A DNA stretch of 64,000 nt from Ostreococcus lucimarinus. Lineage: Eukaryota. The stretch lies in the NCBI GenBank assembly GCA_000092065.1, contig CP000599.1. The stretch is one strand, 5' to 3'. Positions 1 through 64,000 of the stretch are shown one piece after another. The position numbers were made by a program, and so were the translations under genes. The number at the start of each line of letters is the position of its first letter. The first letter of the stretch is position 1. Below the pieces are notes generated by a model. That model saw nothing but the letters and a program-made list of their open reading frames with translations. It was not told the DNA's origin and did no database searches.

Positions 1-2220
1 CTTTCGGAAGACATCAACGATGAGTTACAGGCGTTGACGACGACGATGGATCGCGTGGATAACTTGCGGGACGTTCTTGGTAAACTTCTCCGAGTCTTGA
101 CCGAGGAAGACGAAGACGTCGCCGGCGCCGGGACGGCTGAAGACTTGGCTTCGGCGGAGCCGTCGTACGATTTAGCCGCCACGGCTCCGAGTCACGAAGA
201 GGTGATGAAAAAGTGGAACAACGTCGCCAAAGAGTGGGTGAAACCGAACGGGGAGTTGAACACGGGCCGTGACAGCGGCGTGGCGCACGTTAGCGCGAGA
301 AATCGTAGCGGCGACGAAAAGTTTGACGATGCGCTGGACGAATCAGACGACGCGGCGCAAGTCCCAGATTGGGTGAGCAAGACGCGAGCGAACGTTGAGA
401 AAGTTACCACGGGCGCAATCAGCGATGCGGTGAGCGCGAAAGACGCGCCGGGTGGGGACGCGCCGTGGGTGCACTCGCGGGCGCGACTCGGATCGTCCAT
501 GGAATTTTCGGCGCCGGCACACTTGGGCGTAAACGTCCTTCCGAGCGATACCTTGGCAGACGTGCTCACACAAATCGTTGATCTCGTCCTGAACGTCACC
601 GAAGCTTTGGACGGCACGCGCTTTGATTTCAACGGCACGCGCTTGAACATCACCGTCGACGTGAACGAAACCGCCGCCGAAACAGCCCTCGGCCCGGACG
701 CCGCGGCGCTCGGAGAGATGCTCCAATCTGAAGTCGCCGACGCCGTGACGGCGCAACTCCGCGATAAGCGTCTCGCGTACGAGGCTTCGCTCGGGGAAAA
801 ACCAACGACGACGAAGACACCGACGCGATTCGCCGCGCTCGGTTCGAGCTGGGGATCAAACGAATGGACGGGCACCGACGCCGCCGACGCGTCTTGGGAT
901 CCGATTCGTGGCGAAGACGACGGCGTGTACGTCGACGATGCGAGCACGCGGCTCGATTGGACGATTCCTCCGGGAGGAGATTCGCGCCTGTCCTCGTCCC
1001 AACCGAACGGTGACGGGGAAGACGAAGAGCTCGCGCCAACGCCGACGCCCGCGGATGAGCACTTCCAATCCAAGAGCAAGAAGAAGATTGTCGAAGAGTT
1101 TGCCAAGGCGGAGCACAAATCCGCCGAGGCGTGGCGACAAGAAGCACTCAAGGCGCAACAAAAGCTCGAGGAAGTGGCGGCAAAGGGTATGGAAAACGAC
1201 GCGGATTTGCAAAAGAGCGCCGGCGCCGTGGAAAAGCTCAAAGGTTTAGTCAAGGAATTCAAAAAGGCTTTGCTGAAGGAGTCCACGGCGCGCGCTAAGG
1301 CCGAGCGATTACTCGAAGAAGAGACCACACGCGCGGCAGAGGAGCAAGAGGACACGGAAAAACGCGTCGTCGAGCAAGCGAAGTTGCAAATTTTAGCCGC
1401 GCGCACCGAGGCGCGCGACGCCTCCTTGGCTCGCATCAAAGCCGAGGAGGAGGCAGAGAAGGCCATTAAAGAGAAAATCGCTCTCGCCAAAGCCGCGGCC
1501 AAGGTGCAACGAAGCGCCGACGAGGCTTTGCGCAGTGTTTTGGCGGATAAGGAAGACGCTGTGGCGCAGAAAAAGTCAAAGATTGAAGAAACCGCGCCGC
1601 GGCCCGACGGGACCGTCGACGCGGTTTCCGACGACGTCCTCGACGCCGCAACTGAAGCGGCGCACGTCGATACCGACGCGACGATCACGCCGCCTGCGAA
1701 ACGTAAGCCCAAAGTCACGACTTGGGACTCGGCGTTGAAGGACATCGCGCGCGACGCGTCGGACGACGAAGACGAAGACGACGAAGAAGCGTCCGCCGGA
1801 GCGCCGAAATCGAAACCGAGCGCGCGTTCAGCCAAGAACGACGACGACGACGACGACGCGAAATCGTCGTCATCATCATCCGCGACGAAACCCGTCTTTA
1901 CCGCCACCATCGCCGTCAAATCCTACGACGTCTCCAAAAAAGACATGAAACTCCTCCGCGGAGCCTTTCTCAGCCTCTTGCGCGCCAAGGCGCCCGGCGC
2001 GTGCGACGACGCCGAACTCACCCTCACCAAACGCGTCGTCTACGACGGCTCCGTAAAAGTCGACGTTCGGTGCGCCAACGTACCGTCCGTCGACCACCTC
2101 ACCGAGGCCAACGACGCGATGAATTGGGCCTTCGTCGCCAGTCGTAAATTCCCCGACAACTTGGTCAAAATCGGTTTTCGCTCCGCGAGCGCCGACGACG
2201 TCACGTTGGATAGTCACTGA
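1..2220 (+). CDS. Hypothetical acidic coiled-coil protein, probably 5'-truncated by the window edge
   Basis: ORF 34..2220 begins at a TTG. The frame stays open upstream to base 1 (LSEDINDELQAL...). The first ATG is at 46. The middle is Glu/Lys/Ala-rich and heptad-like. The stop is at 2218-2220. No family recognised. Confidence 0.6.
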   Translation, partial: LSEDINDELQALTTTMDRVDNLRDVLGKLLRVLTEEDEDVAGAGTAEDLASAEPSYDLAATAPSHEEVMKKWNNVAKEWVKPNGELNTGRDSGVAHVSARNRSGDEKFDDALDESDDAAQVPDWVSKTRANVEKVTTGAISDAVSAKDAPGGDAPWVHSRARLGSSMEFSAPAHLGVNVLPSDTLADVLTQIVDLVLNVTEALDGTRFDFNGTRLNITVDVNETAAETALGPDAAALGEMLQSEVADAVTAQLRDKRLAYEASLGEKPTTTKTPTRFAALGSSWGSNEWTGTDAADASWDPIRGEDDGVYVDDASTRLDWTIPPGGDSRLSSSQPNGDGEDEELAPTPTPADEHFQSKSKKKIVEEFAKAEHKSAEAWRQEALKAQQKLEEVAAKGMENDADLQKSAGAVEKLKGLVKEFKKALLKESTARAKAERLLEEETTRAAEEQEDTEKRVVEQAKLQILAARTEARDASLARIKAEEEAEKAIKEKIALAKAAAKVQRSADEALRSVLADKEDAVAQKKSKIEETAPRPDGTVDAVSDDVLDAATEAAHVDTDATITPPAKRKPKVTTWDSALKDIARDASDDEDEDDEEASAGAPKSKPSARSAKNDDDDDDAKSSSSSSATKPVFTATIAVKSYDVSKKDMKLLRGAFLSLLRAKAPGACDDAELTLTKRVVYDGSVKVDVRCANVPSVDHLTEANDAMNWAFVASRKFPDNLVKIGFRSASADDVTLDSH

Positions 2221-2658
2221 AGGATCATCACCGAATGCATGGGATGATCGCCGAGTGTGAAACACGTTAGTCGTTTGTTAGATAGAGACAAACCACATCA
2301 CGCGAAACCGCGTCGCGCGCGACCGACGCGCGAGCCTCGAGTCGAATTCAAATTCCTTCGGTCCCCTCGTCAGCTCGTGACTTGAAACGACCGTTGTCGA
2401 CCGCGAGTCAACGCGCGTGAATGTAAACACGCAAACAGTCTCACATACACATACACAAGGTGCCGACCCGTATCACAGACTAAAAACCCACACAGTATGT
2501 GTATTTATACGTATAATAAAAATTAGATGGCATTTGCCAGCGCATCGCCAGCGCATCACGCCGAATGTCCGAACCTTCCATTTTATCGCGCCACACTGGT
2601 TATCTGGTAACAGGTTATAATTTCTTTGAATACGAGGCGTGTCGACCCGGTCGACGCA

Positions 2659-2698
2659 GACACGTCGTTTCGCGACACGTCGTTTCGCATGACGTGTC
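2659..2698. promoter_or_regulatory. Three GACACGTC (ACGT-core) elements upstream of AMT: a 15-nt direct duplication plus one inverted copy
   Basis: gacacgtcgtttcgc occurs at 2659 and again at 2674, followed by gacgtgtc (the reverse complement of gacacgtc) at 2691-2698. Confidence 0.3.
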
Positions 2699-2810
2699 GC
2701 GCGCGCACCCGGAGACGCGCCGCATTCCTCGACGCCGAGCTCGTCGGTTTCGCGCGCGCACGCTCGAACCGCGACCGCGAAACGAAAGAATATATAATCT
2801 CTCATCATGG

Positions 2811-3173
2811 GTGCGTGCGCGATGCGCGATAGCGACGTCGTCGGTGCCGCGAACGAGGCGACGATCAGAGACGATTCGACGACGCATTCGAATGCGCGCG
2901 AAGCGACGCGGCGCGAAGCGACGCGGCGCGCGGTCGCGCGCGACGATCGGCGACGGCGAGTGATGGTTGGAAAAGTTTTACATCGTTTGTGGCGCGCGCG
3001 GGGGGCGTCGCGTCGTCGCGGGCGCGGAGAGGACGGACGCGGTCGAGGGGGACGACGCGACCCGCAATTCGACGAGCTGGGGCGGGTCGGTTGATTGAGG
3101 GTTGAAGTGGGATTACACTGTTTACGCATACGCGCTCGGGTGACTGACGAAGACGCGAATCGCGCGCGCGCAG
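2811..3173 (+). other. Putative spliceosomal intron immediately after the AMT start codon
   Basis: ATGG|GTGCGTGCGC donor at 2811, GTGACTGACGA branch at 3141-3150, GCGCGCAG acceptor ending at 3173. The phase is compatible (G+CT=Ala) and gives MAVGDDVDINFMLTNTF... Confidence 0.4.
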
Positions 3174-4471
3174 CTGTTGGTGATGACGTCGATATCAACT
3201 TTATGCTGACGAACACCTTCTTGGTGTTCTTCATGCAAGCCGGCTTCGCGATGTTGTGCGCCGGATCCGTGCGAAGCAAGAACACGAAGAACATTTTGAT
3301 TAAAAACGTGCTCGACGCGTGCGTCGGCGCCATCGCGTGGTTCTTGTTTGGCTACGGTTTCGCGTTCGGGGCGACGACCGGAAAGAAGGAAAACGCGTTC
3401 ATCGGTTCCGGTAACTTCGCGATGAAGGACGTCACCACTGCGAGCGAATTGGCGATGTACTTGTTCCAGTGGTCGTTCTCCGCTGCGGCGACGACGATCG
3501 TGTCTGGCTCTGTCGCCGAACGCACCAAGTTCGAGGCGTACCTCGGCTACTCTTTCTTCCTCACCGCCTTCGTGTACCCGGTCGTCGTGCACTGGACCTG
3601 GAGTGGTGGCGCGGGCTGGTTGGGCACTGGCTACACTTTGGGCGACAAGGTCGCTGACGTTGGCATGCACGACTTCGCCGGCTCTGGCGTCGTCCACATG
3701 GTTGGTGGTTTCGCTGGTTTGATGGGCGCCATGATCGTCGGTCCGCGCACCGGTCGCTTTGCTTCCGATGGTCGCGTGAACCCGATGCCGGGCCACTCCG
3801 CCCCGCTCGTCGTTCTCGGCACCTTCGTCCTCTGGCTCGGCTGGTACGGCTTCAACCCGGGCTCCGCGGGCGGCGTCGTCGACAACGCTGAAACTGTGGC
3901 CCGCTGTGCCATCACCACGACGCTCTCCGCCGCCGCTGGTGGTGTGACAGCCATGCTCTTGAACTACAAGTTGTACCACGTCTGGGACTTGATCGCCGTG
4001 TGCAACGGTGTTCTCGCGGGTCTCGTCTCCATCACCGCCGGTTGCGCCGTCACGGAACCGTGGGCCGCCCTCGTCTGCGGTTCGCTCGGCGCCCTCGTCA
4101 TTCACTTCTCCTCCAAGCTCTTGCTCAAGTTCCAAATCGACGATCCGCTCGAAGCGGCGCCGATGCACGGCTTCTGCGGCGCCTTCGGCGTTCTCTGGGT
4201 CGGTTTCATGGCCAAGAAGGAATACGCCGAGGCTCAGGGTGCCAGAGCTGGTGCGTTTTACGAAGGTGGCGGCAAGCAACTCGGCGCGCAAATCGTCGGT
4301 ATCCTCGTCATCATCGCGTGGACGTGCGGCACCATTGGTCCCTTCTTCATGTTGATGAAGAAGTTCAACTTGCTCCGCACCACCGTCGAAGAAGAGACGC
4401 TCGGCTTGGACGAATCCAAGCACGGCGGCAAGGCGTACGCGCTGGAACTCGTCGCTCCGGAACCAGCGTAA
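3174..4471 (+). CDS. AMT1: Ammonium transporter (Amt/MEP/Rh family, AMT1-like), main coding exon
   Basis: Hallmark motifs FLVFFMQAGFAMLCAGSVRSKNTKNILIKNVLD, DFAGSGVVHMVGG and GFNPGS, with multiple TM helices. The ORF-track start at 3095 is a TTG. The first in-frame ATG is at 3203. A probable 4-nt first exon ATGG (2807-2810) is spliced to 3174 (see findings). Confidence 0.92.
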
Positions 4472-4627
4472 ACGTGCGCTCCACGGGTTGAACGAACGTA
4501 TCGTCGGTCAGAAATTTTCTGAGCACGTACATCCCGCTCGTTTCTGCGAAGAAGGCGCTCGTACGCACGCGTTCGCGCGTCTCTTTTTCACTCTTAACCA
4601 TCACAAAACAGATTCACCTTCCTCTTT

Positions 4628-4632
4628 TGTAA
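4628..4632 (+). terminator. TGTAA candidate poly(A) signal for AMT
   Basis: ttttgtaaaacc lies in the AT-rich convergent gap between AMT and the HAD gene. Confidence 0.35.
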
Positions 4633-4670
4633 AACCGATGATTACTATACCTATTATTATTACACCTCGA

Positions 4671-5798
4671 TCACCACGCGAAACGTTCGATCACGTGCGT
4701 CGGCGTCGCATCGGGATGCTCTCGCAGAACGTCCTCGAGCGCTCGAAGCTTCAACTCCGCGGCGTGAACGCCCACTCCTCGCACGAACACCGTGTCCACG
4801 CCCGCGCGCGCGCCGCCGGCGACGTCGTGCGCCAACGAGTCTCCGACGGCGACGACGCGCGATTTATCCAAATCGCCGCCGGCGGCTTTGATTTCCCACA
4901 GCAACTCTTCGTAAATGATGGACGACGGCTTCCCCATCAAACACACGTACGCCTCGCCGTCCTCGCCCGCGTGCGTGGCGTTGAATTTATCGACGTAATA
5001 TCTCGCGAGCGTCCCCGGCATGGCGACGAGCGTCTCGCCCGAAACCGTCACGAAATCCGGATTCGCGACGCACAGAGGCACCTTGGCCGCCGCCGCCCGT
5101 TCGACGAGCGCCCGCATCGTCTCCTCGTCCACGGTCTCGCACGGCTTCCCATCGCCGCGCCCGATCGCCTCCGTCCCGTGCGCCAACACGAAATCCACGC
5201 GTTCGATCGCGTTCGCGTCGCCAGCGTCGTCGGCCGACGAAACGTCCACGATTTCGATTCGCGCGTTCGTCTCCTCGCCCAGCGTAATCGCGCCGCGAGC
5301 GCTCCACGTCAAATGCGCCGCTCTCGCTCTCCTCCCCTCCGATCTCGCCCCATCGATCGCGCGTCGCAAGCGACGAAAATTATCTCCCATCGCCGTCGTC
5401 TTTTCCGTTCTCCAATCGTCCGCGTCGCGCGTCGCGAACCGCCGCGCGACTTCGCCGCTCGTCATCGCGCCGCGAAACGCCGTCGCCGAGAACCCCATCG
5501 ACGCCAACCGCGCGATCGTGCCCTCTCGACCGCGCGAGGAGTTCGACACGATGTATATCCGCTTCCCCATCGCGGCGAGCGCGTCGACGCACTCGACGGC
5601 GCCGTCGTACGGCGTCGAACCGTCGTGCAGTAGACCAAACTGGTCCAGCAGCCAAACGTCGTAGTCGTCCGCGAATCGCGACACGCGCGTCGCGCGCGTC
5701 GACGTCATCGCCGCGGAATCGCGCGAGCGACGCCGTCGCGAGCGCGCGGACGACGCGCGCGCGGTGGCGACGCGAGAGAGATTCGACGCCGTCGCCAT
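4671..5798 (-). CDS. HAD-superfamily hydrolase, subfamily IIA (TIGR01459-like)
   Basis: LLDQFGLLHDGSTPYDGAVECVDALAAMGKRIYIVSNSSR, a C-terminal AVGDSLAHDVAGGARAGVDTVFV motif, and an Arg/Ser-rich N-terminal presequence. ATG at 5798. Confidence 0.8.
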   Translation of the reverse strand: MATASNLSRVATARASSARSRRRRSRDSAAMTSTRATRVSRFADDYDVWLLDQFGLLHDGSTPYDGAVECVDALAAMGKRIYIVSNSSRGREGTIARLASMGFSATAFRGAMTSGEVARRFATRDADDWRTEKTTAMGDNFRRLRRAIDGARSEGRRARAAHLTWSARGAITLGEETNARIEIVDVSSADDAGDANAIERVDFVLAHGTEAIGRGDGKPCETVDEETMRALVERAAAAKVPLCVANPDFVTVSGETLVAMPGTLARYYVDKFNATHAGEDGEAYVCLMGKPSSIIYEELLWEIKAAGGDLDKSRVVAVGDSLAHDVAGGARAGVDTVFVRGVGVHAAELKLRALEDVLREHPDATPTHVIERFAW

Positions 5799-6031
5799 GC
5801 GCGACGAAGAGTGACGCGGCGCGACGCGCGCTCGCGGATCGCGGACGCGCGCATCACGGTATTACAGCGCGCCTAACGTGAGATTTAAACGATTTTCGCG
5901 TCGCGCGGCGCGCGGCGCGCGCGACGACCGATCGACCGATCGACGCCGCGCTCGACGCCTCGGTCGACTCGACGACTCGACGACTCGACGTCCCGACGTC
6001 CCGACCGCCGAACGCCCTTTCGCGCGCGCGC

Positions 6032-6487
6032 CTAATCCCTCAACAACTCGTCGTTTTCAGCGTCCACGATGCACGCCTCGACCTCGTCGACGTCGCCTCG
6101 CATCACCGCCGTCATGCAGTCCTCGAAGACGCGCTCGGCGCTCAGCTCCTTGAGCTTCGCCGTCCAAAACGCGTCGCCCTTCACCTCCGGTCGTCGTCGC
6201 AGCGTCTCGATCGTCGCCGTCGCGCTGACGCCGTGTTCATCGAAACCGTCCTCGCACTCGAGCAGGCACCGCTCGAGCTCGGCTTCGTCGCCGGACGCCA
6301 CCGCGTCGAGGCACGAGCGCAGCACGCGCTCGCTCGCGCGCGCCTCGGTCTCCGTCTCCGCGTCGCGATTCGCGGCGTCCGACGACGCGGCGCGGCGCGA
6401 CGCGCGGTCGCGCGTGTCGCGTTTCGCCCGCGCGGCGCGCGCGCGAATCGACGGCGCGAGCGCGACGCGAGCGCTTCGGGACATCAT
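6032..6487 (-). CDS. Small hypothetical protein with presequence and an internally duplicated Cys-containing acidic motif
   Basis: 150-aa ORF with ATG at 6487. Two related segments are CLDAVASGDEAELERCLLECE and CMTAVMRGDVDEVEACIVDAE. The codon bias looks like real coding. Confidence 0.55.
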   Translation of the reverse strand: MMSRSARVALAPSIRARAARAKRDTRDRASRRAASSDAANRDAETETEARASERVLRSCLDAVASGDEAELERCLLECEDGFDEHGVSATATIETLRRRPEVKGDAFWTAKLKELSAERVFEDCMTAVMRGDVDEVEACIVDAENDELLRD

Positions 6488-6726
6488 CGCGATCGCCGCG
6501 CGGTCGCGCGATCGGCGGGTTTCGCGGCGTCGATTCCGCGCGCGGCGTCGCGATGCGGGACGTCGCGCGCGCGGCGTGCGTCGATGCGTTTAAACCGCGA
6601 GCGGACGCGCGCGAGCGGGGCGAATCGGCGCGAGGCGAAGAGTGCGGCGAAGAGAGACGAAGGGAGACGCGATCGGGGCGCATCGTGCTGAGTCATCCAA
6701 CTGTCGATTAAATTATTCGCGGCGAG

Positions 6727-9700
6727 CTACCGCGCGCGTAATTCGTTAATTTTAAGCGTGAGATAGGCGGTGACGTCGTCGGAGGCCGGTGGCATGGACT
6801 CGGCGATGTAGACCAAGGTGGCGATCTCGCGCGCGGTGGCGCCGGCGCCGTCTAAGACGGCGTCGAAGACGCGCTCGGCGGCGGCCAAGGATACGGCGCC
6901 GGATTTCTTCACCGAGGCGTCCGCGATCGAGAGAGCCTTGTCGTCGTATTTCGCGCCGTCGATGACGCGGTATTGCTTTGAGGCGGATTTTGTGAGACCT
7001 GATTCGATCTCTTCGCGTCTGGCGTCGATTCGCGGTTGTAAATACGTCGCCGCGGCGTCGCTGAGGACGTAGGCGTATCGACCGCCGCCGCCGGCGAGCA
7101 CCAGCGCCAAAGTCTCGAGCTCGATCTTCGTGATTCCGGCGCCGTCGAAGACGCTTTCGTAAATTTTTTCCGCGCCGGCGCGATCGATTTCGCCTCTTTC
7201 CGCCATGAAAGTGTCCGCGAGGCACAGAGCGGCGTTGTCGTACCTGACGCCGCCGACGGTGCGATAGAATCCTTGAGGCGCTTTACGCTTTTGCGCGCGC
7301 TGTTGCTGCGTCAAAGCGTTCTTTTCCGTCAAACGTGCGTCGCGCAGTCGGGAACGGAGCTCCGCAGCGAGACCCGTGGCGTCGAGACCGCGCGCTGCGC
7401 ACTCGGCGATGAGTTCGTCGCGCTTCATTTTGCTCAACGCGGTGAGCGAGGACGGTTCGAAGACGATCGCCGGGCGTTCCTCACTCGCGGCGTCAACACC
7501 CGGCGAGGAGGTTTCAGTGCTGACGATTACGGGCGTCGGCGTCGATGGTGCCGGCACCTGCGCTCCGCTCGCGCGTTCAGCCGCGGTTTCGGCTTTCGCC
7601 GCGCGTTTGGCCAGAGCCTCCGTCTTGGCTTCGGCTTCCTTGATCGCAAGCGTCGCCGATGAAAGCTTGGCTTCGAGCTCTTCCAACTGCGTCGCGAATC
7701 GAGACTCGGCTTCCGCTAAATCGCTCGCCGCACGCTCAGCGATCGTCTGCGCCTCGACCGCAAATTCTTCTTGGGCTCGCTCGCGCGCAACATCGGCGTC
7801 GTCCTCGGCAGCGGCGAGCCGCGCCTCCATGCGTGCCAAATCTGCTCGCAATTCTCGCTCGACGTCGTCATTCAACGCGCTACTCGATGCCTCAACCTTT
7901 GCTCGCGCTTCCGTTAAGTTGCGCGTCAACTCGTCGCGCTCGGCGGCGATTGCCGCGAGCGCCGCCGCAGCCGCTTCCTGTTCGCTTCTGAGCTCGCGCG
8001 CCAGTTCGCTCGCGCGATCGTCTGCTTCGGCTAGCTTTCGCTCCAACTCATCGCTCATCGAACGCAGGCGCGTCGCCTCGGAAGCTTCAGCCCTGGTGCG
8101 CTCGATTTCATCTCTCAACTCCTCCTGCTCGAGTTCAGCGATTCGAAGTTTCTCTCGCCATGCGTTTTCTGCGCGTCGCGCGTCGTCGCGCGCGGCTTCG
8201 AGTTCAGAAGCCTCGACGAGACTCGCCGTCTTCGCTTTGAGGGCTTCAAAGCGCGCGTTGGCTTCGCTCGCACGGCGCTCGGCGTCGGTGAGTTGACCTT
8301 TTAAGCTCTCGAATGCCTCCGCCGCAGACGCGGCGGAGAGTTCGCGCGCTGATCCTTCTTCGACGAGGCGCTCTATGTCGCTCACAAGGCCGTCAGATTT
8401 GCTCGTTTCCTCGACCAATCGCGCGTCGACTCGGGACTTTTCTGCACGTAAGCGCTTGATTTCGACTTCTAGTGCGGTGAAGCGCTCCTCCACTTGCGCG
8501 ACGGCTGTTCTCGCCGCCGCTACGTTTTGTTCGCTCTGCGACATGGCGTCGTCGATGGATTTCTTGGACTCGGCGTACGCACGATCGACCTCGGACTTTT
8601 CGGCAACTAATTCATCGTACTTTGCTCGAATTTCGGCAATTCGCGCTTCAGATGAATCCACCGCCGTCGCAAGCTTTGCTTCGCTCACGCGTAAAGCCTC
8701 CGCAATGCGCTCGCGTTCTTTTTCAGACGCAACGGCGTTTTCTGCCGCCTTTGCTTCCAATTCGGCGAGAGCATTACGCACGTCATTTCGCTCTTCAACC
8801 AGGCGGTCGATCTCACCTTGTCGACGCAATGCTTCGTTTGCCGCGGCGGCGTTGATAGCGTCCTTTTCAGCGCTAGAAGCCGATTTCAAACTCGAGATTT
8901 CACTCGCATACGTGCGTGCACTCTCGGAAGCGGCTTTCTCCGCCTTGTTGAGCTCGTCGGTTTTAGCTTGCAATTGCCCGCGCAAAGTTTCGCACTCGGC
9001 TCGCGATGCATCCAGCGCCGTAGAATCTACCGCATTTGCGAGTTCACGCTCAAACGCACTCTTTTCCTCAGTCAATCTCGCGACGGTTTCTTGTAACTTT
9101 GCCATATCGCTTAACCGCGCGTTTTGCTCGCCGTCGAGTCGCGACTGTGCCGCCGCCTTTTCTTCTTGAACTCGCGCGAGCGCTTGACGCAATTCGAGCG
9201 CTTGCGATTCCGCGCGAGCTTCGGCACTCTTGAGCGTCTCCAGCGCAGATTCCTTCTCTGCGCGAAGTCGCTCAATCTCGCTCTTCATTTGCTCCTTCTC
9301 CGCTCGGCTCGACTCGTTGAGCGAACGCTCCATCTGAGCAACGGAGTCTCGCATCTCTTGCAGTTGTGCTTGCGCTTGTTTAGTTTCCGCGGAAGCGGCG
9401 TCAAGGGCTCGCGACATTTTGAGCGTCGCGTACGATTGCTCGTTCGCGCTTCTCGTTTCGAGTTTCGCCTCCACCTTGGCGAGTGCCGCGCGCGCGGTCG
9501 CGGCGTCTTCCATCGCTACTTCGGCTTCGCGCTTGGCGTCGTAGAGCTCTCGCGCAGTTTTGTCTTCATCGAGCAAAGTCGCAAATTGCTTCTCCAATCT
9601 TGCTGAATTTTCAATAGCCTTCTTCGCGTCAGCTTCGAGATTCTTGATCCGCCGCTCTTCGTTGGCGTATTGATGCTCGAGTTCGCGACGACGTTGATCC

Positions 9701-12276
9701 GCGGCGAGGGTCACTTTCCTCAATTCGAACGCGGCGTCCCGCTCCACGATTTCGGCGGCGCGTTCAGCCTCGCGAAGCATGCGCGTCAAGTCGGAAACTT
9801 GCGTCTTCAATTCGGCGTTTTCCGTCATCAACGCCTTGACACGCCCTTCGAGTGCGCCGGCACGCATATCATCGCGCTCAAGCGCCTTGTTGGCCGTGCG
9901 AAGTTCGCTGACTGCGCGCTCGAGTTCGCTGACCTTCGCTTTGAGTTGCTTTACGCGCGCGATGGCTTCGTCCTTGGCGATTTCTTCCGAGCGAACGCGG
10001 TCTTTGAGTTTTGCCACCTCATCGACAGTCATCCCAGATACACCTTCGAGCTCGGAGACGCGCGCATCCGTCTTGCGTTCGACTTGAGTGCGTTGGTACG
10101 TGTACTCCAACTGCACTTTTTCCAGACGCGAAGTCACCTCGCGGCACTCTTCGCTCAATTCATCGTTCCTCGCGTTGGACGCCTTCAGTTCGTCTTCCAA
10201 ATTACGCACGCGTTCGCCCAAGTTGCGCGCTTTTTCGTCGCTCTGCGAAGCAGACGTCATGGATTTTGCGACAAGCACTTGCAACTCTTCTTCCATTTCC
10301 TTTACCTTGAGCTGCTCCGCTTCGAGTTTTTGCGTGAGAGAGAACTCAACTGCCATTTGCTTCCCGAGCTCTGCTTTGGCGGTTTCCAAGCTCTGAAGCG
10401 CTTCGTCGACATCTGTTTCACTGGTGGTGCGCTTGCTCATGAAAACGTTGATATTTTCGATCCAAGCGGCGACGGGCATGCCGACTGAGGTTTCAATAGA
10501 CGGAATTTCCGGCGATGACTCCGGCTGCGTTGGCTCTTCCTTCGTCTCCGTCGCTTGAGCTTCGATCTTGGCTTGTTCGCGCTCGCGTTCTTCCTGCGCC
10601 GCCTTGGCCTTAGCCTCGCGTTCCTCCTGCGCCGCCTTGGCCTTAGCCGCGCGTTCCTCCTGCGCCGCCTTGGCCTTAGCCGCGCGTTCCTCCTGCGCCG
10701 CCTTGGCCTTAGCCGCGCGTTCCTCCTGCGCCGCCTTGGCCTTAGCCGCGCGTTCCTCCTGCGCCGCCTTAGCCTTGGCCTTGGCCTCGCGTTGTTGGCG
10801 CTCGCGTTCTTCCTGCGCCGCCTTGGCTTTGGCTTCGCGCTCTCTTTGAGACGCTTGGGCTTTCAAATCGCGCTCGCGCTGTTCGCGTTCACGTTTCTCT
10901 ACGAGTGCCTTTGCTTTGGCTTCGCGCTCGCGCTGCTGACGCTCGCGCGTCTCCTCTTGCTCGCGTTTGCGCTTCAAGCGGTCGAGCTCCGCCGCCTTGG
11001 CTTTCGCCTCGCGCGCTTGCACGGCGCGAATCTCCTCCTGCTCGCGCAAGAAGACGGCATTCTTCATCGCTGCCTTTTCAGTGTCTCGGGCTTTATAATA
11101 GACGTCGATCGCCGCGAGCACAGACGCCGGAATCTTGTTGCGAGGCGTCTGTTCTTCCATATCGGCGATAGTCTTGCAAACGGCGGCGTCAAGCTCGTCG
11201 CTCGAAGCCGCGAGCTTAGCCGCGAGCTCTGGCGCGCCCGAGATTTGCGAAAAAGCCTCCGCGAAGTCCAAACGAAGCGCTTGTCGACCTTCGGTCGTGG
11301 TGAGCAAACGCCTGTACACGGTGCCGTAATACGCCGTGACGACGAAACCGACGAGCTGTTCGAGCGCCGCGAGCGGCGGGTTGGATTCTAAACTCGACAA
11401 AACGGCGTCAATGGAAACCGTGGACAACACCGCCGTGACCGCGATCCCGGTCACGGCGCTGTACGCCACGCCCTGACGCAACGCGCGCTCGCGCGTGCGC
11501 TCGTACTCTTCCCAACTCGAATTCGCCTCGGCGTCGAATTCGCCATCCTTGTACTTTTTCAAATCCTCCAACAAGCTCGTCGTCTCTTTCGCCGTCTTCG
11601 CCGTCAGCGCCTTCACCGTCGCCTCCGCCTCGCTCTCATCTTTCGCCGCGAGCAAACTCGCGATCTTAGAGCTTATAAACGCCGCCTTCTTCGCCGCGTC
11701 CGCGAGCTCCGCCGGAATCGCTTCGTCTTCGTTCGCCCGCGCCTCCCGCGTCGATCGATCCAGCACTCGCCTTCCCGCGTCTCGCGCCCTCGACACCACC
11801 GCCGACGACGTCTCCGACTCTTCCTCTTCGTTTCCCGTCTCTCCCGTCGCTTTCACGATCGCGATTCGCTTCGATTCGCGTCGTCGTCGCGCCTTCGCCG
11901 CGCCTCGCGCGCCTCGTCGCGCCCCGCCGTCGATCCTTCCCGCCACCGTCGCCGCGATCGCCATCGCGACGCCCCCGGACGACGCGAGCGGTCGCGTCGC
12001 GTCGACGCGCGCGCGCGCGGTCGCGCTCGGTGCGCGCGCGCGACGAGCGCCGCGCGCGGGATCGGCAGACGGCGCTGCGATTTCAAACTTCGCGCGTCGA
12101 TTTCGTCGCGAAACCGCGTCCGCGGCGCGCGAGATTCGCGCGAGGCGCTCGCGTTCGCGCGCGCTCGCGTTCGGCGCGCGCTCGCGTCGCGCGTCGCGCG
12201 CGCGTGTGCGGTCGGCGAGGCGCGCGTTCGACGACGGTCGACCGCGCGGGTGGGTAAACAGTGCGGTACATTTCAT
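6727..12276 (-). CDS. Giant coiled-coil protein with N-terminal hydrophobic segments, a SAP domain and a duplicated C-terminal domain
   Basis: 1849-aa ORF with more than 1000 aa of heptad-rich Glu/Ala/Lys/Arg sequence. SAP-like LTALSKMKRDELIAECAARGLDATGLAAELRSRL. Two C-terminal repeats (YRTVGGVRYDNAAL... and YRVIDGAKYDDKAL...). The start may really be Met at 11964, because the CBS gene stop lies only 39 nt upstream of 12276. Confidence 0.75.
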   Translation of the reverse strand: MKCTALFTHPRGRPSSNARLADRTRARDARRERAPNASARERERLARISRAADAVSRRNRRAKFEIAAPSADPARGARRARAPSATARARVDATRPLASSGGVAMAIAATVAGRIDGGARRGARGAAKARRRRESKRIAIVKATGETGNEEEESETSSAVVSRARDAGRRVLDRSTREARANEDEAIPAELADAAKKAAFISSKIASLLAAKDESEAEATVKALTAKTAKETTSLLEDLKKYKDGEFDAEANSSWEEYERTRERALRQGVAYSAVTGIAVTAVLSTVSIDAVLSSLESNPPLAALEQLVGFVVTAYYGTVYRRLLTTTEGRQALRLDFAEAFSQISGAPELAAKLAASSDELDAAVCKTIADMEEQTPRNKIPASVLAAIDVYYKARDTEKAAMKNAVFLREQEEIRAVQAREAKAKAAELDRLKRKREQEETRERQQREREAKAKALVEKREREQRERDLKAQASQREREAKAKAAQEERERQQREAKAKAKAAQEERAAKAKAAQEERAAKAKAAQEERAAKAKAAQEERAAKAKAAQEEREAKAKAAQEEREREQAKIEAQATETKEEPTQPESSPEIPSIETSVGMPVAAWIENINVFMSKRTTSETDVDEALQSLETAKAELGKQMAVEFSLTQKLEAEQLKVKEMEEELQVLVAKSMTSASQSDEKARNLGERVRNLEDELKASNARNDELSEECREVTSRLEKVQLEYTYQRTQVERKTDARVSELEGVSGMTVDEVAKLKDRVRSEEIAKDEAIARVKQLKAKVSELERAVSELRTANKALERDDMRAGALEGRVKALMTENAELKTQVSDLTRMLREAERAAEIVERDAAFELRKVTLAADQRRRELEHQYANEERRIKNLEADAKKAIENSARLEKQFATLLDEDKTARELYDAKREAEVAMEDAATARAALAKVEAKLETRSANEQSYATLKMSRALDAASAETKQAQAQLQEMRDSVAQMERSLNESSRAEKEQMKSEIERLRAEKESALETLKSAEARAESQALELRQALARVQEEKAAAQSRLDGEQNARLSDMAKLQETVARLTEEKSAFERELANAVDSTALDASRAECETLRGQLQAKTDELNKAEKAASESARTYASEISSLKSASSAEKDAINAAAANEALRRQGEIDRLVEERNDVRNALAELEAKAAENAVASEKERERIAEALRVSEAKLATAVDSSEARIAEIRAKYDELVAEKSEVDRAYAESKKSIDDAMSQSEQNVAAARTAVAQVEERFTALEVEIKRLRAEKSRVDARLVEETSKSDGLVSDIERLVEEGSARELSAASAAEAFESLKGQLTDAERRASEANARFEALKAKTASLVEASELEAARDDARRAENAWREKLRIAELEQEELRDEIERTRAEASEATRLRSMSDELERKLAEADDRASELARELRSEQEAAAAALAAIAAERDELTRNLTEARAKVEASSSALNDDVERELRADLARMEARLAAAEDDADVARERAQEEFAVEAQTIAERAASDLAEAESRFATQLEELEAKLSSATLAIKEAEAKTEALAKRAAKAETAAERASGAQVPAPSTPTPVIVSTETSSPGVDAASEERPAIVFEPSSLTALSKMKRDELIAECAARGLDATGLAAELRSRLRDARLTEKNALTQQQRAQKRKAPQGFYRTVGGVRYDNAALCLADTFMAERGEIDRAGAEKIYESVFDGAGITKIELETLALVLAGGGGRYAYVLSDAAATYLQPRIDARREEIESGLTKSASKQYRVIDGAKYDDKALSIADASVKKSGAVSLAAAERVFDAVLDGAGATAREIATLVYIAESMPPASDDVTAYLTLKINELRAR
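10585..10840 (-). repeat. 33-bp in-frame tandem repeat (about 7 copies, 4 of them identical) encoding AKAKAAQEERA units
   Basis: The unit gcgttcctcctgcgccgccttggccttagccgc is repeated back-to-back at 10618, 10651, 10684 and 10717, with degenerate copies on both sides. Confidence 0.9.
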
Positions 12277-12315
12277 CGGTCGGTCGGACGCTCGACGGCA
12301 TCGATCGAGTCGCGC

Positions 12316-12901
12316 TCACGCGGCGGGCGCGCTCGATCGCGTCGGACGCGAGCCTCGTAAGCGCGGCTGTCGGACGCGCTCGAAGAATTCTTGCCAAAAC
12401 GGGAGCTCGTACGCGCGACCGACCTCGCGAGCGATGTCCCACGCCGAGACGAGGCCGACGAAGACGCCGTCTCGGTCGGTGACGGCGACGTGGTGCACGC
12501 GATTGCGCATCAGCACGGCGCTCACCTCATCGCGCGTCATCCACGGACTCGCCTGAATCACCGCCTTGTTCGCCACCGCGCCGCACGCGCAGTCCATGGG
12601 AAGCTTTTCGAGCCACCACTCCAGCGCGTCCGCCTTGGTGACGACGCCGACCGGTTTCCCGGCGTCGAGCACGCACACGCACCCGACGCCGTCGTAGGCC
12701 AGCGCGTGTACGACGCTCTCGATCGTATCGTCCGTCGTCGCCGTGATGCACCTGCGCGAGCGAAACGCGCGCGCGCGGTTCAGTCGAACGTCCTCGCGCG
12801 CGCCGTCGCCTCGTCGTCTCGCGCGTCGCCGCGTCGCGCGTCGTCGCCTCGCGCACGCACGCGCGCGCGGGGGTCATGAAATCTCGGCACGTCGGCACCA
12901 T
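12316..12901 (-). CDS. CBS-domain pair protein, two exons (12861..12901 and 12316..12751)
   Basis: Exon 1 is MVPTCRDFMTPARA. Exon 2 is CITATTDDTIESVVHALAYDGVGCVCVLDAGKPVGVVTKAD ... VHHVAVTDRDGVFVGLVSAWDI. The two ORF-track fragments (12527..12901 and 12316..12678) are joined in phase. Total length 477 nt. Confidence 0.7.
12752..12860 (-). other. Spliceosomal intron (109 nt) in the CBS gene
   Basis: On the minus strand: GTGCGTGCGC donor, TTCGACTGAACC branch, CTCGCGCAG acceptor. Confidence 0.6.
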
Positions 12902-13020
12902 CGTCGGCGAGTCGCGCGTTCGGTCGGTCGGTCGGTCCGTCGGTCGCGCGTTCGTTCGTTCGGTCGCGCGTCGAGCTTTGCGAACTCCCCCCCCCGTCGG
13001 TTCGAGGCGCTTTGATGCGT

Positions 13021-13108
13021 CGTCTAAATATCTAATTATATGGCCCTATACCATTCTTAGTACGGTCTCGTACTCGTATTTAAGTATACATACCATCTGT
13101 ATACATAG
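13021..13108. promoter_or_regulatory. AT island between divergent CBS (-) and ARM-like (+) genes
   Basis: tctaaatatctaattatatggccctataccattcttagtacggtctcgtactcgtatttaagtatacataccatctgtatacatagg. It has two GTAC cores and one CGTAT. Confidence 0.4.
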
Positions 13109-13308
13109 GAGAGCCGTTGCGACGCCCGCGCGGCACACGTCCACGCGCGCCCGCGTCCTCGCGCGGCGCCGGCGCGCGCGCGCGCGGCGCGACCCGATCG
13201 TGTTCGCCCCCGCGCGCGCCCGCATGCGCGCTCGCGCGCTCGAACGCGCCGCGGACGAAGGATTCGACGAATAATCTTTAGAATTTCACATTCGCACTCG
13301 CGCGCGCG

Positions 13309-15375
13309 ATGTCGCGCGACGCGCTCGGAGAACGCTCGACGCGGACGTTGACGGCGTACGGACGTCCGTCGACGTCGCCGCTGGCGGAGAGCGCGAGAGA
13401 ACTGGCGAGGACGACGATGGCGGGACGACTTCGGGACGCGGCGACGACGACGCGACGAGGACGGCGAGACGACGAGGGCGAGGACGAGTACGAGAGCGCG
13501 ACGACGACGAGCGAGACGACGAGCGCGACGGCGAGTTTGATTGGGTCGTCGGTGATCGAATTCGGGCGCGAGCGGGAGGGCGCGAGGAGACTGCGGGGGA
13601 GGGATCGGTTCGGAACGGCGGCGCGGCGCGAACGATTCGAAGAGTCGAAGCGAACGGCGAAGACGCGAGGGACGTTTGACGTGGCGGAGAACGCGAGATT
13701 GGCGCTCGAGGCGAAGGAGGCGCAGTTGCAGAAGATGGCGGCGCGATTGCGAGCGTTGGAGCGCGAGCGGGAGCGGGAGCGCGGGCGTGAGATGGACGAG
13801 GAGCGGGAGACGTTTGCCGACGCGGCGAACGATTTAGAGGGGGAGATGGCGGCGGCGATGGCGAGGTTACGAGGCGACGCTGGCGGCGCGACGACGTCGC
13901 GTCAGCAGACGACGAAGTCGTCGCGCGCGCGCGAGGACGCGGGCACGTTTGCGTTCGCCCCGGATGCTTTCGCGAGTCGCGACGGCGACGACCCCGCGAC
14001 GCCCGAGCTGCCGCGCGGGCGAGGCAAAGCGGAGGAACACGGCGATGACGTCGAGATGACGAAGACGCCGGAGATAAAGCCGATGCACCCACCGCGCGCG
14101 CCACCGTCAGAGCGCTCGGACGCCGAGATTTCGGAGTCGAAGACGCCTGAACCGATCAAACCAGGCGTACGCGTGGACGGCGGATACCTCACGCCGAGCG
14201 GTCGAGTCGTCGGGAGCGCGTTGAAATCGGGTTCGTCGAAGCCGAAGACGCCGAACGAATCCAAGTCCGTCGTATTCACACCCGGAGAGATCGCGCAGTA
14301 CTCGGACGCGGGAACGCCGTTCGACGCGGCCGATGTAGAAGAGTTGCGCGCCGAGCTCCGCGAAGTCAGGGCGGCGCTCAAGAGCGCGTTCAGCGTGAGT
14401 GAAAAACTCGTCGCGCAGTGCGAAAAGAAGAATAGGGAGATCAAGGAAAAGAATACGAGCGTCATGCTCGCGCGCGAGGAGCTGGAGAACGCGCGCGCAG
14501 CGCTCGAGCGAGCGCAAAAAGAAGCGCTAGAGGCGAAGAAGTCCGTCGCCGGCGTCCCGGCGGGCGATCTCGCCGAGGCGTACGAAAAGAGCAAACGTTT
14601 GAATAGCGAACTCTTGCGCGTGATGCGCGCGTCGATCGGGGTGAATGTCGAATTAAGTCCGGACGTTGTGTTCGCAATTCTACCCACGCTCGCGAGCTTA
14701 GCCGTGCGGGGAGACGTCGCCGAGGCCATGGCGCAGGGCGGCGCCTTGGACGCCCTCGCGGGAGCGTTGGATTTGTTCGCGCACGACCCCGCGGTTTGTC
14801 GCAAAGCCATCGCCGCGATCGAATCTATTTGTCGCGCCGGATCTCCCGACGCTAGCGGGGCGACTCAAGACGAAGAGATCATCGCCATTCGCTCGAGATT
14901 GACGAACGAAGCCGTGGACGCGTGCGGCGCCGCCGTGGCGCGATGCGCGTACGATCACGTCGCCGACGCGCGATTGAGCGAAGCCATTTGCGCGCTCGCG
15001 CACGCGTTCGCCGAGATCGGCGATTATGATCGCGTTCAGTTCTTGATTGGACGTGAATGCGCGCTGGTGCAAGCGATTTGCAAGATCTCTAAGACGCACG
15101 AGCACGACGAGCGAACGCAGCGCGCGTCTTCGTTGGCGCTCGCCGCGTTCGCCGCGTGCGACGAGAACACCAAGCGCGTCGTCGAAAGTCTCGGTGGCAT
15201 CGCGCTCATCAAGCGGTGCGTGCAGGAACTCGGAATAGATGACGCGCAGCGCGCGTTTCCGCACGTCAAGCGATGGATTTCCGGGAAGAAGACGCGCGAG
15301 GACAGAGAACGCGGCGCCCGCGGTTTCGACTCGGACGACGGCGAAGCCGACGTCGACGTCACGGGAAATCTATGA
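13309..15375 (+). CDS. Hypothetical protein with coiled-coil middle and armadillo/HEAT-like C-terminal region
   Basis: 688-aa ORF from ATG 13309. The N-terminus is Arg/Asp/Glu-rich. The central segment ELRAELREVRAALKS...LENARAALERAQKEALEAKK is coiled-coil-like. The C-terminal helical repeats include LASLAVRGDVAEAMAQGGALDALAGALDLF. Confidence 0.65.
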   Translation: MSRDALGERSTRTLTAYGRPSTSPLAESARELARTTMAGRLRDAATTTRRGRRDDEGEDEYESATTTSETTSATASLIGSSVIEFGREREGARRLRGRDRFGTAARRERFEESKRTAKTRGTFDVAENARLALEAKEAQLQKMAARLRALERERERERGREMDEERETFADAANDLEGEMAAAMARLRGDAGGATTSRQQTTKSSRAREDAGTFAFAPDAFASRDGDDPATPELPRGRGKAEEHGDDVEMTKTPEIKPMHPPRAPPSERSDAEISESKTPEPIKPGVRVDGGYLTPSGRVVGSALKSGSSKPKTPNESKSVVFTPGEIAQYSDAGTPFDAADVEELRAELREVRAALKSAFSVSEKLVAQCEKKNREIKEKNTSVMLAREELENARAALERAQKEALEAKKSVAGVPAGDLAEAYEKSKRLNSELLRVMRASIGVNVELSPDVVFAILPTLASLAVRGDVAEAMAQGGALDALAGALDLFAHDPAVCRKAIAAIESICRAGSPDASGATQDEEIIAIRSRLTNEAVDACGAAVARCAYDHVADARLSEAICALAHAFAEIGDYDRVQFLIGRECALVQAICKISKTHEHDERTQRASSLALAAFAACDENTKRVVESLGGIALIKRCVQELGIDDAQRAFPHVKRWISGKKTREDRERGARGFDSDDGEADVDVTGNL

Positions 15376-15459
15376 TGAATCTTAGTGTTGGCTATTTATA
15401 ATCTAATTTCTACTAGCAGCGATCGAACGAGCGTTTCGCCCGACTCGGCCGCGCCCGCG

Positions 15460-16602
15460 CTAACTCGACGCGTCGTCCGAACGTTTCTCTCGCGCGCCGA
15501 TGAACGCCGACATTTCCACCGCCGCCGTTCGAGTCGGCGACGCGTACGCGTCGTCGTCGTCGTCGTCGTCGTCGTCCATCGTCGCGCGCGTGAGCACGAC
15601 GAACCCATCGCCCGCGGCTCGAGCCCCGCCCTCGTCGTCGCCCTCGTCGTCGTCGCTCGCGAAATCGACGTCGTCCGCGAGATCTCCCAACCCCGTCTGC
15701 GCGTCCTCCGCGCCGACCCCCCGCGCTCGCGCCGAGAGCCGCGCGCACCCGAACGCCGTCGCCAACTCCACCGCCATCTCCCCTCGCGCCGGGTGCGCCA
15801 ACACGAACACGATCGCGTGCACCGCCCCCTGCGACGTCTTACACGCGACGTGCGCGCACGCGAGCCACAGCGCCGGCTTCGCTCGCCCCGCCAGCGTCGA
15901 CGCCCGCAGCGCCGTCCCCGGCACGTTCGTCACCACCTGCGCGATCGGGTACCACGCCAACCGTCGCACGTACGTCCGCAATCGCGCGTGCGCTCGCCGC
16001 GCCGTCGCGTCGTCGCGCCCCAACGTCGCCTCGAGCGCCGCCGCGCTCGCCATCCCGCGACGAATCGCGCGCCAGCAGCGCGCGTTGTAACAAAACGCCG
16101 CCCAAATCGGGACGTAATAAAAAACCAACCGGATTGTCGCCGCGCGCCTCCCCTCCGATTTCACGTGACACCGCCCCAGCCTCGAATCGCCGTACGCGTT
16201 CGCGAGCATCGGCGCGAGCGCCGACGCCGCGCACGCCGTCCACGCGAATCCGTCCTCGCGTCGCGCGTCGCCCCTCGCGCGTCCCGCGCGCAGGCTCTCC
16301 ATCAGCGCCCGCGACACGAGCGCCGCCCACACCGCGCCGGCGACGCCGAACGTCTGTATCAACGCGCCCTGCAAAGCGCAGATCGCGCCGCCGCGCGCGC
16401 CGCGATCGCCGAGCGCGCACGCCGTCGAAAACATCAAATCGCTCAGCGCCAATCGTTTCACGTACGCGTACGTCCTGCCGCGCGTACTGCGCGTCGCGAT
16501 CGCGCCCGCGAGGAGCACGAACGACGCGCCGGCGATCGACGCCGCTGAAGCGACGCGGTTCGTCGCGCGCACGATCGCGCGTTCGTCGGGCGTCCACGAC
16601 AT
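15460..16602 (-). CDS. 7TM receptor-like protein (cAMP-receptor/GCR1-type GPCR family, tentative)
   Basis: Starts MSWTPDE at 16602 and has seven hydrophobic segments. Family-like landmarks are CALQGALIQTFGVAGAVWAA, RLVFYYVPIWAAF, LAWYPIAQVV and SQGAVHAIVFVL. The tail is acidic and poly-Asp. The upstream part of ORF 15460..17727 is non-coding. Confidence 0.6.
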   Translation of the reverse strand: MSWTPDERAIVRATNRVASAASIAGASFVLLAGAIATRSTRGRTYAYVKRLALSDLMFSTACALGDRGARGGAICALQGALIQTFGVAGAVWAALVSRALMESLRAGRARGDARREDGFAWTACAASALAPMLANAYGDSRLGRCHVKSEGRRAATIRLVFYYVPIWAAFCYNARCWRAIRRGMASAAALEATLGRDDATARRAHARLRTYVRRLAWYPIAQVVTNVPGTALRASTLAGRAKPALWLACAHVACKTSQGAVHAIVFVLAHPARGEMAVELATAFGCARLSARARGVGAEDAQTGLGDLADDVDFASDDDEGDDEGGARAAGDGFVVLTRATMDDDDDDDDDAYASPTRTAAVEMSAFIGAREKRSDDASS

Positions 16603-16827
16603 TGTGGATTGAAAATTCGCGATCCGATGATTCGCGTCGCGATCGCGCGGCGTTCGGTTCGACGCGCGTCTCGATCGTCTCGGAACGTGTTCGCGATCGT
16701 TTACGACGCGTCGACGCGTCGACGCGCGGCGCGCGCGCGGCGCGATCGCGCGATTCGACGCGGGGGCGATCGATCGACGGCGGTGATTCGCGGACGCGAA
16801 CGCGAACCGTCGCGATCGGACACTCGG

Positions 16828-16905
16828 GTATAGGTATTGTGTTTCATATGATAAATATAATGTATAGAACGTGATAGTAATAAAAGGTAGTCGTATATAT
16901 AGGAT
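16828..16905. promoter_or_regulatory. AT island between divergent 7TM (-) and USP (+) genes
   Basis: ggtataggtattgtgtttcatatgataaatataatgtatagaacgtgatagtaataaaaggtagtcgtatatatagg. Confidence 0.4.
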
Positions 16906-16956
16906 GCACGTCGTGCGCGACGGCCGGCCGCGACGGTTCGCGCGACACGACGACGC

Positions 16957-17767
16957 ATGGCGAACGCGACGGACGCGTCGGCGATCGTCGACGACCGCGC
17001 GACGACGGCCGACGACGACGACGACGTGACGAGCTCGATGCGCGCGCTGCGCGTCGGCGACGACGGCGAGGACGAGGACGCGCCTCGACGCGCGCGAACG
17101 ATACTGTGCCCGGTGACGGAGCGCGACGACGACGCGAACGCGGTGAAGTGGGCGCGCGATAATCTCGTCGACGCGAAGCGCGGCGATTGCGTGCACTTGC
17201 TTCACATTCTGCCGCGGCGAACGGAGGCGGTGGCGGGGTACGCGTACCCGATGATGGGGGCGCCGACGCGGCGAGGTGGGCGCGTCTCGTCTCGCGCGCG
17301 CGCTCTCGTCTCGCGCGCGCGCTCTCGTCCCGGCGGCGGCGGCGAAGGCGCGAGACGACTGACGGTTCGGTTCGCGAACGCGAGCGCGCGCAGCGTGCGA
17401 AGAGCTCGAAGACGCCGAGCGCGAGCGCAAGCGATTGGATCGCGTCAGGGCGAAACACTGGATCAACGCAAAGTTTGGACGAATGTTGCGCGAGAGCGAG
17501 ACGCCGTACCTCGTCGATTTGACGTGCGGATCGCAGGGGAACGTGGCCGTCGGCGAACTCATCACGGCCGTCGCGGAGGCGATCGACGCGGACGTGATCG
17601 TGATGGCGACGCACAATCGAGGCGCGCTCGCTCGATTCTTCGTCGGATCGGTGGCGAATTTTTGTTTGCGAAACGCCACGATGCCCGTCGTGCTGTTACG
17701 TCCGGGCGAGTACGCGCTCGATCGCAAGCGCAGTCATCACCGCGTGTTGATCGACAGACACGATTAG
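16957..17767 (+). CDS. Universal stress protein (USP-A family), two exons (16957..17275 and 17394..17767)
   Basis: ILCPVTERDDDANAVKWARDNLV...CVHLLHILP at the N-terminus, and GELITAVAEAIDADVIVMATHNRGALARFFVGSVANFCLRNATMPVVLL at the C-terminus. The two frames join in phase across a 118-nt intron. Total 693 nt. Confidence 0.7.
17276..17393 (+). other. Spliceosomal intron (118 nt) in the USP gene
   Basis: G|GTGGGC donor, ACGACTGACGG branch at 17355-17365, GCGCGCAG acceptor ending at 17393. It contains an internal direct repeat of gtctcgcgcgcgcgctctc. Confidence 0.55.
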
Positions 17768-17833
17768 ACGAGTCGCGCGCGCGGGCGCGAATCGATGAAA
17801 ACGACGATCGATTTCTTTACAAACACCGTCAAA

Positions 17834-18920
17834 TCACGTGAGATCGTCCTCCTCGGCTTCCACGGCGGCGACGATGCGCTTCTTAGCCTTTAATAGCATC
17901 GTCGTCTTCCAACCGTCGAGCCTGGACATGGAGTCGAATTCCGCCACCGCGCTCGAAAACGCGTCTTGATCGCCCGCCTCGAACGCCTTGGCGCAATTCA
18001 CCAACAAATCGCGCTCGCGCGACGACGCGAACGCCGGGTCGCTCTCCTCGTATCGCTCGCACGCGTTCAGCACCCCGACGGCGTCGTTCCAGCACAATCG
18101 ACAGATCCCCGCCTGTAAAAAGTACCCCTTCACCGAGAACCGCAGTAAATTGTTATTCAACGACGCGCGTCCGACGTCCTCAAAAATCTCCGTCGCCTCT
18201 TCGAATCGATCGAGCTTGCTCGCCAGCAGCGTCGCCGCCTTCAGTTTACAATTATTCCCCGTCGTCCGTCCCGAGTCGCCCTCGCCGTCGTACAGATCCG
18301 CCGCGCTCGAGAACGCCTCCACCGCGCGTTCATCCCCCTCCGCCGTCCCCAGGCTCTCGTACGTCTCGCCGATCTCCTTCAAATGTTTCGCCGCCTGCGC
18401 CAGTCGTCCCAATCGCGCGTACGCGTTCGACGCTTCCCTGTAGTGTCCGATCGCCTCCTCGTTCGCCCCGCACTTCTTCAGCATCTGCGCGCAGTCCACG
18501 TGCGCCGACGCCGCGTCGTGCGTCTCCTTCGTCGTCGCTCTGCACGTCGCCAGCGCCTCGTACGCGTCCGCCGCTCTTCGCCAGCTCTTCGCCAGCTTAA
18601 ACGACGTCGCCGCGCGCTCGTACAGCTCCGCCGCCTCCTCGTGCCTGTTCGCGCCCGTGATCGCGCTGAAGAATCCAACGCTCTGTCGTCGTCGTTCAGT
18701 CGGTCGCGCCGTCGTCAGTCGTCCTTCGTTCCTTCGTTCGTTCGTTCGTTCGTTCGCATTCATTCATTCATTCATTCGCGTCGATCGTTCGCGTCGAGCG
18801 CGCGCGTTCGCGCCGCTCGAGCGCGTCCGATCGCGCGCTCGCGCGCGCGCGTCGCACCCTGAGTTTCTTGGCCGCCGCGGCGCAGAGCGCGTCGCCGCGC
18901 GCGAGATCGTCGTCGCCCAT
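17834..18920 (-). CDS. ASNAP: Alpha-soluble NSF attachment protein (alpha-SNAP), two exons (18858..18920 and 17834..18682)
   Basis: Exon 1 is MGDDDLARGDALCAAAAKKLR. Exon 2 is SVGFFSAITGANRHEEAAELYERAATSFKLAKSW... This matches the canonical SNAP N-terminus (MGD...KKL..F......AA.L...AAN.FKLAKSW). TPR-like repeats run throughout. Confidence 0.88.
18683..18857 (-). other. Spliceosomal intron (175 nt) in alpha-SNAP
   Basis: AGG|GTGCGA donor, two CGACTGA(C/A) branch candidates, GACGACAG acceptor. It contains (GAAT)n(GAAC)n microsatellites. Confidence 0.8.
18722..18776. repeat. Compound tetranucleotide microsatellite (CGTT)n(CATT)n inside the SNAP intron
   Basis: ccttcgttccttcgttcgttcgttcgttcgttcgcattcattcattcattcattc. 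Confidence 0.9.
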
Positions 18921-18985
18921 CGATCGATCGATGCGTCGCGCAGTGCCGCACACGACGACGCGACGCGCCGACGCGTCGACGTCGA

Positions 18986-19771
18986 ATGCGCGCCGCGACG
19001 CGCGTCGCGACGTCGCGCCCCGTCCCTCGCGCGTCGCGCTCGAGCGCGTCGCGCGTCGCGGCGACGCGAAGATTCGACGCGCGACCGAGCGACGACGTCG
19101 ATTCGGCGCAAAGATTCGACGCGCGTATGGCGCTCGTGGCGCTCGCGACGGTCGCGGCGACGCGATGCGAACTTCTAAAGCCGCCGGCGTGCGAGGCGGC
19201 GTTCATGGAGGCGGTCGAGGGGTCGGCGTCGGTGGTGACGCCGGCGGCGCCGTCGAGGCTGAAGCCGCGCGCGCGCGACGTCGTGCTGGAATCGAAATCC
19301 GAACACGCGGGCGAGGATCTGCGGCGAGAGGACCTGCGAGGGGCGATCTACGCCGAGGCGGATTTGCGACGGAGCGATCTGCGGGAGAGCGACGCGCGAG
19401 GGGCGGTGTTCAGTCGAGCGGTGATGCCGGGGGTGGACGCGCGAGACGCCGATTTTTCAGACGCGATGTTCGATTACGCGCTGCTGCGAGGGAGCGATTT
19501 CACGAATAGCGTGTTCGTGGGGGCGAATTTCGTGCGGGCGGATCTGGGGGAGGTGGTGGCGACGAACGCGGACTTCACGGAGGCGGTGATCGATCGGTAT
19601 CAGACGCTGTCGCTGTGCGAACGGGCGTCGGGGACGAATCCGTACACGGGGGCGAACACGCGGGATTCGTTGCTGTGCGACTTGGTGAAGCCGTACGCGG
19701 GCTCGGGCGAGGGAGGGAAGGTGGTGGCGACGAAGACGTCGGGGACGTGGGGTGGGGGGGGGCGCGAGTGA
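18986..19771 (+). CDS. Thylakoid-lumen-type pentapeptide-repeat protein (TL15/TL17-like)
   Basis: Tandem A(D/N)LxX pentapeptides: EDLRREDLRGAIYAEADLRRSDLRESDARGAVFSRAVMPGVDARDADFSDAMFDYALLRGSDFTNSVFVGANFVRADL. The N-terminus looks bipartite, with an RR-containing presequence and then the hydrophobic MALVALATVAA. Confidence 0.8.
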   Translation: MRAATRVATSRPVPRASRSSASRVAATRRFDARPSDDVDSAQRFDARMALVALATVAATRCELLKPPACEAAFMEAVEGSASVVTPAAPSRLKPRARDVVLESKSEHAGEDLRREDLRGAIYAEADLRRSDLRESDARGAVFSRAVMPGVDARDADFSDAMFDYALLRGSDFTNSVFVGANFVRADLGEVVATNADFTEAVIDRYQTLSLCERASGTNPYTGANTRDSLLCDLVKPYAGSGEGGKVVATKTSGTWGGGGRE

Positions 19772-19781
19772 GCGCGGCGCG

Positions 19782-19786
19782 TGTAA
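19782..19786 (+). terminator. TGTAA candidate poly(A) signal for the pentapeptide-repeat gene
   Basis: gcgtgtaattacc, 11 nt after the stop. Confidence 0.35.
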
Positions 19787-19851
19787 TTACCTACGTAGCT
19801 ATCCACTAAATCGACGCTAAGCGTCCTAATAAGACTACGTCGCGTCGCCGT

Positions 19852-22800
19852 CTACAGCGTCACGTGCGCGACGCGCTGCGGGAAGCGATACACCGTTCCG
19901 TCGCCGCTCAGACAGCTCGCCAAGTACGCCCCCAAAGACGCCGAACTCGACATCATGGTGTCTAAACTCAACGCGTCGTCCATGGCGACGCCGTGCAAGT
20001 AAGGCTCCAAGTTTTCGACGGCGACGGCGGTGACGTGAGACTTCACCTCGACGTTGTACGACGCGCCGAGCGCGCTCAGCGCGTCGCAAATTTGTTCGGC
20101 GCACGTCAAGAAGACGTCGTCGGCGGGCGCGGTGTCGTGGGACCGTCGTTCACCGCGGCGTTTCTTCTCGGCGTGGTACATGGCGAAAAATTTGGCGTCG
20201 TGACTTTGTTCCGTCGCCGCGGCGATGAACCCCAAACCGCCGGGTCGAAGCGACTTGCGGAAATTTCGCAGCGCGGAGTGTAATTTCCCGCGAGGCGTCG
20301 TCGCGAATCCGTGCGCGGTGTACACGATGTCGTAGCCGATCGAAGGGTCAGCGGCACCGCCGCCGTCGCGAGTGTCGTCCTGCGTCAGCGCGTCCGCGTA
20401 ATCCTGCGGAGGCACGAACGTCGTCGTCGATCCGCGATGGAGCGTGCCGACTCTAAACGGCGGCACGAGCGACGTCGCCGCCGTGTGCAACGCCACCGCG
20501 GAGACATCCAGTAGATCGACGCTGACGTATAAGCGTTCCATCGCGGGATCGATCAACGGTGACATCATCGCCTCGCGCGTGGCGTCCGCGATATGGCGGC
20601 ACAACGCCGCAGAAAACGTGCCGACGCCGCACGCCATTTCGAGCGCCGTGAGCGCGTCGGATGGGATCGACTGACGCACCGTCGTGTTGGCGTACACTGA
20701 AGACGTCACGGATGCCACGTCGCTCGCGTCGACGTCACTTTCGCCGCGCGCCCAAGCTTTCTCAATATCGCCGTCCTCCCCGTCGTCGACGTGTTCGCGG
20801 ATGCGTTCGCGCTGAAGCGACGCGAACGTCTTCCACCAGTCGTGCGATTCAGTGATGGATTGCACGTCTGAAAACGTCGCCATGCAATACCCGGGCGTAC
20901 GACGAAGTCGCTCGTGTTTTGCGGTGTCGTGCTCTTGCTCCAACATTTCGGCGATGCGTTCGGGCGCGTTCGACCCGTCGTCCACGGACGTCGCCGTGGT
21001 GGCGGTGACGTCGCCGCCGTAGTCGCTGTAAAATTCGTCGTCGACGATGGATTGAATGTCGGATTCATCGTCGTTTTCGAACCCGTCGTCTTCGGAATCC
21101 GATAATAACGGACGTCGCTCGATTATCGTCTCTTCTTCGTCGTACGCTTTTGCACGAAGGGGTGTCGGTGTCGCGCGCGCGCCGCTCGAAACGTTCGGAG
21201 ACGTAGACGTCTTCGGAGCCGCGCGATCCACCGCACGAGATATCCGAGCGCACTCCCCAGCGCTCACGACGCCCACGTTTTCCATCCAACCGGCGCGCAA
21301 CAACGCGCGATACGTCAATGTTTTCACAAAGTCTTGCAGCGCGAACGAGCACAAGGCGAAGACAAACACAAACGCGATGCGCGCCCACGAAATCGACGCC
21401 AACGCCATGAAGGGCCAATTCGCGCTCAACAAGCAACTCATCGTCAATGACGTGGCGAACGCAGCCAAAACTAGCCCCCCTGGGCGTCGCTCGAGGAACG
21501 ACTTGTGCGCACGAGCGCTGAAAACCGTCATCGCGTCCGTGAGCGTGAGCTTGAGAAACACACAGGTTTGCACCTCGCCGTACGGTAATCGAGCGCTCAG
21601 CGCCACGCGCAGTAACGCCAGAGTCGTGAAACACGCCGTGAAGCCGCTCGCCGCGCTGACGAAGACGTGCGGAAGTAAATTCCAACGCTCTGGTAAACGG
21701 CTCGGTGAGGTGTGGTCGTACGCGGTGCCGATGACGACAACGTCATTGAGCGCGGCGTTGACGCACAACGCGATGACTGGGAGCGTAAACGTATCCGGCG
21801 CGGAGACGTCGAAAGATTTTGGACTCACCACGAGGGCGCCAAATACAAAAAATCCCAAGACGTGCGCCGTGCACGTCGCACGAAATACAATGTATTCACG
21901 CACGCGCGCGAACATCACTCGGGCAGAGAGAACCGCGTGCGCCAAGGCTGCGAGCGACGGCGCGGCTAATATGATGTCGGACGCGCATCGCGCGGCGTCG
22001 CTAGCGTTATTCATCGACACTCCCACATGTGCGAGCTGAAGCGCCGCGCTATCGCTCGCGCCATCACTCACTAAACCGACGATGTCACCCTTAGCGCGAT
22101 GGGCCTTCACCAGCGCGTGCTTGTCCTCGGGTAGCATTTCGGCGTAAGCCTTCATGCGATCGAGCTTGTCGCAGTGCGCCGGGCTCAGCACGCTCGCGCG
22201 AAGAGGCACGTACGGTACATCGCTCGGAGTGTGGATGATTCCGTCAGAATTCTCGCTCAGATCGAAACCAATCTTATCGCACGCCACGCGCGCGACCCGA
22301 GCGACATCACTAGTGACGATTTTTACGTCGACGCCGAGCGATTGCATCGCGTGCAGCATCTCGTGCGCGTCCTTGCGACGCACGTCGTCGTACATAATCA
22401 AACCCAGACCGACGTACGAATCGTCGTGGGTTTTCGAACAAGCCACCAAGAGTGCGCGAGAAATCACTCCCGCCGCCGCGCGAGATTGCAACTGCTCGAG
22501 CGCGTCGTCGACGATGGCTTGCGCGCTCTCGCGGTTGACACACTTTTCTAGCGCGACGTCGATCGGGCCCTTCATCACGCGAAACGTCGATCCGTCGTTC
22601 GCTCGACGGATGATGCTTTCACTGAATTTTCTCTTTGCCGAGACATCGAAAGGTCGATGCTCTACGAGTTCGAACTTCCCTTCCAAGTGTCGCGCGACGT
22701 CAAAGGCGTCTAAAATCATCGCGTCCACGGCGTTTGTCGGCGGCTCCTTCCATCGCGTTCCCATCGCCGCCGCCGTCATGACGTCGTTTTCGCTGACACC

Positions 22801-24228
22801 CTCGAGTAAAGGCACCGTGGGAACGATCGAGCTCAGTTTTGCGGCATCTTTAGTCAACGTTCCGGTTTTATCGACGCACAAGACGTTCATGAGAGCCAAA
22901 TCTTCGATGACGCGCGCGCGCGCGACGATGCACGATTTTTTCGCCAACGCGCGAACGCCCAAAGAGGTCGTCGTGTGCACGATCGTTCGAATCGCCAAAG
23001 GTGTGCTGATGATCAAAAGAATGACCGCAAACGATAGCGAGCGGAAGAAGTCCTTCCCCCCCACGATGAGGTACAAGAATACGCTCAGCGAGGACGCGCA
23101 TCCGACCACCGCGAACGAGCGCGTGACGATGGACACGTTCGCGTCGAACGCGGACATTTCCTTGCGAGATGAATCTCTGGCTCGCATCACGCGCGCCGCG
23201 CGCCCAGCGAATGTGTGTTTTCCGGTGCGCACCACCATCGCTCTCGCGGAGCCGCGCTTGACGACGCCTCGCGTGAACAACGGTTCGCCCTTCGCGACGT
23301 CGACGGTGTGCCTGTCGCCCGTGATCAAAGAATTATCCAAAACCAACGTCTGCGGTCCGCACGACACGCAATCCGCGGGCACCGCACACCCGGGCGTGAG
23401 CGTGACGATGTCTCCCGGCACGAGAAAACGCGCGTCGACGACGCGCGACGTCCCCGATCTCGTCACCGTCGCTCGAGCGTCCACGAGCTCCGCCAACTCC
23501 CGACTCGCCCGCACCGCGTCCTCCCTCTCGACGTGCGACACCCACGCGTTACCGAAAACCAACCCCAACAAAATCATCGCGTTGAACGTCGGATCGTCGT
23601 GCACGCGCGCGTTAAAACTCTGCGCCAATTCCAACGCCGCCCCCGTCGCCAACACCCGCGCCGTCGGATTCCTAATCTCCGCGCGCAGAAACCGCGCGAA
23701 CCGCGCGCGCGCGCGTCCCGCGTCCCCCCCCCCCGCGCTCGCCTTCCGCGCCCGCGCGCCGTCGTCCCCATCCTCGCCCGTCGCCCAATCGTTCGCGCCG
23801 TACTTTTCCAACCGCCGCGCCGCCTCGCGTTCTCGCAAGCCGCCGTCGACGTCCGCGTCCAAATCCTCCTCGTCCACCGCCGTCTCCTGCACCCCGTGGT
23901 CTCGCGCGCGCGACATCTCGTCCATCATTTTCCGCGCGTCCATCGCCGCCGCCGTCGTCGCGCTCGAGTCGTTCGCGCGCGCGCGTCGTCCGTCGTCGCC
24001 GTCGTCGCCCGCGGCGCCGTCGTCGCCCGCGGCGCCGAGCGCGCGCACCCATCGTTCAATCTTTTTCGTCACCGGCGCCTCGTCGCGCGCCGTCGCGCGT
24101 CCCAGATCATCGCTCAGCATGCGTTCGTAATCGTCGCCGATCGGTGACGTCGGGTCGTCGTCGCGCGCGTCGCGCGTCGTCGAATTCGTCGCCGCGTCGT
24201 CGCAATCATCGCGTTCGCGTCGTCGCAT
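19852..24228 (-). CDS. Divergent P-type (P3A H+-ATPase-like) ATPase fused to a C-terminal class-I SAM-dependent methyltransferase domain
   Basis: One uninterrupted frame. Pump motifs are LEKYGAN, VPGD, PAD, ITGDRHTV (in place of TGES), CVDKTGTLT, KGPID, KIVTSD and SDGASDSAAL, with 10 TM-like helices. After about 125 aa of acidic linker come the MTase motifs LEMACGVGT (motif I), VDLLDVS, YDIVYTAHGF and LRPGG. The ORF-track start at 24498 runs through an AT island. The first plausible ATG is at 24228. Confidence 0.75.
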   Translation of the reverse strand: MRRRERDDCDDAATNSTTRDARDDDPTSPIGDDYERMLSDDLGRATARDEAPVTKKIERWVRALGAAGDDGAAGDDGDDGRRARANDSSATTAAAMDARKMMDEMSRARDHGVQETAVDEEDLDADVDGGLREREAARRLEKYGANDWATGEDGDDGARARKASAGGGDAGRARARFARFLRAEIRNPTARVLATGAALELAQSFNARVHDDPTFNAMILLGLVFGNAWVSHVEREDAVRASRELAELVDARATVTRSGTSRVVDARFLVPGDIVTLTPGCAVPADCVSCGPQTLVLDNSLITGDRHTVDVAKGEPLFTRGVVKRGSARAMVVRTGKHTFAGRAARVMRARDSSRKEMSAFDANVSIVTRSFAVVGCASSLSVFLYLIVGGKDFFRSLSFAVILLIISTPLAIRTIVHTTTSLGVRALAKKSCIVARARVIEDLALMNVLCVDKTGTLTKDAAKLSSIVPTVPLLEGVSENDVMTAAAMGTRWKEPPTNAVDAMILDAFDVARHLEGKFELVEHRPFDVSAKRKFSESIIRRANDGSTFRVMKGPIDVALEKCVNRESAQAIVDDALEQLQSRAAAGVISRALLVACSKTHDDSYVGLGLIMYDDVRRKDAHEMLHAMQSLGVDVKIVTSDVARVARVACDKIGFDLSENSDGIIHTPSDVPYVPLRASVLSPAHCDKLDRMKAYAEMLPEDKHALVKAHRAKGDIVGLVSDGASDSAALQLAHVGVSMNNASDAARCASDIILAAPSLAALAHAVLSARVMFARVREYIVFRATCTAHVLGFFVFGALVVSPKSFDVSAPDTFTLPVIALCVNAALNDVVVIGTAYDHTSPSRLPERWNLLPHVFVSAASGFTACFTTLALLRVALSARLPYGEVQTCVFLKLTLTDAMTVFSARAHKSFLERRPGGLVLAAFATSLTMSCLLSANWPFMALASISWARIAFVFVFALCSFALQDFVKTLTYRALLRAGWMENVGVVSAGECARISRAVDRAAPKTSTSPNVSSGARATPTPLRAKAYDEEETIIERRPLLSDSEDDGFENDDESDIQSIVDDEFYSDYGGDVTATTATSVDDGSNAPERIAEMLEQEHDTAKHERLRRTPGYCMATFSDVQSITESHDWWKTFASLQRERIREHVDDGEDGDIEKAWARGESDVDASDVASVTSSVYANTTVRQSIPSDALTALEMACGVGTFSAALCRHIADATREAMMSPLIDPAMERLYVSVDLLDVSAVALHTAATSLVPPFRVGTLHRGSTTTFVPPQDYADALTQDDTRDGGGAADPSIGYDIVYTAHGFATTPRGKLHSALRNFRKSLRPGGLGFIAAATEQSHDAKFFAMYHAEKKRRGERRSHDTAPADDVFLTCAEQICDALSALGASYNVEVKSHVTAVAVENLEPYLHGVAMDDALSLDTMMSSSASLGAYLASCLSGDGTVYRFPQRVAHVTL

Positions 24229-24396
24229 TTCGTCGTCTCGCGTCGTCGCGACGCGGTTCGAGACGCCCGCGCGCGAGTATTTTTCGCGTGCGATCGCGTT
24301 CGACGCGATTCGCGATCGCGATTCGCGATCGCGCAAAGCGCGGCGTCGCGAGCCGTCGCGCTCTGACGCGAATCGCGTCGCGTCGGGCCGTCGTGA

Positions 24397-24462
24397 TGTA
24401 TCATAAACCCTATATTTACGTATTGTACACTTTTTAGTACTATGTAGATGTAGATTTTGGGT
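24397..24462. promoter_or_regulatory. AT island between divergent ATPase-MTase (-) and uL3 (+) genes
   Basis: tatcataaaccctatatttacgtattgtacactttttagtactatgtagatgtagattttgggtaaaac. It has two GTAC cores, a TACGTAT and an AAACCCTA telo-box. Confidence 0.4.
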
Positions 24463-24527
24463 AAAACGAGCGCCCCGATCGCGCGCGCGCGTCCGCACAC
24501 GACGCCGAGACGCGCGCGCGCGCCGTC

Positions 24528-25610
24528 ATGCTTCGTCGCGCCTGCGCGCGCGCGGCGACGCGCGTCGCCGCGCTCGTCGCGCCGAGCCGCGCGATCGGCG
24601 CGCCGCTCGCGTCGCCGCGCGCGCGATTTCCGTCGCCGCCGCAACTCGTCGCGTCGGCGAATCATCGCCTCGCGAGCGCGCGCGCGGCGGCGCCTCGACC
24701 GTCGAGCGCGGGAATCGCGCGCGATCGACGCTCGGCGCGATCGAACGCGGTCGAGCGCGCGACGTACGCGACGTCGGCGCGCGCGGTGGACGCGGCGCAC
24801 CGAAGGGCGAACGCGACGCGCGCGGCGACGCGAGAGGCGCGCCGAAGGACCGGCGCGGTGGCGATCAAGACCGGGATGACGTGCGATTGGGACGCGCGAG
24901 GGACGAGGATCCCGCTCACGGTGCTGTGGATCGACGATTGCGAGGTGGTGGCGGCGAAGACGTCGAGCGGGGCGGACGGGTACGACGCGGTGCAGGTGGG
25001 ATACGGAAGCCGAAAGCCGAAGCAGGTGACCAAGGCGGAGCTGGGGTACTTTGTGCGAAGGAAAACGAACATTAAGAGAGCGCTGTGCGAGTTTCGGACG
25101 AGCGCGGACGGGGTGCTGGCGCCGGGGACGGCGATCACGGCGGCGCACTTCGCGGCGGGGCAGTACGTGGACGTGCAGGGCGTGACCAAGGGGAAAGGGT
25201 TTCAGGGACCGATGAAGCGGTGGGGGTTCTCGGGACAGCCCGCGAGTCACGGGAACACGAAGAAGCATCGCGCGCACGGGAGCATCGGGCAGTGCCAGGA
25301 CCCGGGGCGAGTTTTTAAGGGGAAGAAGATGGCGGGTCGGATGGGCGGCAGGACGCGCACGGTGCAGAGCGCGTACGTGTACAAGGTGGACACGGAGAAG
25401 AATTTGGTGTACGTCAAGGGACAAGTCCCGGGGAACGCCGGAATGGCGGTGAAGATCAGAGACAGCCTGCGGAAACCGCCGGCGCTGGACGGGAGCGAGG
25501 TGCCGTTTCCGACGGCGGTGGCTGGCGAGCACCCGACGGGGGTCTTCGTCGCGCCGCCGCAGGGCGCGGATCCGTTCGGTAACCCCGAACCGGTGAAGCA
25601 GCGCGCGTGA
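24528..25610 (+). CDS. MRPL3: Organellar (mitochondrial-type) ribosomal protein uL3
   Basis: KGKGFQGPMKRWGFSGQPASHGNTKKHRAHGSIG...GRVFKGKKMAGRMGGRTRTVQSAYVYKVDTEKNLVYVKGQVPGN, preceded by an Arg/Ala-rich presequence. Confidence 0.9.
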   Translation: MLRRACARAATRVAALVAPSRAIGAPLASPRARFPSPPQLVASANHRLASARAAAPRPSSAGIARDRRSARSNAVERATYATSARAVDAAHRRANATRAATREARRRTGAVAIKTGMTCDWDARGTRIPLTVLWIDDCEVVAAKTSSGADGYDAVQVGYGSRKPKQVTKAELGYFVRRKTNIKRALCEFRTSADGVLAPGTAITAAHFAAGQYVDVQGVTKGKGFQGPMKRWGFSGQPASHGNTKKHRAHGSIGQCQDPGRVFKGKKMAGRMGGRTRTVQSAYVYKVDTEKNLVYVKGQVPGNAGMAVKIRDSLRKPPALDGSEVPFPTAVAGEHPTGVFVAPPQGADPFGNPEPVKQRA

Positions 25611-25890
25611 GCGCGAGCGCGAGACGCGGACTATCTAGCTACTTAGACGACGGCGAGACGTTCGTTCGGTGTGATTGAATAGAAGTCGTAGTAACGACGG
25701 AACCCCGTGCGAATGAATATTAAATGAAACGCGCGCGCGCGCGTTCGCCTATTGATACCGACTAGAATGCATGCATGCACGCGCGAACGAACGAACGATC
25801 GATCGAACGAGCGAGCGAACGAACCCCCGTTCGCCCGCCCGCGAGCGCGCCTCGCGCTCGCGCGACCGCGTCCGCTCGCGCGCGCCCCCC

Positions 25891-26553
25891 TCACCGCTCT
25901 CGCGGCGCCTCCAACAACAACGGCTTGAGTATGTCCCAAGTCTTCGCCAACACCGCCGTCTTATAGCACAAAAACCCACAAAACGTCGCCCCGTACGAGA
26001 AATCAAACGGCAAATCCAACCGATTCCAGCACGCCGTGAACACGACGAGCGCCGTCGGCACCAACAGTCGTCTCTGCAGCAGCGCCCTCGAGTACACGCC
26101 GCCGACTTTGCCGAACGCGCCGCTCAGCATCGCGCCCACGTCCGTCACCGGTTCGTACACCAAATTTCGCGTGTAATCCGCCTCGCTGACGTTCCCATTT
26201 TCTAAGCTCTCGCTGACGCCGTCGACGTAGTCTTGGAGCAATCTGAGGTAGCCGAGCGCGCCCGCCGAGCCGAGCGCCGCGCTCAGCCCCGGCGCGACGC
26301 CGTACCCCAGCAGGCAGTACGCCGACAGCGCCGCGCCGTGCGCGAGCGTCGTCGAGCTCAGCTCCCGCTTCAACGCGACGTACTCCTCGTCGCTCATTCG
26401 CTTCTCATCGAGCGCGTCCGCGGGCGTCGCGCGACGCGGCGTCGCGATGTTTCCGCGCCGAGGGTTTCGTCGATTCGCATTCGGCGCCCGCGCGGCGCGT
26501 CCGAGCGCGCGCGCGTCCGTGCGCGTCGATCGCGACGTCGACGACGATCGCAT
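25891..26553 (-). CDS. Four-TM membrane protein, CGL160/ATP-synthase-protein-I-like (tentative)
   Basis: EYVALKRELSSTTLAHGAALSAYCLLGYG...LGYLRLLQDYVDG...RRLLVPTALVVFTACWNRL...FCGFLCYKTAVL. I chose the start at Met 26553 because ORF start 26844 would overlap the PIS gene. The family call comes from memory of CGL160-type sequences. Confidence 0.55.
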   Translation of the reverse strand: MRSSSTSRSTRTDARALGRAARAPNANRRNPRRGNIATPRRATPADALDEKRMSDEEYVALKRELSSTTLAHGAALSAYCLLGYGVAPGLSAALGSAGALGYLRLLQDYVDGVSESLENGNVSEADYTRNLVYEPVTDVGAMLSGAFGKVGGVYSRALLQRRLLVPTALVVFTACWNRLDLPFDFSYGATFCGFLCYKTAVLAKTWDILKPLLLEAPRER

Positions 26554-26694
26554 CTCCGCCGCGACCGCGCTCGGGCGCGTCCAGACGGCGTCCAGCGCGC
26601 GCGACAGTGCGGATTGCGAAATTGCACTTTTTGGGGACGCGCCGAACGCGCGCGCGTTCGCACTCCTCGACGCGCCCCGGACGCGCCGCGCGTC

Positions 26695-27474
26695 ATGCCT
26701 CCGCGCAAAAAAGCATCTTCGACCGACGCGCGCGGCTCGCGCGCGCGCGCGCCGGCGAAATCGGCGTCCAAGGGCGACGACGCGACGCGAACGCGACCGC
26801 GCGGTCGAATCGACGCGCCGCGCGCATCCTTCTTCTCGCGCCACGCCAACGTGTACGCGTACGCGCCGAATCTCGTCGGGTACGCCCGCATCGCGCTCGC
26901 GATCTGCGCCCTGAGGACCGCGTTCGCGGACGTGCGGACGTGTCTGCTGTGTTACTTCGCGTCGTTCGCGTGCGACGAGCTCGACGGCCGCCTCGCGCGG
27001 CGATACGATCAGTGCTCCGAGTTCGGTCGAGCGCTGGACATGATCACCGATAGGCTGGCGACGTCGGGATTATTGGTCGTGCTCGCGATGGAGCATCGAG
27101 AGTGGTACGCGACGTGCGTGGGATTGCTGGCGCTGGACGTGGCGTCGCACTGGACGCACGCGTACGTCCAGCTCATGATCGGCGCCGACGGTCACAAATC
27201 CATCGGCGACGAGTCCTTCTTTCTGTTGCGGTGGTACTACGGGAATCGGATATTTATGGGCGCGTGCTGCGTCAGCGTGGAGGTGCTGTATCTGTGTTTG
27301 CACGCGATGCGCGCGGATCCCGCGTTCGTCGGTTTTCGCGCGCTCGGGCCGCTGACGTTTTCGGCGCTCGCGCGTCTCGCGATTCCCGGGTTCGTCGTCA
27401 AGCAGATGGCCAACTGCGCGCAGTTGTTCGAGGCGTGCGAAACGTTGGTGAGGATCGATCGCATGGCGATTTAG
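26695..27474 (+). CDS. PIS1: CDP-diacylglycerol--inositol 3-phosphatidyltransferase (phosphatidylinositol synthase)
   Basis: CDP-alcohol phosphatidyltransferase motif DELDGRLARRYDQCSEFGRALDMITDR, preceded by YAPNLVGYARIALAI. The start MPPRKK at 26695 is in frame with ORF 26233..27474. Confidence 0.88.
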   Translation: MPPRKKASSTDARGSRARAPAKSASKGDDATRTRPRGRIDAPRASFFSRHANVYAYAPNLVGYARIALAICALRTAFADVRTCLLCYFASFACDELDGRLARRYDQCSEFGRALDMITDRLATSGLLVVLAMEHREWYATCVGLLALDVASHWTHAYVQLMIGADGHKSIGDESFFLLRWYYGNRIFMGACCVSVEVLYLCLHAMRADPAFVGFRALGPLTFSALARLAIPGFVVKQMANCAQLFEACETLVRIDRMAI

Positions 27475-27495
27475 CGCGGCCGCGACGCGTCCGGA

Positions 27496-27500
27496 TGTAA
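27496..27500 (+). terminator. TGTAA candidate poly(A) signal for PIS
   Basis: ccggatgtaaaacg, 22 nt after the stop. Confidence 0.35.
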
Positions 27501-27648
27501 AACGAATGAAATCCGTCTTCGACGCGCGTCGCTTCGCGTCGTCCCGCGGCGCGCTGGGTGTTACCCCGCACACCGTCGCGCGGACGCGCGCGTCGCGCGA
27601 TATTTCGACGCCGAGTCGACGAACGCGTCGTCGACAAAGCTCGGCGTC

Positions 27649-29019
27649 ATGCAGAGCGCCGAAAAACGCCCGCGGTACGCCCTGATCGACTGCGAAGACG
27701 ACGCGAGGTGGCACGGCTTGGCCCAGTGCATCGTCAAACTTTTCGGCCGCGACGACGAAATCTGGCACCACTACCGCGCGTGCGACGGCGAGTTGCCGTC
27801 GAAAGAGATGTTCGCGACGTACGACGGCGTGGTGGTGTCGGGGAGCTCGCACAAGGCGGAGTGGGACACGAACGGGACGCCGCGGTGGACGCGAGCGCTG
27901 GGCGAGTGGCTGCGACGCGCGACGGACGATCGACATCCCGAGTACACGCGCGACGCCGACGGAGGAAAGAAAAAGGTGAAAATATTAGCGATGACGTTCG
28001 CGGGGTACCTGTGCGCGATGGCGAACGGGGGGGCGGTGGGGATGATTCCGAACGGCGGACACGTCGTCGGGGCGACGGCGATGAAGACGACGGAGGCGTG
28101 GCGACGATCGAAAGCGTTCGTCAAGGCGCGGGAGACGTACGGTGAACCGATGGATGGTAAGGGAGAGACGCTGGTGGTGCATCAAAATCGCGCGCAGAGG
28201 ATTGAGCGATTGCCCGAGGGCGCGACGGCGACGACGACGAGCGGAGACGGGGAGATTGAAATGTGGACGACGCGCGATGGACGCTGTTTAGCGTGGCAGC
28301 ACTCGTTCAGCGATGGCGTCGCGAGCGTGTTGTCGCACAAAGTCGAGAGCGGGCTCGAGGCGAGGCGGTCCGAGAAGAGCGCGGCGGCGGCGGGGGACGT
28401 AAAGCCGGATGATTTGCCAAACAACGACGCCGGGTTTCTCATCGGCGTCGCGCGCGCGTTTTTGCGCGACGGCGCGCTCGCGAGCGACGAAGACGAAGAA
28501 TATTTACGCACTCGCCGCCGCGAGGCGCGCGAGACTTTGTCGTGGGCGGCGCGACGGAGAGAGGAAATCATGGCGGCGCGCGCGGCGCGCGGCGCGCGGC
28601 CCGGCGCGGCCAACGCCAAACGCGACGCCGCGAACGATGGTTCGACCGCGCCAGCGATCGTCGAGCGAGAAGAATCCGCGCGCACGCAAGCCATGGCCGC
28701 GCGCGCGTTCACCAAAATCGCCGACACCGTCAACGCCGAGCTCTCGCTCGCCGCGAGCGAGGTTCGATTTCTCCAAAACGCCAACGAAACCGCCGCTCGC
28801 GAGTACGACGCCGTCGGCGAATCCATCGCCGACTTGCACGTCTTCATCGGCGCATTAAAAGCCAAGGACGAGGCGATGAAACCAAAGTTAGACGCGATCT
28901 TAGCCATCGAAGGCGAGGTGGACGCGTTGGAGACGCTCGCGCGCGCCGTCGACAAGCGCGTCTCCGCGCTCGAGCTTCGTCTCAAATCCATCAAGTCCAA
29001 GCGCGCGAGCGCGACGTGA
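27649..29019 (+). CDS. BLOC1S2: Fusion protein: degenerate class-I glutamine-amidotransferase-like domain + BLOC-1/BORC subunit 2 (BLOS2) domain
   Basis: The N-terminal half follows the GATase1 layout (YALIDCEDD...YDGVVVSGSSH...KILAMTFAGYLCAMANGGAV...LAWQHSFS), but the nucleophile Cys and the His of HPE are substituted. The C-terminal roughly 95 aa align without gaps to my recollection of human BLOC1S2 (ELS/TxxxSExxxxLxNxN...Y...L.P.LD.I..IE..V.ALE..A...D....LE..K). Confidence 0.7.
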   Translation: MQSAEKRPRYALIDCEDDARWHGLAQCIVKLFGRDDEIWHHYRACDGELPSKEMFATYDGVVVSGSSHKAEWDTNGTPRWTRALGEWLRRATDDRHPEYTRDADGGKKKVKILAMTFAGYLCAMANGGAVGMIPNGGHVVGATAMKTTEAWRRSKAFVKARETYGEPMDGKGETLVVHQNRAQRIERLPEGATATTTSGDGEIEMWTTRDGRCLAWQHSFSDGVASVLSHKVESGLEARRSEKSAAAAGDVKPDDLPNNDAGFLIGVARAFLRDGALASDEDEEYLRTRRREARETLSWAARRREEIMAARAARGARPGAANAKRDAANDGSTAPAIVEREESARTQAMAARAFTKIADTVNAELSLAASEVRFLQNANETAAREYDAVGESIADLHVFIGALKAKDEAMKPKLDAILAIEGEVDALETLARAVDKRVSALELRLKSIKSKRASAT

Positions 29020-29043
29020 GCGCCGCGCCCGCGCGCGTGCCAT

Positions 29044-29048
29044 TGTAA
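29044..29048 (+). terminator. TGTAA candidate poly(A) signal for the GATase-BLOS2 gene
   Basis: gccattgtaaattatt, 25 nt after the stop. Confidence 0.35.
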
Positions 29049-29160
29049 ATTATTATTTTAAACCAGCGCTCGCTCGCGCGTTAGACGCGTTCCAATCGCC
29101 GCTCGCCTCGTCGAACGCTCGCCTCGCGTCCGCACACCGCGACGCCGCCCATCCCTCGCG

Positions 29161-29526
29161 ATGTCCGATCGCGTCCCCGACGCCCTCGACGCCGTCACGA
29201 ACGAAGATCGTTTCACCGTCGAGCTCGAGTTCGTGCAATCGCTCGCCAATCCGCGCTACGTCCACTTCTTAGCCTCAAAGGGCGTCCTCAGGGATGACAG
29301 ATTCATCGCGTATCTCCGCTATCTGCGCTACTGGGAGCGCCCGGAGTACGCGAAATTCATCCTCTACCCCCACTGCCTGCGGTTTCGAAGGCTCCTGCTC
29401 GACGACGCCTTCCGCGTCGCGATGGAGAACCCGCGAAACGCCGAGCGCGCGTTCAAGGCGCAGTTTGAACGCTGGAGCGCGCGCGGCGCGGCGCCGAGCC
29501 GCGCCGACGCGGACGCGAACGCGTGA
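29161..29526 (+). CDS. MED31: Mediator complex subunit 31 (SOH1)
   Basis: RFTVELEFVQSLANPRYVHFLASKGVLRDDRFIAYLRYLRYWERPEYAKFILYPHCLRFRRLL is the canonical MED31 core. Confidence 0.92.
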   Translation: MSDRVPDALDAVTNEDRFTVELEFVQSLANPRYVHFLASKGVLRDDRFIAYLRYLRYWERPEYAKFILYPHCLRFRRLLLDDAFRVAMENPRNAERAFKAQFERWSARGAAPSRADADANA

Positions 29527-29650
29527 CGGTTCGCGCGATGCGAGCGCGAAAAAGAGGGATTCGCGTCGCCGCGCGTCGACGACGACCCTCGCGCGTCGGC
29601 GCCGCTCGGCGCCGCGTCGCGCGTTGAAATTACACCGCGCGCGGCGCTGA

Positions 29651-29673
29651 TTTAGGGTTTAGGGTTTAGGGTT
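29651..29673 (+). repeat. Interstitial plant-type telomere repeat (TTTAGGG)x3 / tandem telo-boxes
   Basis: tttagggtttagggtttagggtt. It lies 125 nt after the MED31 stop and 38 nt before the ATG at 29711. Confidence 0.95.
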
Positions 29674-29710
29674 CGCCGCGCGTCGACGCCGCACACGCCG
29701 ACGCGGCGCC

Positions 29711-30430
29711 ATGGCGTCCGCGGACGACCCCTCGCGCGCGCGCTTCGGCGCCGCCATGCTCGACGGCTTCGCCGTCGACGTCTCGCACCAGGAGATCGAG
29801 CGCGTCGTCGTCGAGCTCGAGGAACTGTACCGAAGCCAACCGGGCGAGTGGCTGCCGATCGCCGGCATCGGCGACTACCTCGCGCGCGAGCTCGGATACG
29901 AGGACCTGGACGAGTTCGAGGACGCGCTGAAGAGCGATTTCGCCGCCTTCGTCGGGAAACTGCCGCACGTGGTGATCTCGCGCGTGGAGAGCGAACTGAC
30001 GCCGGGGACGTTTCGGGACGTCTTCAAGGTGACGACGCCGGCGGCGACGGGAAAAGCGGCGAAACCGCGCGTCATGCGATTGCGGGTGCGAAACAGAGAG
30101 GATCTGTGGCGAGTGTTCATGAAATCGCCGAACACGGCGCTGGAGATTCCGGAGATTGATTTTTACGTCGGCGGCGACGCGAAGCGCGCGGTGGACTCGG
30201 TGTACAACCACGTCGCGGCGTGCGTGTTCAATCTCGAGACGCACGTCGCGCACATGGCGACGAGCGCGGAAACCGAGGATGAGCGTCGAGGGATCTTGGA
30301 GACGTGCGAGGCGCTGCGAGGGATGTTGGATTTAGAGCGGGAGTTTACGCTCGTCGCGCGAGACGCCGACGGCGCGTGCGCGTTCAAACCGGACGACGGC
30401 GTCGAGATCGAGTACGTCGACGACGCGTGA
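29711..30430 (+). CDS. Hypothetical conserved-looking acidic protein
   Basis: 239-aa ORF with ATG at 29711 and coding-like composition (GEWLPIAGIGDYLARELGYEDLDEFEDALKSDF...). No family recognised. Confidence 0.6.
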   Translation: MASADDPSRARFGAAMLDGFAVDVSHQEIERVVVELEELYRSQPGEWLPIAGIGDYLARELGYEDLDEFEDALKSDFAAFVGKLPHVVISRVESELTPGTFRDVFKVTTPAATGKAAKPRVMRLRVRNREDLWRVFMKSPNTALEIPEIDFYVGGDAKRAVDSVYNHVAACVFNLETHVAHMATSAETEDERRGILETCEALRGMLDLEREFTLVARDADGACAFKPDDGVEIEYVDDA

Positions 30431-30672
30431 TCGAGCGCCGTCCATCGTAAAAAATGTATTAGCGCGCTTGTAACGCCGGCGCACGCTAGCTCGAACCGCG
30501 CGCTTCGATCGCGCGTCCCGTCCCGCGTCCCGAGCGCGTCCCGAGCGCGTCCCCGTCCCGCACACCTCGACGTCTCGCGACGCCGCCGCGACGCGTCGCG
30601 CCGCGACGACGCCGACGTCGACGACGCGCGCGCCGAGCGTCGCGAGACGCGCGAACCGCGCGATCGCGCGCG

Positions 30673-31646
30673 ATGCGTCCGAGCGGTCGACTTTTGCGCG
30701 CCTTCAAGGGGTGGTTGGACACGCGCGCCGTCGTGCGCGTCGCCGGCGCGGACGCCGCGGCGTTTCTGCAGGTGCGCTCGATGTTTACGTATCGCCATCG
30801 TTTCAAAACTGACGCGACGACCAGGGCGCGGTGACGAACGACGTGCGCGCGCTGCGCGAGGGCGGCGACGCGGCGTACTGCGCGACGCTCACGCCGAAGG
30901 GAAAAATCTTCGCCGACGCGTTCGTTCGACTCGCCGGGAGCGAATCGGATGAATTTTTATTGGACGTCGATCGAGAAAAGTCGAGCGAATTTTTGCGCGC
31001 GCTCAGGATGCTGAGCCTGAGGAAACGGGTGACGATCGAGGACGCGAACGAGCATCGCGTCGTCGTCGCGAGCGCGGACGCGGACGTCGGGGATTCGAGC
31101 GCGCGCGCGGTGCGGAGGGACGAGCGATTGGAACAATTAGGGTTTAGGGGTATAGTGCCCGCGTCCGACGCGGCGTGGCGCGACGCGGTGGCGGACGCGC
31201 ACGCGCGAACGCGAATCGCGCTCGGCGTCGCCGAGGGCGCGAGCGAGCTCGCGAACGCGTTACCGCTCGAGTGCAATTTCGACGCTTTGAACGGCGTGAG
31301 TTTCACCAAAGGGTGCTACGTCGGGCAAGAGAACACGGCGAGGCAGCGGTTTCGAGGGGTCGTGCGCAAGCGCATCGCGCCTTTCGTTGCGATCGAACCC
31401 GGCGCGCGCGCGCCGAGCGTCGGGGGAAAAATCGTAAACGAACGCGGCGACGTCGTGGGTGATGTCATCGCGGCGATCGAAGACGAGGACGCGGTCTTGG
31501 GTTTGGTGCGCGCGCGCATGAGTTTCATTCGCGCGCACGTTGCGGGCGAACCAGGGTCGGCGTTTCGAATCGCCGACGGCGCGCGCGTCGGCGTCGAGCC
31601 CCCGAGTTGGTGGCCGACCGAGTGGCTCGACGCCGCCGAGGAGTGA
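30673..31646 (+). CDS. IBA57: Folate-binding YgfZ/IBA57 (CAF17) family Fe-S cluster assembly factor, two exons (30673..30771 and 30825..31646)
   Basis: Exon 1 is MRPSGRLLRAFKGWLDTRAVVRVAGADAAAFLQ. Exon 2 is GAVTNDVRAL...ATLTPKGKI... with the signature FTKGCYVGQENTARQRFRGVVRKR. The joined length is 921 nt. Confidence 0.8.
30772..30824 (+). other. Spliceosomal intron (53 nt) in IBA57-like gene
   Basis: CAG|GTGCGC donor, AAACTGACG branch at 30806-30814, GACCAG acceptor ending at 30824. Confidence 0.75.
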
Positions 31647-31728
31647 AGCGCCGAGGAGGAAAGAGTAGCTGCGTTTATAGAATCGTGCGTGCGCACGAGC
31701 TTTAGGTTTTATCACAAATCATTCGTTC

Positions 31729-32835
31729 TCATTCGTCCTCCTCGTCGTCCACGACCAACGCGCGTTTCTTTCGCTCCTTGGGCGCGCCGACGGCTTCGTC
31801 TTCGTCTTCGTCCAACGAGCCCGCGGCGACGTCCTGTTCCATCGCGCCCGCACCATCGCTACCGGCCGCACCATCGTTCTCCTCGGCCTCTAAGAAATCG
31901 GCGTCCATCCGCGCCGCGCCCCCTTCCGCGTCGACGTCGCCGCCGGCGTCGTCGCGTCGTTCGTAATACGACTCCGTGTACCCGCGATCGTTTCTCCCCC
32001 CCGCCGACCACATCCCCGTCCGCTCGCGGTCTTCCCGCATCATCTTCGCCTGTTTCCTCTCCAACGCCGCGCTCTCCCTCGCCGCGCGCTCTAGCTCCGC
32101 GTCCAACGCCTCCTTCTCTCGCTCCGGATCGACGCGCGACACGTACGCCATCGTCCGCGTCGCCCTCGATCCGTGCTTCTTATCGATCGCCGCCGTCAAC
32201 CTCTTGTGCGTCCGCGAGTCCAACGTCGCGGGATTAAACGTCATCTTTGTCGTCAACCGTCGCTGCGCCTTCATCAACCCTTGTTTCCGCACGTACAAGA
32301 ACGAATCCGCGTCCGCCACCGCCCGTTCGTCGCATCGCAGGTACTCGTCGCCGACGACCAAATGCGTCGTTCCATCGTCCCATCGCACGTAATACGCGTT
32401 ACTCTCCGCCTCACCCGTGCTTTCATTCATCCTCCATCGCACCGTGTTCTCGTTCGAGGTCCTGATGCGCGTGACGCCGTCGACGTCGACGAATTCCTCG
32501 CGTTCGCCGTCGTCTCGATGCGTCGCCGCGTCGAAGGGTTTGGGCTCGGCGCCGAAGATGTTGCTCAATTTCGCAATCTTCGTCTCGTCCTCGATCGTCT
32601 CGCGCCCCGCTTCGGCGCTCGGCAGCTCTAATCGCAACGGTTCGCCCTTCGCTCGCGTCGCCGGGTCGTCCTCGTCGTTTTCCGCGTCGTCCGGGAGCTC
32701 TAAAGACGATTTAAACGTGGATTCGCGCCCGCGATCGTCGCGGTTTTCGAGCGATTCCGTCGCGACGCGGTCTCCGTCGTCGTCGTCTTCGCTGTCGGAA
32801 CCAAAAATGTTCTTCACCAAATCCACGTCCGCCAT
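31729..32835 (-). CDS. LEO1: RNA polymerase II-associated factor LEO1 (Paf1 complex)
   Basis: Leo1 core NTVRWRMNESTGEAESNAYYVRWDDGTTHLVVGDEYL...LTTKMTFNPATLDSRTHKRL, with acidic termini. The start is MADVDLVKNIFGSDSEDDDD at 32835. Upstream ORF sequence overlaps the GNAT gene and is not coding. Confidence 0.85.
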   Translation of the reverse strand: MADVDLVKNIFGSDSEDDDDGDRVATESLENRDDRGRESTFKSSLELPDDAENDEDDPATRAKGEPLRLELPSAEAGRETIEDETKIAKLSNIFGAEPKPFDAATHRDDGEREEFVDVDGVTRIRTSNENTVRWRMNESTGEAESNAYYVRWDDGTTHLVVGDEYLRCDERAVADADSFLYVRKQGLMKAQRRLTTKMTFNPATLDSRTHKRLTAAIDKKHGSRATRTMAYVSRVDPEREKEALDAELERAARESAALERKQAKMMREDRERTGMWSAGGRNDRGYTESYYERRDDAGGDVDAEGGAARMDADFLEAEENDGAAGSDGAGAMEQDVAAGSLDEDEDEAVGAPKERKKRALVVDDEEDE

Positions 32836-33005
32836 GACGACGAGCGAAACCGCGCGAGCGACGCTCCGAGGCGCGATCTGGGGCGATTCCGGGGACGCCG
32901 CGCGGCGACGCGGCGACGCCGCCGCGCGGCGCGCGGCGCGAGCGACGATCTCGCGTCGCAAAACGCGGTTTCGACGTCCGAATAAATGAATAAATTTAAA
33001 TGACG

Positions 33006-33581
33006 CTATTTTACACCGCGCGGCGGCGCTTCGTCTTCGTCGCGATGCCGCGCGCACTCGAACCACGCGTCGCGGCCGTGCGTCACGCTTGACTCGCCCA
33101 AACACCGAAACCCACCGCGACGCTCGTAAAACTCGATCAGCGCGCGCTTGCACAGCAACCTGATCGTCAGCACTTGATCGCGCGCGTCGCCGAAGACGCG
33201 CGCGTCGCGTCGGTCGTCGGCGAAGCCGATCCAGTCGTCGACGTAGCGCCGCAGCGCGGCGCCGCCGAAGCCGCGGCGTCTCGCGCTCGGCGACGCGCAC
33301 ACGCTGTGCACGCACAGCGTCCGCCCGAGCGGGTCGTGATTGGTCATCGTCGCGGCGTCCAGGGCGTCGCGCGCGGTGAGCGTGCCGCAGACGTACGCGA
33401 CGACGGCGCCGTCGAGCGCGGCGACCATGAAGAATTCGCGCGCGTCGGTCGCGCGGGCGCGAAGCGTCGCGGCGGACGCGGCCTCGTCCGCGGGGTAGCT
33501 CGCGGCCTCCATCGCGGCGATGGCGTCGAGATCGGCGTCGTCGACGGCGCGGAACGTCAGGCGGTCGACGTCGGCCGACAT
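33006..33581 (-). CDS. GNAT-family N-acetyltransferase (arylalkylamine N-acetyltransferase-like)
   Basis: EAASYPADEAAS..., LCVHSVCASPSARRRGFGGAALRRYV (acetyl-CoA-binding R/Q-x-x-G-x-G/A) and LIEFYERRGGF. Confidence 0.8.
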   Translation of the reverse strand: MSADVDRLTFRAVDDADLDAIAAMEAASYPADEAASAATLRARATDAREFFMVAALDGAVVAYVCGTLTARDALDAATMTNHDPLGRTLCVHSVCASPSARRRGFGGAALRRYVDDWIGFADDRRDARVFGDARDQVLTIRLLCKRALIEFYERRGGFRCLGESSVTHGRDAWFECARHRDEDEAPPRGVK

Positions 33582-33869
33582 CGCGCGTCGGCGCGTGCGG
33601 CGACTCTTAAGGGTGGGTGTTGTGTCGAGAGGAAAATATCTCGCGCGGCGGCGTCGCGACGGCGCGCGCGGCGACGCGCGCGCGGCGCGGACGGCGTTTT
33701 CGCGTCGCCGCGCGGCCTCGTCCGCGGTTCGGCGTCGTCCGCGTCGCGGAAGGCGCGCTCGGGACGCGCGTCGTCAACATTCGACAAAATTCGACGCGAC
33801 AAACGTCGTTTGGTGTCCCGAGGACGCGCGACGCGCCGACGCGGACGCGAAAGCGCGCCGCGGATCGAC

Positions 33870-34589
33870 ATGCGCGTGTCGACGCGATTTCGAAACTTTG
33901 GCGTCGGCGTGCGCGTGCGCGCGGGACGCGGGCGGGCGTCGGTGCGACGCGCGCGGACGGTGCTGCCGGAGCCGGTTCGCGAGGACGAGGACGAGGACGC
34001 GACGCCGCGAGCGACGAGGACGTCGGCGCGTTCCGAACGCGCGATCGCGTCGATCGAGGACGAGGATTTGGAGCGCGTTGAGTTGGCGTACGAGGTGACG
34101 GTGCCCGCGCGGCGGGTCGACGCGCGGCGCGCGTTTGAAGTCGTGCTGCCGCTGATTTGTCCGCGAGACGCGCGTCAAGCCGAGGAGTGCGTGCGAAGGA
34201 TGTCGTCGATAATCGATTGCGCCGTCGTCGACGACGGCGACGAAGAAACGATCGTGCGACAGACGAGTAAGTGGCGACACTCGGCGCTGATCGCGGGGAA
34301 GTCGGTGACGACGACTAGAATTCGTCGCGACGACGAGACGCTGTCGGTGACGTTCGACGTCGATACGCGCGGATGCGATAATAATTCGTCGACACTGCGG
34401 AAATACGTCGGTTTCACGGACGTGCGCGAGGTATCCGACGACGCGTTGGCGATTCGCATGCACGGCGTGGCGCAAATCGATCGCGCGACGAGCTTCGCGT
34501 CGCGCATGATTCGAGAAGTCATGCTCGGCGCGATGCACAGCCAGATGCGCGCCAGTCTCGTGGATTTGGGACGCGCGCTCAAGGAATGA
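33870..34589 (+). CDS. Hypothetical protein (possible SRPBCC/START-like fold)
   Basis: Start MRVSTRF at 33870 within ORF 33174..34589. The earlier part of that ORF is antisense to the GNAT gene. The body is beta-rich and ends in a terminal helix. No motif-level identification. Confidence 0.5.
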   Translation: MRVSTRFRNFGVGVRVRAGRGRASVRRARTVLPEPVREDEDEDATPRATRTSARSERAIASIEDEDLERVELAYEVTVPARRVDARRAFEVVLPLICPRDARQAEECVRRMSSIIDCAVVDDGDEETIVRQTSKWRHSALIAGKSVTTTRIRRDDETLSVTFDVDTRGCDNNSSTLRKYVGFTDVREVSDDALAIRMHGVAQIDRATSFASRMIREVMLGAMHSQMRASLVDLGRALKE

Positions 34590-34614
34590 GTGCGCTTTCG
34601 CCCGTCTATTACGT

Positions 34615-34619
34615 TTACA
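34615..34619 (-). terminator. TGTAA candidate poly(A) signal for the coiled-coil gene 34638..35765
   Basis: On the minus strand, cattgtaaacg lies 19 nt after the stop. Confidence 0.35.
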
Positions 34620-34637
34620 ATGTTGCCGGCTAATCTT

Positions 34638-35765
34638 CTATTTTTGTGACTTTTTCGAGAGGAAGTCGGCGTAGAGCGCGTTCTTCTCCTTCTCCATCGC
34701 CGCGAGCGCGGCGACCGCTCGCGTCTCGCGCGCCTCGGCGAGTTCCAGCTCCGCGCGCGCGTGCTCTGACGCCGCTTTGAACTCAAACTTAGCCTTGGAC
34801 TCTGAAATCAGCGCGCTCTGACTCTTTTGCAAATCATCCAACGCGCGCTCGACGCGAGACTTCAACGCGCGCTCCGCCTTGAAGCCGTCGTCGCGCGCGT
34901 CCTCCGCGCGCCGCTCCAAATCGACGACGCGCTGCGACAGCTCGCCGTTCCGACGCAACTCCTCGCGATGACTCGCGCGCGCCCGCTCCGCCATCGATTT
35001 CATCTGCGCGTTCGCGTCGTACAACGCGCGCACTTTTCCCCGCAGCTCGCCGTTCTCGCGCTCCAACCGCGTCGTCCGCTCCCGCTCCACCTTCAACGCG
35101 TCGTCGAGTCGAGCGTTCGCTCGCGACGTCTCCGCCTCATCATTCGCCTCCTCGGACCTCTTCTCGCGCGTCCTCATTCGCTCGCGTTCCATCGCCAGCT
35201 CCGTCGTCTCCAACGCCTCGATCAACTCCGACACCCGCGCCTCGCATCGCGCCTCGACCGCCTTCTTTTCCTTCGCCCGCGCCGACGCCGTCGCGCGTTC
35301 GAATTCCATTCGCATTCGTCGTTCCTCGCGATATTTCAGCGCCCACGTCTCGCTCTTCGCGCGCCACGCGTCCTCGCCCGCGGCGACGCTCCGCAGCGCC
35401 TCGCACGCGTCCGCCGCGGCGTCCCGCTCGGCGTTCGCGCGCGTCTCCGCTTCGTCGCGCCGTCGCGTCGCGTCGTCCCGCTCGAGCGCGGCGTCGCGTG
35501 ACTCGGACAGCGCCGCATCGCGCTCGTCTTCGGCGCGTCGGAGCGCCTCGCGCAGCGCCGCGACCTCGCGCTCGCGGCGCGCGAGCGAGAGGGACAAGGT
35601 GTTGGCGTCGTTTTCGCGCGCGCTCGCGTCGACGAACGCGCGGAGGGGGGCGTCGAGGTCGACGACCGGTTTCTGGGCGCGCGTGGGCGCGACGTCGCGG
35701 TCGACGGCGTCGAGGACGTCGAGGAGACCTCGCGCGCGAAGGGCGAGGTCGCGCGCGCGAGACAT
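34638..35765 (-). CDS. Hypothetical coiled-coil protein
   Basis: 375-aa ORF with ATG at 35765. It is continuously heptad-like Glu/Arg/Ala/Leu sequence. A TGTAA lies 19 nt past the stop. Confidence 0.6.
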   Translation of the reverse strand: MSRARDLALRARGLLDVLDAVDRDVAPTRAQKPVVDLDAPLRAFVDASARENDANTLSLSLARREREVAALREALRRAEDERDAALSESRDAALERDDATRRRDEAETRANAERDAAADACEALRSVAAGEDAWRAKSETWALKYREERRMRMEFERATASARAKEKKAVEARCEARVSELIEALETTELAMERERMRTREKRSEEANDEAETSRANARLDDALKVERERTTRLERENGELRGKVRALYDANAQMKSMAERARASHREELRRNGELSQRVVDLERRAEDARDDGFKAERALKSRVERALDDLQKSQSALISESKAKFEFKAASEHARAELELAEARETRAVAALAAMEKEKNALYADFLSKKSQK

Positions 35766-35890
35766 GGCGACCGCGCGCGAGGCGCGATGTGACGTCGACG
35801 AATCGATGGATTGATACGATGTTGATGTGAAAAAGAGCTATGCCGTCGAGGCGGCGGATTGATTTTAATGTACTCGAGGGCGGCGTCGGA

Positions 35891-38800
35891 CTAGTACGGG
35901 ACGCATCCCGGCGACGCGCAGTAGCCCCAGCTGAGGACGTCCATGGTTTGGTGCACCTCGGCGGCTTGGTAGCCAACCTTTGCGAAGCCCTTGCTGCCCG
36001 TGGACGCGGTGAGACCGATGTAGGCGTTGCCGTCCGTGTCCAAAATCTTCGCCATGTCTCTGTCTTCCACGGCGACTTGGAAGACGTAGCGGTCCATGTC
36101 GTCGATGAAGACTTGAATCTCCCCGGGGAACTCCTTGATGATGTTGTAATTGATGTTCGAATCTTGCTTGGGATCGAACGCCGGTTGTTGAATGTCGAAG
36201 AAGCTTTGTCTGTCGGGAGACGTCGCCGTGCCCGTGTTTTCGAGTTGCGCTTCGGTGTCAGAGGTGATGCTGATGACGCGCGTCGCTTCGCCGTCGTCGG
36301 CGAAACCCGCCGTGCCGCTGACGACGGCTTGTCGCGAGCTGTCGAGAGTTTTGTCCCGGTTAATCTTCACCTTGACGTTCGCCTTGACGCGGCCGCCATA
36401 ACCGAATTCAAAACCGGTTCGCAGCTCGGTTTTGAACTTGGTGCTCGAGCCAACCAATTTACGTCTGTCGGTCGAGCCGTCGGTGTGCGTCGTCGTGATT
36501 TGCCCAGTGCCCGCCTTCTCCGTGGTGAACCCGCGAGTGTATCTAATCTTCACCGTGTGCGCTAAACCATCCGCCATCGTCGGCACGCTCGGCGTGCTTC
36601 CGAAGTGCATGCCTTCGCTGTCATCGCTGTGATCGGCTTTCAAGTCGGTCACCGAGCTCCCCCACGGTTGGTTGTCGTAAAACGGCGCCGTCGTCATGAA
36701 GACGCCCAGGTGATTGTCGTTATAGGACACGTACTCGGTGGCGTTAATCCACCAGTGTTGCTTTCCTTGCTTCGGATCACGACGCTCGACGTTGTAGAAG
36801 GTGTCGAATTCCACCGCGAGCGACTTCTTCAAGCCGTTGGTGCACATGTCGGGCGTGCCGTCGTAATCCGCCGAGTCCACTTGCGTGGATTCTCCGTATC
36901 CCAAACCGTCGCCCGGGCACCCGACGAAACCGCCACCGTCGGTCAAGGACCCGCTCGCACCGCACAACTTGTACCTTGTGCCGGAAATCGGTTGCGGATT
37001 GGACGCGTCGTCGAACGTGCACGCCCAGCCTGTGTTGCCGTGCACGCTGTCCACCGTTTCTTGACGATCGTCGTTAGAGATGACGAACGCAAAGCCGTCG
37101 GCGCCGTCGCAAATTTGATCCGCGCCGCCGCATTGCGTGGGGTTGGTGATTTGGAACTCAAAGTTGGTCTCGAAACCATCCCAGATGTGTACTTTGCGGT
37201 GCCACCACACGGCGCCGACGCGCTGCGAGGTGCGGAAATCGGCGCTCGACTTCCACGGAGATCCGAGGGCGGAGTTACCGTTCGTTCTCGCGAACGCTTC
37301 GGTCAGTCGCACGACGTACTTGGGCGACGCATCGTTATTTTTCACCACCGACGCATCGCCCGCAAAACGCAGGTTGTGCTGAATGCAGTTGTTGATCCAC
37401 GTCTTGTTCCCACCCCACGCCGAGCCCTCACGCGTTCCGGTAGGGTTGGAGTCGTCGACGAAGGAATCGTCGCACGCGAAGTTTGGAAAGTCAAACTCCA
37501 TGTAAAATCTCGCGCTGTATTCGCTCGCACCGACGGTTTGCGGGTAGCGGTTATCGCCCATGATACCGATCGTGAGTTGATCGCAATTCGGCGACGCGTC
37601 GTTGTGGATGTAGTGTCCGAGCGCTCGCGCGTACGCAAACGCTGACTTCGAGCTGTCGGTGGTGTACCCGCCGAGAACGGCTTGCTTCAATTCCCCGCTG
37701 CTCGCTTCACCCTCGTCCGGGCCGGCGCAGAGCACCAAGGATTCGCCGACTGAAAGCGCCCAGGGCACGGATTCGCGCACCGACGTGTGACCGTAAGACC
37801 CAGTCGTGGGTCGCGTCGTACCGACGGTGGTGTACAAATCGAGGTTGTCGTTCACGGTGTGCACGGCGATGCGGAAGTCGTAGTCGCCCATGTCCGGCTT
37901 CAAATAGTAGTACGCGTACTGTTGAGGATCGACGACGGAGGAGACACGGAAACCGCAGCACCCCGGATCGATTTCGCAATACTTGTGCGACCAAGTTTGG
38001 TAAAAGGTTTGCAGAGGGTGGCGCAAGTACGCCCCGGCGTTGTCGTCCGCGACGATGGTAGTAGTGTCGTCGTGGACCCCCGAGCCCCCGCCCCCGCCAT
38101 CGCCGAATCGCCCGCCCGCACACTTGAGCACCTTGACGTCAGTGCCGGAGTAAGCGTTGGCAAAAGTGTCGATCGAAACCACCGTCGCAGTGGTATCATC
38201 AGTGATGGCGGTCACGCGAGCGTCGACCGGCCCGTTGGCGTTGGCGTCGCGCACGATGTCTCCGAGTTGAAGCTCGGTCAAAAACTTGCTGCCGACCCCA
38301 GCGAGTGTGCCGGCGGAGTGGGTGAGGGTAAAGCCACCCGTTTGCGTGAGCGCCTTTGCGGGCCGATGGGAGTCACCCACGTTCGCCGGAACGCACTTGC
38401 CGTGGTTGTAGCAAATCGGCGGGTTCGCGTTGTCGTCCGTCATGTACCGCTCGCCTTCGGTGGAGATGTAATACCGACAGTTTTCAATGTCGGCGACGTG
38501 GAGTCGCCACTCGGAACCGACGTCGACGGTCTTATCATCCCACTTGACGTAGACGCCGATACCGGAACTCACGCCTGAATCTTGCAGTTCAACCCACGCG
38601 GTGTGGTAGGCGCCCGCGGCGCCGCCAGAGTTGGCGAAGTTTTTCCAGTACGTGGTGTACGAGTAGGTGTGGGGGGAAGCCGTGTTCGCGCCCGACGTGT
38701 GCACGAGTTGCACCGTCACGCCTCGAGGCCAGAGCGGAAGAAGTCGCGTCAAACCGCGGACGTGCAGCGTCGTGATCGTTGCCGTGCCGCTCCCATTCTC

Positions 38801-40228
38801 CTTCTTGACGAACTCGCGGTTCCCGAGCGTGAAGGGACGATCGATGGTGAGCTCGACGTCGGACTGAATCGAGTTGACCATTCTCGTCTGCCCGCACGCG
38901 GTGATGGTGTATCCCGTGCGCAACTGCGTCAAAAAACGCGTGTCGCCGTACGTGCCTTGGGAAGAGAGCGAACCGGGCGCGCTTGGTGCGGTACCGTCGA
39001 TGTCTTCGAAGAGTTCCTTGTTGTCCCAAGAGTTGGAGACGACGCGCTTGCCGTACGAACGAACGGTGCCGTAGCCCTTGGTGAGCATGGGGAACCATTC
39101 CCAGTGCGTCGCCTTGAGAAGAGGCTCGGAGAACGAGTTGTGTAACACCATGATGTACTCGGCGAACGTCGTCGTCGTGCCGATTTCTTTCACTCGAACC
39201 GTTTCCCAGTCGCCGTTGATTTGAACGCTCATCCAAGGCCCGGATGTGTGATACTTGGCGGCCCACGTGCTCGAGGCGCCCATCTGCGACTCGAAACGCG
39301 TACCGCGACCGTGAATGCGATGAGAACTCATCGTCGCACTTCCACTGGCGTCCGACAAGTGACCCGCGTCCTCGTACGGCGTTTCCGACGCGAGTTTGGT
39401 GTTTTCGGCGATGACGGCGGTACCGTGCACCGCGTTCAAGGTGTCTTGACTGTGGTACGTTTCAATCGTCCCCAGACCGACGTTTCGCTTACCGATGCGC
39501 GGCGGGCACGAGACGTAGCCCCAAGAACCCAAACCGGTGAGGAATCCGGTGATATTGTAATCGACGGTGAGCGACGTTTCGCTGGCGATGGCTGTGATGA
39601 CGCGGTAATCGACGACGTCGTTCGCCTTGTATACGACGATCCAGTAGCCAACCTTCAGCTCTTGCAAAAACTCCGTGTTGGTACCATCGATTGTCAACGC
39701 TTCTGTCGTCGCACTGTTCGGTCGCGCCGTCGTCGTGGAGCTCGCGGCGAGCGTGCCCGTGCCCGTTCGCGCGGCGACGCCGAACGCCACCTCCGAGCCC
39801 GCCGACACCGCCGCCGGCGACGGCGACGGCGCCAGCGTCATCGACGTATCGCTGTGCACCGCCAACACCTCATGCACAGCCGTGTTCGCGATGTCGTAAA
39901 ACTTCGCCCCCGATTTCGTCCCGCCGTGAAACTGCTGCGTGAATCGCGTGTTCACCCCCGTCACCGCCGCGCCCGAGGTCGAGTACCGCCCCTCCCCTCC
40001 CACGAGCGTCGGCACCCCGCTCACGAGCCCGCTCACGTGATCGCCCGCGTTCACGTCTCCGTACCCTCCCTGCGAGTGCGGATCGTGTCCGCACCATCCG
40101 CACGACGTGTCCGCGACGCACGCGCCGCAATTCGTGTAGTACTCGCACCCCGCGATCGCGCCCCGCGTCGCCGCCGCGATCGCCGCGATCGCCAGCGCGC
40201 CCGCGAGCGCTCGCGACGCGCGAACCAT
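35891..40228 (-). CDS. Giant secreted protein: signal peptide + PSI-like Cys knot + PPC-like module + C-terminal legume (L-type) lectin / ConA-like domain
   Basis: Signal peptide MVRASRALAGALAIAAIAAATRG. PSI-like CEYYTNCGACVADTSCGWCG. PPC-like DYDFRIAVHTVNDNLDLYT. L-lectin landmarks DGFAFVISN, GDGLGYGE, LAVEFDTFYN, NHLGVF and YIGLTASTG. No C-terminal TM seen. Confidence 0.75.
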   Translation of the reverse strand: MVRASRALAGALAIAAIAAATRGAIAGCEYYTNCGACVADTSCGWCGHDPHSQGGYGDVNAGDHVSGLVSGVPTLVGGEGRYSTSGAAVTGVNTRFTQQFHGGTKSGAKFYDIANTAVHEVLAVHSDTSMTLAPSPSPAAVSAGSEVAFGVAARTGTGTLAASSTTTARPNSATTEALTIDGTNTEFLQELKVGYWIVVYKANDVVDYRVITAIASETSLTVDYNITGFLTGLGSWGYVSCPPRIGKRNVGLGTIETYHSQDTLNAVHGTAVIAENTKLASETPYEDAGHLSDASGSATMSSHRIHGRGTRFESQMGASSTWAAKYHTSGPWMSVQINGDWETVRVKEIGTTTTFAEYIMVLHNSFSEPLLKATHWEWFPMLTKGYGTVRSYGKRVVSNSWDNKELFEDIDGTAPSAPGSLSSQGTYGDTRFLTQLRTGYTITACGQTRMVNSIQSDVELTIDRPFTLGNREFVKKENGSGTATITTLHVRGLTRLLPLWPRGVTVQLVHTSGANTASPHTYSYTTYWKNFANSGGAAGAYHTAWVELQDSGVSSGIGVYVKWDDKTVDVGSEWRLHVADIENCRYYISTEGERYMTDDNANPPICYNHGKCVPANVGDSHRPAKALTQTGGFTLTHSAGTLAGVGSKFLTELQLGDIVRDANANGPVDARVTAITDDTTATVVSIDTFANAYSGTDVKVLKCAGGRFGDGGGGGSGVHDDTTTIVADDNAGAYLRHPLQTFYQTWSHKYCEIDPGCCGFRVSSVVDPQQYAYYYLKPDMGDYDFRIAVHTVNDNLDLYTTVGTTRPTTGSYGHTSVRESVPWALSVGESLVLCAGPDEGEASSGELKQAVLGGYTTDSSKSAFAYARALGHYIHNDASPNCDQLTIGIMGDNRYPQTVGASEYSARFYMEFDFPNFACDDSFVDDSNPTGTREGSAWGGNKTWINNCIQHNLRFAGDASVVKNNDASPKYVVRLTEAFARTNGNSALGSPWKSSADFRTSQRVGAVWWHRKVHIWDGFETNFEFQITNPTQCGGADQICDGADGFAFVISNDDRQETVDSVHGNTGWACTFDDASNPQPISGTRYKLCGASGSLTDGGGFVGCPGDGLGYGESTQVDSADYDGTPDMCTNGLKKSLAVEFDTFYNVERRDPKQGKQHWWINATEYVSYNDNHLGVFMTTAPFYDNQPWGSSVTDLKADHSDDSEGMHFGSTPSVPTMADGLAHTVKIRYTRGFTTEKAGTGQITTTHTDGSTDRRKLVGSSTKFKTELRTGFEFGYGGRVKANVKVKINRDKTLDSSRQAVVSGTAGFADDGEATRVISITSDTEAQLENTGTATSPDRQSFFDIQQPAFDPKQDSNINYNIIKEFPGEIQVFIDDMDRYVFQVAVEDRDMAKILDTDGNAYIGLTASTGSKGFAKVGYQAAEVHQTMDVLSWGYCASPGCVPY

Positions 40229-40603
40229 CTTTAATCGACGTCCGCGCGCGCGTTCGATCGCCGCCCGCGCGCGCGCCGACGCCGCGAGCGCGGTCGAGAG
40301 ATTTGAAATTCAAAACGATGCGATGATCGGAATTCGGCGCCGAAGGATCGCGTGTCTTCGTCGTTTCTTCGCGTCGTTCGCGCGCGCGAGCGGCGTCGGG
40401 CGTCGAGTGAGGGCGCGCGCGTCGGTCGCGCTCGGTCGCGGGTCGCGAGAGGGCGGCGCGCGCGCGCGTGTGCGGCGAACGCGTCGACGGGCCGCGGGCG
40501 CGGTTCGAACGGCGCGAAAACGTGTTGGTGATTTTGGGTGTGATTGTATGGTGCTTGAGTACGCATTGTAGTGGTGTTTGAAGCTATGAGAGTGGTTGTT
40601 GTG

Positions 40604-40608
40604 TTACA
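40604..40608 (-). terminator. TGTAA candidate poly(A) signal for NDUFV2
   Basis: On the minus strand, ctttgtaacac opens a CA-rich 3' region. Confidence 0.35.
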
Positions 40609-40671
40609 AAGACGCGCGTCCGGAGCCGCGGCGACGCGAATCGCGGACGGCGGGTCGAGACGACGCGCGCG

Positions 40672-41739
<1,068 letters not shown>

Positions 41740-41810
41740 TCACGAGGCGTGATTTATCGATATTTGCGCGCGCGCGATGGACGCGCGCGAGGCGAAGGCG
41801 CTCGCGGCGC

Positions 41811-42743
41811 TCACGCGGAGGGCGCCAACGCGAGGACGCCGCACGCCAAGCGCTGCGCTCGCGTAAACCGAAGCGATCGATCGTCCGTCAGTCGAAAGCC
41901 GCGTGCGCGAAAAACGAAACCCTAAACGCGCGTCGAAATCGCGTCGCGTCGAGTCGCGATCGTGGAAATCGCGTCGAAATCGCGTCGTCGACGCACCGCT
42001 CCGGCGTTGCCCGTCGTCTTCGACGTCTTGCCCTGGGTGCCGATCTCAGAGCTATCGCCCTTGCCGAGATCGTCCTCGAGCTCGTGAATCACGAACGCGC
42101 GTCCGATGATCGAGTTCGCCCCGCTCAGCGGAATCTGCGAGTCCTCGATGACGAAGTCGCACCCGCCCGCGGTGGCCTCGACGTTGCCGAGGTCGCCCGC
42201 GTGTCGCGTCGCGTCCGTCGGCGCGCCGTGATCCATCTTGTTCGGGTTAAAGTGCGGTCCCGTGGACATGCACCCGTTCGTCGTATCGCCGAACTCGTGA
42301 ATGTGCAGGCCGTGCTTGCCCGGCGCGAGTCCGGTGATGGAGCCGACGACCTTCGTCGGCGCGTCGCCGCTCTGGCTCAGCTTGAGCACGCCCGACACCC
42401 CCGCGGTGCCCGTGAGCACGCACACCGCCTGCTTTTGCTCCGCCGTCACCGCGACCGCGCGAGGGCGATGCGCGGACGTCTTCGTCGACCTGCGATCGCG
42501 CGCGCCGGCGTTCGCGCGCGCGTCAGTCGTCGCGTTCGTCGCGGGTTTAGGTTCGTCGCGTCGTCGCGCGTCGTCGCGCAGCGCGTCGCTCGAGCGCACC
42601 GCGCGCACGCGCACTTGGCGCCGCAGAGGTGGGTCTTGGAGGCGAGCGTCGCCGATCGGGAGAGCGTCTGCATGGCGCGGCGTCGGGCGTCGTGTGTCGG
42701 CGATGACGTGGCGAGGGCGCGAACGCGCCCTCGTCGCCATCAT
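41811..42743 (-). CDS. CSD: Cu/Zn superoxide dismutase with long N-terminal presequence, two exons (41997..42743 and 41811..41852)
   Basis: [23 protein letters not shown]...HAGDLGNV...[16 protein letters not shown]...TTGNAGA in exon 1. Exon 2 supplies the canonical end [13 protein letters not shown]. Start MMATRA at 42743. The rest of ORF 41922..43901 is antisense to CCS. Confidence 0.9.
41853..41996 (-). other. Spliceosomal intron (144 nt) near the 3' end of Cu/Zn-SOD
   Basis: GCG|GTGCGT donor, TTCGACTGACGG branch, GAGCGCAG acceptor. The intron carries TTTAGGGTTT, whose TAG ends the unspliced frame at 41922. Confidence 0.85.
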
Positions 42744-42751
42744 TCGAGGGC

Positions 42752-42897
42752 CTTTATATACGTATATTTCGTAGAAATATACTTTATATTCGGAAACATG
42801 TCGTATGGGTATTGTGTCTGTGGTTATAATTGGTAGTATCCGAATATTCGGACACACGGCGTATGCGTATTGTGTATATACACATAATTGGTAAAAG
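42752..42897. promoter_or_regulatory. AT-rich island in the SOD/CCS divergent intergenic region (putative bidirectional core promoter)
   Basis: About 145 bp of TA/TG/CA-rich sequence in an otherwise CG-saturated context. It contains TATACGTATA (42757-42766), four CGTAT motifs and the palindrome TCCGAATATTCGGA. Confidence 0.4.
42839..42852. promoter_or_regulatory. 14-nt perfect palindrome TCCGAATATTCGGA, with an extra direct half-site ATATTCGGA at 42786-42794
   Basis: Read directly. It is self-complementary across all 14 positions, and the half-site recurs 50 nt away. Confidence 0.35.
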
Positions 42898-43070
42898 TCC
42901 GAGCGCGCCGACCGTCGGCCGCGCGCCGCACGTCGCGACGCGCGATCGCGCGACGCCCGATCGCGTCCCGCGCGACGCCCGCGGACCTTCTCGACGCCTC
43001 GACCCGATCTTAACCGCCCGCGACCCGCGCGCGCGACACCCGAGGCGTCACGTCGACGACGACGCGCGTC

Positions 43071-44033
43071 ATGATTCCGTCGACGCCGCGCCTTCGCGCC
43101 GCCGCGCCGCGTCGCGTCGTCGACCGCGCGTCGCGATCGCGAACGCGGTCGCGATGCCGACGCGCGCTCGAACGCGCCGACGCGCGGACGAAAGACCTCG
43201 AGCGGGCGTTGGAATTCATGGTGGAGATGCGGTGCGGAGGGTGCGCGGCTAAGGTGACGACGGCGTGCGAGGCGCTCGCGGGCACGACGCGCGTCGACGC
43301 GTCGCTCGGGACGAACACGGTGACGGTGATCACGCGCGATGCGGAGCGAACGGTCAGGGAGGCGATCGAGAGCGCCGGGTATAAGGCGCGATTGATCGGG
43401 CAGGGGCGCGCGGAGCGAAGCGCCGAAGACGACGACGATTTCGGCGAGGCGCTGGCGGAGGCGCTGGGCACGGACGTGCGGACGCTGCGACAGAGCCTGG
43501 CGGCGGTGGCGGAGTTTAAGGGGAAGGCGTACGGGCACGGTGAGGCGCGAGGGACGGTGCGGCTGGTGCAGGTGAGCGAGGAGACGATATTGGCGGAGGC
43601 GGCGCTGGACGGGTTGAGTCCGGGGGCGCACGCGATTCGCGTGCACGAATACGGGGATTTGACGCGCGGGATGGATTCGATCGGGGACGTGTACGGGGGG
43701 GAGGGAGGGGCGGGGATGATCGGGATCGTCGTCGCGGACGAGAATGGGTCGGCGACGATGCCGTCGACGATGTTGAGCTCGGAGCTCAAGGCGTGGGACG
43801 TCATCGGTCGAAGCGTCGCCGTGTACGCCGCCGCGGACGGCGATACGACCGGCGCGGTGTGCGCCGTGCTCGCTCGAAGCGCGGGCGTGGGGGCGAATCA
43901 TAAAAAGTTGTGCCAGTGCGATGGGACGATCATCTGGGAGGCGGGCGAAGATTTCTTGCCCCGCGCGGTGGACGAATGCGACGCCGCGAGACCGCTGCTC
44001 GGCAAAGGAATCACCACCGCTCGGCGCGGGTGA
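43071..44033 (+). CDS. CCS: Copper chaperone for superoxide dismutase (CCS)
   Basis: HMA domain with MRCGGC metal site ([21 protein letters not shown]), a central SOD-like domain (GTVRLVQV...[12 protein letters not shown]...IGRSVAVY), and a C-terminal CxC motif ([12 protein letters not shown]). Confidence 0.88.
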
Positions 44034-44045
44034 GAATAGCGCGCG

Positions 44046-44050
44046 TGTAA
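44046..44050 (+). terminator. TGTAA candidate poly(A) signal for CCS
   Basis: gcgtgtaatgatg, 13 nt after the stop. Confidence 0.35.
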
Positions 44051-44121
44051 TGATGATTGCGATGATTGATTGATTGATGAATTGATGCTTAAAAAGGACG
44101 TTATCGTTGAGATTGTTATAT

Positions 44122-46803
44122 TCACTTGATCTTGATGAGCGAAGGGAGCTTGACGCCGTCGATGGCGCGTTTCGCCTCGGCCCACGTCTTCGTCGTTCGC
44201 GGCGGCGGAGTCGGCGGCGGCGGCGGCGCGAAAGGTCTCGGCCGCGGTATCACCATCGTCGACTTCTTCGGCGGCGCCGCGGGCACGCTGGACGATGGCT
44301 GGTTTTCTTCGTGCGTCTTGCTCGACGGCGGCGCCGCGAGCGCCGGCGAATCGTTCGTCTTCAACGCCGGGAATTCCTTCAATCGCGACTCTCGATCGAC
44401 GGCGCTTTCGGCGTCGCTCGAGGGGGTCGCGGACTCGGACGTCGATTGCGATGCGACTTTCGGCTTGGGTGGAAAATCCGGTAGCGCGGACAGCCCCGTC
44501 GGCGGCGGAGGCGGAGGCGGAGGCGGAGGCGGCGCGGCGGCGGCGACGGCGGTCGATCTCGGCGCCGGGATGCGCGCCGGCGGCTTTCCACTCGGCAACG
44601 GCGGCGGATTCGGTGGCAGCGGCGGTGGATTCGGCATCGTCGCGACGGTTGGTCTTCGAGGCGCATCCATTTCCTTCGCGAACGTCGGTCGCGGCGGCGT
44701 GTTGGGCTTCCTTCGCGATCGCGCCGCCGTCCACTCGCCGCCCGAATCCGAATTCGCCGCGTCTTCGAGCGTCGGTTCGGGGGTCTTCGATCGCGGCGTC
44801 GTCGGCGCTTCGGGTTCGTCCTCGGCGTCGTCAGCGACGGTGATTTCATCGCGCTCGACGTCGCGCGCGACTTTCGTCAGCGCTCGCTTCGCCTTGGACG
44901 ACGAAGATTTCCGTTTCTTCTTCGAAGACGCGCCGCCGGCGGATCTCTTAGAGTTGGCGTCGCCGCCGCGGAGAACATCGTCGTCATCTTCGAACGCCTT
45001 GAGCGCAGCTTCCAAACGCGCGTCGTCCAGTGCTTTAACGTGCTCTTTGACCGCACCGCTCACGACTTTCACGAACGTCGCGCACTTTGCGAGTTCGATG
45101 CCGTACGCCAAGTGCGCGCCCTCAAGATTGAGCGCTCGAACGACGCGGTCGACGACGCCGTCGAGGGCGGTGGATTTGTACCTGTCCATCACGGGTTGGA
45201 TTCTTCGATGCAAACCTTCGACATCGTAATTTGTCGACGTCGCGCCGGCGTTCGTGGAGGAAGCGCCGCCGCTCGCGGCGGAAGTGATGGCTCGAAACGA
45301 GCGCTTTAAATCCCGCATGACGTCTCGCAGGATGACTTTGACGTCGAGCGCACGATCGGCGTACGCCTTGTCGACAACGCGCGACGAATCACCGTCACAC
45401 GAGTTCAACGCTCGCGTCGCCAGCACGCATTCTTTGGCGTGGCGCTCGATCTCTTTCGCGCTCGGTGCCGCGACGGCGAAAGAATTCCTCGCGTGATCCA
45501 AATGCTTATTCAGCACGATTTCCAGCGCCTTGGAATCCCCGGGCGGCGTCACGTGCTTGTAACACATTTCGTTCTCGCGAAGATAAAACCGCGTGCGCTT
45601 CTCGGCCAGACGGAATTCTTCCACACCCAGCTCGAGCGCCGCGGTGACGTCGCGAAATTCGCACCAGGCGCCGAGCGCGCGCGTCAAGAGCTCACGTCGC
45701 TGAATCGCGAGCAAATCCGCGTTGTCGTCGCGCACGAGCTCGGCTAGCTCAAGCATCGCTCGTTCGGCGTCGCGCTGCTCGGCGAGCCAAGACTTGACGA
45801 GGTTATGAACGCTTTCAGAAGTTTCGTCGTCCATGCGCCTGACGACGTCGAGATCGTGCGCTTGTTTAGCTTCATCCAATCCGCCCGAGGCGTCGACGAG
45901 CGGCGGCGCGGGCGCGTCGACGCTCGTGTCGAACTCGCGATCACCGAGCGTCGCCCGCGAATCGCGACGTTTGCTTCGAATCGTCGCGAATCGATGTAAA
46001 CACTCGAATCCTCGGCGCACCCAACGCTCGACGTCGACGTCGTCGCGTAAACCGATGGAATCCTCGCCGCGACGCGCGTAATCGCGCGCGTCTTCGTCTT
46101 TGACCAAATCCTCGTTCGCGCGACGCGGACGTCGCGCGTCGTCGTCGTCGTCGTCGCCACCGCCGACCGCGTCGACGACCGCACCGCCGCTTTCATCGAC
46201 CGCGAGCGCGCGCAACGTCTCCATCGCCGCCGCGAGCGCGTCCGAAGCGTCCGTCCCGCGTCGCCCCGTCGCCGTCGTCTGCGCGCCTCGACGCCCCCCC
46301 GACCCCGACCCCGACCGTCCCATCGTCCCCATCGACGCCTCCGCGCCCACCGCGCGTTCGATCGCGCGTTCGATCGCGCGCACCGACGCCGCCGCGCGTC
46401 TCCCGCGCGCGCCCACCCGTCTCGCCACCGCGCGCGCGTCCTCCTCCGCGTCTCCCTCCCCGTCCACCAGCATCGCCGCGAACGCCCCCCGCGCCGCGTC
46501 ATCGTCCCGCAGCATCGCTCGCAGCGTTCGATCGAGCGCGCGTCGCGCCCTCGATCGCGCGTCGTCGTCGTCGCGCGCCGTCGCGCGCGCCATCGCGGAA
46601 GACGAACCGTCCCTTCGATCGCCGTCCCTTCGCGCGCGTTCGTTCGACGCGCGTCGTCCGTCCTCGCGCGGTCGACGCGCGCCGCGCGCGCGTCCGTCGT
46701 CGTCGTCGCGCGCCGCGTCCGTCGCGCGCCCTCGATCGCGCGTCGCGCGTCGCGATGTCGCGCGTCGTCGTCGCGCGTTGACCCGCGCGTTGACCGTCGC
46801 CAT
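44122..46803 (-). CDS. Large hypothetical protein with Pro-rich C-terminal region
   Basis: 893-aa ORF with ATG at 46803. The N-terminus is Arg/Asp-rich, the middle is a structured helical region, and the C-terminus has [10 protein letters not shown] tracts. No family recognised. Confidence 0.6.
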
Positions 46804-46815
46804 CGTCGACGTCGC

Positions 46816-46985
46816 CCTATATATAATACGACGCGAAACCTCATATAATCCTCATCACGACACCCAACAGTCACACACACGTATGTCTCTCATCATTACT
46901 AAGTACCTTACGACTATATATACATATACCGTATGTCCGATATATGTTTATAGGTATCCGTGTACGTATATTAGTAAAATAACGT
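46816..46985. promoter_or_regulatory. AT island between divergent 893-aa gene (-) and AGPase (+)
   Basis: ctatatataatacg...cacgtatgtctctcatcattactaagtaccttacgactatatatacatataccgtatgtccgatatatgtttataggtatccgtgtacgtatattagtaaaataacg. It contains the 14-mer ACCGTATGTCCGAT at 46928-46941. Confidence 0.4.
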
Positions 46986-47415
46986 CGAGCATTCGACCGA
47001 CGTTCCTGAGCCAGTCGTTACGCGCGCCATTTTCCGCCGCGTCGCGAATCGCCGATGCGCGCCGCGTCCCTCGCGCAGCGCGCCGCGCTCGCGCCTCGCC
47101 GCGTCGACGCCGAGCAAAGGTGCGCGCGCGACGCCCGCGCGACCGCGACGCCCGATCGACCGCGAACGCGAACGCGCGAGACGATCGCGTCGCGACGGAC
47201 GGATCTCGACGAGACGCGCGACGGATCGACGCGAACAGCGCGCGACGACGCGCGCGAGCCGCGAGAGACGCCGGATTCAAACGCGTCTCGCGCGTCGTCG
47301 GCGTCGCGCGACGGATCGACGCGCGCGCGGCGCGAGGGCGGCTCGGGACGCGCGACGCGGGACGGAGGATAAGACGAGACGCGAGAGAGACGACGAGCGG
47401 ACGCGAGACTGACGG

Positions 47416-48852
47416 ATGCGCGCGATGGGACGAAACGATAGGCGAACGGGAAGTGGGAAACGATGCGCGAAGCGCGCGACGCGATGCGATGTGGCGCAAT
47501 CGCCGGAACGGTCGACGACGGCGATCGCGAACTCGAAGACGGTGGCGGCGGTGATCCTCGGAGGCGGGGCGGGGACGCGATTGTACCCGCTCACGAAGAG
47601 CCGAGCGAAACCGGCGGTGCCGATCGGTGGGGCGTATCGATTGATCGACGTCCCGATGTCGAACTGCCTGAACAGCGGGATCTCGAAGGTTTACATTTTG
47701 ACGCAATTCAACAGCGCGTCGTTGAACCGACACTTGGCGCGCACGTACAACTTTGGTAACGGGATCATGTACGGTGGGAATGGTTTCGTGGAGGTGCTGG
47801 CGGCGACGCAAACGCCGGGTCAAGGCGGGAAGGAGTGGTTCCAAGGCACCGCCGACGCCGTGCGACAGTACTCTTGGTTGTTCAACGACGTCAAGAACAA
47901 GGACGTCGAGGACATCGTCATCTTGGCGGGCGATCACTTGTACCGCATGGACTACATGAAGTTCGTCGAGGCGCACAGAGAAAGCAACGCCGACATTACC
48001 GTCGGTACGTTGCCGATCGACGAAGAGCGCGCGAGCGATTTTGGTTTGATGAAGATTGACTCGTCGGGACGCATCGTCGAATTCACCGAAAAGCCCAAGG
48101 GCGACGCCCTGCAAGCGATGAAGGTGGACACCACCATTCTCGGTTTGACCGCGGCCGAGGCCGAGGCGAAGCCTTTCATCGCTTCCATGGGGATTTACGT
48201 CTTCAAGAAGTCGATGTTGGTCAAGTTTTTGGACGACGACTACCCCGAAGACAACGACTTTGGCGGCGAAATCATCCCGAAGGCGAGCGCCGACGGCGCC
48301 AGAGTGCAAGCGTACTTGTTCAACGATTACTGGGAGGACATTGGAACCATGAAGAGCTTCTTCGAGGCTAACTTGGCCTTGGCCAAGGACCCGCCGAACT
48401 TTGAGTTTTACAACGCCGAAGCGCCGATTTACACTTCGCCGCGCTTCTTGCCGCCGGCCAAGATTGAACGGTGCCACGTCAAGGACTCCATCATCTCTCA
48501 CGGTGCCGCTCTCGCGGATTGCTCCGTCGAAGAATCCATCGTCGGTTTGCGCTCGCGCGTCGAAGCGGGGACGAAGATCAAGCGCACCATGATCATCGGC
48601 GCCGACTTTTACGAGAGCGAGGAGAAGCGTAAAGCCATCTTAGCCGCCGGCGGCGTCCCGGTCGGGATCGGCGAGAACACCATCATCGAGAACGCCATCA
48701 TCGACAAGAACGCGCGCGTCGGGAAGAACTGCGTCATCACCAACAAGGACAACATCGAAGACTTGGCCGACGAAGAGCGCGGCGTCTTCATCCGCAACGG
48801 CATCGTCACCATTCTCAGAAACTGCACCATCCCCGACGGGACGGTCATCTGA
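47416..48852 (+). CDS. Glucose-1-phosphate adenylyltransferase (ADP-glucose pyrophosphorylase)
   Basis: [64 protein letters not shown]..., and a left-handed beta-helix C-terminus. An extra 5' exon (47055..47119) may supply a longer transit peptide (see findings). Confidence 0.92.
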
Positions 48853-48924
48853 TCGATCGATCCCTTCCGGACGCCGCGCCGAGCAAATCACGCAAGCGAT
48901 AATCACAAAAGACCTAGTTCAGCA

Positions 48925-48929
48925 TGTAA
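48925..48929 (+). terminator. TGTAA candidate poly(A) signal for AGPase
   Basis: agcatgtaaatcg, 73 nt after the stop. Confidence 0.35.
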
Positions 48930-49052
48930 ATCGACCTATCTCTTGATTGAGCGTCTCGCGCGCCGCTCCGCTCGCCGTCTCGCGCGCGTCCCGCGTCCGC
49001 ACTTTGCCGCGTCGCTCGCGCTCCGTCGCGCGCGCGCGCGTCGTCGGGTCCG

Positions 49053-50867
49053 ATGCACGCGAATGGCTACGCGCGCAACGCCTCGGTCGAGCTGTACTGC
49101 TTCTGCGTCGTCGCTCTGGGTCTGATCCTGTACGGCTACCCGGTGGGTGTTACGAACGTCATGCTCACCTCGCCCGCGCAATTCCAGCGCGACGCCGGAT
49201 TCGAGGGCGACGTCGAGACGCTGGGAATGCTGGTCAGCGCCAACAGCGCCGGCGCGCTGATCGGGTGCGCGCTGACGCTGGTGCCGACGCGCGGCGTCGC
49301 GGCGGCGGACGCGCTGGGACGAGTGGCGCTCGTCAAACTCGGCGCGGGATGTTACGCCGCGGCGTCGCTCGCCATGGCGCTCACGCCGATGAAATTGAAC
49401 GAAATATTCGGCAGTCGCGCGGTGATACGTTGGTTCGCGGCGTGCCGGTTGTTGTACGGGATCGGGATGACGCTGACGTACGGCGGCGCGGCGGTGTACG
49501 TGGCGGAGTTGATGTCGCAGCAAACGCGCGGGTATTACTTGCCGATGATGAGCGTGATGACGATGACGGGGGATTTGCTCGGGAATTTCGTGGGGATGCC
49601 GTTGGAGCGCGCGGCGGGAGGATGGCGCGTGCTCGCGGCGTTGCCGGTGCCGGTGGCGTTGGGGTTTTACGCGTACGCGCGCAAGCTGCCGGATTCGCCG
49701 CGGTGGGAAGTGTTGAACGCGACGAACGCGGCGCAGCGCGAGGGAGAGGCGAGAAGGAGGGCGGCGGCGGAGAAGAAACGCGGAAAGCGTGGGTTGTTTG
49801 GACGCGGCCGCGATTCGAACGCGCCGTCGGATTCGGAGAGCGAGAACGAACCGTCGTGGACCGCGCGAGACGTCGACTTGACGGCGGCGCGGCGGTCGCT
49901 GGGGATTTTACGAAATGAATCCGCCAAGGCGTCTTTTTCCGTCACCGACGCGTGCGTACGTCGATCGAGATCCGGCGGCGCGGGAGGTTTGCTCGCGCCG
50001 CCCAACCCCGACGCGCAGAGTAAACAAATGAAGAAGGAGATTGAACAGGAGCTCGCGGAAATCATCGACGTCGTAAAAACTGGTTCGAAGAACGGGCGCG
50101 ATTGCGCTTCGGCGGTGAACACCGACGCGAGTAAGCGCGCGATGACCGTGGCGTTTGGTTTATCCATCATGTCGATGTTGAGCGGCGTTCCGGCGATGAG
50201 TTACTTCACCAAACACATCTTCGAGATGACGGGGCACACGCCCACGGCGGCGAGCGGGATGACGACGGCGCTTGCCTTGTGCAAGCTCATCGTCACAATC
50301 TTCGTCGCGATGTCCCTTGAAACTTTTGGACGACGACGAATGCTACTCATCGGTATATCCATTCAGGGCGTCGCGATGACGCTCTTGGCGTTTCTCTTCG
50401 ACGGCGTCACGTGGATCGAGGACCCGCGACACGCCGTGTCGTTTCAGCTCTTGAACGGATCCATCGCACAAGTCGCCGACGTCGCGATTTTCGTCAACGC
50501 CGTCGGGTTTCATCTCAGTTTTTGGGCACTCGCGTGGACGGTGGCGAACGAATTGAGCCCGCTGCGCACGCGAGCCACCATCATGGCCATCAACTCGATG
50601 TTTTCCTGGACGCTCAGCACGGTGACGGTTCGCTTCCTCCCGGTGATGATGAAATCTCCGGGAATTTCCGCCACCTTTGGCTTTTGCGCCGTCAACCTCT
50701 ATGCGACGATCATTTTCGTCTACTTGTACGTCCCGGAAACCAAAGGACGGACGCTCGAAGAGCTGGAAATCGTCATGACCAAGTCTTCGAGCCTTCGCGA
50801 CGTCGTGCGTCGCTTGAATCGACCCGACGAAGACGACGATTTGAAACCGCTCGCCGGCGCGCTTTGA
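49053..50867 (+). CDS. MFS transporter, sugar-porter-like, with an unusually long central cytosolic loop
   Basis: 12 TM-like segments. RLLYGIGMTLTYGGAAVYVAELMSQQTRG, WTVANELSPLRTRA and YVPETKGRTLEELE are sugar-porter signatures. About 170 aa of Arg/Glu/Ser-rich loop lie between the two halves. Confidence 0.8.
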   Translation: MHANGYARNASVELYCFCVVALGLILYGYPVGVTNVMLTSPAQFQRDAGFEGDVETLGMLVSANSAGALIGCALTLVPTRGVAAADALGRVALVKLGAGCYAAASLAMALTPMKLNEIFGSRAVIRWFAACRLLYGIGMTLTYGGAAVYVAELMSQQTRGYYLPMMSVMTMTGDLLGNFVGMPLERAAGGWRVLAALPVPVALGFYAYARKLPDSPRWEVLNATNAAQREGEARRRAAAEKKRGKRGLFGRGRDSNAPSDSESENEPSWTARDVDLTAARRSLGILRNESAKASFSVTDACVRRSRSGGAGGLLAPPNPDAQSKQMKKEIEQELAEIIDVVKTGSKNGRDCASAVNTDASKRAMTVAFGLSIMSMLSGVPAMSYFTKHIFEMTGHTPTAASGMTTALALCKLIVTIFVAMSLETFGRRRMLLIGISIQGVAMTLLAFLFDGVTWIEDPRHAVSFQLLNGSIAQVADVAIFVNAVGFHLSFWALAWTVANELSPLRTRATIMAINSMFSWTLSTVTVRFLPVMMKSPGISATFGFCAVNLYATIIFVYLYVPETKGRTLEELEIVMTKSSSLRDVVRRLNRPDEDDDLKPLAGAL

Positions 50868-51283
50868 GCCGCCATAGCACTAGCATAATATTAGATTTGT
50901 ATTGACCAGCGCGCTTAGCACGACTTCGGCGCCGTGCGTCCCCGCGCGCTTTCGCTCGCCGCCGCGCCGGCGCTCGACCGTCCCGCTCGACCGTCCCTCA
51001 CATCCAAGCGCGCGGTCGAATGCCCATCGGCGCGCGCGCGTTCGCCGTCTCGGCATCGCGTGCGCCCGTGCGATCGCAACTCCGCGCTCGCGCGCGCCGC
51101 GAGCGCGCCGACGGCGTCGCGAGACGACGATTTATCTCGCACAAAGGGGACACCCTCAAGCCTTGTGAATCAGTTCTACCGCGCGCACGCGCGCGCGCGA
51201 GCGATCTCGCGCCTCGCGACGGCGTAAACTTGCAGACCATCATTTTGAGCAAGCTCCCGAGCGCTCGCGCGGACGTGGCGACG

Positions 51284-52630
51284 ATGACGTCGGGAGATGC
51301 GACGAAGATTTTTTTCACCGCGCTCGCGGCGCTCGCGCTCGTCGCGGCGCGCGCGGCGGCGCGCGCGCTGACGACGCGCGAGGCGAAGAAACGCGTGGTG
51401 ATCATCGGTGGTGGATTCGCTGGGATGCAAGCGGCGCTGGATCTGCGGAAAACGTGCGAGGTGACGCTGATTGATAAGAAGCGGTATTTCGAATACGTCC
51501 CGGGGACGCCGGCGGCGCTCGCGGGCGCGGCGCCGTTGAGTCCGGCGTCGCGCGGAGACTCGGCGAAGAAACGCGAAAAGACGCTGACGGTGCCGTATAG
51601 CAAGGCGCTCGGAAAGAGCGTGGCGTTCGAATGCGCGGCGGGACGAGACGTGCGGGTGATGAGCGCGTACGTGGACGTCGGCGGCGACCGCTTTGAATAC
51701 GACGAATTGATACTCGCCACCGGGAGTCATTATCCGGGCGTGTTGAAAGCGGAGTGCGACGGTGAGGCAGGAGAAGACAGAGATGCGAGAATGCGAGAGA
51801 TCGCCGAGGCGCGAGAGGACGTGACGAAGGGGAAATCGGTCGTCGTCATCGGAGGCGGCGTCGTCGGCGTCGAGGTCGCGGGCGAACTCGCGGCGAGAAA
51901 CGCCAAGATGAAATCGGGTGCGCGCGTGATTCTCGTGCACAGCGGCCCAAGGTTGCTCGATACGTTGCCCAAGTTTGTCAGTGAGTATGTGTCGAAAACG
52001 CTCGTGAGATTTGGGGTGGAGGTGTACGTCGGGCAAACGTACGACCGCGTCGGCGACTCGTTCGTCGGGCGAATGAACGAAAACGTCATCGAGGGCGATA
52101 GGGTCATGATGTGCGTCGGCGCCAAGCCCGCGACTGAGTTCTTGGATCGGGAGAGCGTGAACTTCAGCGAAGATGACGATGACTCGCCGCTAAATTTTCC
52201 GCTCGACATGATTGGGCGCGTTCGAGTGGACGAGGCGACGCGTCAAGTCATCGGCTACGACAACGTCTACGCCGTCGGCGACTGCGCGTGTAAATTACCG
52301 GACCAGATGCTCGCTTCGTACGCGCACTGGGAGGCCGAATACGTGTCAAAGCGAATCATGTGCGACGGCGACGCTCGCGCGCTCGGGAAACTCGGCAGAT
52401 ATCGTCTTCCGCCGCGGTTGATGGCGATTTCTCTGGGCCCGTTCGCGGGCGTCGTCGTCTGGGGCGACAGAATTTTATGCCGCGGATGGTGCGCCGCCGT
52501 GTTCAAGGCGTTGATCCAGTTTTGGTTCATTCGCTTCCTTCCCGCGCCGTATTCCATCATGAAGAGATTCCCTCGCATGCGCGTGAAACCGCCCGCGAGT
52601 GTGATTTTGCGCAAACCGCTCGCGAATTAA
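51284..52630 (+). CDS. FAD/NAD(P)H-dependent pyridine-nucleotide-disulfide-family oxidoreductase (AIF/FSP1- or NDH-2-like) with N-terminal membrane anchor
   Basis: KRVVIIGGGFAGMQAALDL (dinucleotide fold 1), SVVVIGGGVVGVEVAGELA (fold 2) and VYAVGDCA. The alternative upstream in-frame ATG at 51020 cannot be excluded. Confidence 0.8.
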   Translation: MTSGDATKIFFTALAALALVAARAAARALTTREAKKRVVIIGGGFAGMQAALDLRKTCEVTLIDKKRYFEYVPGTPAALAGAAPLSPASRGDSAKKREKTLTVPYSKALGKSVAFECAAGRDVRVMSAYVDVGGDRFEYDELILATGSHYPGVLKAECDGEAGEDRDARMREIAEAREDVTKGKSVVVIGGGVVGVEVAGELAARNAKMKSGARVILVHSGPRLLDTLPKFVSEYVSKTLVRFGVEVYVGQTYDRVGDSFVGRMNENVIEGDRVMMCVGAKPATEFLDRESVNFSEDDDDSPLNFPLDMIGRVRVDEATRQVIGYDNVYAVGDCACKLPDQMLASYAHWEAEYVSKRIMCDGDARALGKLGRYRLPPRLMAISLGPFAGVVVWGDRILCRGWCAAVFKALIQFWFIRFLPAPYSIMKRFPRMRVKPPASVILRKPLAN

Positions 52631-52766
52631 AGGGAGACCAAGAGACACGGGGACACCAAAAAAAAACGCACGTTGGTTCTCGACGACCGCCGCACACGCG
52701 GTCACCGCGCCGTGTCGGCGCGTGAAAAACGCGCTCGCGGCGCGCGCGCGCGCTCGCGGCGCGCTC

Positions 52767-53582
52767 ATGGTCAAGTTGTGCGTCGACAGCCCCGCGCTCG
52801 ACGTGGACGCGGCGACGCTCTGGCGAGCGCGCACGACGTCGCTCTTCATGACGTGCGAACGCGCGGTATTTGGTGATTTAGAGAGATCCGTCGTGTTATA
52901 CGAACGGTGTAGACACGATGAAAACCGCGCGCGGTGCGTGATACGAACGAAACTCGACGCGAAGCTGCCGTACATGGCGAGACGGGCGCTCGGGGTGAAG
53001 TCGTCGCGAGACGCCGTGGTGATGTACGACGACGTCACCCTCGAAGAGACGCAGAGCACGGGGCCGTATCTGTTCGAAGCGTCGTCGCGGACGTACGGGA
53101 CGTTTTTAAATCCCGAAAATAGCGTGTTGAAAGGGACGGTGCTGTGTAAATCAGTCGACGACGGTTCTATGTTGAGCGTGCGGTTGGAGTGCGCGGTGAA
53201 AATGACGGGCATCGGGAGCGCGATCGAGCGAACGATCGTCAGCGGCATGAAGACGAAGTTTGCGCTGTATCCGAAAGTCATCGAGCTTTACAAGGCTAAA
53301 CTGCGAGAGAATGAGGCCAAACGGCGAGAGAGAGACGAAGAGAGAGCGGCGAAGGCGAGCATCGACGCGTGCGCCGACGCGTGCGAATTTCACTCCGCGC
53401 GCGATTCGGATAGCGAACGGGACGACGTCGCGCCATCACTCGCTGACGATAGAGTCGCCGACGCGAAAAAAGGCGACGCGACGAGTCCAATCGCGACGGG
53501 ATGTTGCGTCCCCGCGTCGCGTCGCCGCTCGCGCTCGTCAAATTCAAACTCAAACGCCGCTCCCGTCAAAAGAATCCCATAG
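52767..53582 (+). CDS. Hypothetical protein (possible SRPBCC/lipid-binding-like fold, acidic tail)
   Basis: The first ATG (MVKLCVDSP) is at 52767, because the ORF-track start 52722 is GTG. The composition is coding-like. The 3' end overlaps the convergent neighbour by 17 nt. Confidence 0.55.
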   Translation: MVKLCVDSPALDVDAATLWRARTTSLFMTCERAVFGDLERSVVLYERCRHDENRARCVIRTKLDAKLPYMARRALGVKSSRDAVVMYDDVTLEETQSTGPYLFEASSRTYGTFLNPENSVLKGTVLCKSVDDGSMLSVRLECAVKMTGIGSAIERTIVSGMKTKFALYPKVIELYKAKLRENEAKRRERDEERAAKASIDACADACEFHSARDSDSERDDVAPSLADDRVADAKKGDATSPIATGCCVPASRRRSRSSNSNSNAAPVKRIP

Positions 53583-54318
53583 CCGCCACTTTTGATTTCA
53601 CCCTGCCAAACTTTTTAAGCTTGAACGGCTCTTTATCGACGACTTTCGCGATTTTCGCGTCGTTCGACGACGCCGGCCGCGCTTCATCGCGACTCGTCGC
53701 CGCGCTCGCTCGCGCCGCGGCGCGTTCGGCCACTTTTGCCCGGACCCAATCCTGCGAGTAATCCCCTCGAATCAACGCCGCGATCGACTGCGATCGCGGC
53801 GCGTAGCCTTCAGCGTAACGTATTTCCTCGGCGTAACGCGTTTCGGACGGTCGCCCGTACGTCGCGTTCGCGTCCACGCGCGGAGGTTCCGCGCGCACCT
53901 CGCCCGACTTGAGCAAAATAGGTTCGGCGAGCGTCCTGAACCGCCGCACCTCCGCCGAGTTCACGCACTTGTTCTGCGTCGCTTTCTTATTCATCGCCAT
54001 TAAATCCAATCCGCCCTTGTAAGAGACTTTGTTCGTCGACGACGACGCGCTGAATTCGCGCCACGCGAGCGCGTCTCGCGCGCTCAAAGTCTCGCGCGCC
54101 GGTCCGCCGCCGAACGTCGCATCGCGCGCGCGCGCCGGCGCGAATATCAGGTGCTCGCGCGCGCGCCCGACTTCTTTATTGGTGTTTATCAACGCGTTCG
54201 TCGCGATCGACGCGCGGTCGAAGCCGATGCGAGCGTCCATCGCGCGCTGCGCGATGTGAAGACTCGCCAAAAATAGTCTCTCGCCGCGCGTCGTCGATCG
54301 ATCCATCGATCCATCCAT
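53566..54318 (-). CDS. Hypothetical protein, CFAP77-like ciliary/flagellar protein (tentative)
   Basis: ATYGRPSE...IAALIRGDYSQDWV and the C-terminal EPFKLKKFGRVKSKV resemble what I recall of CFAP77 (F..RPSTP...LL...Y...W and ...W.MP.FKKV). This is a low-certainty family call. Confidence 0.5.
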   Translation of the reverse strand: MDGSMDRSTTRGERLFLASLHIAQRAMDARIGFDRASIATNALINTNKEVGRAREHLIFAPARARDATFGGGPARETLSARDALAWREFSASSSTNKVSYKGGLDLMAMNKKATQNKCVNSAEVRRFRTLAEPILLKSGEVRAEPPRVDANATYGRPSETRYAEEIRYAEGYAPRSQSIAALIRGDYSQDWVRAKVAERAAARASAATSRDEARPASSNDAKIAKVVDKEPFKLKKFGRVKSKVAAMGFF

Positions 54319-54415
54319 CGAATCGCGCGACGACGCGCGAGCGGCGCGAAAGTAACACCACGCGTCGCGACGCGAATTCTGAATTCCACGCGCGAACGCG
54401 ATCGCGTTTCACCGA

Positions 54416-54793
54416 TCACCGCGACGCGTCGCCGTCGCCGTCCGTCTTCGCCGCGCGTTCCGCCGCGCGTCCTCGCGCGCGAGCGAGCCACGCCGAATCC
54501 TTCCTCTCGTCCCCCCGCGCGCCCCTCGCGTCGCGCGCGCGCGCCGTCGGCGCCGTCGCCGTCGCCGTCGTCGCGCCCGCGCCCGCGCTCGCCGCCAATC
54601 TCTCCCCGCTTCCGCGCGTCGTCGTCGACGCGTCGATGAAAACGCCTCGCCCCGCCGTCGCCGCGTCAATCTCCCCCCCCCGCGAGCGCTGCGCCGCCCG
54701 CGCCCCCTCGAACCGCACCCGCATCGCCGCCAGCGCCTCCCGCGTCGCCGCGTCCGCGATCATCGTCGTCCCGCCGTCGTCGTCGTCGTCGTC

Positions 54794-54829
<36 letters not shown>

Positions 54830-55381
54830 GCGTTCAAACCTCGCCACGTCCGCCGCGCTCGCGACCGCGCGACACGTCGGACACGTCGGACGCGTCACCG
54901 CGCTCCCCCCCTCCCCCCCCCCTTTCGCCCACTTCAAAAAGCACGCGCCGTGAAACGCGTGCCAACACGCGTCCAACCGCGCGCGCGTCTCGCGCGTCGC
55001 CGCCTCGCGACAAATCGCGCACCGCCTCGCCGCGCGTCCCATCGCCCGCGCGCGCGCTCGAGCCGCGCCCAGCACCGCCACGAGATATCCCTCCGTCCGT
55101 TCGAACGCCTCGGCGTCGCGCGCGATCGCCGCCGCGAGCGCGCTCGCCGCGTCGTCGTCGTCCGCGCCTCTGGTGTGTGTAATCATAATCGTCGTCTCAC
55201 TGTTTGGCCATAGGTGTGGATTCGCAATCGTCACGACGACGTCGCACGACGCGTCGGCGTCGTCCCGGTCGTCGGCGCTCGTCGCGCGGTGCGCGACGAC
55301 GACGCGGTCGGTCGTTCGCGACACCGACGGCGCGACGCCGAGGTAGACGCGCGCGGCGTCGAGCTCGGCGTCGAGCGCCAT
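54416..55381 (-). CDS. RING-H2 zinc-finger protein (probable E3 ubiquitin ligase)
   Basis: C3H2C3 pattern CAIC-x14-CWHAFHGAC-x24-CPTC. The first ATG (MALDAELD) is at 55381, because the ORF-track start 55435 is GTG. Confidence 0.7.
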
Positions 55382-55435
55382 GGTGTGCGGCGTCGGCGGC
55401 GCGCGCGGGTGACATAGAGTGTTAGGGGTGCGCAC

Positions 55436-55478
55436 TACGACGTTTGGTATCGTATATTGATCGATATTCGTCCTTCGA
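55436..55478. promoter_or_regulatory. Small AT island (GGTATCGTATATTGATCGATATTCG) between divergent RING and DUF285 genes
   Basis: It has the same CGTATATT signature as the islands at 42752 and 46816. Confidence 0.3.
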
Positions 55479-55580
55479 CGCGCGTTCGCGCGCGCGTATC
55501 TGCGCTCGACTCGGCGTCGCGCAACACCTTCCCCCCGCGCGCGCGCGCGCGCGACGGCGCGACGCGACCGACGACGCGCG

Positions 55581-55612
<32 letters not shown>

Positions 55613-55656
55613 CGACGGGGCGCGACGGTCGCGGGACGCGCGCGATCGAGCGCGCG

Positions 55657-56940
55657 ATGGCGACGCGCGAAGGCGGCGCGAAGAAGAATCGCGGCGCGAG
55701 AATCGCGAAACCCTCGATCGACGCGACGATCGTCGGTGGCGCGTGCGTCGTCGCGCTCGCGGGACGCGCGCGCGCGGTGCTCGCGGGAGACGTCCCGTCG
55801 GGGGGCGGCTCGGCCGTGGACGGGTACTTCAACTCCGAGAGCACGCTGAAGAGCGCGGTGGACGCGTGCTGGAGCTCGTCGACGACGGTGAACGCGGCGT
55901 GCGCGGACGGCGCGGTCGGCATCGCGGATTGGAACGTCGGCGACGTGACGAGCATGCGTGACATGTTCTCCGAAAAGGAGGGCTTTAACGCCGACTTGAG
56001 TCGTTGGAACACGAAGTCGGTGACGACCATGAGTGCCATGTTCAACGGCGCGACGAGCTTCAACGGCGACATGCCGAACTGGAACGTCGAGAAGGTGACG
56101 CACATGACTCACATGTTCCGAGACGCGACGAGCTTCAACGGCGACATGCCGAACTGGAACGTCGAGGCGGTGACGAACATGGCTCAAGTGTTCTCCGGCG
56201 CGACGAGCTTCAACGGCGACATCTCGAACTGGAACCCGAAGGCGGTGACGGGCATGTATCGCACGTTCTACGGCGCGACGAGCTTCAACGGCGACATCTC
56301 GAACTGGAACGTCGAGGCGGTGAAGGACATGAGTCAAGTGTTCAACGGCGCGACGAGCTTCAACGGCGACATCTCGAACTGGAACGTCGAGGCGGTGACG
56401 AGCATGCGTGACATGTTCTACGGCGCGACGAACTTCAACGGCGACATCTCAAACTGGAACCCGAAGGCGGTGAAGGACATGAATCAAATGTTCCGAGACG
56501 CGACGAGCTTCAACGGCGACATCTCCGCGTGGAACATCCAAGCCGTTACGGACATGTCTAACATGTTCAACAACGCGCGGGCTTTCGCGCGAGACATCAC
56601 GGGCTGGAACGCGGCGGCGATCGCCGCCGCGCGCGACGCCACCAAAGTTTCCGGCATGTTCAAGAACGCCACGGCGTGGCGCGCGATCTACACCAACACG
56701 CAGACGTCTTACTTTTCGGCGAACGACGGCCCGCCGCATTTGTGGACCGCCGGCGCCGCCGCTCCCGGCGCCGGCGCCGCCGCTCCCGGCGCCTCCGTCG
56801 CAGACTTCCCCGAGTGGGGCGTCGCCCTCGTCGCCCTCTCGCTCGCGCTCTCCACGATCACGTCCATCGTCGTCATCGCGCGCGCGCTGTGCGCGCCCAA
56901 GATTCTCGTTCCCGCCGCGCGGTGGTCCGCGCGCGTCTGA
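55657..56940 (+). CDS. BspA-type / DUF285 leucine-rich-repeat surface protein with C-terminal TM anchor
   Basis: About nine 25-aa repeats F.GATSFNGDISNWNV.AVT.M..M. The C-terminus has an Ala/Pro linker followed by the TM segment WGVALVALSLALSTITSIVVIA. Start MATREGG at 55657. Confidence 0.8.
   Translation: MATREGGAKKNRGARIAKPSIDATIVGGACVVALAGRARAVLAGDVPSGGGSAVDGYFNSESTLKSAVDACWSSSTTVNAACADGAVGIADWNVGDVTSMRDMFSEKEGFNADLSRWNTKSVTTMSAMFNGATSFNGDMPNWNVEKVTHMTHMFRDATSFNGDMPNWNVEAVTNMAQVFSGATSFNGDISNWNPKAVTGMYRTFYGATSFNGDISNWNVEAVKDMSQVFNGATSFNGDISNWNVEAVTSMRDMFYGATNFNGDISNWNPKAVKDMNQMFRDATSFNGDISAWNIQAVTDMSNMFNNARAFARDITGWNAAAIAAARDATKVSGMFKNATAWRAIYTNTQTSYFSANDGPPHLWTAGAAAPGAGAAAPGASVADFPEWGVALVALSLALSTITSIVVIARALCAPKILVPAARWSARV
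55921..56680 (+). repeat. 75-bp coding tandem repeats (DUF285 modules)
   Basis: The DNA-level periodicity is visible: ...acgagcttcaacggcgacatctcgaactggaacgtcgaggcggtga... recurs every 75 bp. Confidence 0.85.
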
Positions 56941-57131
56941 GCGCGCCGTCGGCGCGACTTCGACGTCGACGCAACTTTTTATCCACGCAATCAACATCCA
57001 TGCACCGCATTAAACCGTCTTCGAACGCCGCGCGCTCGACGAACCGCGATCGCGGCGCCGACCCTCGACGCGGCGTTCGATACCGACGCCGCGTTCACGG
57101 AGCGCGCCAACGCGCACCTCTGGAACCTATG

Positions 57132-57369
57132 AATGACGCGAATCGCGCATCAGATACCGCATTCACGCGCTCTAACGCGTACATCTCAACCCTGATCCGC
57201 GCGATAAATGACGCGAATCGCGCATCAGATACCGCATTCACGCGCTCTAACGCGTACATCTCAACCCTGATCCGCGCGATAAATGACGCGAATCGCGCAT
57301 CAGATACCGCATTCACGCGCTCTAACGCGTACATCTCAACCCTGATCCGCGCGATAAATGACGCGAATC
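57132..57369. repeat. Perfect 75-bp tandem repeat, 3 full copies plus 13 nt (intergenic minisatellite)
   Basis: The unit aatgacgcgaatcgcgcatcagataccgcattcacgcgctctaacgcgtacatctcaaccctgatccgcgcgata occurs at 57132, 57207 and 57282 with no mismatch. A fourth copy is truncated at 57369. Confidence 0.97.
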
Positions 57370-57498
57370 CCTCGCGCCGCGCGCGGCCGCGGCGTCGGCG
57401 CGACGTCGCACTCGCGCGCGCGCTCGACGCCCGACCGCCGCTCTCGCGCGCGCGCGCCGAATCCGCGCCCTCGCCGAATCCGCGCGCGCTCGCGAGCG

Positions 57499-59328
57499 AT
57501 GGCGACGCCGCGCGCGGCGGCGGCGGCGGTGGCGGCGCGACCGTCGACGCCGCGCCGACGCGCGCGCGCGCGCGCGGGCGACGGGCGACACCTCGACGCG
57601 ACGGCGGACGCGGTGCGCGCGGCGGGCGTCGCGGCGCGGCGCGCGGCGCCGCGAACGGGACGCGCGGAGGACGGGGAGGAGGACGCGCGGGGGCGACGCG
57701 CGGTGTACGTGGAGACGTACGGGTGCCAGATGAACGTGAACGACTCGGAGGTGATGATGGCGGTGCTCGAGGGCGCGGGGTACGACGAGACGAAGGAGGT
57801 GAACGACGCGGACGTGATTCTGATCAACACGTGCGCGATTCGGGATAAGGCGGAGGCGAAAATTTGGCAGCGGTTGGCGTACTTTCGATCGCTGGGGAAC
57901 GGGAAGAAACGGAGCGAAAAGCCGGTGGTGGGCGTGCTGGGATGCATGGCGGAGAGGATCAAGGAGAAGTTGTTGGAGGCGGATAGGCTGGCGGACATCG
58001 TGGCGGGACCGGACGCGTATAGGGATTTGCCGAATCTCATCGACGCCGTCGTCGGGAATCCGGGAGGGAAGGCGATGAACGTGCAGTTGAGCGTGGAGGA
58101 GACGTACGCGGACATCATTCCCGTGCGCGAGGCGGGGTCGCACTCGGCTTTTGTCACCATCATGCGCGGGTGCGACAACGCGTGCGCGTTTTGCATCGTG
58201 CCGTACACGCGCGGACGCGAGCGCTCGCGCGATTTGGCGAGCATCATGTACGAGATTCGTCTTTTGAGCGAACAAGGGGTGAAAGAGGTCACTTTGCTCG
58301 GGCAAAACGTGAACTCGTACGCGGGAGAGCCCGCGAGCGCGACGACGACGGATTTCTTGAGCTCACTGCGAGGCGAATCCAAAGACCCGATCGCCGAGCT
58401 CGCGAACGCGTCGACGGAACGTTTGGCGAGCGCGAGCGGTAGCGCGTTCGTCGGCTACGCCGATGGCTTCGCGAGTCGGTACGATCCCGAGCGCAAGCGA
58501 GCGGGGACGATTCAATTCGCCGAGTTGCTCGATAAAGTCGCGAGCGTGGATCCCGAGATGCGCATTCGTTTCACGTCGCCGCACCCGAAGGATTTCCCCG
58601 ACGACGTCTTGCGAGTGATTCGCGATCGACCCAACGTGTCGAAGTGCTTGCACATGCCCGCGCAGAGCGGGTCGTCGGCTACCTTGGAGCGCATGGCGCG
58701 TGGGTACACGCGCGAGTCTTACTTTGCCCTCATCGATCGCGTCAAGGCGATGATTCCGGGGTGCGCCATCACCACGGATATCATCAGCGGCTTTTGCGGC
58801 GAGACCGAGGACGATCACGAGGACACCGTGAGTTTGATGAGCGCGATCGGATACGAACAAGCGTTCATGTTCGCTTACAGCGAACGCGAGGGCACGGCGG
58901 GGCAAAGACACCAAATCGACGACGTCCCCGAAGACGTGAAGCAGCGGCGTCTGCAGGAAGTCATCGACGCCTTTCGAGCGCGCGCGGCGGAGAAGCAACA
59001 GATGGAGATCGGTTCCACGCATTGCGTGTTGGTGGAGGGTCCGAGTAAGAAAAACTCCGACGAGTGGACGGGGAAGACGGACACATCGAAGTGGGTGGTG
59101 TTCGAAAAGAATGATGCCATCGGCAAGTACGCCGGCGACGAAGACGCGCCGACGAGCGGGTCGTACGGCGTCAAGCCTGGAGATTACGTCGCCGTTCGCG
59201 TCACTGGGTGCAGTACGGGGACGTTATTTGGTCAAGTTCTCGGTAAGACGAGTTTGGTAGAGTTTCAAAACTTGCACGGCGCGCAGTGGACGACGCCAAA
59301 GTCGAGCAACGGCGCGAGCGCGCGTTGA
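57499..59328 (+). CDS. CDK5RAP1: Radical-SAM tRNA methylthiotransferase (MiaB / CDK5RAP1-like)
   Basis: UPF0004 domain VYVETYGCQMNVNDSE...ILINTCAIRDKAE, radical-SAM cluster GCDNACAFCIVPYTRGRERSR, and a C-terminal TRAM-like domain. Start MATPRAA at 57499. Confidence 0.9.
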   Translation: MATPRAAAAAVAARPSTPRRRARARAGDGRHLDATADAVRAAGVAARRAAPRTGRAEDGEEDARGRRAVYVETYGCQMNVNDSEVMMAVLEGAGYDETKEVNDADVILINTCAIRDKAEAKIWQRLAYFRSLGNGKKRSEKPVVGVLGCMAERIKEKLLEADRLADIVAGPDAYRDLPNLIDAVVGNPGGKAMNVQLSVEETYADIIPVREAGSHSAFVTIMRGCDNACAFCIVPYTRGRERSRDLASIMYEIRLLSEQGVKEVTLLGQNVNSYAGEPASATTTDFLSSLRGESKDPIAELANASTERLASASGSAFVGYADGFASRYDPERKRAGTIQFAELLDKVASVDPEMRIRFTSPHPKDFPDDVLRVIRDRPNVSKCLHMPAQSGSSATLERMARGYTRESYFALIDRVKAMIPGCAITTDIISGFCGETEDDHEDTVSLMSAIGYEQAFMFAYSEREGTAGQRHQIDDVPEDVKQRRLQEVIDAFRARAAEKQQMEIGSTHCVLVEGPSKKNSDEWTGKTDTSKWVVFEKNDAIGKYAGDEDAPTSGSYGVKPGDYVAVRVTGCSTGTLFGQVLGKTSLVEFQNLHGAQWTTPKSSNGASAR

Positions 59329-59337
59329 CGCGAGCGA

Positions 59338-59342
59338 TGTAA
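59338..59342 (+). terminator. TGTAA candidate poly(A) signal for the MiaB-like gene
   Basis: cgatgtaaaatt, 10 nt after the stop. Confidence 0.35.
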
Positions 59343-59366
59343 AATTACACACAATCTAATCATTAT

Positions 59367-61283
59367 TCATCTTTCGTCGACGACCGATTCTTCTTCCGCT
59401 TCATCCTTCGCCCGCACGTATCGTCTCTTCAAGCCGAGCGCCAACGCGACGTCTTCCGCGACGTCTTCTGCTCGAGTGTCCACGACGCACGTGACGTAAA
59501 ACGGTCCCTCCTGCCCCGTGCGCGCCGTGCGTCCGCATCGGTGCACGTGCATCTCCATGGACGGCGCCGCGCCGTACTGCACGACGTGATGTAATTGCGG
59601 AAAATCGATTCCACGCGCCGCGAGATCGGTGCACACGCACGTGGTGAGCTCACCGGAGATGAAATCGTCGAGGACGACGCCGCGCTCCTTCGCCTTGCCG
59701 TGAAACGCGAGCGCGACGACGTCGCGCTCGTCGAGTTTTTGCACGACTTCATCCGCCTCTTCGGGAGAGTTGACGAAGATGAGCGTTTTGTACTGTTTGT
59801 GCCGTTCGAGCGCGTCGGCCAAGGCGGCGAATTTCGCCTCGGCACCGTCGACGTCGTCCACGCGCGTCTTGAGCTGCGGATGCACGCGACCGAATTGCGC
59901 CGTCGAGATCCACTCGAATTCGTCCGCCGCTTCCGCCGGAAATGCGTCGAGCAGAGGCTGCGCCTCGCGCATCGTAGCCGCGGCGAAAACGTACTGCACG
60001 CGCGCGTCGAATCGATTGACCCCACCCTCGCCGTACGTCGCGGCGATGATACCGCCGACGTCGCGAGCGAAACCGCTCGACAACATTTCATCCGCCTCGT
60101 CCACGACGACGTGACGCAAACGACCGAGCAACACCCACTCGTCTTTGATGAGTTTCAGCAAGCGCGCGGGCGTGCACACGAGGATATCGGCGTTGCGAAA
60201 TTCCGGAATCGCCTCCTCGTCTCCCGCGAGCTTCGACTTGTCCGCCGACGTGGATTTCGTCTTTTTCGCTTTGCCCGTCTTGGCGCCGCCCTTGGATTTC
60301 GGTCTCACCAACTTCTTCTCCTTCCCGAGCAGCGCGAACACGCTCGGCGTCGGCACGTCCGCGCTCGCGCTGCTCCAATACGCCGCGAGTTCGGCGGCGT
60401 GCGCGACCTGTCTCCCCAGCTCCACGCTCGGCGTCAACGCGACGCACGCGGGACAACATCGTCCGCTTCGCTTCGTCCCTTTCCTCCCCGGCGTCGTCAT
60501 CGACGCCAATATCGGCAGCAGGTACGCGAACGTCTTCCCCGACCCCGTCTCCGCGAGCAACACCGCGGACTTCCCCCGAACGAGCTCCGGAATCGCCAAT
60601 CGCTGAATCTCCGTCGTCCGCCGCAACCCGGCGTCTCGCGCGTTCGCCGCCAATCCCGCCGGCAATCCCGCCCTCTCGAGCGCGTTCGCCCCCCCCGAAT
60701 CCCCATTCGCGCCCTCTCGCGCCTCTCTCTCCGCGCGCCGCGCGTCCCTCGCCCTTCTCGCCGCCTCCCACGGCCGTTCCGTCCCTCGCTTATACGCCGT
60801 CGCCGCCTTTCCCGAATCCGCCCTCGTCGTCTCCGACCCCCCGTCTCGCCGTCGAATCCTCCCATCCACCGCCCGCGCGTCGACGTCCTCCCCCATCATT
60901 CGCGCCCATCCGCTCAGGCCCTCGTCCTCGCCCCAGTACGCGTCTCGCGCGCGCGTCGCGTCGCCTCTTCTCGTCGCGTCGCGTCGTCGCGTCGCCCTCG
61001 CGAGCGCCGCCGCGCTCGCCGCGCGAAATCCCGCCTCGTCGTCGTCGTCGTCGCTTCGGCGCGCGTTTGAGTCGCGCGTCAATCGCGCGTATTTCGCGTC
61101 GTTCGTCGACGCCCACGAGCGCGCGCGCGGCCGTCGCGCGTCGAGGGCGTCGTCGCCGTCGCGCGTCGAGCCGGCGGCGGCGACGACTCGTCGCGTCGTG
61201 TTCGCGTCCGCGCGCCGCGACGCGACGGGAAAACGACGCGACGACGCGACGGGCGTCGCGCGCGGCGCGAATCGCGCGGGCAT
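59367..61283 (-). CDS. DEAD-box ATP-dependent RNA helicase with organelle-type presequence
   Basis: Q motif TEIQRLAIP, motif I AETGSGKT, motif II VVDEAD, motif III AAT (SAT variant), motif VI HRCGRTAR. Confidence 0.9.
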   Translation of the reverse strand: MPARFAPRATPVASSRRFPVASRRADANTTRRVVAAAGSTRDGDDALDARRPRARSWASTNDAKYARLTRDSNARRSDDDDDEAGFRAASAAALARATRRRDATRRGDATRARDAYWGEDEGLSGWARMMGEDVDARAVDGRIRRRDGGSETTRADSGKAATAYKRGTERPWEAARRARDARRAEREAREGANGDSGGANALERAGLPAGLAANARDAGLRRTTEIQRLAIPELVRGKSAVLLAETGSGKTFAYLLPILASMTTPGRKGTKRSGRCCPACVALTPSVELGRQVAHAAELAAYWSSASADVPTPSVFALLGKEKKLVRPKSKGGAKTGKAKKTKSTSADKSKLAGDEEAIPEFRNADILVCTPARLLKLIKDEWVLLGRLRHVVVDEADEMLSSGFARDVGGIIAATYGEGGVNRFDARVQYVFAAATMREAQPLLDAFPAEAADEFEWISTAQFGRVHPQLKTRVDDVDGAEAKFAALADALERHKQYKTLIFVNSPEEADEVVQKLDERDVVALAFHGKAKERGVVLDDFISGELTTCVCTDLAARGIDFPQLHHVVQYGAAPSMEMHVHRCGRTARTGQEGPFYVTCVVDTRAEDVAEDVALALGLKRRYVRAKDEAEEESVVDER

Positions 61284-61351
61284 CGCGCGCTCGACGCGCG
61301 CGCGGGAGCGCGGTCGCGAGGTCGGCGCGGCGCGCGACCGATTCGATGCGA

Positions 61352-61452
61352 TACTCCATCATGGGGTTAAAATATATTTATATATGTACTGGTTCGTCTA
61401 TGGGTTTGTGTGTATTTATATATGTACCGTATGTCCGATGTGTATATTTATG
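61352..61452. promoter_or_regulatory. AT island between divergent DEAD-helicase and bL19 genes
   Basis: ggggttaaaatatatttatatatgtactggttcgtctatgggtttgtgtgtatttatatatgtaccgtatgtccgatgtgtatatttatgtatag. It contains two TGTAC cores and the 14-mer ACCGTATGTCCGAT (61416-61429). Confidence 0.4.
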
Positions 61453-61630
61453 TATAGACGCACACACGACGCCATTCGAGGGTTTCGCGCTGTGCGACGC
61501 GCGACCGCACCTCGCGACGCGACGCGCGACGACGAACGACGCGTCGCGAAACGCGCGCGCACGTTTATTTACCGCCGCTCGACGCGACCGCCGAAGCTCG
61601 CTCGACGCGACCGCGACGCACACGCGGACG

Positions 61631-62542
61631 ATGATGACGACGACGACGACGACGCCGGCGCGCGCGACGGCGACGCGGGCGACGCTCGCCGCGCGACGCG
61701 CGACGTCGATTCGCGGCGCGCGATGCGCGCGACCGACGCACACTGCGACGCTTCAACGCTCAACGCGTCGAGCGCGCGTCGAGATCGCGTGCAGCGCGAC
61801 GAAGACGGCGCACTCGTACAGCCACACGAACAAGAAGGGTTTGTCGGCGTACGTCGAGCGCGCGAGCGCGCGACAGACGAAGCGCGATCTGATCCCGTTC
61901 CGAGTCGGGATGACGCTGAGGGTGGGCGTGACGGTGAAAGAAGGGAATAAGACGCGGGTGCAACCCTTCGAGGGGGTGGTGATCGGGATTCACCGCGCGG
62001 GCGTGGCGACGACGGTGACGGTGCGGAAAACCTTGCAGGGGTTCGGCGTGGAGCGAGTGTTTCCGGTGCACTCGCCGTTGTGCACGTTCGAGGAGGTTCG
62101 CGGCGCGGGTAAACCGGTGGTACGTATTTTATTGAGCGTCGACGCGGGCGCGACGGCGCGACGGCGCGACGCGGGACGCGCGAGGACGCGAGACGCGACG
62201 CGCGCGGATAACCCTCGAGCCGCGCGACGCGGACGACTGACCTCGAGCGATCTCTTCTTCATTTTCTCCGCGCAGGTTCGTCGCGCGAAATTATTCTACC
62301 TCCGCCGATTGGTGGGCAAACAAGCGCGCCTGAAGACGCGCTTCGTGTCCAAGCGCGAGGGCAAGACGAGACACGAGATCAAGATGGAAGCCATGCGCGC
62401 CGAGGACGCGCGTCTGCAAGCCGTCGCCGACGCCGAAGCCGCCGCCGCCGCCGCCGCCGCCGAGGCCGCCGCCGCCGCCGAGGCCGCCGCCGCCGAGGCC
62501 GCCGCCGCCGAGGCCGCGTCTTCGGAGGAACCCGCGGAGTAG
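61631..62542 (+). CDS. RPL19: Organellar ribosomal protein bL19, two exons (61631..62119 and 62276..62542)
   Basis: FRVGMTLRVGVTVKEGNKTRVQPFEGVVIGIHRAGVATTVTVRKTLQGFGVERVFPVHSPL...GAGKPV|VRRAKLFYLRRLVGKQARLK. It has a Thr/Arg/Ala presequence (MMTTTTTT...) and an Ala/Glu-rich tail. Confidence 0.9.
   Translation: MMTTTTTTPARATATRATLAARRATSIRGARCARPTHTATLQRSTRRARVEIACSATKTAHSYSHTNKKGLSAYVERASARQTKRDLIPFRVGMTLRVGVTVKEGNKTRVQPFEGVVIGIHRAGVATTVTVRKTLQGFGVERVFPVHSPLCTFEEVRGAGKPVVRILLSVDAGATARRRDAGRARTRDATRADNPRAARRGRLTSSDLFFIFSAQVRRAKLFYLRRLVGKQARLKTRFVSKREGKTRHEIKMEAMRAEDARLQAVADAEAAAAAAAAEAAAAAEAAAAEAAAAEAASSEEPAE
62120..62275 (+). other. Spliceosomal intron (156 nt, in-frame and stop-free) in bL19
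   Basis: GTG|GTACGT donor, GACGACTGACC branch at 62231-62241, a pyrimidine-rich stretch, then CCGCGCAG acceptor ending at 62275. Confidence 0.85.
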
Positions 62543-62753
62543 AGCTTTTAACGCATCGATTCATCACCACGAACGCGTCTTCGCCTCGACGCCCGGCGCC
62601 CGGCGCCGCGCCCCCCCCGGTCACCCTCGCGTCGTCGCGATATCCCTCTTTCACCACCCCGAATACGTACTCAAACCTCATATTTTACCCAACTGTAAAC
62701 CTAACGAATCCCACTCGCCGCGCCATCGCGCCGCACTCCGCGACGCGCGCGCC

Positions 62754-63355
62754 ATGGCCGCCACGATCACGCTCCGCTCGTCCGACGACGAGACCTTCGA
62801 GGTCGACGAGGACGTCGCTTTGTGCGTGCCCGCGCGTGTCGCGACGCGCGAATCGCGACGCGCGAATCGCGACGAAGGAATCGCGTCGAACGATTCGAAA
62901 CCTCGACGACCGACGACCGACGACCGAGGACTGACGAGACGCGACGACGACGCGCGCGCGACGACAGCCTGTCGGAGACGATTAAATCCATCATCGAGGA
63001 CACGGAGAACGACGCGCCGGTGCCGCTGCCGAACGTGAACTCGAAGATTTTGACCAAGGTGATCGAGTACTGCAAGTATCACGTCAAGGCGAAGAAGGAG
63101 AACGAATCCGAGGCGAACGTGAAGGCGTTCAACAACGATTTCGTCAAGGTGGACCAGGCGACGCTGTTTGAAATCATTCTGGCGGCGAATTACTTGAACA
63201 TGAAGGGGCTGCTGGACTTGACGTGCATGACGGTGGCGAACATGATGAAGGGGAAGACGCCGGAGGAGATTCGTAAGACGTTTAACATCAAGAATGATTT
63301 CACGCCCGAGGAGGAAGAGGAGGTTAGGAAGGAAAATCAATGGGCGTTCGATTAA
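62754..63355 (+). CDS. SKP1: SCF ubiquitin-ligase subunit SKP1, two exons (62754..62821 and 62968..63355)
   Basis: [23 protein letters not shown]|[38 protein letters not shown]...[44 protein letters not shown]. The joined length is 456 nt. Confidence 0.93.
62822..62967 (+). other. Spliceosomal intron (146 nt) in SKP1
   Basis: TT|GTGCGTGCCC donor, GAGGACTGACGAG branch at 62926-62938, CGACGACAG acceptor ending at 62967. Confidence 0.85.
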
Positions 63356-63512
63356 TCGACGGTGACGACGAGACGAGACGAGACGACGAACGACGAACGA
63401 CGAGACGAGACGACGAGACTCGAAAAATTTACTGTATCATGAACAACACGATTAGCTAGCGATGACGATGAGAATACGACGACGAAAGAAAACGCATCTT
63501 CAAAACGCCGCG

Positions 63513-64000
63513 TCACAAGTACTCGTTCGCCTTCATCTCCGCGAGCTCGGGTAAGGACACTTCGATCTCGATTTCTTCCTCCTCGCCCTTGGCCGCGAAC
63601 GACGACGTCTTGATCGTCCACGGTCCGCGGGGCTTGCGAACCTCGGTCAAGTCACCGTTTTCGCCCGCGGGCGCGCATTCGAATCCTTCGTCGCGTCGCG
63701 CCAATTGCGCGACGGCTTTCATCGCGAGTTCGAACGCCTGAAGCTCGATGATCGCCGGTCGGGAAATCTCGAGATTGTCGCCGGATTCCTCGTCTAGGGC
63801 GATTTTAAAGAATAGCGGCCACAACACGCCGCCGACTTCACCCTCCGCCGCGACTAACGGCCAATCGTGCGCGTCGCGCGCGTCTAAATCCTCGAAAGGC
63901 GTCTCCACAGCGCTCGAAAACATGCACGTCTGCCCCTCCAAGCTCGGCTCGACGTCCTCGTTCCCGTGCTCGACCTCAAACGCCACCTGCGCATCCTTCA
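63513..64000 (-). CDS. Hypothetical acidic protein, 5' end outside the window
   Basis: The frame stays open to the right edge, and the ORF-track start 63986 is GTG. The composition is coding-like (WPLFFKIALDEESGDNLEISRPAIIELQAFELAMK...). Stop at 63513. Confidence 0.55.
   Translation of the reverse strand, partial: KDAQVAFEVEHGNEDVEPSLEGQTCMFSSAVETPFEDLDARDAHDWPLVAAEGEVGGVLWPLFFKIALDEESGDNLEISRPAIIELQAFELAMKAVAQLARRDEGFECAPAGENGDLTEVRKPRGPWTIKTSSFAAKGEEEEIEIEVSLPELAEMKANEYL

What the first reader, a model, noticed from the sequence alone, without database searches (positions are those of the whole stretch)
22852..23322. The pump half keeps the phospho-aspartate but has drifted at other catalytic motifs
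The phosphorylation site DKTGTLT (22852-22872) is intact. Other motifs have changed. The A-domain dephosphorylation motif TGES reads TGDR (23311-23322). KGAPE reads KGPID. DPPR reads DDVR. TGD reads TSD. GDGVNDAPALK reads SDGASDSAALQ. The M4 IPIAMP reads STPLAI. This pattern fits either a very divergent transporter subfamily or a pump that has become a phosphorylation-driven regulator of the fused methyltransferase.
Basis: partly seen in the sequence, partly recalled or inferred. Interest (0 to 1): 0.6.

Follow-up and report, generated by a model that had tools for sequence, protein, structure and literature searches.

The report
Decaying proton pump fused to methyltransferase
A marine green picoalga (Ostreococcus group) carries one gene in which a plant/fungal-type proton pump is fused to a methyl-transferring enzyme, and across related algae the pump's catalytic residues are progressively lost while the protein stays under selection, so the pump half has probably become a membrane anchor or sensor rather than a working pump.

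Summary
One intron-less ORF (19852-24228, minus strand, 1458 aa) has an intact DKTGTLT but reads TGDR, KGPID, TSD and SDGASDSAALQ where P-type ATPases have TGES, KGAPE, TGD and GDGVNDAPALK. Two motifs were registered one residue off: DPPR aligns to DVRR and IPIAMP to TPLAIR.

The pump half derives from P3A H+-ATPases but fails the P3A model cut-off. It is not a pseudogene: dN/dS is 0.15, synteny is conserved, and intact orthologues occur in many assemblies.

The family shares TGER/TGDR, PLAIR, KGP, DVRR and SDxxSD. Each lineage also carries its own change at positions invariant in 67 other pumps:
- DKTGT becomes DTTGT, ETTGT, or STSCC in a Bathycoccus-like lineage.
- The catalytic Lys becomes Thr.
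- The Mg-binding Asp becomes Asn, Gly or Ala.

A deeper-branching fusion (P0223/P0377) still has fully canonical motifs, so the fusion predates the decay.

Most likely the pump module no longer runs a normal ATP-driven cycle. It probably serves as a folded membrane module, possibly still binding nucleotide, for a conserved class I SAM methyltransferase of unknown substrate. Residual autophosphorylation in this lineage is not excluded. The closest analogue is the P4-ATPase-guanylate cyclase chimera. I found no paper describing this fusion.

The parts
19852..24228 (-). Complete intron-less CDS, 1458 aa from the first ATG (the ORF extends upstream to a GTG at 24498). It is a P3A-derived pump module fused to a class I methyltransferase.
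   Evidence: ORF list. The 99%-identical metagenome protein P0001 has the same 1458-aa extent. Full-length alignment to AHA2/Pma1.
23884..24228 (-). Poorly conserved, low-complexity cytosolic N-terminal extension (aa 1-115).
   Evidence: Family conservation of 0.41-0.50 per 30-aa block. dN/dS of 0.46.
21229..23883 (-). P-type ATPase core (aa 116-1000) with A, P and N domains and 10 predicted transmembrane helices.
   Evidence: Pfam E1-E2_ATPase at 6e-42. TIGR01647 scores 429.7 bits, below its 615.5 cut-off, while TIGR01494 passes. AlphaFold2 gives pLDDT 86.5 and pTM 0.84. Foldseek top hits are Pma1 and AHA2.
23311..23322 (-). A-domain dephosphorylation loop reading TGDR where other pumps have TGES.
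   Evidence: The Ser-to-Arg change is in all 15 family members. The Glu-to-Asp change is only in the window clade and its 92%-identical sister.
22987..23004 (-). M4 motif reading TPLAIR where AHA2 has IPIAMP. The helix-breaking Pro is kept and the second Pro is Arg.
   Evidence: The predicted M4 helix breaks at TPL. The same Arg occurs in the canonical-motif relatives P0223 and P0224.
22852..22872 (-). Phosphorylation motif DKTGTLT, intact in this lineage.
   Evidence: Codons were checked directly. The motif is not conserved in orthologues (DTTGT, ETTGT, DKTGV/ALT, STSCC).
22558..22572 (-). N-domain nucleotide-site motif reading KGPID where other pumps have KGAPE. The Lys and Gly are kept.
22375..22386 (-). 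DVRR where other pumps have DPPR. The Asp and Arg are kept and both Pro are replaced.
22306..22314 (-). P-domain motif reading TSD where other pumps have TGD. The Gly-to-Ser change is specific to this lineage.
   Evidence: TSD is found in 13/13 members of the window's 90% cluster, while the 92%-identical P0002 has TGD.
22120..22122 (-). Catalytic Lys (SERCA K684 equivalent, in LPEDK), kept here.
   Evidence: It is Thr in 4 of 15 family members, fixed in all sampled assemblies of those lineages.
22036..22068 (-). Hinge motif reading SDGASDSAALQ where other pumps have GDGVNDAPALK. The two Asp (D703 and D707 equivalents) are kept, and the first Gly and the Asn are Ser.
21742..21744 (-). M6 Asp (AHA2 D684 equivalent, the proton acceptor/donor position, in ALNDV), conserved in the whole family.
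21862..21864 (-). M5 His at the AHA2 Arg655 position, conserved in the family.
   Evidence: Pedersen 2012 notes that Arg655 is also absent from other chlorophyte P3A pumps.
20977..21228 (-). Acidic, poorly conserved linker between M10 and the methyltransferase. It carries short conserved RRPLL and DEFYSDYG motifs.
   Evidence: Conservation profile. Consensus sequences.
19855..20976 (-). C-terminal class I SAM-dependent methyltransferase domain with a conserved N-terminal helical cap.
   Evidence: Methyltransf_25/12/23 match in 9/9 family members, best E 7e-9. Foldseek hits are all small-molecule class I methyltransferases, though the model is poor. dN/dS of 0.22-0.30.
20614..20634 (-). SAM-binding motif I reading ACGVGTF (GCGVG in most orthologues).

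Best explanation
The gene encodes a chimera of a P3A-type (plasma-membrane H+-ATPase-like) pump and a class I SAM-dependent methyltransferase. It is found in Mamiellophyceae picoalgae, and this window comes from an Ostreococcus near O. lucimarinus.

Shown by the data:
- The fusion arose once, from a protist-type P3A pump. A deeper-branching fusion lineage still has every canonical catalytic motif.
- On the stem of the Ostreococcus/Micromonas/Bathycoccus-type family the catalytic centre was remodelled. TGES became TGER, KGAPE became KGP.., DPPR became DVRR, and GDGxND became SDxxSD.
- Since then each lineage has accumulated its own changes at residues that are invariant in other pumps, up to complete loss of the phospho-aspartate.
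- Meanwhile the fold, the membrane domain, the nucleotide-site residues Phe/Lys/Arg (in the 15 aligned members) and the methyltransferase stay under purifying selection.

Inferred:
- The pump module no longer needs, and in this lineage probably no longer performs, a normal ATP-driven H+ transport cycle.
- It acts as a folded 10-helix membrane module that places the methyltransferase on the cytosolic face of a membrane. It takes the position occupied by the autoinhibitory R-domain of plant and fungal pumps.
- It possibly still couples nucleotide binding and/or protonation of the conserved M6 Asp to methyltransferase activity.
- In this window's lineage the bare HAD core survives (Asp, Lys and Thr of DKTGT, Thr/Asp of TSD, the catalytic Lys, and both hinge Asp). 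A slow or dead-end autophosphorylation is therefore conceivable, with dephosphorylation impaired by TGDR.
- The methyl acceptor is unknown. The domain resembles small-molecule methyltransferases.
For: Ancestry:
- The best PDB sequence hits are AHA2 (2.5e-74) and Pma1 (1e-70), against MgtA at 2e-42 and P2 pumps near 1e-33.
- TIGR01647 (P3A) scores 430 bits against 180 for the next model.
- NJ trees place the family inside P3A with 100/100 bootstrap support.

Not a pseudogene:
- The ORF is intact. dN/dS against a 92%-identical orthologue is 0.145 for the pump core and 0.04 for M5-M10.
- The gene order L3 / gene / pentapeptide-repeat protein / SNAP is conserved in four orthologous loci and partly in a fifth, short contig.
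- More than 100 independent assemblies carry it.

Complete fold:
- AlphaFold2 gives pLDDT 86.5 with 10 transmembrane helices and the M4 break at the conserved Pro.
- Foldseek matches Pma1 and AHA2 at E around 1e-43 to 1e-47.

Relaxed catalytic centre:
- 10 of 28 columns invariant in 67 other pumps vary in the family, even though its members are 58-99% identical to the window protein.
- The lineage-specific changes are D351E, K352T, K684T, D703N/G/A, T355V/A and G626S/A. They are fixed in every sampled assembly of each lineage: ETTGT 14/14 and DTTGT 17/17.
- The Bathycoccus-like syntenic orthologue reads STSCC, FGDD, TSA and GDRLED.
- The lineages lacking the catalytic Lys residues (one of which has also lost the phospho-Asp) still show dN/dS of 0.32 for the pump and 0.22 for the methyltransferase. 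The membrane half is relaxed there (0.42 against 0.04).

Order of events:
- P0223/P0377 is a fusion with canonical TGES, DKTGTLT, TGD, PEHK and GDGANDAPAL.
- Its methyltransferase is homologous to the window's (BLASTP 1e-18). It groups with the family at 100/100.

Methyltransferase:
- Pfam methyltransferase models match all family members scanned.
- Motif I, the acidic end of strand 2 and motif IV are conserved.

Analogy: P4-ATPase-guanylate cyclase chimeras also lose the DKTGT Asp and the DGET Glu in some lineages (PMC13466520).
Against: - In this particular lineage every residue that directly performs phosphoryl transfer is still present: Asp, Lys and Thr of DKTGT, Thr and Asp of TSD, the catalytic Lys, and both hinge Asp.
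- 'SDGASD' still fits the general HAD motif IV, and Asp can in principle replace Glu in TGES.
- The P/N domains and M5-M10 are more strongly constrained here (dN/dS 0.12 and 0.04) than in the lineages that lost catalytic residues. This is what one would expect if the pump were still working in this lineage.
- The M6 Asp and M2 Asn of the proton pathway are conserved.
- The dN/dS values are simple Nei-Gojobori estimates on single pairs with small counts (3 nonsynonymous changes in M5-M10).
- No biochemical evidence exists either way.
- The methyltransferase model is of low confidence and its substrate is unknown, so any coupling between the two halves is pure inference.
Confidence: 0.5

Rival explanations
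1. It is still a working but divergent ion (H+) pump in this lineage. The methyltransferase is an added regulatory or metabolic domain, and the orthologues with lost catalytic residues are independent later inactivations.
For: The HAD catalytic core is complete in the window protein. The M6 Asp, M2 Asn and M4 Pro are conserved, and the model shows the M4 helix break. Purifying selection is very strong on M5-M10 (0.04) and on the P/N domains (0.12) here, against 0.42 and 0.29 in the lineages that lost catalytic residues. The deeper-branching fusion P0223/P0377 has fully canonical motifs, so a pump-plus-methyltransferase chimera can be an active pump. Public annotations call it an H+-transporting ATPase.
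Against: The protein deviates at four positions that are invariant in 67 other P2/P3 pumps: the TGES Glu, the TGD Gly, the first GDG Gly and the GDGxND Asn. A family-wide Arg follows the catalytic Glu/Asp, and both DPPR prolines are lost. Every family lineage carries a different change at an invariant catalytic site, a pattern more typical of relaxed selection since the common ancestor than of repeated independent loss. The protein fails the curated P3A model cut-off (429.7 < 615.5) and the Pfam Hydrolase cut-off (24.3 < 26.4).
Confidence: 0.2
2. The pump half autophosphorylates on the DKTGT Asp but no longer transports, and the long-lived phospho-state (A-domain movement) switches the fused methyltransferase on or off.
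For: DKTGTLT, the catalytic Lys, both hinge Asp and the N-domain ATP-site residues are kept. The dephosphorylation loop is altered (TGDR), which would be expected to slow hydrolysis of the phosphoenzyme. The role of the TGES/DGET Glu is described in PMC4937031. The methyltransferase sits where P3A pumps carry their regulatory C-terminal domain.
Against: Orthologues read ETTGT, DTTGT plus Lys-to-Thr, or STSCC, and cannot use this mechanism. They nevertheless keep the whole architecture under selection, so the mechanism cannot be the conserved function. Changes at the phosphate- and Mg-binding positions (the Gly of TGD, the Asn of GDGxND) may also impair phosphorylation itself.
Confidence: 0.25
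3. The region is a decaying pseudogene or an assembly or annotation chimera.
For: Several hallmark motifs are degenerate. Pedersen et al. 2012 flagged what is probably the O. tauri orthologue as 'a possible chimera'. One O. tauri annotation splits it into two genes.
Against: The ORF is a single uninterrupted 1458 codons. The same architecture and gene neighbourhood occur in many independent assemblies from several genera. dN/dS is 0.15-0.30 in both halves. Conservation is high along the whole pump and methyltransferase. An MMETSP transcript covers the methyltransferase part.
Confidence: 0.02

Closest known systems
P3A plasma-membrane H+-ATPases (Arabidopsis AHA2, yeast Pma1, protist-type algal pumps; TIGR01647)
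   Same: It is the closest family by sequence, by profile score, by phylogeny and by predicted fold. It shares the 10 transmembrane helices and the A/P/N domains, the DKTGTLT motif, the M6 Asp and M2 Asn of the proton pathway, and a cytosolic C-terminal extension after M10.
   Different: It fails the curated model cut-off. It reads TGDR, KGPID, DVRR, TSD and SDGASD in place of TGES, KGAPE, DPPR, TGD and GDGVND. The M5 Arg655 position is His. The C-terminal autoinhibitory R-domain is replaced by a linker and methyltransferase domain totalling about 460 aa. Orthologues lose the phospho-Asp and catalytic Lys.
P4-ATPase-guanylate cyclase chimeras (P4GC) of alveolates and stramenopiles (PMC13466520, PMC6592433)
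   Same: A P-type ATPase module is fused N-terminally to a cytosolic enzyme in one polypeptide. The pump module is retained and needed. Yet the DKTGT Asp and the A-domain Glu are lost in some lineages and kept in others, and what the pump module does is unresolved.
   Different: The pump subfamily differs (P4 lipid flippase against P3A proton pump). The partner enzyme differs (guanylate cyclase against SAM methyltransferase). The taxa differ, and the fusions are evolutionarily unrelated.
OtAHA1 of Ostreococcus tauri (Ot20g00330, Q00RY3) in Pedersen et al. 2012 (PMC3355532)
   Same: It is probably the O. tauri orthologue. [quoted passage not shown] The O. tauri family member XP_022840610.1 lies on a 165-kb contig, a size I recall from memory as about that of chromosome 20.
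   Different: The paper treats it as an H+ pump and reports neither the methyltransferase domain nor the degenerate catalytic motifs.
Non-catalytic P-type ATPase relatives noted in plants (e.g. Arabidopsis At5g53010, TGES to TASD; footnote 12 of Pedersen 2012)
   Same: These are pump homologues judged unlikely to function as ATPases because several core motifs are lost.
   Different: Those are isolated, partly truncated P2B genes in a single species. They are not a conserved, selected family with a fused enzyme.

Membership tests
P-type ATPase superfamily (HAD-IC) | DKTGT[LI]T motif with the phosphorylated Asp | tested here: met
   DKTGTLT at 22852-22872, aligned to the AHA2/Pma1 motif. The motif is not conserved in all orthologues.
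P-type ATPase superfamily (HAD-IC) | A-domain TGES (or DGET) motif with the catalytic Glu | tested here: not met
   The motif reads TGDR. Glu is invariant in 67/67 comparison pumps, and Ser/Ala/Pro/Thr is replaced by Arg.
P-type ATPase superfamily (HAD-IC) | P-domain TGD and GDGxNDxP hinge motifs | tested here: not met
   The motifs read TSD and SDGASDSA. The Thr, the Asp and both hinge Asp are kept. The Gly of TGD, the first Gly and the Asn of GDGxND (each invariant in 67/67) and the Pro of NDxP are changed.
P-type ATPase superfamily (HAD-IC) | Score above the curated cut-offs of the generic models | tested here: met
   TIGR01494 scores 153.3 against a cut-off of 62.3. Pfam E1-E2_ATPase scores 143.6 against 28.1. 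Pfam Hydrolase scores 24.3 against 26.4 and fails.
P-type ATPase superfamily (HAD-IC) | A/P/N domains plus a 10-helix membrane domain with M4 unwound at a Pro | tested here: met
   The AlphaFold2 model has pLDDT 86.5 and pTM 0.84, with a helix break at TPL. Foldseek matches Pma1, AHA2, MgtA and SPCA1. This is a prediction, not an experiment.
P-type ATPase superfamily (HAD-IC) | ATP-dependent aspartyl-phosphate intermediate and vanadate-sensitive ATPase activity | not testable with these tools
   This needs biochemistry.
P3A plasma-membrane H+-ATPase (TIGR01647 equivalog) | Score at or above the curated equivalog cut-off | tested here: not met
   The score is 429.7 bits against a cut-off of 615.5, although this is by far the best-scoring subfamily model.
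P3A plasma-membrane H+-ATPase (TIGR01647 equivalog) | Phylogenetic position within P3A | tested here: met
   NJ bootstrap support is 100/100 for family plus P3A, with a canonical protist-type P3A as sister.
P3A plasma-membrane H+-ATPase (TIGR01647 equivalog) | Proton-pathway residues: M6 Asp (AHA2 D684), M2 Asn (N106) and M5 Arg (R655) | tested here: inconclusive
   The Asp and Asn are conserved in all 15 family members. The Arg655 position is His. Arg655 is also missing from other chlorophyte P3A pumps (PMC3355532).
P3A plasma-membrane H+-ATPase (TIGR01647 equivalog) | C-terminal autoinhibitory regulatory domain | tested here: not met
   An acidic linker and a methyltransferase domain follow M10.
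Class I SAM-dependent methyltransferase | Match to methyltransferase profile models | tested here: inconclusive
   The window domain scores 21.9 and 20.1 bits, below the cut-offs of 30 and 27. All 9 family members match Methyltransf_25/12/23, best E 7e-9. P0223 has an unmarked Methyltransf_25 hit.
Class I SAM-dependent methyltransferase | Motif I (GxGxG), an acidic residue at the end of strand 2, and motif IV | tested here: met
   ACGVG here and GCGVG in most orthologues. The DLLD and YD(I/V)VY motifs are invariant.
Class I SAM-dependent methyltransferase | Seven-stranded Rossmann-like fold | tested here: inconclusive
   The AlphaFold2 model has pLDDT of only 52.8. The listed Foldseek hits are all class I small-molecule methyltransferases (histamine N-methyltransferase, JHAMT, trans-aconitate methyltransferase; E from 3e-7), but TM-scores are only 0.3-0.47.
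Class I SAM-dependent methyltransferase | SAM binding, methyl transfer and a defined substrate | not testable with these tools
   This needs biochemistry. The closest stand-alone relatives are uncharacterised bacterial enzymes.
P4-ATPase-guanylate cyclase chimeras (P4GC) | A P4 flippase module fused to a guanylate cyclase | tested here: not met
   The pump module is P3A and the partner is a methyltransferase. This is a functional analogy only.

The most novel reading that the evidence does not exclude
This would be a natural evolutionary series in which a primary proton pump is converted, step by step, into a non-catalytic membrane module that anchors, gates or senses for a fused methyltransferase. 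The series runs from a canonical-motif fusion, through a remodelled catalytic centre as in this window, to complete loss of the phosphorylation site. The result would be a membrane-state-dependent (pH, nucleotide or voltage) methylation system in some of the ocean's most abundant picoeukaryotes, and a second, independent case (besides P4-ATPase-guanylate cyclases) of a P-type pump scaffold co-opted to control an enzyme.
Probability: 0.35. Interest if true: 0.75.

Novelty: new variant of a known kind. Interest (0 to 1): 0.62.

Why it matters
P-type ATPases are defined by an almost invariant catalytic machinery, so conserved family members that abandon it are rare. The best-known case, the P4-ATPase-guanylate cyclase chimera of parasites, is still mechanistically unsolved.

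This clade offers an independent example with useful properties. It includes a member with fully canonical motifs, several with partly remodelled sites, and members without the phospho-aspartate. They all sit in small, genetically tractable algae; I know of homologous recombination in O. tauri from memory, not from a tool result. The question of what a pump fold does when it stops pumping therefore becomes directly testable.

There is also a practical consequence. These genes are annotated as 'H+-transporting ATPase' or 'cation-transporting P-type ATPase' in genomes and metagenomes. One was probably counted as one of only two H+ pumps of O. tauri. Transport inventories of marine picoalgae may therefore overstate their proton-pump complement.

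Finally, the fused methyltransferase is highly conserved and has an unknown substrate. It could mark an uncharacterised methylation pathway at a membrane.

Tried and rejected
- **Mis-registration.** A regex scan found no TGES, GDGxND, KGA, DPP or PEG elsewhere in the ORF. Alignment to AHA2/Pma1 fixes the register. Only two motifs were one residue off.
- **Pseudogene or assembly chimera.** Rejected on dN/dS, synteny and many intact orthologues.
- **M4 Pro-to-Arg as a sign of decay.** Rejected, because the same Arg is present in the canonical-motif fusion P0223 and in the canonical stand-alone pump P0224. Related pumps have Glu at this position.
- **Methyltransferase identification.** A word-indexed search with the window's domain found only family fragments. 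A PDB profile search gave nothing significant, with best E 0.17. AlphaFold2 with 9 sequences gave a poor model (pLDDT 52.8), so the Foldseek ranking (histamine N-methyltransferase, JHAMT and others) supports only 'class I small-molecule-type methyltransferase' and not a substrate.
- **Bacterial homologues.** Stand-alone bacterial homologues of the P0223 methyltransferase are unnamed. Their neighbourhoods (ABC importer operons, PhyH, a second methyltransferase) did not identify a pathway.
- **Bathycoccus-like 'complete' gene P0379.** It lacks the A-domain and M1-M4, which first suggested an N-terminal truncation. The syntenic long-read contig L009 shows an upstream E1-E2_ATPase piece. The truncation is therefore probably a gene-calling or frameshift artefact, and I do not claim loss of M1-M4.
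- **Geometry in the model.** Model coordinates are not exposed to the scripting tool. I could not measure distances between the M4 Arg and M6 Asp, or between TGDR and the phosphorylation site.
- **Pedersen 2012 supplement.** The FASTA supplement is not held, so the equation with OtAHA1 stays an inference.
- **Literature.** Searches for a pump-methyltransferase fusion found nothing.


Full report
**What is in the window.** A single uninterrupted ORF lies on the minus strand at 19852-24498. The first ATG is at 24228, giving 1458 aa. A 99%-identical metagenome protein has exactly this extent. Pfam finds an E1-E2_ATPase domain (6e-42), a sub-threshold HAD hydrolase match and weak methyltransferase matches at the C-terminus.

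A residue-by-residue alignment to Arabidopsis AHA2 and yeast Pma1 puts TGDR opposite TGES, KGPID opposite KGAPE, TSD opposite TGD and SDGASDSAALQ opposite GDGVNDAPALK. Two registrations are one residue off. DPPR aligns to DVRR (Asp and Arg kept). IPIAMP aligns to TPLAIR (first Pro kept, second Pro becomes Arg). No canonical copy of any motif is hidden elsewhere in the ORF.

**Organism and context.** Neighbouring ORFs are eukaryotic. They include alpha-SNAP, a mitochondrial-type ribosomal protein L3, a CDP-alcohol phosphatidyltransferase, a Cu/Zn SOD, an MFS transporter, a DEAD-box helicase and a SAP-domain protein. The window is 64% G+C.

The 92%-identical protein P0002 shares a 90% cluster with XP_001422424.1, 'P-ATPase family transporter: proton, partial' of Ostreococcus lucimarinus. 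Another family cluster contains O. tauri XP_022840610.1, 'Cation-transporting P-type ATPase'. I therefore infer that the window comes from an Ostreococcus close to O. lucimarinus.

The gene order L3 / this gene / pentapeptide-repeat protein / SNAP is kept in orthologous contigs of 48-65% G+C. These are therefore true orthologues across Mamiellophyceae.

**Which pump family.** Three lines of evidence agree.
- The best solved-structure sequence matches are AHA2 (2.5e-74), Pma1 (1e-70) and the Neurospora pump. MgtA follows at 2e-42 and P2 pumps near 1e-33.
- NCBIfam's P3A model TIGR01647 scores 430 bits against 180 for the next subfamily, but stays below its 615.5-bit cut-off. The generic P-type model passes.
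- NJ trees on about 750 columns with 100 bootstraps show the family as monophyletic (100) on a long stem inside P3A (100).

An AlphaFold2 model of aa 116-1000 is confident (pLDDT 86.5, pTM 0.84). It has 10 membrane helices, and M4 breaks at the conserved Pro. Foldseek returns Pma1 and AHA2 first. The pump half is therefore a complete, folded P3A derivative.

**Is it decaying?** No. Against the 92%-identical orthologue, Nei-Gojobori dN/dS is 0.145 for the pump core. By region it is 0.19 for the A-domain with M1-M4, 0.12 for the P/N domains and 0.04 for M5-M10. The linker gives 0.33 and the methyltransferase 0.30. Conservation across 16 family members is 0.7-0.9 along both domains and about 0.4-0.5 only in the N-terminus and linker.

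**Do orthologues conserve the substitutions?** Partly, and this is the key result. The following are shared by the whole family:
- Arg after the catalytic residue (TGER, or TGDR here);
- S/A-T/A-PLA(I/V)R in M4;
- KGP(I/V/T)(D/E);
- (D/E)D(V/A)RR;
- Ser or Cys for the first Gly of GDG;
- Ser or Gly for the Asn of GDGxND in 14 of 15 members;
- His at the AHA2 Arg655 position.

Each lineage also has its own change at residues that are invariant in all 67 comparison pumps:
- Glu to Asp in TGES (the window and its sister);
- Gly to Ser or Ala in TGD (the window; O. tauri);
- DKTGV/ALT;
- the hinge Asp to Asn, Gly or Ala;
- DTTGT together with the catalytic Lys to Thr;
- ETTGT together with Lys to Thr and Asp to Ala.

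In total, 10 of 28 superfamily-invariant columns vary within a family whose members are 58-99% identical to the window protein. These states are fixed in every sampled assembly of each lineage, for example ETTGT 14/14, DTTGT 17/17 and TSD 13/13. The ETTGT codon was read directly from the DNA.

A low-G+C, syntenic, Bathycoccus-like orthologue goes furthest. It reads STSCC for DKTGT, FGDD for TGES, TSA for TGD and GDRLED for GDGVND. It keeps M5-M10 and the methyltransferase.

Between two lineages that lack the catalytic lysines (L002 and L004), dN/dS is still 0.32 for the pump and 0.22 for the methyltransferase. The membrane half is relaxed there (0.42) compared with the window lineage (0.04).

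**Order of events.** I searched a profile of the family (A-domain to C-terminus) against 1.84 billion representative proteins. The whole family collapsed into one representative at 2202 bits, and the next hit scored 525 bits.

A local search with the methyltransferase profile found only two further carriers. One is the Bathycoccus-like protein. The other is P0223/P0377, from compact, eukaryote-like contigs. P0223/P0377 is a pump-methyltransferase fusion with fully canonical TGES, DKTGTLT, TGD, PEHK and GDGANDAPAL. Its methyltransferase is homologous to the window's (BLASTP 1e-18). It groups with the family at 100/100, with a canonical stand-alone pump (P0224) as sister.

Both P0223 and P0224 already have the M4 Arg. 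That change therefore predates the fusion and is not a sign of decay. I conclude that the fusion happened once, onto an apparently active pump, and that remodelling and erosion of the catalytic centre followed.

**The methyltransferase half.** All nine family members scanned match Methyltransf_25/12/23, best E 7e-9. The window copy itself is below the gathering thresholds. Motif I (ACGVG, or GCGVG in most orthologues), the acidic DLLD at the end of strand 2, and YD(I/V)VY are conserved. So are family-specific blocks TEQSHDA, YNVEV, YLHGVAMDD and FPQRVAH.

The structure model is poor (pLDDT 52.8). The Foldseek hits, all class I small-molecule methyltransferases, support only the fold class. The less diverged P0223 domain has stand-alone bacterial homologues of about 270 aa (35-41% identity, unnamed). 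In two contigs these sit beside ABC importer operons. The substrate remains unknown.

**Interpretation.** Shown by the data:
- The protein has P3A ancestry and a complete predicted fold.
- Both halves are under purifying selection.
- Family-wide remodelling is combined with lineage-specific erosion of the catalytic residues.
- The canonical-motif fusion branches deeper.

Inferred:
- The conserved function of the family cannot require aspartyl phosphorylation.
- The pump module most likely serves as a membrane module for the methyltransferase, at the position of the P3A regulatory tail. It possibly still binds nucleotide, because the N-domain Phe/Lys/Arg are kept in all 15 aligned members. It may also respond to protonation of the conserved M6 Asp.

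In this window's lineage the minimal HAD core is still present and the pump is more tightly constrained than in the lineages that lost catalytic residues. Residual autophosphorylation or slow pumping therefore cannot be excluded. I put the pseudo-pump reading at about 0.5, a lineage-restricted phospho-switch at 0.25, a still-active pump at 0.2 and a pseudogene at 0.02.

**Comparison with the literature.** Pedersen et al. 2012 list two P3A pumps in O. tauri. OtAHA1 (Ot20g00330, 1043 aa) is called 'the most divergent' and 'a possible chimera' whose last 200 residues do not match AHA. This is probably the O. tauri orthologue: the family member lies on a 165-kb contig, which I recall from memory as about the size of chromosome 20. 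I could not verify the sequence. The paper treats it as an H+ pump.

I found no paper describing a pump-methyltransferase fusion or its degenerate motifs.

The closest functional analogue is the P4-ATPase-guanylate cyclase chimera. There the DKTGT Asp and the DGET Glu are likewise lost in some lineages, while the pump module remains necessary (PMC13466520). The role of the TGES/DGET Glu in dephosphorylation is described in PMC4937031.

**Limits.**
- The dN/dS values are pairwise approximations with small counts.
- The trees are distance-based.
- The taxonomy of most metagenome orthologues is inferred from G+C content and synteny.
- Model coordinates could not be inspected.
- Nothing here measures activity.

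Noticed in passing
window 20977-21228 (minus strand), linker between M10 and the methyltransferase: Inside an otherwise poorly conserved acidic linker, two short motifs are conserved across the family: 'RRPLL' followed by an acidic tract, and 'DEFYSDYG'. In this window the first reads ERRPLL and so resembles an acidic dileucine sorting signal, but the acidic residue at position -4 is not conserved in orthologues. Function unknown.
   Followed up: partly
P0167 (MMETSP transcript, cluster of P0017); O. tauri OUS44909.1 and OUS44908.1: An MMETSP transcript ORF of 367 aa marked 'complete' covers only the methyltransferase domain. One O. tauri strain annotation splits the gene into a 1107-aa pump and a 215-aa methyltransferase. 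These are either partial assemblies or annotation errors, or a hint that the methyltransferase is also expressed on its own.
   Followed up: no
L010 6001-6813 and L011 6001-6804 (bacterial contigs): Stand-alone bacterial homologues of the fused methyltransferase (35-41% identical to the P0223 domain) sit next to an ABC importer operon (solute-binding protein, 503-aa permease, ATPase with TOBE_2) in both contigs examined. In L011 they also sit beside a PhyH-family dioxygenase and a second methyltransferase. So there is a methyltransferase-transporter association in bacteria too, of unknown meaning.
   Followed up: partly
window 18986-19771 (+), 17834-18763 (-), 24528-25610 (+): The micro-synteny mitochondrial-type L3 / pump-methyltransferase / pentapeptide-repeat protein / alpha-SNAP is conserved from 48% to 65% G+C genomes across the Mamiellophyceae-type contigs examined.
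   Followed up: partly
L009 2042-7285 (Bathycoccus-like long-read contig) and P0379: The Bathycoccus-like orthologue is broken into several ORFs on a polished long-read contig. It is called as an N-terminally short 'complete' gene in a Tara catalogue. It has large insertions, one before the TGES position and one before the catalytic-Lys position. Whether M1-M4 and the A-domain are still part of the mature protein there is unresolved.
   Followed up: partly
P0023, P0224, P0225 (canonical protist-type P3A pumps): The second M4 proline (PxxxP), present in 64 of 67 comparison pumps, is Glu or Arg in this algal/protist P3A subclade, even though all catalytic motifs are canonical. The same pumps have Gln at the AHA2 Arg655 position. 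The M4 charge might substitute for the missing M5 Arg.
   Followed up: no
window 41922-43901 (-): A 659-aa ORF carries a Cu/Zn superoxide dismutase domain only at its C-terminus (aa 502-635). About 500 upstream residues have no Pfam match.
   Followed up: no
window 35891-40228 (-) and 6727-12276 (-): Two very long ORFs are almost unannotated. One of 1445 aa has a weak legume-lectin-like segment (aa 947-1067). One of 1849 aa has only a SAP domain near its C-terminus.
   Followed up: no

Follow-up and report, generated by a model that had tools for sequence, protein, structure and literature searches.

A GGP1-like domain without catalytic residues fused to BLOS2 in Ostreococcus lucimarinus and its relatives

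BLOS2 (BLOC1S2), a core subunit common to BLOC-1 and BORC, is seen as a small coiled-coil protein with a purely structural role. Known BLOS2 proteins are stand-alone, whereas in the protein described here BLOS2 makes up only the C-terminal quarter of 456 residues. The other closest described system is Arabidopsis GGP1 (MEROPS family C26, class-I glutamine amidotransferases; PDB 9K7I-9K7L), a stand-alone enzyme of approximately 250 residues. Its catalytic triad is formed by C100, H192 and E194; activity is lost in C100S and H192N mutants, and Q104, the Gln of the nucleophile elbow, binds Glu at the alpha-carboxylate of the substrate (PMC12958103). The Cys-His-Glu triad has been described as fully conserved across family C26.

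The reading frame and the domains that it encodes

The features of the locus in the window, i.e., the whole stretch of 64,000 nucleotides that was analysed, are listed in Table 1. The coding sequence was read from ATG to stop without a single internal stop codon, and the uninterrupted frame proposed in the initial annotation was recovered with exactly the same limits. Metagenome gene calls of 504 aa start at an upstream ATG at position 27506. Because this ATG was out of frame in the window, the 504-aa gene models were rejected as the true N-terminus; the 48-aa N-terminal extension of P0001 was missing or frame-shifted in the window. The coding sequence was the best-conserved stretch of the locus, with 92.8% nucleotide identity vs 81-89% in the neighbouring coding sequences.

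Table 1. Positions of the fusion gene and its parts in the window.
Feature	Position	Strand	Basis
GGP-like pseudo-amidotransferase/BLOS2 fusion CDS, complete, intronless	27649..29019	+	ORF list, 13 full-length homologue clusters
Intergenic region/5' UTR	27475..27648	+	Sequence reading
Class-I GATase/peptidase-C26 (GGP1-like) domain, aa 8-276, including the C-terminal 'FLRDG' helix	27670..28476	+	Profile, Foldseek, AF2
Degenerate nucleophile elbow A114-M-T116-F-A-G-Y120	27988..28008	+	Alignments to GGP1 and intact algal fusions
Q-G-H-P-E remnant Q217-H-S219-F-S221	28297..28311	+	Alignments to GGP1 and intact algal fusions
Conserved helix, aa 283-315 (EYLRTRRREARETLSWAARRREEI...), between the GGP-like domain and the linker	28495..28593	+	AF2 helix; mean pairwise identity 0.65 in the clade
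Low-complexity, poorly conserved linker, aa 316-345	28594..28683	+	pLDDT <50; mean pairwise identity 0.24
BLOC1_2 (BLOS2/BLOC1S2) coiled-coil domain, aa 352-446	28702..28986	+	Pfam, solved BLOC1S2 chain, AF2

The C-terminal domain was matched by Pfam BLOC1_2 (PF10046) with an E value of 8.7e-21 (74.5 bits, cutoff 33.4) over profile positions 2-96 of 96. A profile built from this domain was aligned without gaps to 105 residues of the solved BLOC1S2 chain 9tqb_H (132 aa) with an E value of 1.5e-18. The window sequence itself was 22% identical and 43% similar to this chain, and the search with the single sequence gave an E value of only 0.45. In the AF2 model, one long helix (residues 339-455) covered the BLOC1_2 region, as expected of a coiled-coil subunit. 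The BLOS2 identity assigned to the C-terminus by the initial annotation was borne out by the full-profile match and by the gapless alignment.

The low identity of the coiled-coil to solved BLOC1S2 would suit another reading, according to which the BLOC1_2 helix is merely an oligomerisation or anchoring module of a GGP-derived protein, with BLOC-1 and BORC absent in green algae. This reading was considered unlikely since the full-profile BLOC1_2 match lay far above the threshold in every fusion found, and since BLOC-1 and BORC have three subunits in common, of which BLOC1S2 is one. In addition, BORC has been inferred to be pan-eukaryotic, and its specific subunits are rarely found without the shared ones. 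Furthermore, no stand-alone green-algal BLOS2 was found in word-indexed searches with the C-terminal domain alone or with a 20-sequence alignment of this domain, which returned mostly fragments. The only stand-alone BLOC1_2 protein among the matches, P0321, was encoded next to a PMT, a cellulase and an M20 peptidase. Because these neighbours are non-algal, P0321 does not come from a green alga, and it was rejected as a green-algal BLOS2.

The N-terminal domain resembled GGP1 in fold and in domain extent. In a phmmer search, Arabidopsis GGP1 was matched by the window protein at an E value of 3e-7. The value was 7e-16 with a profile of the clade to which this protein belongs (the window clade) and 2e-46 with a wider family profile. 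The latter spanned residues 21-256 of the 260 residues of GGP1, including its C-terminal FLKG helix; the 'FLRDG' helix of the window protein corresponds to this end of GGP1. When the AF2 model (pLDDT 72.6, mostly 80-94 in the core) was searched with Foldseek, GGP1 was the top match (E 4.7e-14, target-normalised TM 0.71), followed by approximately 140 other class-I GATases. The secondary structure of the modelled N-domain was alpha/beta/alpha, and the equivalents of the GSSH loop and F101 of GGP1 were kept.

Pfam GATase (PF00117) and Peptidase_C26 (PF07722) did not match the window protein even at E<=10. NCBIfam gave nothing for it and only weak 'glutamine amidotransferase' matches, far below the cutoff, for two relatives; fusion relatives with intact motifs matched PF00117 at E values from 4e-6 to 4e-12. 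The class-I GATase layout that had been proposed for the N-terminal half was therefore upheld by the GGP1 profile and by Foldseek, but the extent of approximately 330 aa was not, as the domain ended near residue 276. Both families named at the outset, GATase1 and BLOC1S2, were matched in the HMM and fold searches. Compared with GGP1, the window protein has 180 extra residues, in which a helix and a probably flexible linker connect the GGP-type domain to the BLOS2 coiled-coil.

Replacement of the catalytic residues and conservation of the former pocket

In alignments to intact relatives, AMTFAGY corresponded to G-x-C-F-G-x-Q and QHSFS to Q-G-H-P-E, in agreement with the earlier proposal that the nucleophile elbow and the His/Glu region are replaced. 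T116 was located at the position of the catalytic C100 of GGP1, S219 at that of H192, S221 at that of E194 and Y120 at that of the Glu-binding Q104. Across the window clade, the nucleophile position was occupied by T, C, G, S or V, and therefore there was no selection for any one residue; the Gln position was an invariant Tyr. Because the triad and the Glu-binding Gln are replaced, the gamma-glutamyl thioester could presumably no longer be formed, and, judging from the sequence, the N-domain would be a pseudoenzyme.

Conservation was compared between the regions of the protein. Within the window clade, the mean pairwise identity was 0.58 for the GATase core, 0.52 for BLOC1_2 and 0.24-0.34 for the linkers. 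The core was 45-86% identical; its conservation matched or exceeded that of the BLOS2 helix and was approximately two-fold that of the linkers. The former active-site loops reached 0.78 (elsewhere in the core, 0.53), a value attained by 43 of 5000 random segment sets; these loops lie in the core of the fold, and their conservation may be partly structural. The QHSFS loop was the best-conserved segment of the N-domain, with a mean column identity of 0.91.

Some of these observations could indicate that the domain, although dead-looking, is still an enzyme that acts on another substrate with a non-canonical nucleophile or pocket, formed for example by the clade-invariant S219, S221, D222, H178 or H68. 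The four former active-site loops were the best-conserved parts of the domain, new invariant polar residues (HQNR and WQ-x-SFSD) appeared exactly there, and S66, H68 and F117, the positions of the main-chain oxyanion and of Glu binding, were kept. However, the whole triad and Q104 were replaced at once, the nucleophile position of the elbow was unconstrained, and in GGP1 the single replacement C100S or H192N is already sufficient to abolish activity (PMC12958103). Considering also that H218 was either H or C in the clade and that the domain was no longer recognised by Pfam GATase, retained catalysis appears quite improbable.

The Nei-Gojobori dN/dS ratio against a relative with 88% identity was 0.6, compared with 0.35-0.42 for neighbouring genes; the estimate is crude, its dS is oddly low, and the value is not a signature of very strong constraint. 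As dS differed 2-4-fold between genes and GC3 was approximately 0.83, dN/dS was set aside as too crude, and the conservation per region was used instead. This apparent ratio and the absence of the catalytic residues might suggest a functionless, decaying relic kept only because its deletion would disturb the BLOS2 part. Such a relic is very hard to reconcile with the degree of conservation of the core, with more than 60 invariant positions, with the absence of truncations and frameshifts in every lineage and with the confident folding of the core in the AF2 model. The domain, although judged dead as an enzyme, has remained under purifying selection, and the loops that lined its former pocket are where this selection is strongest.

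Integrity and distribution of the fusion

The fused ORF was kept, without any stop codon, in 13 homologue clusters with 47-100% identity. When HMMER was run exhaustively with the profile of the N-domain, approximately 20 further, more distant GATase+BLOC1_2 representatives emerged, also free of internal stops. Complete fused ORFs were present on MMETSP transcripts of two relatives, P0094 from the window clade and P0120 from Dolichomastix. When transcript-like contigs of the window clade were sought in Logan, the contigs found were genomic and contained several genes. Synteny was conserved in the clade, with a GC content of the loci of 0.58-0.69, and a protein identical to the window protein was found on marine metagenome contigs with unchanged neighbours. 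Hence, the two separate genes, split near 28550-28650, that the initial annotation had considered as an alternative were not observed.

Although the halves are joined by a low-complexity, poorly conserved linker and the gene calls of the window clade all come from metagenome gene callers, the idea that the single ORF is an artefact, i.e., a GATase-like gene and BLOS2 adjacent in frame by chance or a mis-assembly, is effectively refuted by the stop-free frames, the transcripts, the lack of a conserved Met ahead of BLOC1_2 (M349 is replaced by L, I or A in relatives), the independent assembly of the locus with an exact match in many samples and the same architecture in the annotated genomes of nine named algae.

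These nine algae were Dolichomastix, Myrmecia, Micractinium, Symbiochloris, Tetradesmus, Parachlorella, Scenedesmus, Chromochloris and Raphidocelis, and the distant fusions lay in Chlorophyceae, Trebouxiophyceae and Dolichomastix. Examples are the transcript of Dolichomastix tenuilepis (MMETSP0033, P0120), Raphidocelis subcapitata GBG00273.1, Symbiochloris irregularis KAK9804068.1 and Scenedesmus sp. KAF8057940.1 ('GGP4'). They share with the window protein the domain order and a conserved FLRGG helix. However, only 21-30% identity was found between them and the window protein, and all the distant fusions contained intact CFGxQ (G-x-C-F-G-x-Q), SHGD and H-P/x-E (H-P-E) motifs, i.e., they kept the Cys, His and Glu residues and passed Pfam GATase, whereas the window clade has lost all these motifs. 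Such genes are annotated as 'GMP synthase-like glutamine amidotransferase' or 'GGP4'.

In a neighbour-joining (NJ) tree rooted on GGP1 as the single outgroup, all fusions grouped together vs GGP1, and the window clade was monophyletic (100/100). As judged by GC content, this clade spans Micromonas-like and Ostreococcus-like lineages. For the window itself, GC content, gene content, occurrence in marine metagenomes and the nearest named relative pointed to a Micromonas-like alga. The tree followed class boundaries, and on this basis the window protein and the chlorophyte fusions look orthologous. It may be concluded that the fusion occurs widely among green algae and is probably ancient, with the enzyme half normally intact, and that only the dead state is clade-specific. 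The architecture had been proposed to be unreported and to belong to a picoalga. Indeed, no published description of it was found in the literature searched, but the fusion is chlorophyte-wide and is present, uncharacterised, in public protein sets.

Proposed role and implications

The best overall explanation is probably that the gene encodes the BLOS2 orthologue of a Mamiellales alga, fused to a dead GGP-type domain that acts as a non-catalytic binding module on a BORC/BLOC-1-type complex. According to this explanation, the GGP-type domain would precede the coiled-coil of the Mamiellales BLOS2 (BLOC1S2) in one polypeptide. The triad would have been kept in Chlorophyceae, Trebouxiophyceae and Dolichomastix and replaced, together with the Glu-binding Gln, in the lineage of the window protein. 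The C-terminal helix would assemble into a BORC/BLOC-1-type coiled-coil complex at endosomal or vacuolar membranes, and the tethered domain may bind a small molecule of the gamma-glutamyl type or a protein partner. For the N-terminal domain itself, a non-catalytic binding module tethered to such a complex is the most likely of the readings considered.

A wider and clearly speculative proposal, which is rather doubtful at present, is that an ancient GGP-BLOS2 fusion couples the catabolism of glutathione and gamma-glutamyl compounds to BORC/BLOC-1 in green algae. In Mamiellales, the enzyme half would then have become a ligand-sensing pseudoenzyme through which vacuole or endosome trafficking is gated by the glutathione, glutamine or sulfur status. 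If true, this would represent a nutrient-sensing input to BORC that is unrelated to the animal Ragulator route.

Through a chlorophyte-wide fusion to an enzyme of the glutathione-degrading type, the BLOC-1/BORC machinery would have its first appendage of an enzymatic or metabolite-binding kind, and the standard annotation is misleading for genes in which a GGP-like domain is fused to BLOC1_2. The ecologically dominant marine picoalgae carry a natural 'catalysis-off' version, so the contribution of the domain could be addressed by comparing the active orthologues of Dolichomastix or Chlorella with the dead ones of Micromonas or Ostreococcus. The family also offers a clean, datable case of pseudoenzyme evolution within a conserved fusion.

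Domains of the fusion protein

The window gene is probably the alga's BLOS2 subunit with a tethered pseudo-amidotransferase; its C-terminal helix would be built into a complex of the BORC/BLOC-1 type, and the dead domain would contribute binding instead of catalysis. The identification of the C-terminal half as BLOS2, proposed in the initial annotation, is solid. Pfam BLOC1_2 (PF10046) matched it over profile positions 2-96 of 96 (E 8.7e-21, 74.5 bits, cutoff 33.4), and a C-domain profile of 20 fusion proteins gave a gapless 105-residue alignment with the solved BLOC1S2 chain 9tqb_H (E 1.5e-18), with which the window sequence shares 22% identity and 43% similarity. BLOC1S2 is one of three subunits common to BLOC-1 and BORC, and both complexes are inferred to be pan-eukaryotic (PMC11513930). 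It is unlikely that the coiled-coil acts merely as an oligomerisation device for a GGP-derived protein, with no BLOC/BORC complex involved. The C-domain profile also picked up P0321 (L020 4001-4399), a stand-alone BLOC1_2 protein of 132 aa. It was rejected as a paralogue of the window gene because its neighbours (PMT, cellulase and M20 peptidase genes) point to a non-green eukaryote.

The N-terminal half had no Pfam match, even at E<=10. Arabidopsis gamma-glutamyl peptidase 1 (GGP1), a class-I glutamine amidotransferase (GATase), was found by phmmer against PDB sequences (E 3e-7), by a profile of ten close relatives (E 7e-16) and, after more distant relatives were added, at E 2e-46, covering residues 21-256 of the 260 in GGP1. 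Searches of the kind proposed for the two halves hence hit both families. The whole of GGP1 was aligned, including its C-terminal FLKG helix (AFLRDG in the window protein). Foldseek comparison of the AlphaFold2 (AF2) model (mean pLDDT 72.6, core mostly 80-94) with the PDB ranked GGP1 entries first (E 4.7e-14, target-normalised TM 0.71); GMP synthase, PabA, TrpG-type and further class-I amidotransferases came next. Since both the profile alignment to all of GGP1 and the fold match were obtained, the extent of the GGP-like domain could be set. The GATase homology claimed earlier was therefore upheld, but not its span of roughly 330 aa, as the domain ends near aa 276.

Features of the fusion gene and its protein (identity is the regional mean pairwise identity over ten representatives of the dead clade, the window protein's lineage with replaced catalytic residues)
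Feature	Position	Identity	Remark
Fusion gene	window 27649-29019 (+)		single ORF, ATG to stop without interruption, 456 aa
Most likely 5' UTR	window 27506-27648
Antisense ORF	window 28182-29000 (-)		272 aa, overlaps 3' two-thirds of fusion gene
Gene block	window ~24500-33300		RPL3, CGL160, CDP-alcohol phosphatidyltransferase, fusion, Med31, ZPR1-like 239-aa ORF, CAF17, Leo1, acetyltransferase
GGP-like domain	about aa 8-276
GATase core		0.58
Linker	aa 236-253	0.34
GGP C-terminal helix	near aa 271-276 (AFLRDG)	0.80
Extra conserved helix	aa 283-315	0.65	AF2 and clade conservation
Linker	about aa 316-345	0.24 (aa 313-345)	low-confidence, weakly conserved (AF2 and clade conservation)
Single long helix	aa 339-455		AF2 model
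BLOC1_2	aa 352-446	0.52
GGP1 C100	T116		replaced
GGP1 H192	S219		replaced
GGP1 E194	S221		replaced
GGP1 Q104	Y120		replaced
GGP1 S68	S66		kept
GGP1 H70	H68		kept
GGP1 F101	F117		kept

Catalytic residues and selection

The GGP1 triad C100/H192/E194 is completely conserved throughout family C26, and activity is undetectable in the mutants C100S and H192N; the side chain of Q104 binds the alpha-carboxylate of Glu, with main-chain groups of S68, H70, F101, Q156 and D157 making up the rest of the S1 site and oxyanion hole (PMC12958103). AMTFAGY and QHSFS had been read as replacing the nucleophile elbow and the HPE region, and alignments to GGP1, from which the tabulated residue mapping was taken, placed the triad positions exactly there. 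Across the 13 clusters of close homologues, the nucleophile position was occupied by T, C, G, S or V, and that of H218 by H or C. Judged from these sequences, no residue is maintained at the nucleophile position, and the loss of canonical chemistry in the window protein is well supported. Catalysis by a new mechanism is quite doubtful.

The four former active-site loops (GSSH loop, elbow, HQNR strand and WQHSFSDGVASVLS loop) were more conserved than the remaining core (0.78 vs 0.53), a value matched by just 43 of 5000 random segment sets of equal lengths. Compared with an 88%-identical relative, the fusion CDS showed 92.8% nucleotide identity, versus 81-89% for neighbouring CDSs and 61-73% for intergenic DNA. 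Its Nei-Gojobori dN/dS against this relative was 0.6 (0.35-0.42 for neighbouring genes), a crude estimate that is uninformative. Between window 26695-30430 and the relative's contig L009, dS of the fusion gene was ~0.11, 2-4 times lower than in three neighbours (0.22-0.40); noise, constraint on codons or GC, an overlapping feature or a recent transfer from one lineage to another could account for this. Taken together, the conservation data indicate that selection maintains the dead domain, most of all the former pocket region. That the domain is a relic without function is very improbable and effectively excluded by its conservation.

Gene structure and locus

As claimed initially, the two halves belong to one gene. 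In a homologue search giving 13 clusters (47-100% identity), 12 covered 96-100% of the query, the exception being the truncated P0012. No stop codon between the halves was found in any of the 13 clusters, and there was no conserved Met ahead of BLOC1_2, M349 being replaced by L, I or A in relatives. An MMETSP transcript in the 51% cluster, P0094 (429 aa), has its ORF annotated as complete. An artefact joining two genes has next to no probability, being effectively excluded by conservation, transcripts and annotated genomes.

Some metagenome gene callers gave 501-504-aa versions starting at ATG 27506. By sequence reading, this ATG is 143 nt 5' of 27649 and hence in another frame in the window, a difference due to a 1-nt indel between strains. 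Therefore, the intervening segment was taken as 5' UTR, not a coding extension, and 27649 is the plausible start codon. Antisense ORFs such as that in the table are frequent by chance at such GC content.

The window (GC 0.58-0.71 per 2 kb) carries tightly packed eukaryotic genes. The tabulated gene order was the same on metagenome contigs encoding an identical protein. Gene order around the fusion was conserved in contigs L001, L003-L008, L010-L016 and L018, in relatives down to ~50-60% protein identity (GC 0.58-0.69). Synteny persisted in one lineage at 60% identity (GC 0.64) and was partial in another at 51% (GC 0.585); their GC and gene content, together with a marine occurrence, suggest that these are Micromonas-like and Ostreococcus-like, respectively.

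The fusion across green algae

When 1.84 billion representatives were searched exhaustively by HMMER with the N-domain profile, 422 matches came up; of the top 150, about 20 additional representatives carried both Pfam GATase and BLOC1_2. These included Dolichomastix tenuilepis (Mamiellophyceae, Dolichomastigales; MMETSP0033 transcript), the Trebouxiophyceae [Myrmecia] bisecta, Micractinium tetrahymenae, Symbiochloris irregularis and Parachlorella kessleri, and the Chlorophyceae Tetradesmus obliquus, Scenedesmus sp. (auto-named 'GGP4'), Chromochloris zofingiensis and Raphidocelis subcapitata. All of these distant fusions retain G-x-C-F-G-x-Q, SHGD and H-(P/x)-E, whereas the motifs are replaced in the window protein. 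Chlorophycean fusions are 150-400 aa longer than the others: P0192 (Chromochloris Cz11g17100.t1, 819 aa), P0194 (Raphidocelis, 612 aa) and P0254 (Scenedesmus, 598 aa). The extra length could represent additional domains or gene-model errors.

In a quick neighbour-joining distance tree of N-domains rooted on GGP1, the Chlorophyceae and Trebouxiophyceae groups were both recovered, the dead clade was monophyletic (100/100), and P0138, on a long branch, was its sister (96/100). P0138 is also degenerate: Asn takes the place of the Cys, and QGHPE is replaced by LAWQHTLLLD. Long insertions rich in E/K/S/N and a low-GC coding style mark this 511-aa protein (Logan/ENA contigs), which, at a guess, may come from a Bathycoccus-like lineage. 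The simplest history is a single GGP-BLOS2 fusion early in Chlorophyta, predating the dead clade, and then, once Dolichomastigales had diverged, a single loss of catalysis in the stem of the window's clade. That there was a single loss is provisional because of the quick distance method and the long branch of P0138.

The architecture had been presented as unreported and as that of a picoalga. Full-text searches found no paper joining BLOC-1, BORC or BLOS2 to an amidotransferase/GGP domain or to these algae, but the fusion sits in public databases (as 'glutamine amidotransferase domain-containing protein', 'GMP synthase-like glutamine amidotransferase' or 'GGP4') and spans chlorophytes. Each of the two domain families is well known; the fusion is undescribed yet database-visible, and the pseudoenzyme form is clade-specific. 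The fusion provides a concrete, testable lead to a putative link, at the sequence level, between gamma-glutamyl/glutathione chemistry and endolysosomal trafficking in green algae.

Follow-up and report, generated by a model that had tools for sequence, protein, structure and literature searches.

The genes for a Cu/Zn superoxide dismutase (SOD, minus strand) and its copper chaperone (CCS, plus strand) are immediate head-to-head neighbours in Ostreococcus lucimarinus, which confirms both the gene identities and the divergent layout given in a preliminary description of this DNA. Because the same pairing was found in every related lineage checked, as well as in a distant freshwater streptophyte, we regard it as old and maintained rather than as a chance neighbourhood. 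The explanation that we favour, and consider probable though well short of certain, is that a plastid-type SOD and its chaperone form an evolutionarily maintained divergent pair, in which a short shared spacer would provide a common transcriptional input. Made up of a metalloenzyme and its dedicated metallochaperone, the pair offers a clean natural test case for the idea that two genes can be kept adjacent by selection for cis-coupled expression.

Gene models and the shared spacer

The window analysed here is a stretch of 64,000 nucleotides, and the positions of the features discussed are collected in Table 1. The unspliced translation of the minus-strand gene matches the Pfam family Sod_Cu (PF00080) with an E-value of 2.3e-40 and 138.5 bits, relative to a curated cut-off of 28.9 bits; the spliced product yields 1.4e-45 and 155.4 bits, and covers 132 of the 133 profile positions. 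All four copper-ligand histidines, the zinc ligands (three His and one Asp), the disulfide Cys pair, and the active-site Arg are present in the translation. Exon 2 shares 92% identity with O. tauri, 82% with Micromonas commoda, and 77-80% with Bathycoccus-like contigs. The left end of the gene, previously placed at 41811, proved to be correct, where a short terminal exon beyond intron 2 ends in its stop codon. The same intron holds an 11-nt tandem repeat.

The start of SOD had been placed at the ATG at 42743. While this codon exists and is in frame, comparative evidence favours the ATG at 42673, followed by a short first exon and an intron. The exon-1 peptide and the position of its donor site are also seen in Micromonas, in Bathycoccus-like contigs, and in further Ostreococcus lineages; when the window is compared with L016-22, a lineage of 64% identity, nothing upstream of the SOD domain except exon 1 still aligns in DNA (85% over 48 nt). 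Three of the GT..AG combinations tried link this exon to the SOD domain in frame and free of stops, all of them using the acceptor at 42490, and we chose the donor at 42599 because L016 has its donor at the same position. The resulting protein is 202 aa long, as compared with 201 aa for the annotated M. commoda protein. SOD therefore probably begins at ATG 42673, and the gene model is likely corrected by this addition of a first exon and intron. An N-terminal extension of ~45 aa suggests a plastid location for the enzyme.

Table 1. Features of the SOD-CCS locus, in window positions
Feature	Position	Strand	Remarks
SOD terminal exon	41811..41852	-	13 aa + stop; canonical SOD C-terminus regained by joining in frame after GNAGA
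SOD intron 2	41853..41996	-	144 nt, GTGCGT...CGCAG (GT..AG)
SOD exon 2	41997..42489	-	last part of transit region, then catalytic domain (complete set of Cu and Zn ligands)
Proposed SOD intron 1	42490..42599	-	110 nt, GTGCGC...CGCAG; predicted from sequence comparison
Proposed SOD exon 1	42600..42673	-	25 aa; likely true start at ATG 42673
Shared divergent spacer, ATG to ATG	42674..43070	.	397 bp; earlier version 42744..43070
TGACGTGG, ACGT-core element (C-box/G-box hybrid type)	42704..42711	.	31 bp upstream of the proposed SOD ATG
AT-rich core, two ~50-nt direct repeats 58 bp apart	42786..42893	+	copies 42786-42835 and 42844-42893, 80% identical
Perfect 14-bp palindrome TCCGAATATTCGGA	42839..42852	.	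only in the window's clade
CCS (copper chaperone for SOD)	43071..44033	+	single exon, one ORF, 320 aa, three domains
MxCxxC copper-binding motif (MRCGGC), CCS domain I	43227..43244	+	read directly from sequence
CxC motif (CQC), CCS domain III	43911..43919	+	read directly from sequence

The CCS product is 99% identical to public sequences called "copper chaperone for superoxide dismutase". Its domain I, of the Atx1-like type, matches Pfam HMA (E 3.7e-11, 43.7 bits, cut-off 24.8), and its SOD1-like domain II, the part with which CCS docks to its client, matches Sod_Cu (E 7.8e-12, 46.2 bits). Human CCS was the best match among solved structures (E 1.5e-24), with domain II aligned, and the stretch bearing the zinc-loop residues of the human protein is deleted from that of O. 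lucimarinus. In an alignment of 12 homologues (alignment A1), M53, C55, and C58 of the MRCGGC motif are invariant, as are C281, Q282, and C283 of domain III, a short segment at the C-terminus. A second in-frame ATG is present at 43218, and public CCS models in Mamiellales algae often begin at the second ATG. Like SOD, CCS carries an N-terminal extension. As follows from established CCS biochemistry, the protein would deliver copper to the SOD encoded next to it and oxidise the disulfide of that enzyme. Exact look-ups of the 320-aa protein and of the partial O. lucimarinus model P0003 both returned no record, and the genomic context was therefore drawn from homologues.

With SOD starting at 42673, the spacer grows from the 327 bp first described to 397 bp. 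Measured from ATG to ATG, the pair lies within the definition of a bidirectional gene pair (head-to-head, with less than ~1 kb between 5' ends). Taken alone, a head-to-head gap of 60-600 bp is typical for this genome: our rough gene map of the window contains ~38 genes in 64 kb, or about one per 1.7 kb, and approximately one junction in four is divergent.

Conservation of the divergent pair

Synteny in other Mamiellophyceae had been proposed as a check on the arrangement, and its absence from related genomes as the mark of chance adjacency. The outcome was the opposite of absence. All 66 informative Mamiellales loci, representing three genera, carry the divergent SOD-CCS pair, as do 14 of 14 informative clusters (defined at 90% CCS identity), including O. 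tauri, M. commoda (strain RCC299), and Bathycoccus-like contigs. The 26 loci in which SOD was not detected all have 872 bp or less of sequence upstream of CCS. Three homologues (P0171, P0174, and P0184) are represented by transcripts only and hence stand outside this genomic-context comparison, and P0173, considered as a new lineage, was rejected as a frameshifted long-read contig of the Bathycoccus type. The metagenome scan returned Mamiellales-like loci only; lineages beyond that order were reached by a representative search. This search revealed a divergent SOD-CCS pair, with a spacer of 578 bp, in the streptophyte alga Klebsormidium nitens, and no SOD-CCS linkage within 10 kb in Marchantia. 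Very few eukaryotic gene adjacencies are known to persist between chlorophytes and streptophytes.

Conservation of the pair exceeds that of the genes around it. Collinearity between the window and the Micromonas loci is limited to SOD and CCS, and every flanking gene differs. On chromosome 20 of O. tauri, the pair is split by an insertion of ~3 kb, whose contents include at minimum a RING-H2 gene and a fragment of MoaE. There, TGACGTCA remains beside SOD, with no copy upstream of CCS; this layout indicates that the shared spacer is not indispensable and that linkage can be dispensed with. As O. tauri is transformable and has a split pair, close relatives have an intact one, and the short conserved element of the spacer can be mutated, the experiments are ready-made.

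The main competitor to a maintained pair, which we judge unlikely but deserving of serious consideration, is passive retention: an ancestral pair would persist simply because its tiny spacer leaves little room for a breakpoint, with co-regulation unselected and the conserved motif serving SOD alone. The small size of the spacer in most lineages (84-530 bp across 13 lineage spacers, including that of O. lucimarinus, and mostly 85-270 bp) fits this explanation, as do the tolerance of O. tauri for a 3-kb insertion that leaves the motif on the SOD side, and the loss of linkage in Marchantia. Further, these genomes abound in head-to-head pairs, with 2,288 reported in O. tauri (PMC4035068). However, other neighbours with short spacers were not kept, as the Micromonas flanks demonstrate, while SOD-CCS stayed intact. 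In addition, a comparison of the 2,288 O. tauri pairs with three land plants (Selaginella, Brachypodium, and maize) reported none that was conserved within 5 kb (PMC4035068), yet SOD-CCS is present in Klebsormidium. Finally, a partnership between a chaperone and its own client is hard to ascribe to chance survival.

Spacer elements and predicted transcriptional input

A single 6-mer, TGACGT, is shared by all 13 lineage spacers (shuffle mean 1.9 spacers, maximum 7), and none of 1000 shuffles placed any 6-mer in more than 11 of the 13, although these statistics overstate independence because the spacers are phylogenetically related. The possibility that TGACGT is a general promoter word was rejected, as it occurs in only four of 37 other spacers in the window; of ten divergent spacers in the window, one has it. 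Across lineages, TGACGT(G/C) stands 30-105 bp upstream of the SOD start; the distance from the element to the CCS ATG is 367-500 bp in the window's own clade. A TTATCC/GGATAA sequence lies within 25 bp of TGACGT in seven of 13 spacers, where 0.025 would be expected. When the region between the two protein domains was considered instead, TGACGT was present at 65 of 66 loci, as compared with 45% of control regions, a weaker test than the ATG-to-ATG one because these regions are 0.6-1 kb long. The Klebsormidium SOD-CCS spacer contains no TGACGT, and the layout in O. tauri suggests that the element may belong to SOD only.

On the reading that we prefer, that of a maintained pair, the spacer would act as a bidirectional promoter, and its ACGT-core element would be bound by a bZIP-type factor. 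By analogy, the ACGT core together with TTATCC may correspond to the light-responsive units of G-box plus I-box in plant promoters, which they resemble. With a shared spacer and a shared element, SOD and CCS would receive the same transcriptional input, so that the chloroplast would be supplied with both chaperone and client at once. Thus, we infer that the two genes are co-regulated.

The signal that might drive such co-regulation was earlier suggested to be copper. Copper acts on plant CSD and CCS genes via SPL7 and miR398, and a copper-responsive shared promoter could operate in a similar way, with a CRR1/SPL7-type SBP-domain sensor acting on GTAC cores to switch both genes. GTAC does occur in four of the 13 lineage spacers (L014, L016, L089, and L090), but its position is not conserved, the 397-bp spacer of O. 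lucimarinus contains none, and the core of the conserved motif is ACGT rather than GTAC. The suggestion of copper thus finds no support among the motifs, and we consider this explanation improbable; the bZIP-type core in TGACGT fits light or redox inputs better.

Other features of the spacer are more restricted in their distribution. Each of the two ~50-nt repeat copies contains the 13-mer GTATG(G/C)GTATTGT, which is kept in spacers of the window's clade and in L016-22. ATATTCGGA occurs three times in the O. lucimarinus spacer, as compared with 0.55 expected. The palindrome TCCGAATATTCGGA, which looks like a heat-shock-element dimer (GAAnnTTC), was set aside in this role, being limited to the window's own clade, and the AT-rich core was dropped as a special feature, as AT-rich troughs are found at all intergenic spacers here.

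Age of the pair and comparable systems

The presence of the pair in chlorophytes and a streptophyte raises the tentative possibility, which we put forward as a conjecture, that it dates to the common ancestor of all green plants, that cis-coupled expression was then under selection for about a billion years, and that land plants released the linkage. Land plants co-regulate CSD and CCS in trans via miR398, and they could have dropped the linkage because coordination had moved to such a trans mechanism (miR398, SPL7). A more extreme version of this history takes the head-to-head layout as a relic of origin, i.e., as the footprint of an inverted duplication of SOD that produced CCS, with domain II of the chaperone derived from the SOD copy. 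Domain II is indeed homologous to SOD (as indicated by both Pfam Sod_Cu and solved-structure matches to SOD1), and the pair is old enough for chlorophytes and a streptophyte to share. Nevertheless, we find this version very doubtful. Local identity between SOD and CCS is only ~30-35%, which argues against a recent duplication; CCS is found across eukaryotes, including animals and fungi, so the duplication would long predate green plants; inertia over such a time is implausible without selection; and the evidence for the pair is confined to the green lineage. Chance adjacency, for which one could cite a gene density of about one per 1.7 kb and a quarter of junctions being divergent with 60-600 bp gaps, is effectively refuted by the recurrence of the same pair in the same orientation at all 66 informative loci of three genera and in Klebsormidium, when a given divergent neighbour would be expected, by our estimate from ~8,000 genes, on the order of once in 10,000 per genome.

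A functional counterpart of the algal pair is the CSD1/CSD2/CCS regulon of land plants (SPL7, miR398), in which the same client and chaperone are expressed coordinately. Land-plant CCS also resembles the algal protein: its N-terminal extensions are of the plastid type, and it has two in-frame start codons. The land-plant genes, however, are unlinked in Marchantia (within 10 kb) and not known to be linked in Arabidopsis, and are coordinated in trans and post-transcriptionally, whereas coupling in the algae would be in cis, through the shared spacer. Physical linkage of genes for an enzyme and its metal-insertion or maturation factor is familiar from bacterial metalloenzyme operons, such as sodN-sodX (Ni-SOD) and urease with ureEFG; these operons are co-directional and polycistronic, while the eukaryotic SOD-CCS pair is divergent, with a separate mRNA for each gene.

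A literature search, incomplete in coverage and hence yielding absence of evidence only, found no report of SOD-CCS adjacency or of a head-to-head or bidirectional layout; papers on SOD and copper chaperones in giant viruses were irrelevant to linkage. The earlier statement that functional pairing of this kind is unusual in eukaryotes calls for qualification: the depth of conservation is unusual, but head-to-head pairs as such are the norm in these genomes, as the O. tauri count attests (PMC4035068), and DUOX/DUOXA provides a known precedent (PMC11721785). SOD-CCS adds another conserved and putatively bidirectional pairing of enzyme and maturation factor. In DUOX/DUOXA (DuoxMF), too, an enzyme of reactive-oxygen metabolism lies head-to-head with its maturation factor, an arrangement whose reported conservation reaches from mammals to sponges and non-metazoan opisthokonts (PMC11721785). 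The same survey covers Sod and CCS in 85 metazoans, and its passages with the term "head-to-head" deal with Duox/DuoxMF only (PMC11721785). The two systems differ in proteins, compartment, and kingdom, and while the DUOX/DUOXA bidirectional promoter has been studied experimentally, that of SOD-CCS is predicted from sequence. Within the green lineage, another study reports sMYB-PRR pairs of clock and light-signalling genes that, like SOD and CCS, are functionally related and genetically linked, though the genes are different, and whose linkage extends across green-lineage genomes, Ostreococcus included (PMC9516744).

Conservation of the divergent SOD-CCS pair

A head-to-head neighbor is not remarkable on its own in this genome. 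In a rough ORF-based map, the 64 kb of the window hold about 38 genes, with about one junction in four divergent and gaps of 62-612 bp, and AT-rich troughs mark all of its spacers; O. tauri has 2,288 head-to-head pairs (PMC4035068). We gathered related loci by context look-ups for homologs of the copper chaperone (CCS) and by scanning metagenomes with an alignment of CCS sequences, which together gave 92 loci encoding a Mamiellales-type CCS. In 66 of these, CCS is immediately preceded, on the opposite strand, by a true Cu/Zn superoxide dismutase (SOD) gene, whose product is 52-93% identical to that of the window. The remaining 26 stop at most 872 bp upstream of CCS, where the SOD domain is out of reach, and were counted as uninformative; the pair is therefore present in 66/66 informative loci and 14/14 informative clusters (90% CCS identity). 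The preliminary description had named chance adjacency in a dense genome as an alternative; comparison with related genomes found the divergent pair at every informative Mamiellales locus.

Named references with the pair are O. tauri (chromosome 20) and Micromonas commoda RCC299 (flanks PUB, Med31 / WD40, P-II). Flanks of the RCC299 type identify the 70% G+C contigs L005-7 as Micromonas, and contigs of 43-49% G+C that carry the pair were, from composition alone, taken to be Bathycoccus. The turnover of every other neighbor of the pair argues against the main rival to a promoter shared by the two genes, namely that an ancestral adjacency has been retained passively. The flanking genes change from genus to genus; by tblastx, only SOD and CCS are collinear with the window in the Micromonas loci, and Med31, a neighbor of the pair there, is found 13 kb from it in the window.

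O. tauri (796 aa) and the Bathycoccus-like loci (1314-1326 aa) have a long domain-less gene where the window has its 893-aa ORF; Micromonas does not. A complex I 24-kDa-type gene lies near the pair in Bathycoccus-like loci too, alongside a Gly_transporter gene, which is the neighbor of SOD in O. tauri. A perfect (CGAAGC)x7 microsatellite (41653-41694) sits in the 218-bp gap between the start of the window's NDUFV2-like gene (41592) and the SOD stop codon (41811).

O. tauri is the sole exception in spacing, its SOD and CCS genes lying about 3 kb apart (L004, 2990-5940). This stretch, which has no counterpart in the 64-kb window, contains a 20-N assembly gap, a proline-rich (PPSPP-repeat) ORF with a hydrophobic tail, and a RING-H2 gene, overlapped on the opposite strand by a fragment that matches MoaE over its first 50 positions.

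Outside Mamiellales, we searched 1.84 billion representative proteins and then looked for homologs of a distant match, and this led to CCS of the streptophyte alga Klebsormidium nitens. Directly upstream of this gene, on the other strand, is again a Cu/Zn-SOD gene; its 211-aa product has a typical transit peptide. The annotated coding starts are 806 bp apart, a distance that shrinks to 578 bp if an in-frame upstream ATG is the CCS start, and the remaining neighbors are unrelated to those in Mamiellales. In Marchantia polymorpha no SOD was found within 10 kb either side of CCS; to our knowledge, and judging from locus identifiers, Arabidopsis CCS and the three CSD genes are unlinked. The O. tauri study (PMC4035068) reported that three land plants keep none of the 2,288 pairs within 5 kb, which makes it notable that a chlorophyte order and a streptophyte alga have this pair in common. 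Convergence is possible, one streptophyte having been found with the pair; common ancestry is the simplest reading.

Gene models of SOD and CCS

The CCS ORF encodes the complete three-domain architecture of a copper chaperone for SOD: an HMA domain with MRCGGC, a SOD-like center, and a C-terminal KKLCQCDG. Human CCS is its top solved-structure match (E 1.5e-24), 99%-identical public gene calls carry the name "copper chaperone for superoxide dismutase", and a partial CCS model is named in the public record for Ostreococcus lucimarinus CCE9901; individually, the SOD and CCS genes are already annotated in public genomes. Relative to human CCS, the window protein lacks about 11 residues (43680-43720, residues ~205-215) in the segment of domain II aligned with the zinc loop. 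Two in-frame CCS start codons are present in the window (43071 and 43218) and in Klebsormidium (L093, 9773 and 10001); the downstream one immediately precedes the HMA domain, and public gene calls pick either (271 or 320 aa). These starts could yield plastid and cytosolic forms, and N-terminal extensions on both SOD and CCS suggest plastid targeting.

Features of the SOD-CCS region of the window
Feature	Position	Strand	Details
Complex I 24-kDa-type subunit (NDUFV2-like)	40672-41592	minus	directly downstream of SOD; Pfam 2Fe-2S_thioredx, E 2.7e-48
SOD intron 2	GT at 41996, AG ending at 41853	minus	144 nt
Proposed SOD intron 1	end at 42490	minus	110 nt; GTGCGC donor, CGCAG end; in-frame join to SOD domain
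Proposed SOD exon 1 (likely start)	ATG 42673	minus	25-residue peptide; frame differs from that of the ORF from 42743
CCS	43071..44033	plus	single ORF, 320 aa
ORF without Pfam match	44122-46803	minus	893 aa; converges on CCS, 88 bp between stop codons

Minus-strand translation from 42743, the SOD start first proposed, contains a full Sod_Cu domain (Pfam, E 2.3e-40, unspliced) with all Cu and Zn ligands, the disulfide Cys and the active-site Arg, and loses the SOD consensus after ...GNAGA. Removal of intron 2 gives a canonical SOD C-terminus with its stop at 41811, so the left end originally assigned to the pair was correct. The same intron holds an 11-nt tandem repeat, CGCGTCGAAAT, in about 5.6 copies (41929-41987).

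The right end of SOD probably needs correction. The frame from 42743 is open, as are many other frames in this 64% G+C DNA, whereas SOD in all other lineages begins with a 22-33-codon exon followed by an intron. The corresponding exon-1 peptide of the window is close to exon 1 of L016 (MSALARTSTATLASKKHFCGAACACKR), from a lineage at 64% identity (L016-22), with the donor at the same codon position, and upstream of the SOD domain no DNA other than this exon can still be aligned to that lineage (85% identity over 48 nt). Both window introns have GTGCG...CGCAG ends, and the spliced product is 202 aa long, compared with 201 aa as annotated in M. commoda. Given the conserved exon, donor position and protein length, we take 42673 as the likely start, which would make the spacer 397 bp (42674..43070) instead of 327 bp.

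A stop-free 659-aa minus-strand ORF (41922-43901) spans SOD, the spacer and, in antisense, CCS. It is an artefact that stems from the high G+C content and warns against picking start codons on ORF length alone. SOD exon 1 carries a Cys-rich K-x-H-x-C-x3-C-x-C motif (window 42600-42673; L016, L024, L079, L063, L047, L008, L090) that is conserved in Ostreococcus, Micromonas and Bathycoccus-like lineages and odd for a transit peptide. In L014, a 95%-identity relative of the window, every exon-1 Cys is replaced by Arg (HLRGAERARAR), with frame and length unchanged.

A common spacer element and its possible role

ATG-to-ATG spacers of 84-530 bp were defined for 13 lineage representatives. They do not align between genera, but specific short elements are common to them. 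TGACGT, on either strand, is the sole hexamer found in 13/13; in dinucleotide-preserving shuffles it reached a mean of 1.9 spacers (maximum 7), and in 1000 shuffles no hexamer exceeded 11/13. TGACGT is 31-106 bp away from the SOD ATG. Four Ostreococcus lineages have it as part of the full palindrome TGACGTCA; the window, like four of the five Micromonas lineages, has TGACGTG(G/T). A general promoter word is ruled out by its presence in 4/37 window spacers; among the 10 divergent ones, it occurs only between SOD and CCS. TTATCC/GGATAA accompanies TGACGT within 25 bp in seven of the 13 spacers: those of all five Micromonas lineages, of one Bathycoccus-like lineage and of one Ostreococcus lineage (shuffle mean 0.025). 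ACGT-core sites are bound by plant bZIP factors, and I-box and MYB-related sites have GGATAA/TATCC at their core; as a lead, the combination may resemble the light-responsive units, G-box plus I-box, found in plant photosynthesis genes.

The best-supported reading of these sequences is that a bidirectional promoter would supply one transcriptional input to both client and chaperone, probably a light- or redox-related one mediated by a bZIP site. Against a shared element, the Klebsormidium spacer is without the TGACGT motif, and in the window's clade 367-500 bp separate the motif from the CCS start. In O. tauri TGACGTCA remains 15 bp from the SOD start and no copy lies upstream of CCS, 3 kb away; the element may be specific to SOD. 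Copper control through the spacer, as the preliminary description had suggested, finds no motif support: an SBP-type copper regulator would be expected to use GTAC cores, but the window spacer has none and the other spacers do not conserve them.

The counterpart in land plants is a coordination in trans, exerted on CSD and CCS by miR398. The closest analog is DUOX/DUOXA, likewise a ROS enzyme head-to-head with its maturation factor, a pair described as conserved across opisthokonts (PMC11721785). Ostreococcus has been reported with Ni-, Cu/Zn- and Mn-SOD replacing Fe-SOD (Palenik et al. 2007, as cited in PMC3296057). No published report of SOD-CCS linkage was found in the literature covered, which is incomplete; the deep conservation of the pair and its conserved spacer element are new and testable, and overturn nothing.

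Clade-specific spacer sequences

The window spacer contains a direct repeat with 58-bp spacing, each copy including the 13-mer GTATG(G/C)GTATTGT, which is also found in the L016-22 spacer, and the palindrome TCCGAATATTCGGA occurs in the spacer of the window's clade. A one-mismatch copy of the 13-mer, GTATAGGTATTGT, lies inside a long ORF (16828-16840); ~0.08 such matches are expected by chance in the window. In L014 an unrelated insert of ~130 bp (5633-5753) separates the two repeat copies, lengthening the spacer to 530 bp and leaving both intact.

Follow-up and report, generated by a model that had tools for sequence, protein, structure and literature searches.

A candidate 18-nt bipartite promoter element in the AT-rich intergenic islands of Ostreococcus

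Two identical 14-nt sequences found in separate AT-rich intergenic islands of Ostreococcus lucimarinus are, in our reading, probably near-consensus copies of a bipartite Ostreococcus promoter element of about 18 bp that is predicted to be a transcription factor site. Comparison of related sequences indicates that this is most likely a genus-level, previously undescribed candidate cis-regulatory element with fast turnover. Ostreococcus, the smallest free-living eukaryote, is transformable and serves as a model for minimal gene regulation, and to our knowledge few of its cis-elements have been defined beyond clock, E2F and MYB sites.

Results

Two exact copies of a 14-mer in AT islands

The window analyzed here is a stretch of 64,000 nucleotides of contig CP000599.1 with a GC content of 64%, in which the 14-mer ACCGTATGTCCGAT occurs exactly twice, at 46928-46941 and 61426-61439. 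A previous reading of this DNA, made from the sequence alone, had placed both copies on the plus strand, which we confirm; its coordinates are right for the first copy and 10 nt off for the second, which it located at 61416-61429. The exact identity between the two sites extends over one extra base on the left, giving the 15-nt sequence TACCGTATGTCCGAT. As had also been claimed, both copies fall within AT islands, whose GC content is approximately 0.37-0.38:

46818..46998, no strand: AT island, GC 0.37; common promoter core of the 893-aa protein gene and the ADP-glucose pyrophosphorylase gene
61334..61469, no strand: AT island, GC 0.38; between the helicase and bL19 genes, with TATATTTATGTAT at 61443-61455 right after the motif

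Site 1 lies 115 nt 5' of the ATG (47056) of a gene for ADP-glucose pyrophosphorylase (AGPase; Pfam NTP_transferase and LbH_GLGC), in which this first ATG is followed by an intron, and site 2 lies 193 nt 5' of the ATG (61632) of a Ribosomal_L19 protein (bL19). Their left neighbors are minus-strand genes for an 893-aa protein (44122-46803) and a DEAD-box helicase (59367-61283/61362), respectively, such that Pfam assignments and gene positions uphold the gene context originally proposed. The window AGPase has 87% identity to AGPLU2 of O. tauri, and the gene order agrees with that of Ostreococcus contigs; a homologue search with the 893-aa protein returned matches only from the same species and one at 38% identity. 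The sequences said to follow both copies were partly borne out: TTTAT is present at both sites (46947-51 and 61447-51), and RTRTAT only at site 2 (GTGTAT), with site 1 reading ATATGT. Within the island at site 1, TATA-like runs flank the motif at 46913-46921 (minus strand) and at 46947-46954 (TTTATAGG), and the motif forms the center of an imperfect 15-nt inverted repeat with TATA-like arms at 46917-46931 and 46938-46952.

The identity of the two copies had been judged very unlikely by chance. Whole-window shuffles give 0.34 matches to the 14-mer at up to two mismatches, and 6 of 100 shuffles reach two matches. The 24 AT islands of the window total 2.9 kb, approximately 4-5% of its length, and a common sequence of at least 14 nt arose among them in 4.3% of dinucleotide shuffles (at least 15 nt in 1.0%) and in 15.5% of order-3 Markov simulations. 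Taken alone, the exact 14/15-mer identity is therefore only modestly improbable (P of about 0.01-0.05 in composition-preserving island shuffles), and because the islands consist of low-complexity, RY-alternating TA/TG sequence it is weaker evidence than had been assumed. The case gains strength once degenerate copies and data from other species are considered; it is from these, and not from the exact repeat, that the significance stems.

Further instances of the motif in the window

A search of the window at up to three mismatches found three further sites, at 2560 (plus), 16815 (minus) and 42847 (minus), every one of them in an AT island. The mismatches of these three copies coincide in position and leave CCGNRTGTCCGA intact. 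This degenerate core has five matches in the window compared to 0.23 expected, a count reached by none of 100 shuffles, and all five fall within the listed AT islands, so that the core is over-represented in promoter regions relative to a composition-matched expectation, as a cis-regulatory motif would be. When the 18-nt position weight matrix (PWM) derived from the alignment described below is applied at a lenient 12 bits, the excess is modest, with six matches compared to 1.4 expected and a shuffle maximum of six. The instances are as follows:

46923..46940, plus strand: motif instance 1, CATATACCGTATGTCCGA; PWM score 23.1 bits; contains the 14-mer at 46928-46941; divergent promoter of the 893-aa protein gene (minus) and AGPase (plus)
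61421..61438, plus strand: motif instance 2, TATGTACCGTATGTCCGA; PWM score 26.6 bits; contains the 14-mer at 61426-61439; divergent promoter of the DEAD helicase (minus) and bL19 (plus)
42848..42865, minus strand: motif instance 3, CATACGCCGTGTGTCCGA; 18.8 bits; divergent promoter of Cu/Zn-SOD (minus) and CCS (plus); within a 50-nt tandem duplication
42789..42802, minus strand: sixth, degenerate copy, GACATGTTTCCGAA; SOD/CCS island, in the tandem-duplication unit that does not contain instance 3
16816..16833, minus strand: motif instance 4, CTATACCCGAGTGTCCGA; 14.6 bits; left edge of an AT island
2555..2572, plus strand: motif instance 5, ATCACGCCGAATGTCCGA; 17.1 bits; island 5' of an ammonium transporter gene

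The island of instance 4 separates a membrane-protein-like gene (ATG 16593, minus) from a USP-like gene (ATG 16958, plus), and at instance 5 the neighboring genes are arranged in tandem rather than divergently. Overall, about one in five AT islands of the window bears the motif and approximately 19 of the 24 do not.

Several of these loci have other features of note. The genes for Cu/Zn superoxide dismutase (SOD, minus) and the copper chaperone CCS (HMA and Sod_Cu domains, plus) form a divergent pair (41922-44033) around a single AT island (42731-42896), which contains a perfect 14-nt palindrome, TCCGAATATTCGGA, in addition to the tandem duplication, whose units (42786-42835 and 42844-42893) are 80% identical. 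Species B and C retain this gene pair; in O. tauri SOD and CCS do not lie next to each other. The island at 16.8 kb (16801-16942) is bracketed by 19-nt inverted repeats, CGCGAACCGTCGCGATCGG and CCGGCCGCGACGGTTCGCG, that are 89% complementary and 104 nt apart, and which may be coincidental, the sequence being CG-rich, or may mark a former insertion. The region preceding the ammonium transporter gene (2536-2820) contains two perfect tandem repeats, one of GCCAGCGCATC (two units, 2536-2557) and one of GACACGTCGTTTCGC (two units with ACGT cores, 2659-2688), the latter with an inverted copy at 2691-2701; the first exon of the gene seems to be a micro-exon of 4 nt (ATGG|GTGCGT at 2808), after which comes an intron of about 360 nt. 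Finally, ARAGORN called two tRNA genes in the window (Phe, 98 nt, 16575-16672; Pro, 82 nt, 30489-30570), both in GC-rich sequence and of odd length and anticodon position. The Phe call runs into the 5' end of a coding region, Rfam gave no tRNA at either, and both calls are probably false positives.

The motif across Ostreococcus species

Comparison loci were obtained from homologue look-ups. Two belong to the species of the window (L189, with a helicase of 98% identity; L064, 95% DNA identity), one is from a sister species, S (L190, helicase with 86% amino acid identity), two are from O. tauri, T (L001 and L192), and the others represent at least five further Ostreococcus lineages, designated B (L002-4), C (L005-7), D (L008), E (L193-5), G (L202) and H (L203-4). 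In addition, we included a syntenic locus of 66% GC that is probably from Micromonas (L196). The comparative sample is small, comprising the 64-kb window and about 120 kb of largely syntenic loci, and the contig L053 was retrieved via the 14-mer itself.

We screened all 7-mers in the AT islands of about 186 kb of non-redundant sequence (groups W, S, T, B, E, C, D and F; at least seven Ostreococcus species) without reference to the motif, using an order-2 Markov model trained on the islands for expectation. In this unbiased screen TGTCCGA ranked first, being found in 11 islands compared to 2.05 expected and in seven species groups. An alignment of 17 island instances, anchored on TGTCCGA alone, yielded an 18-nt bipartite consensus, TAYGTNCCGNRTGTCCGA, which corresponds to TAYGT-N-CCG-N-R-TGTCCGA. 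Positions outside the anchor are strongly biased relative to the AT-rich background, including A at -10 (14/17), G at -8 (13/17), C at -5 (12/17), C at -4 (15/17), G at -3 (14/17) and R at -1 (17/17), as well as T at -11, Y at -9 and T at -7. The motif can be read as two TAYGT(N)CCG-like tandem half-sites approximately 9 bp apart, with ACCGTATGTCCGAT comprising the spacer and the 3' half. The PWM scores of the two 14-mer sites are the highest or near-highest (26.6 and 23.1 bits), and their identity over 14-15 nt would follow from both lying near the consensus rather than from one having been copied from the other.

Divergent promoters account for 12 of the 17 aligned instances. A TATA-like hexamer begins within 10 nt 3' of the motif in seven of the 17, and we therefore rejected an obligatory adjacent TATA. 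An exact copy of CCGTATGTCCGA is present in species B at a non-orthologous promoter, where simple arithmetic predicts about 0.007 such matches in approximately 120 kb on both strands. Scans of public collections with the exact 14-mer returned mostly chance matches, as expected for 14 bases, and yielded L064 and L053. Among the metagenome matches listed, most were chance matches from soil and gut and only these two were relevant, and all 60 matches of the viral scan were unrelated, with no prasinovirus among them.

Conservation and turnover at orthologous promoters

At the helicase/bL19 promoter, the core CCGTATGTCCGA is identical at 12 of 12 positions between the window and the sister species (L190), compared to 56 of 94 (59.6%) for the rest of the island, an outcome with a probability of about 0.002 at that background identity. 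The motif thus leaves a phylogenetic footprint, conserved at an orthologous promoter whose flanks have diverged. Other blocks conserved in this promoter between the two species are the TATA-like ATATTTAT, a GC-rich leader segment and a telo-box-like block:

61478..61489, plus strand: telo-box-like block, GAGGGTTTCGCG; 3' of the motif and the TATA-like run; kept in the sister species

The position of GAGGGTTTCGCG 5' of bL19 recalls plant telo-boxes in promoters of translation-apparatus genes, and AAACCCT/AGGGTTT, a sequence like the telomere repeat or telo-box, takes second place among the enriched island 7-mers (7 compared to 0.95 expected).

Among the four other species covering the helicase/bL19 promoter, three have the motif there. 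In the more distant species E (L193) and O. tauri (L192) it is on the opposite strand, in two copies in the latter, and the promoter of species H (L203) is without it. The divergent radical-SAM/RING-RWD promoter carries the motif in species B (L002), G (L202) and H (L203), and the corresponding region of the window does not. In the window, a DUF285 (BspA-like) gene (55657-56940, E = 2e-98) stands between the RING/RWD and radical-SAM genes; the syntenic loci of other species have no DUF285 gene call there, and at this position B, G and H have the motif-bearing divergent promoter. In species C (L005) and E (L193) the motif precedes a Pyr_redox gene, to which it is antisense, and the genes on either side of it are arranged in tandem. 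A strict sense orientation relative to the downstream gene is ruled out by these flipped and antisense cases.

By contrast, the motif is missing from the promoter of the AGPase ortholog in O. tauri and in species B, C and D, and from that of the SOD ortholog in B and C, which points to turnover. Orthologous promoters thus give a divided answer with respect to the two original sites, the motif being absent from AGPase promoters in four other species and present at bL19/helicase in three of four. Its absence from the AGPase, SOD and L203 helicase/bL19 promoters further indicates that it is not essential for those genes. This pattern of gain and loss is that expected of a putative transcription factor site under selection where present and subject to rapid turnover, and frequent loss and gain between species is also known for other Ostreococcus promoter motifs (PMC10662239). 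The AGPase promoters do share a different sequence, GCCA(G/C)TCGTT(A/G)C, which lies about 40 nt 5' of the start codon (window 47010-47024; L001 near 9903; L002 near 9487) and, unlike the 14-mer, is common to the window, O. tauri and species B; it is a putative conserved footprint of the AGPase promoter or leader. Outside the genus, the probable Micromonas locus retains the gene order (pseudouridine synthase, Skp1, bL19, helicase, radical SAM, RWD) and has no TGTCCGA in 21.7 kb and no comparable AT islands, which suggests that the AT-rich island architecture itself is Ostreococcus-specific.

Discussion

A predicted transcription factor site in compact promoters

Recurrence in islands, both in the window and in other Ostreococcus species, together with conservation in the sister species against a diverged background, supports the suggestion of a shared cis-element made in the sequence-only reading. 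We propose that the AT-rich islands serve as compact, mostly bidirectional core promoters that host the element, and enrichment and conservation together suggest that it is recognized by a sequence-specific DNA-binding protein. Given the length of the motif and its tandem half-sites, this protein may bind as a dimer in tandem or by means of several DNA-binding domains. Binding would occur at the level of DNA, often beside TATA-like sequences, and would modulate one or both flanking genes independently of orientation; the antisense placement in L005 and L193 and the orientation flips between species argue for such DNA-level action. If so, a motif of this length and specificity would provide a handle for finding the binding factor, a marker of promoter turnover between cryptic species and a candidate part for synthetic promoters.

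Alternative explanations

The element may have no gene-specific primary role. In this case an Ostreococcus-specific general regulatory or architectural factor would recognize the 18-bp element and organize ultra-short bidirectional promoters through nucleosome-free regions, insulation or even replication origins, a scenario to which we assign an outside chance. At the window density, a 13-Mb genome would then contain roughly a thousand sites. A general regulatory factor site (maintaining a nucleosome-free island, or insulating) or a replication-origin consensus would account for the apparently high density of five per 64 kb, the preponderance of copies in bidirectional promoters, the irrelevance of orientation, the heterogeneity of neighboring genes and the long, bipartite form of the motif, whose layout, CGT-N5-RTG, is also that of the yeast Abf1 site. 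Against it, most AT islands of the window are without the motif, which is also lost from orthologous promoters whose AT island remains, and we consider this explanation improbable.

The sequence-only reading had emphasized that both 14-mers precede likely plastid-protein genes, and a cis-element coordinating the expression of nuclear-encoded plastid proteins, in response to light or the diel cycle for instance, would fit AGPase and the organellar-type bL19, both plausible plastid proteins, as well as the daily cycling of many Ostreococcus genes (PMC2850359). The full set of neighbors is nevertheless functionally mixed, comprising the ammonium transporter (Amt), SOD/CCS, USP-like, membrane-protein-like, AGPase, bL19/helicase, radical-SAM/RING-RWD, oxidoreductase (Pyr_redox), pseudouridine synthase and ASH-domain genes, and in this small, heterogeneous sample no enrichment of plastid-targeted genes is apparent among motif bearers. 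Since these neighbors have no common theme, the plastid link is left unsupported. Moreover, the motif is missing from the AGPase promoter in four other species, the element at the bL19 promoter points toward the helicase in two species, and there is no match to the light-quality motifs of RCC809 (GATATTT, GGATAG, CGATTC, GTTCCCC and CCACGTGG). A plastid or diel regulon is accordingly doubtful in our view, although a wider physiological program among motif-bearing genes may still escape a sample of this size.

A relic of mobile or duplicated sequence, either a MITE-like element or promoter fragments spread by segmental copying and having no function of their own, is less probable still. Two observations are in its favor, namely that the 50-nt tandem duplication in the SOD/CCS island includes the motif and that 19-nt inverted repeats of 89% complementarity bracket the 16.8-kb island. 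Against it, similarity between any two sites ends at about 18 nt, local tandem duplication excepted. On terminal repeats the picture is mixed: none common to the sites and no target-site duplications were found, with the 19-nt repeats bracketing one island (16801-16942) and not those at the two 14-mer sites. The aligned instances share only about 18 nt, without the extended homology of a dispersed repeat or MITE. In addition, the motif is kept while flanks diverge, can be oriented differently from one species to another at a given promoter, and has near-identical cores within unrelated flanks in unrelated species. The common mobile or duplicated origin suggested for the two sites is thus not supported, their flanks beyond approximately 18 nt sharing only TA/TG low-complexity sequence, and exact repeats in these AT islands are better taken as motif instances than as mobile DNA.

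Coincidence within low-complexity, TA/TG-rich, RY-alternating islands, in which a 14-15-mer and a few variants at three mismatches arise by chance, gains something from the frequency of shared 14-mers in the shuffled and simulated islands (4.3% and 15.5%), from the approximately five matches at up to three mismatches that arithmetic predicts for 128 kb of uniform sequence and from the many unrelated chance matches in the metagenome and viral scans. It does not readily explain why all three extra copies sit in the 4-5% of the window occupied by AT islands with mismatches at the same positions, why the core has five matches when 0.23 are expected, or why TGTCCGA heads the 7-mer ranking across species. 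Copies confined to islands, enrichment in several species, conserved positions flanking the core and the 12/12 footprint in the sister species all make pure chance unlikely, and we rate coincidence as very improbable overall.

Least credible, to the point of being nearly negligible, is a signal acting at the RNA level, or a component of a small RNA gene or of a type 3, snRNA-type promoter. This idea draws on L053, a 99.5-kb marine metagenome contig (60% GC) in which, at 8509-8622, an exact 14-mer copy follows a tRNA-SeC gene (anticodon UCA) by 14 nt, and on the reverse-strand reading TCGGACATACGG, which loosely resembles TCCCACATCG, the upstream sequence element (USE) of land plants. The USE of O. 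lucimarinus, however, is CCCRTAA (PMC8287931), no Rfam family matches the window at gathering score and the motif sites show only sub-threshold miRNA noise; as far as they can be tested, a snRNA-type USE and a small RNA gene are rejected on these grounds. Orientation flips and antisense placement likewise speak against a transcribed signal. In L053 the motif is followed by a T-run and by a protein-coding gene that starts about 66 nt downstream in the sense orientation, and for this reason the tRNA-SeC link appears incidental.

Comparison with known elements

We compared the predicted transcription factor site with several classes of known elements. ACGT-core elements of plants, of the bZIP/HY5 type, include the A-box TACGTA and the Z-box ATACGTGT. 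The 5' half of the motif reads TACGT(A/G/C) in about nine of 17 instances, but both 14-mer sites have TATGT or CATAT in its place, and the invariant TGTCCGA has no ACGT core within an asymmetric motif of 18 nt. Resemblances to SBP/GTAC, P1BS (GNATATNC), DRE (CCGAC), AuxRE (TGTCNN) and HSE were also considered, each of which fits single instances only. Type-3 snRNA promoters share the arrangement of a short conserved element a few nt 5' of a TATA-like run, but they differ in the sequence of the USE (CCCRTAA; PMC8287931) and in that the genes downstream here are protein-coding rather than snRNA genes.

Within the genus, motifs described in Ostreococcus promoters include the CCA1/evening-element GATATTT, the MYB motifs GGATAG and CGATTC, the E2F motif GTTCCCC and the bHLH motif CCACGTGG (PMC10662239). 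These are likewise located in upstream regions of about 250 bp and are frequently lost and gained between species, but none is contained in the 18-nt consensus, which is much longer. In the searchable literature Ostreococcus was not paired with TGTCCGA or TCGGACA. Piganeau et al. 2009, reportedly a dedicated phylogenetic footprinting study in Ostreococcus, lies outside that coverage.

A functional likeness may also be drawn to the general regulatory factor sites of yeast, Abf1 (CGTN5RYGAY) and Reb1 (TTACCCG). Like these motifs of compact genomes, the Ostreococcus element is long and bipartite, with a 5-nt spacer after CGT, and lies in AT-rich, short and often bidirectional promoters of the kind that are nucleosome-free in yeast, where it accompanies many functionally unrelated genes in either orientation. 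It differs in having ATGTCC where Abf1 has RYGAY and in being carried by only a minority of islands, and we know of no homologous Abf1/Reb1-type factor in green algae. Should the element nonetheless prove to be the site of a general factor, it would represent an independent, green-algal invention of the yeast Abf1/Reb1 solution; as a predicted transcription factor site, it is instead a functionally ordinary kind of object, a lineage-specific candidate cis-regulatory motif.
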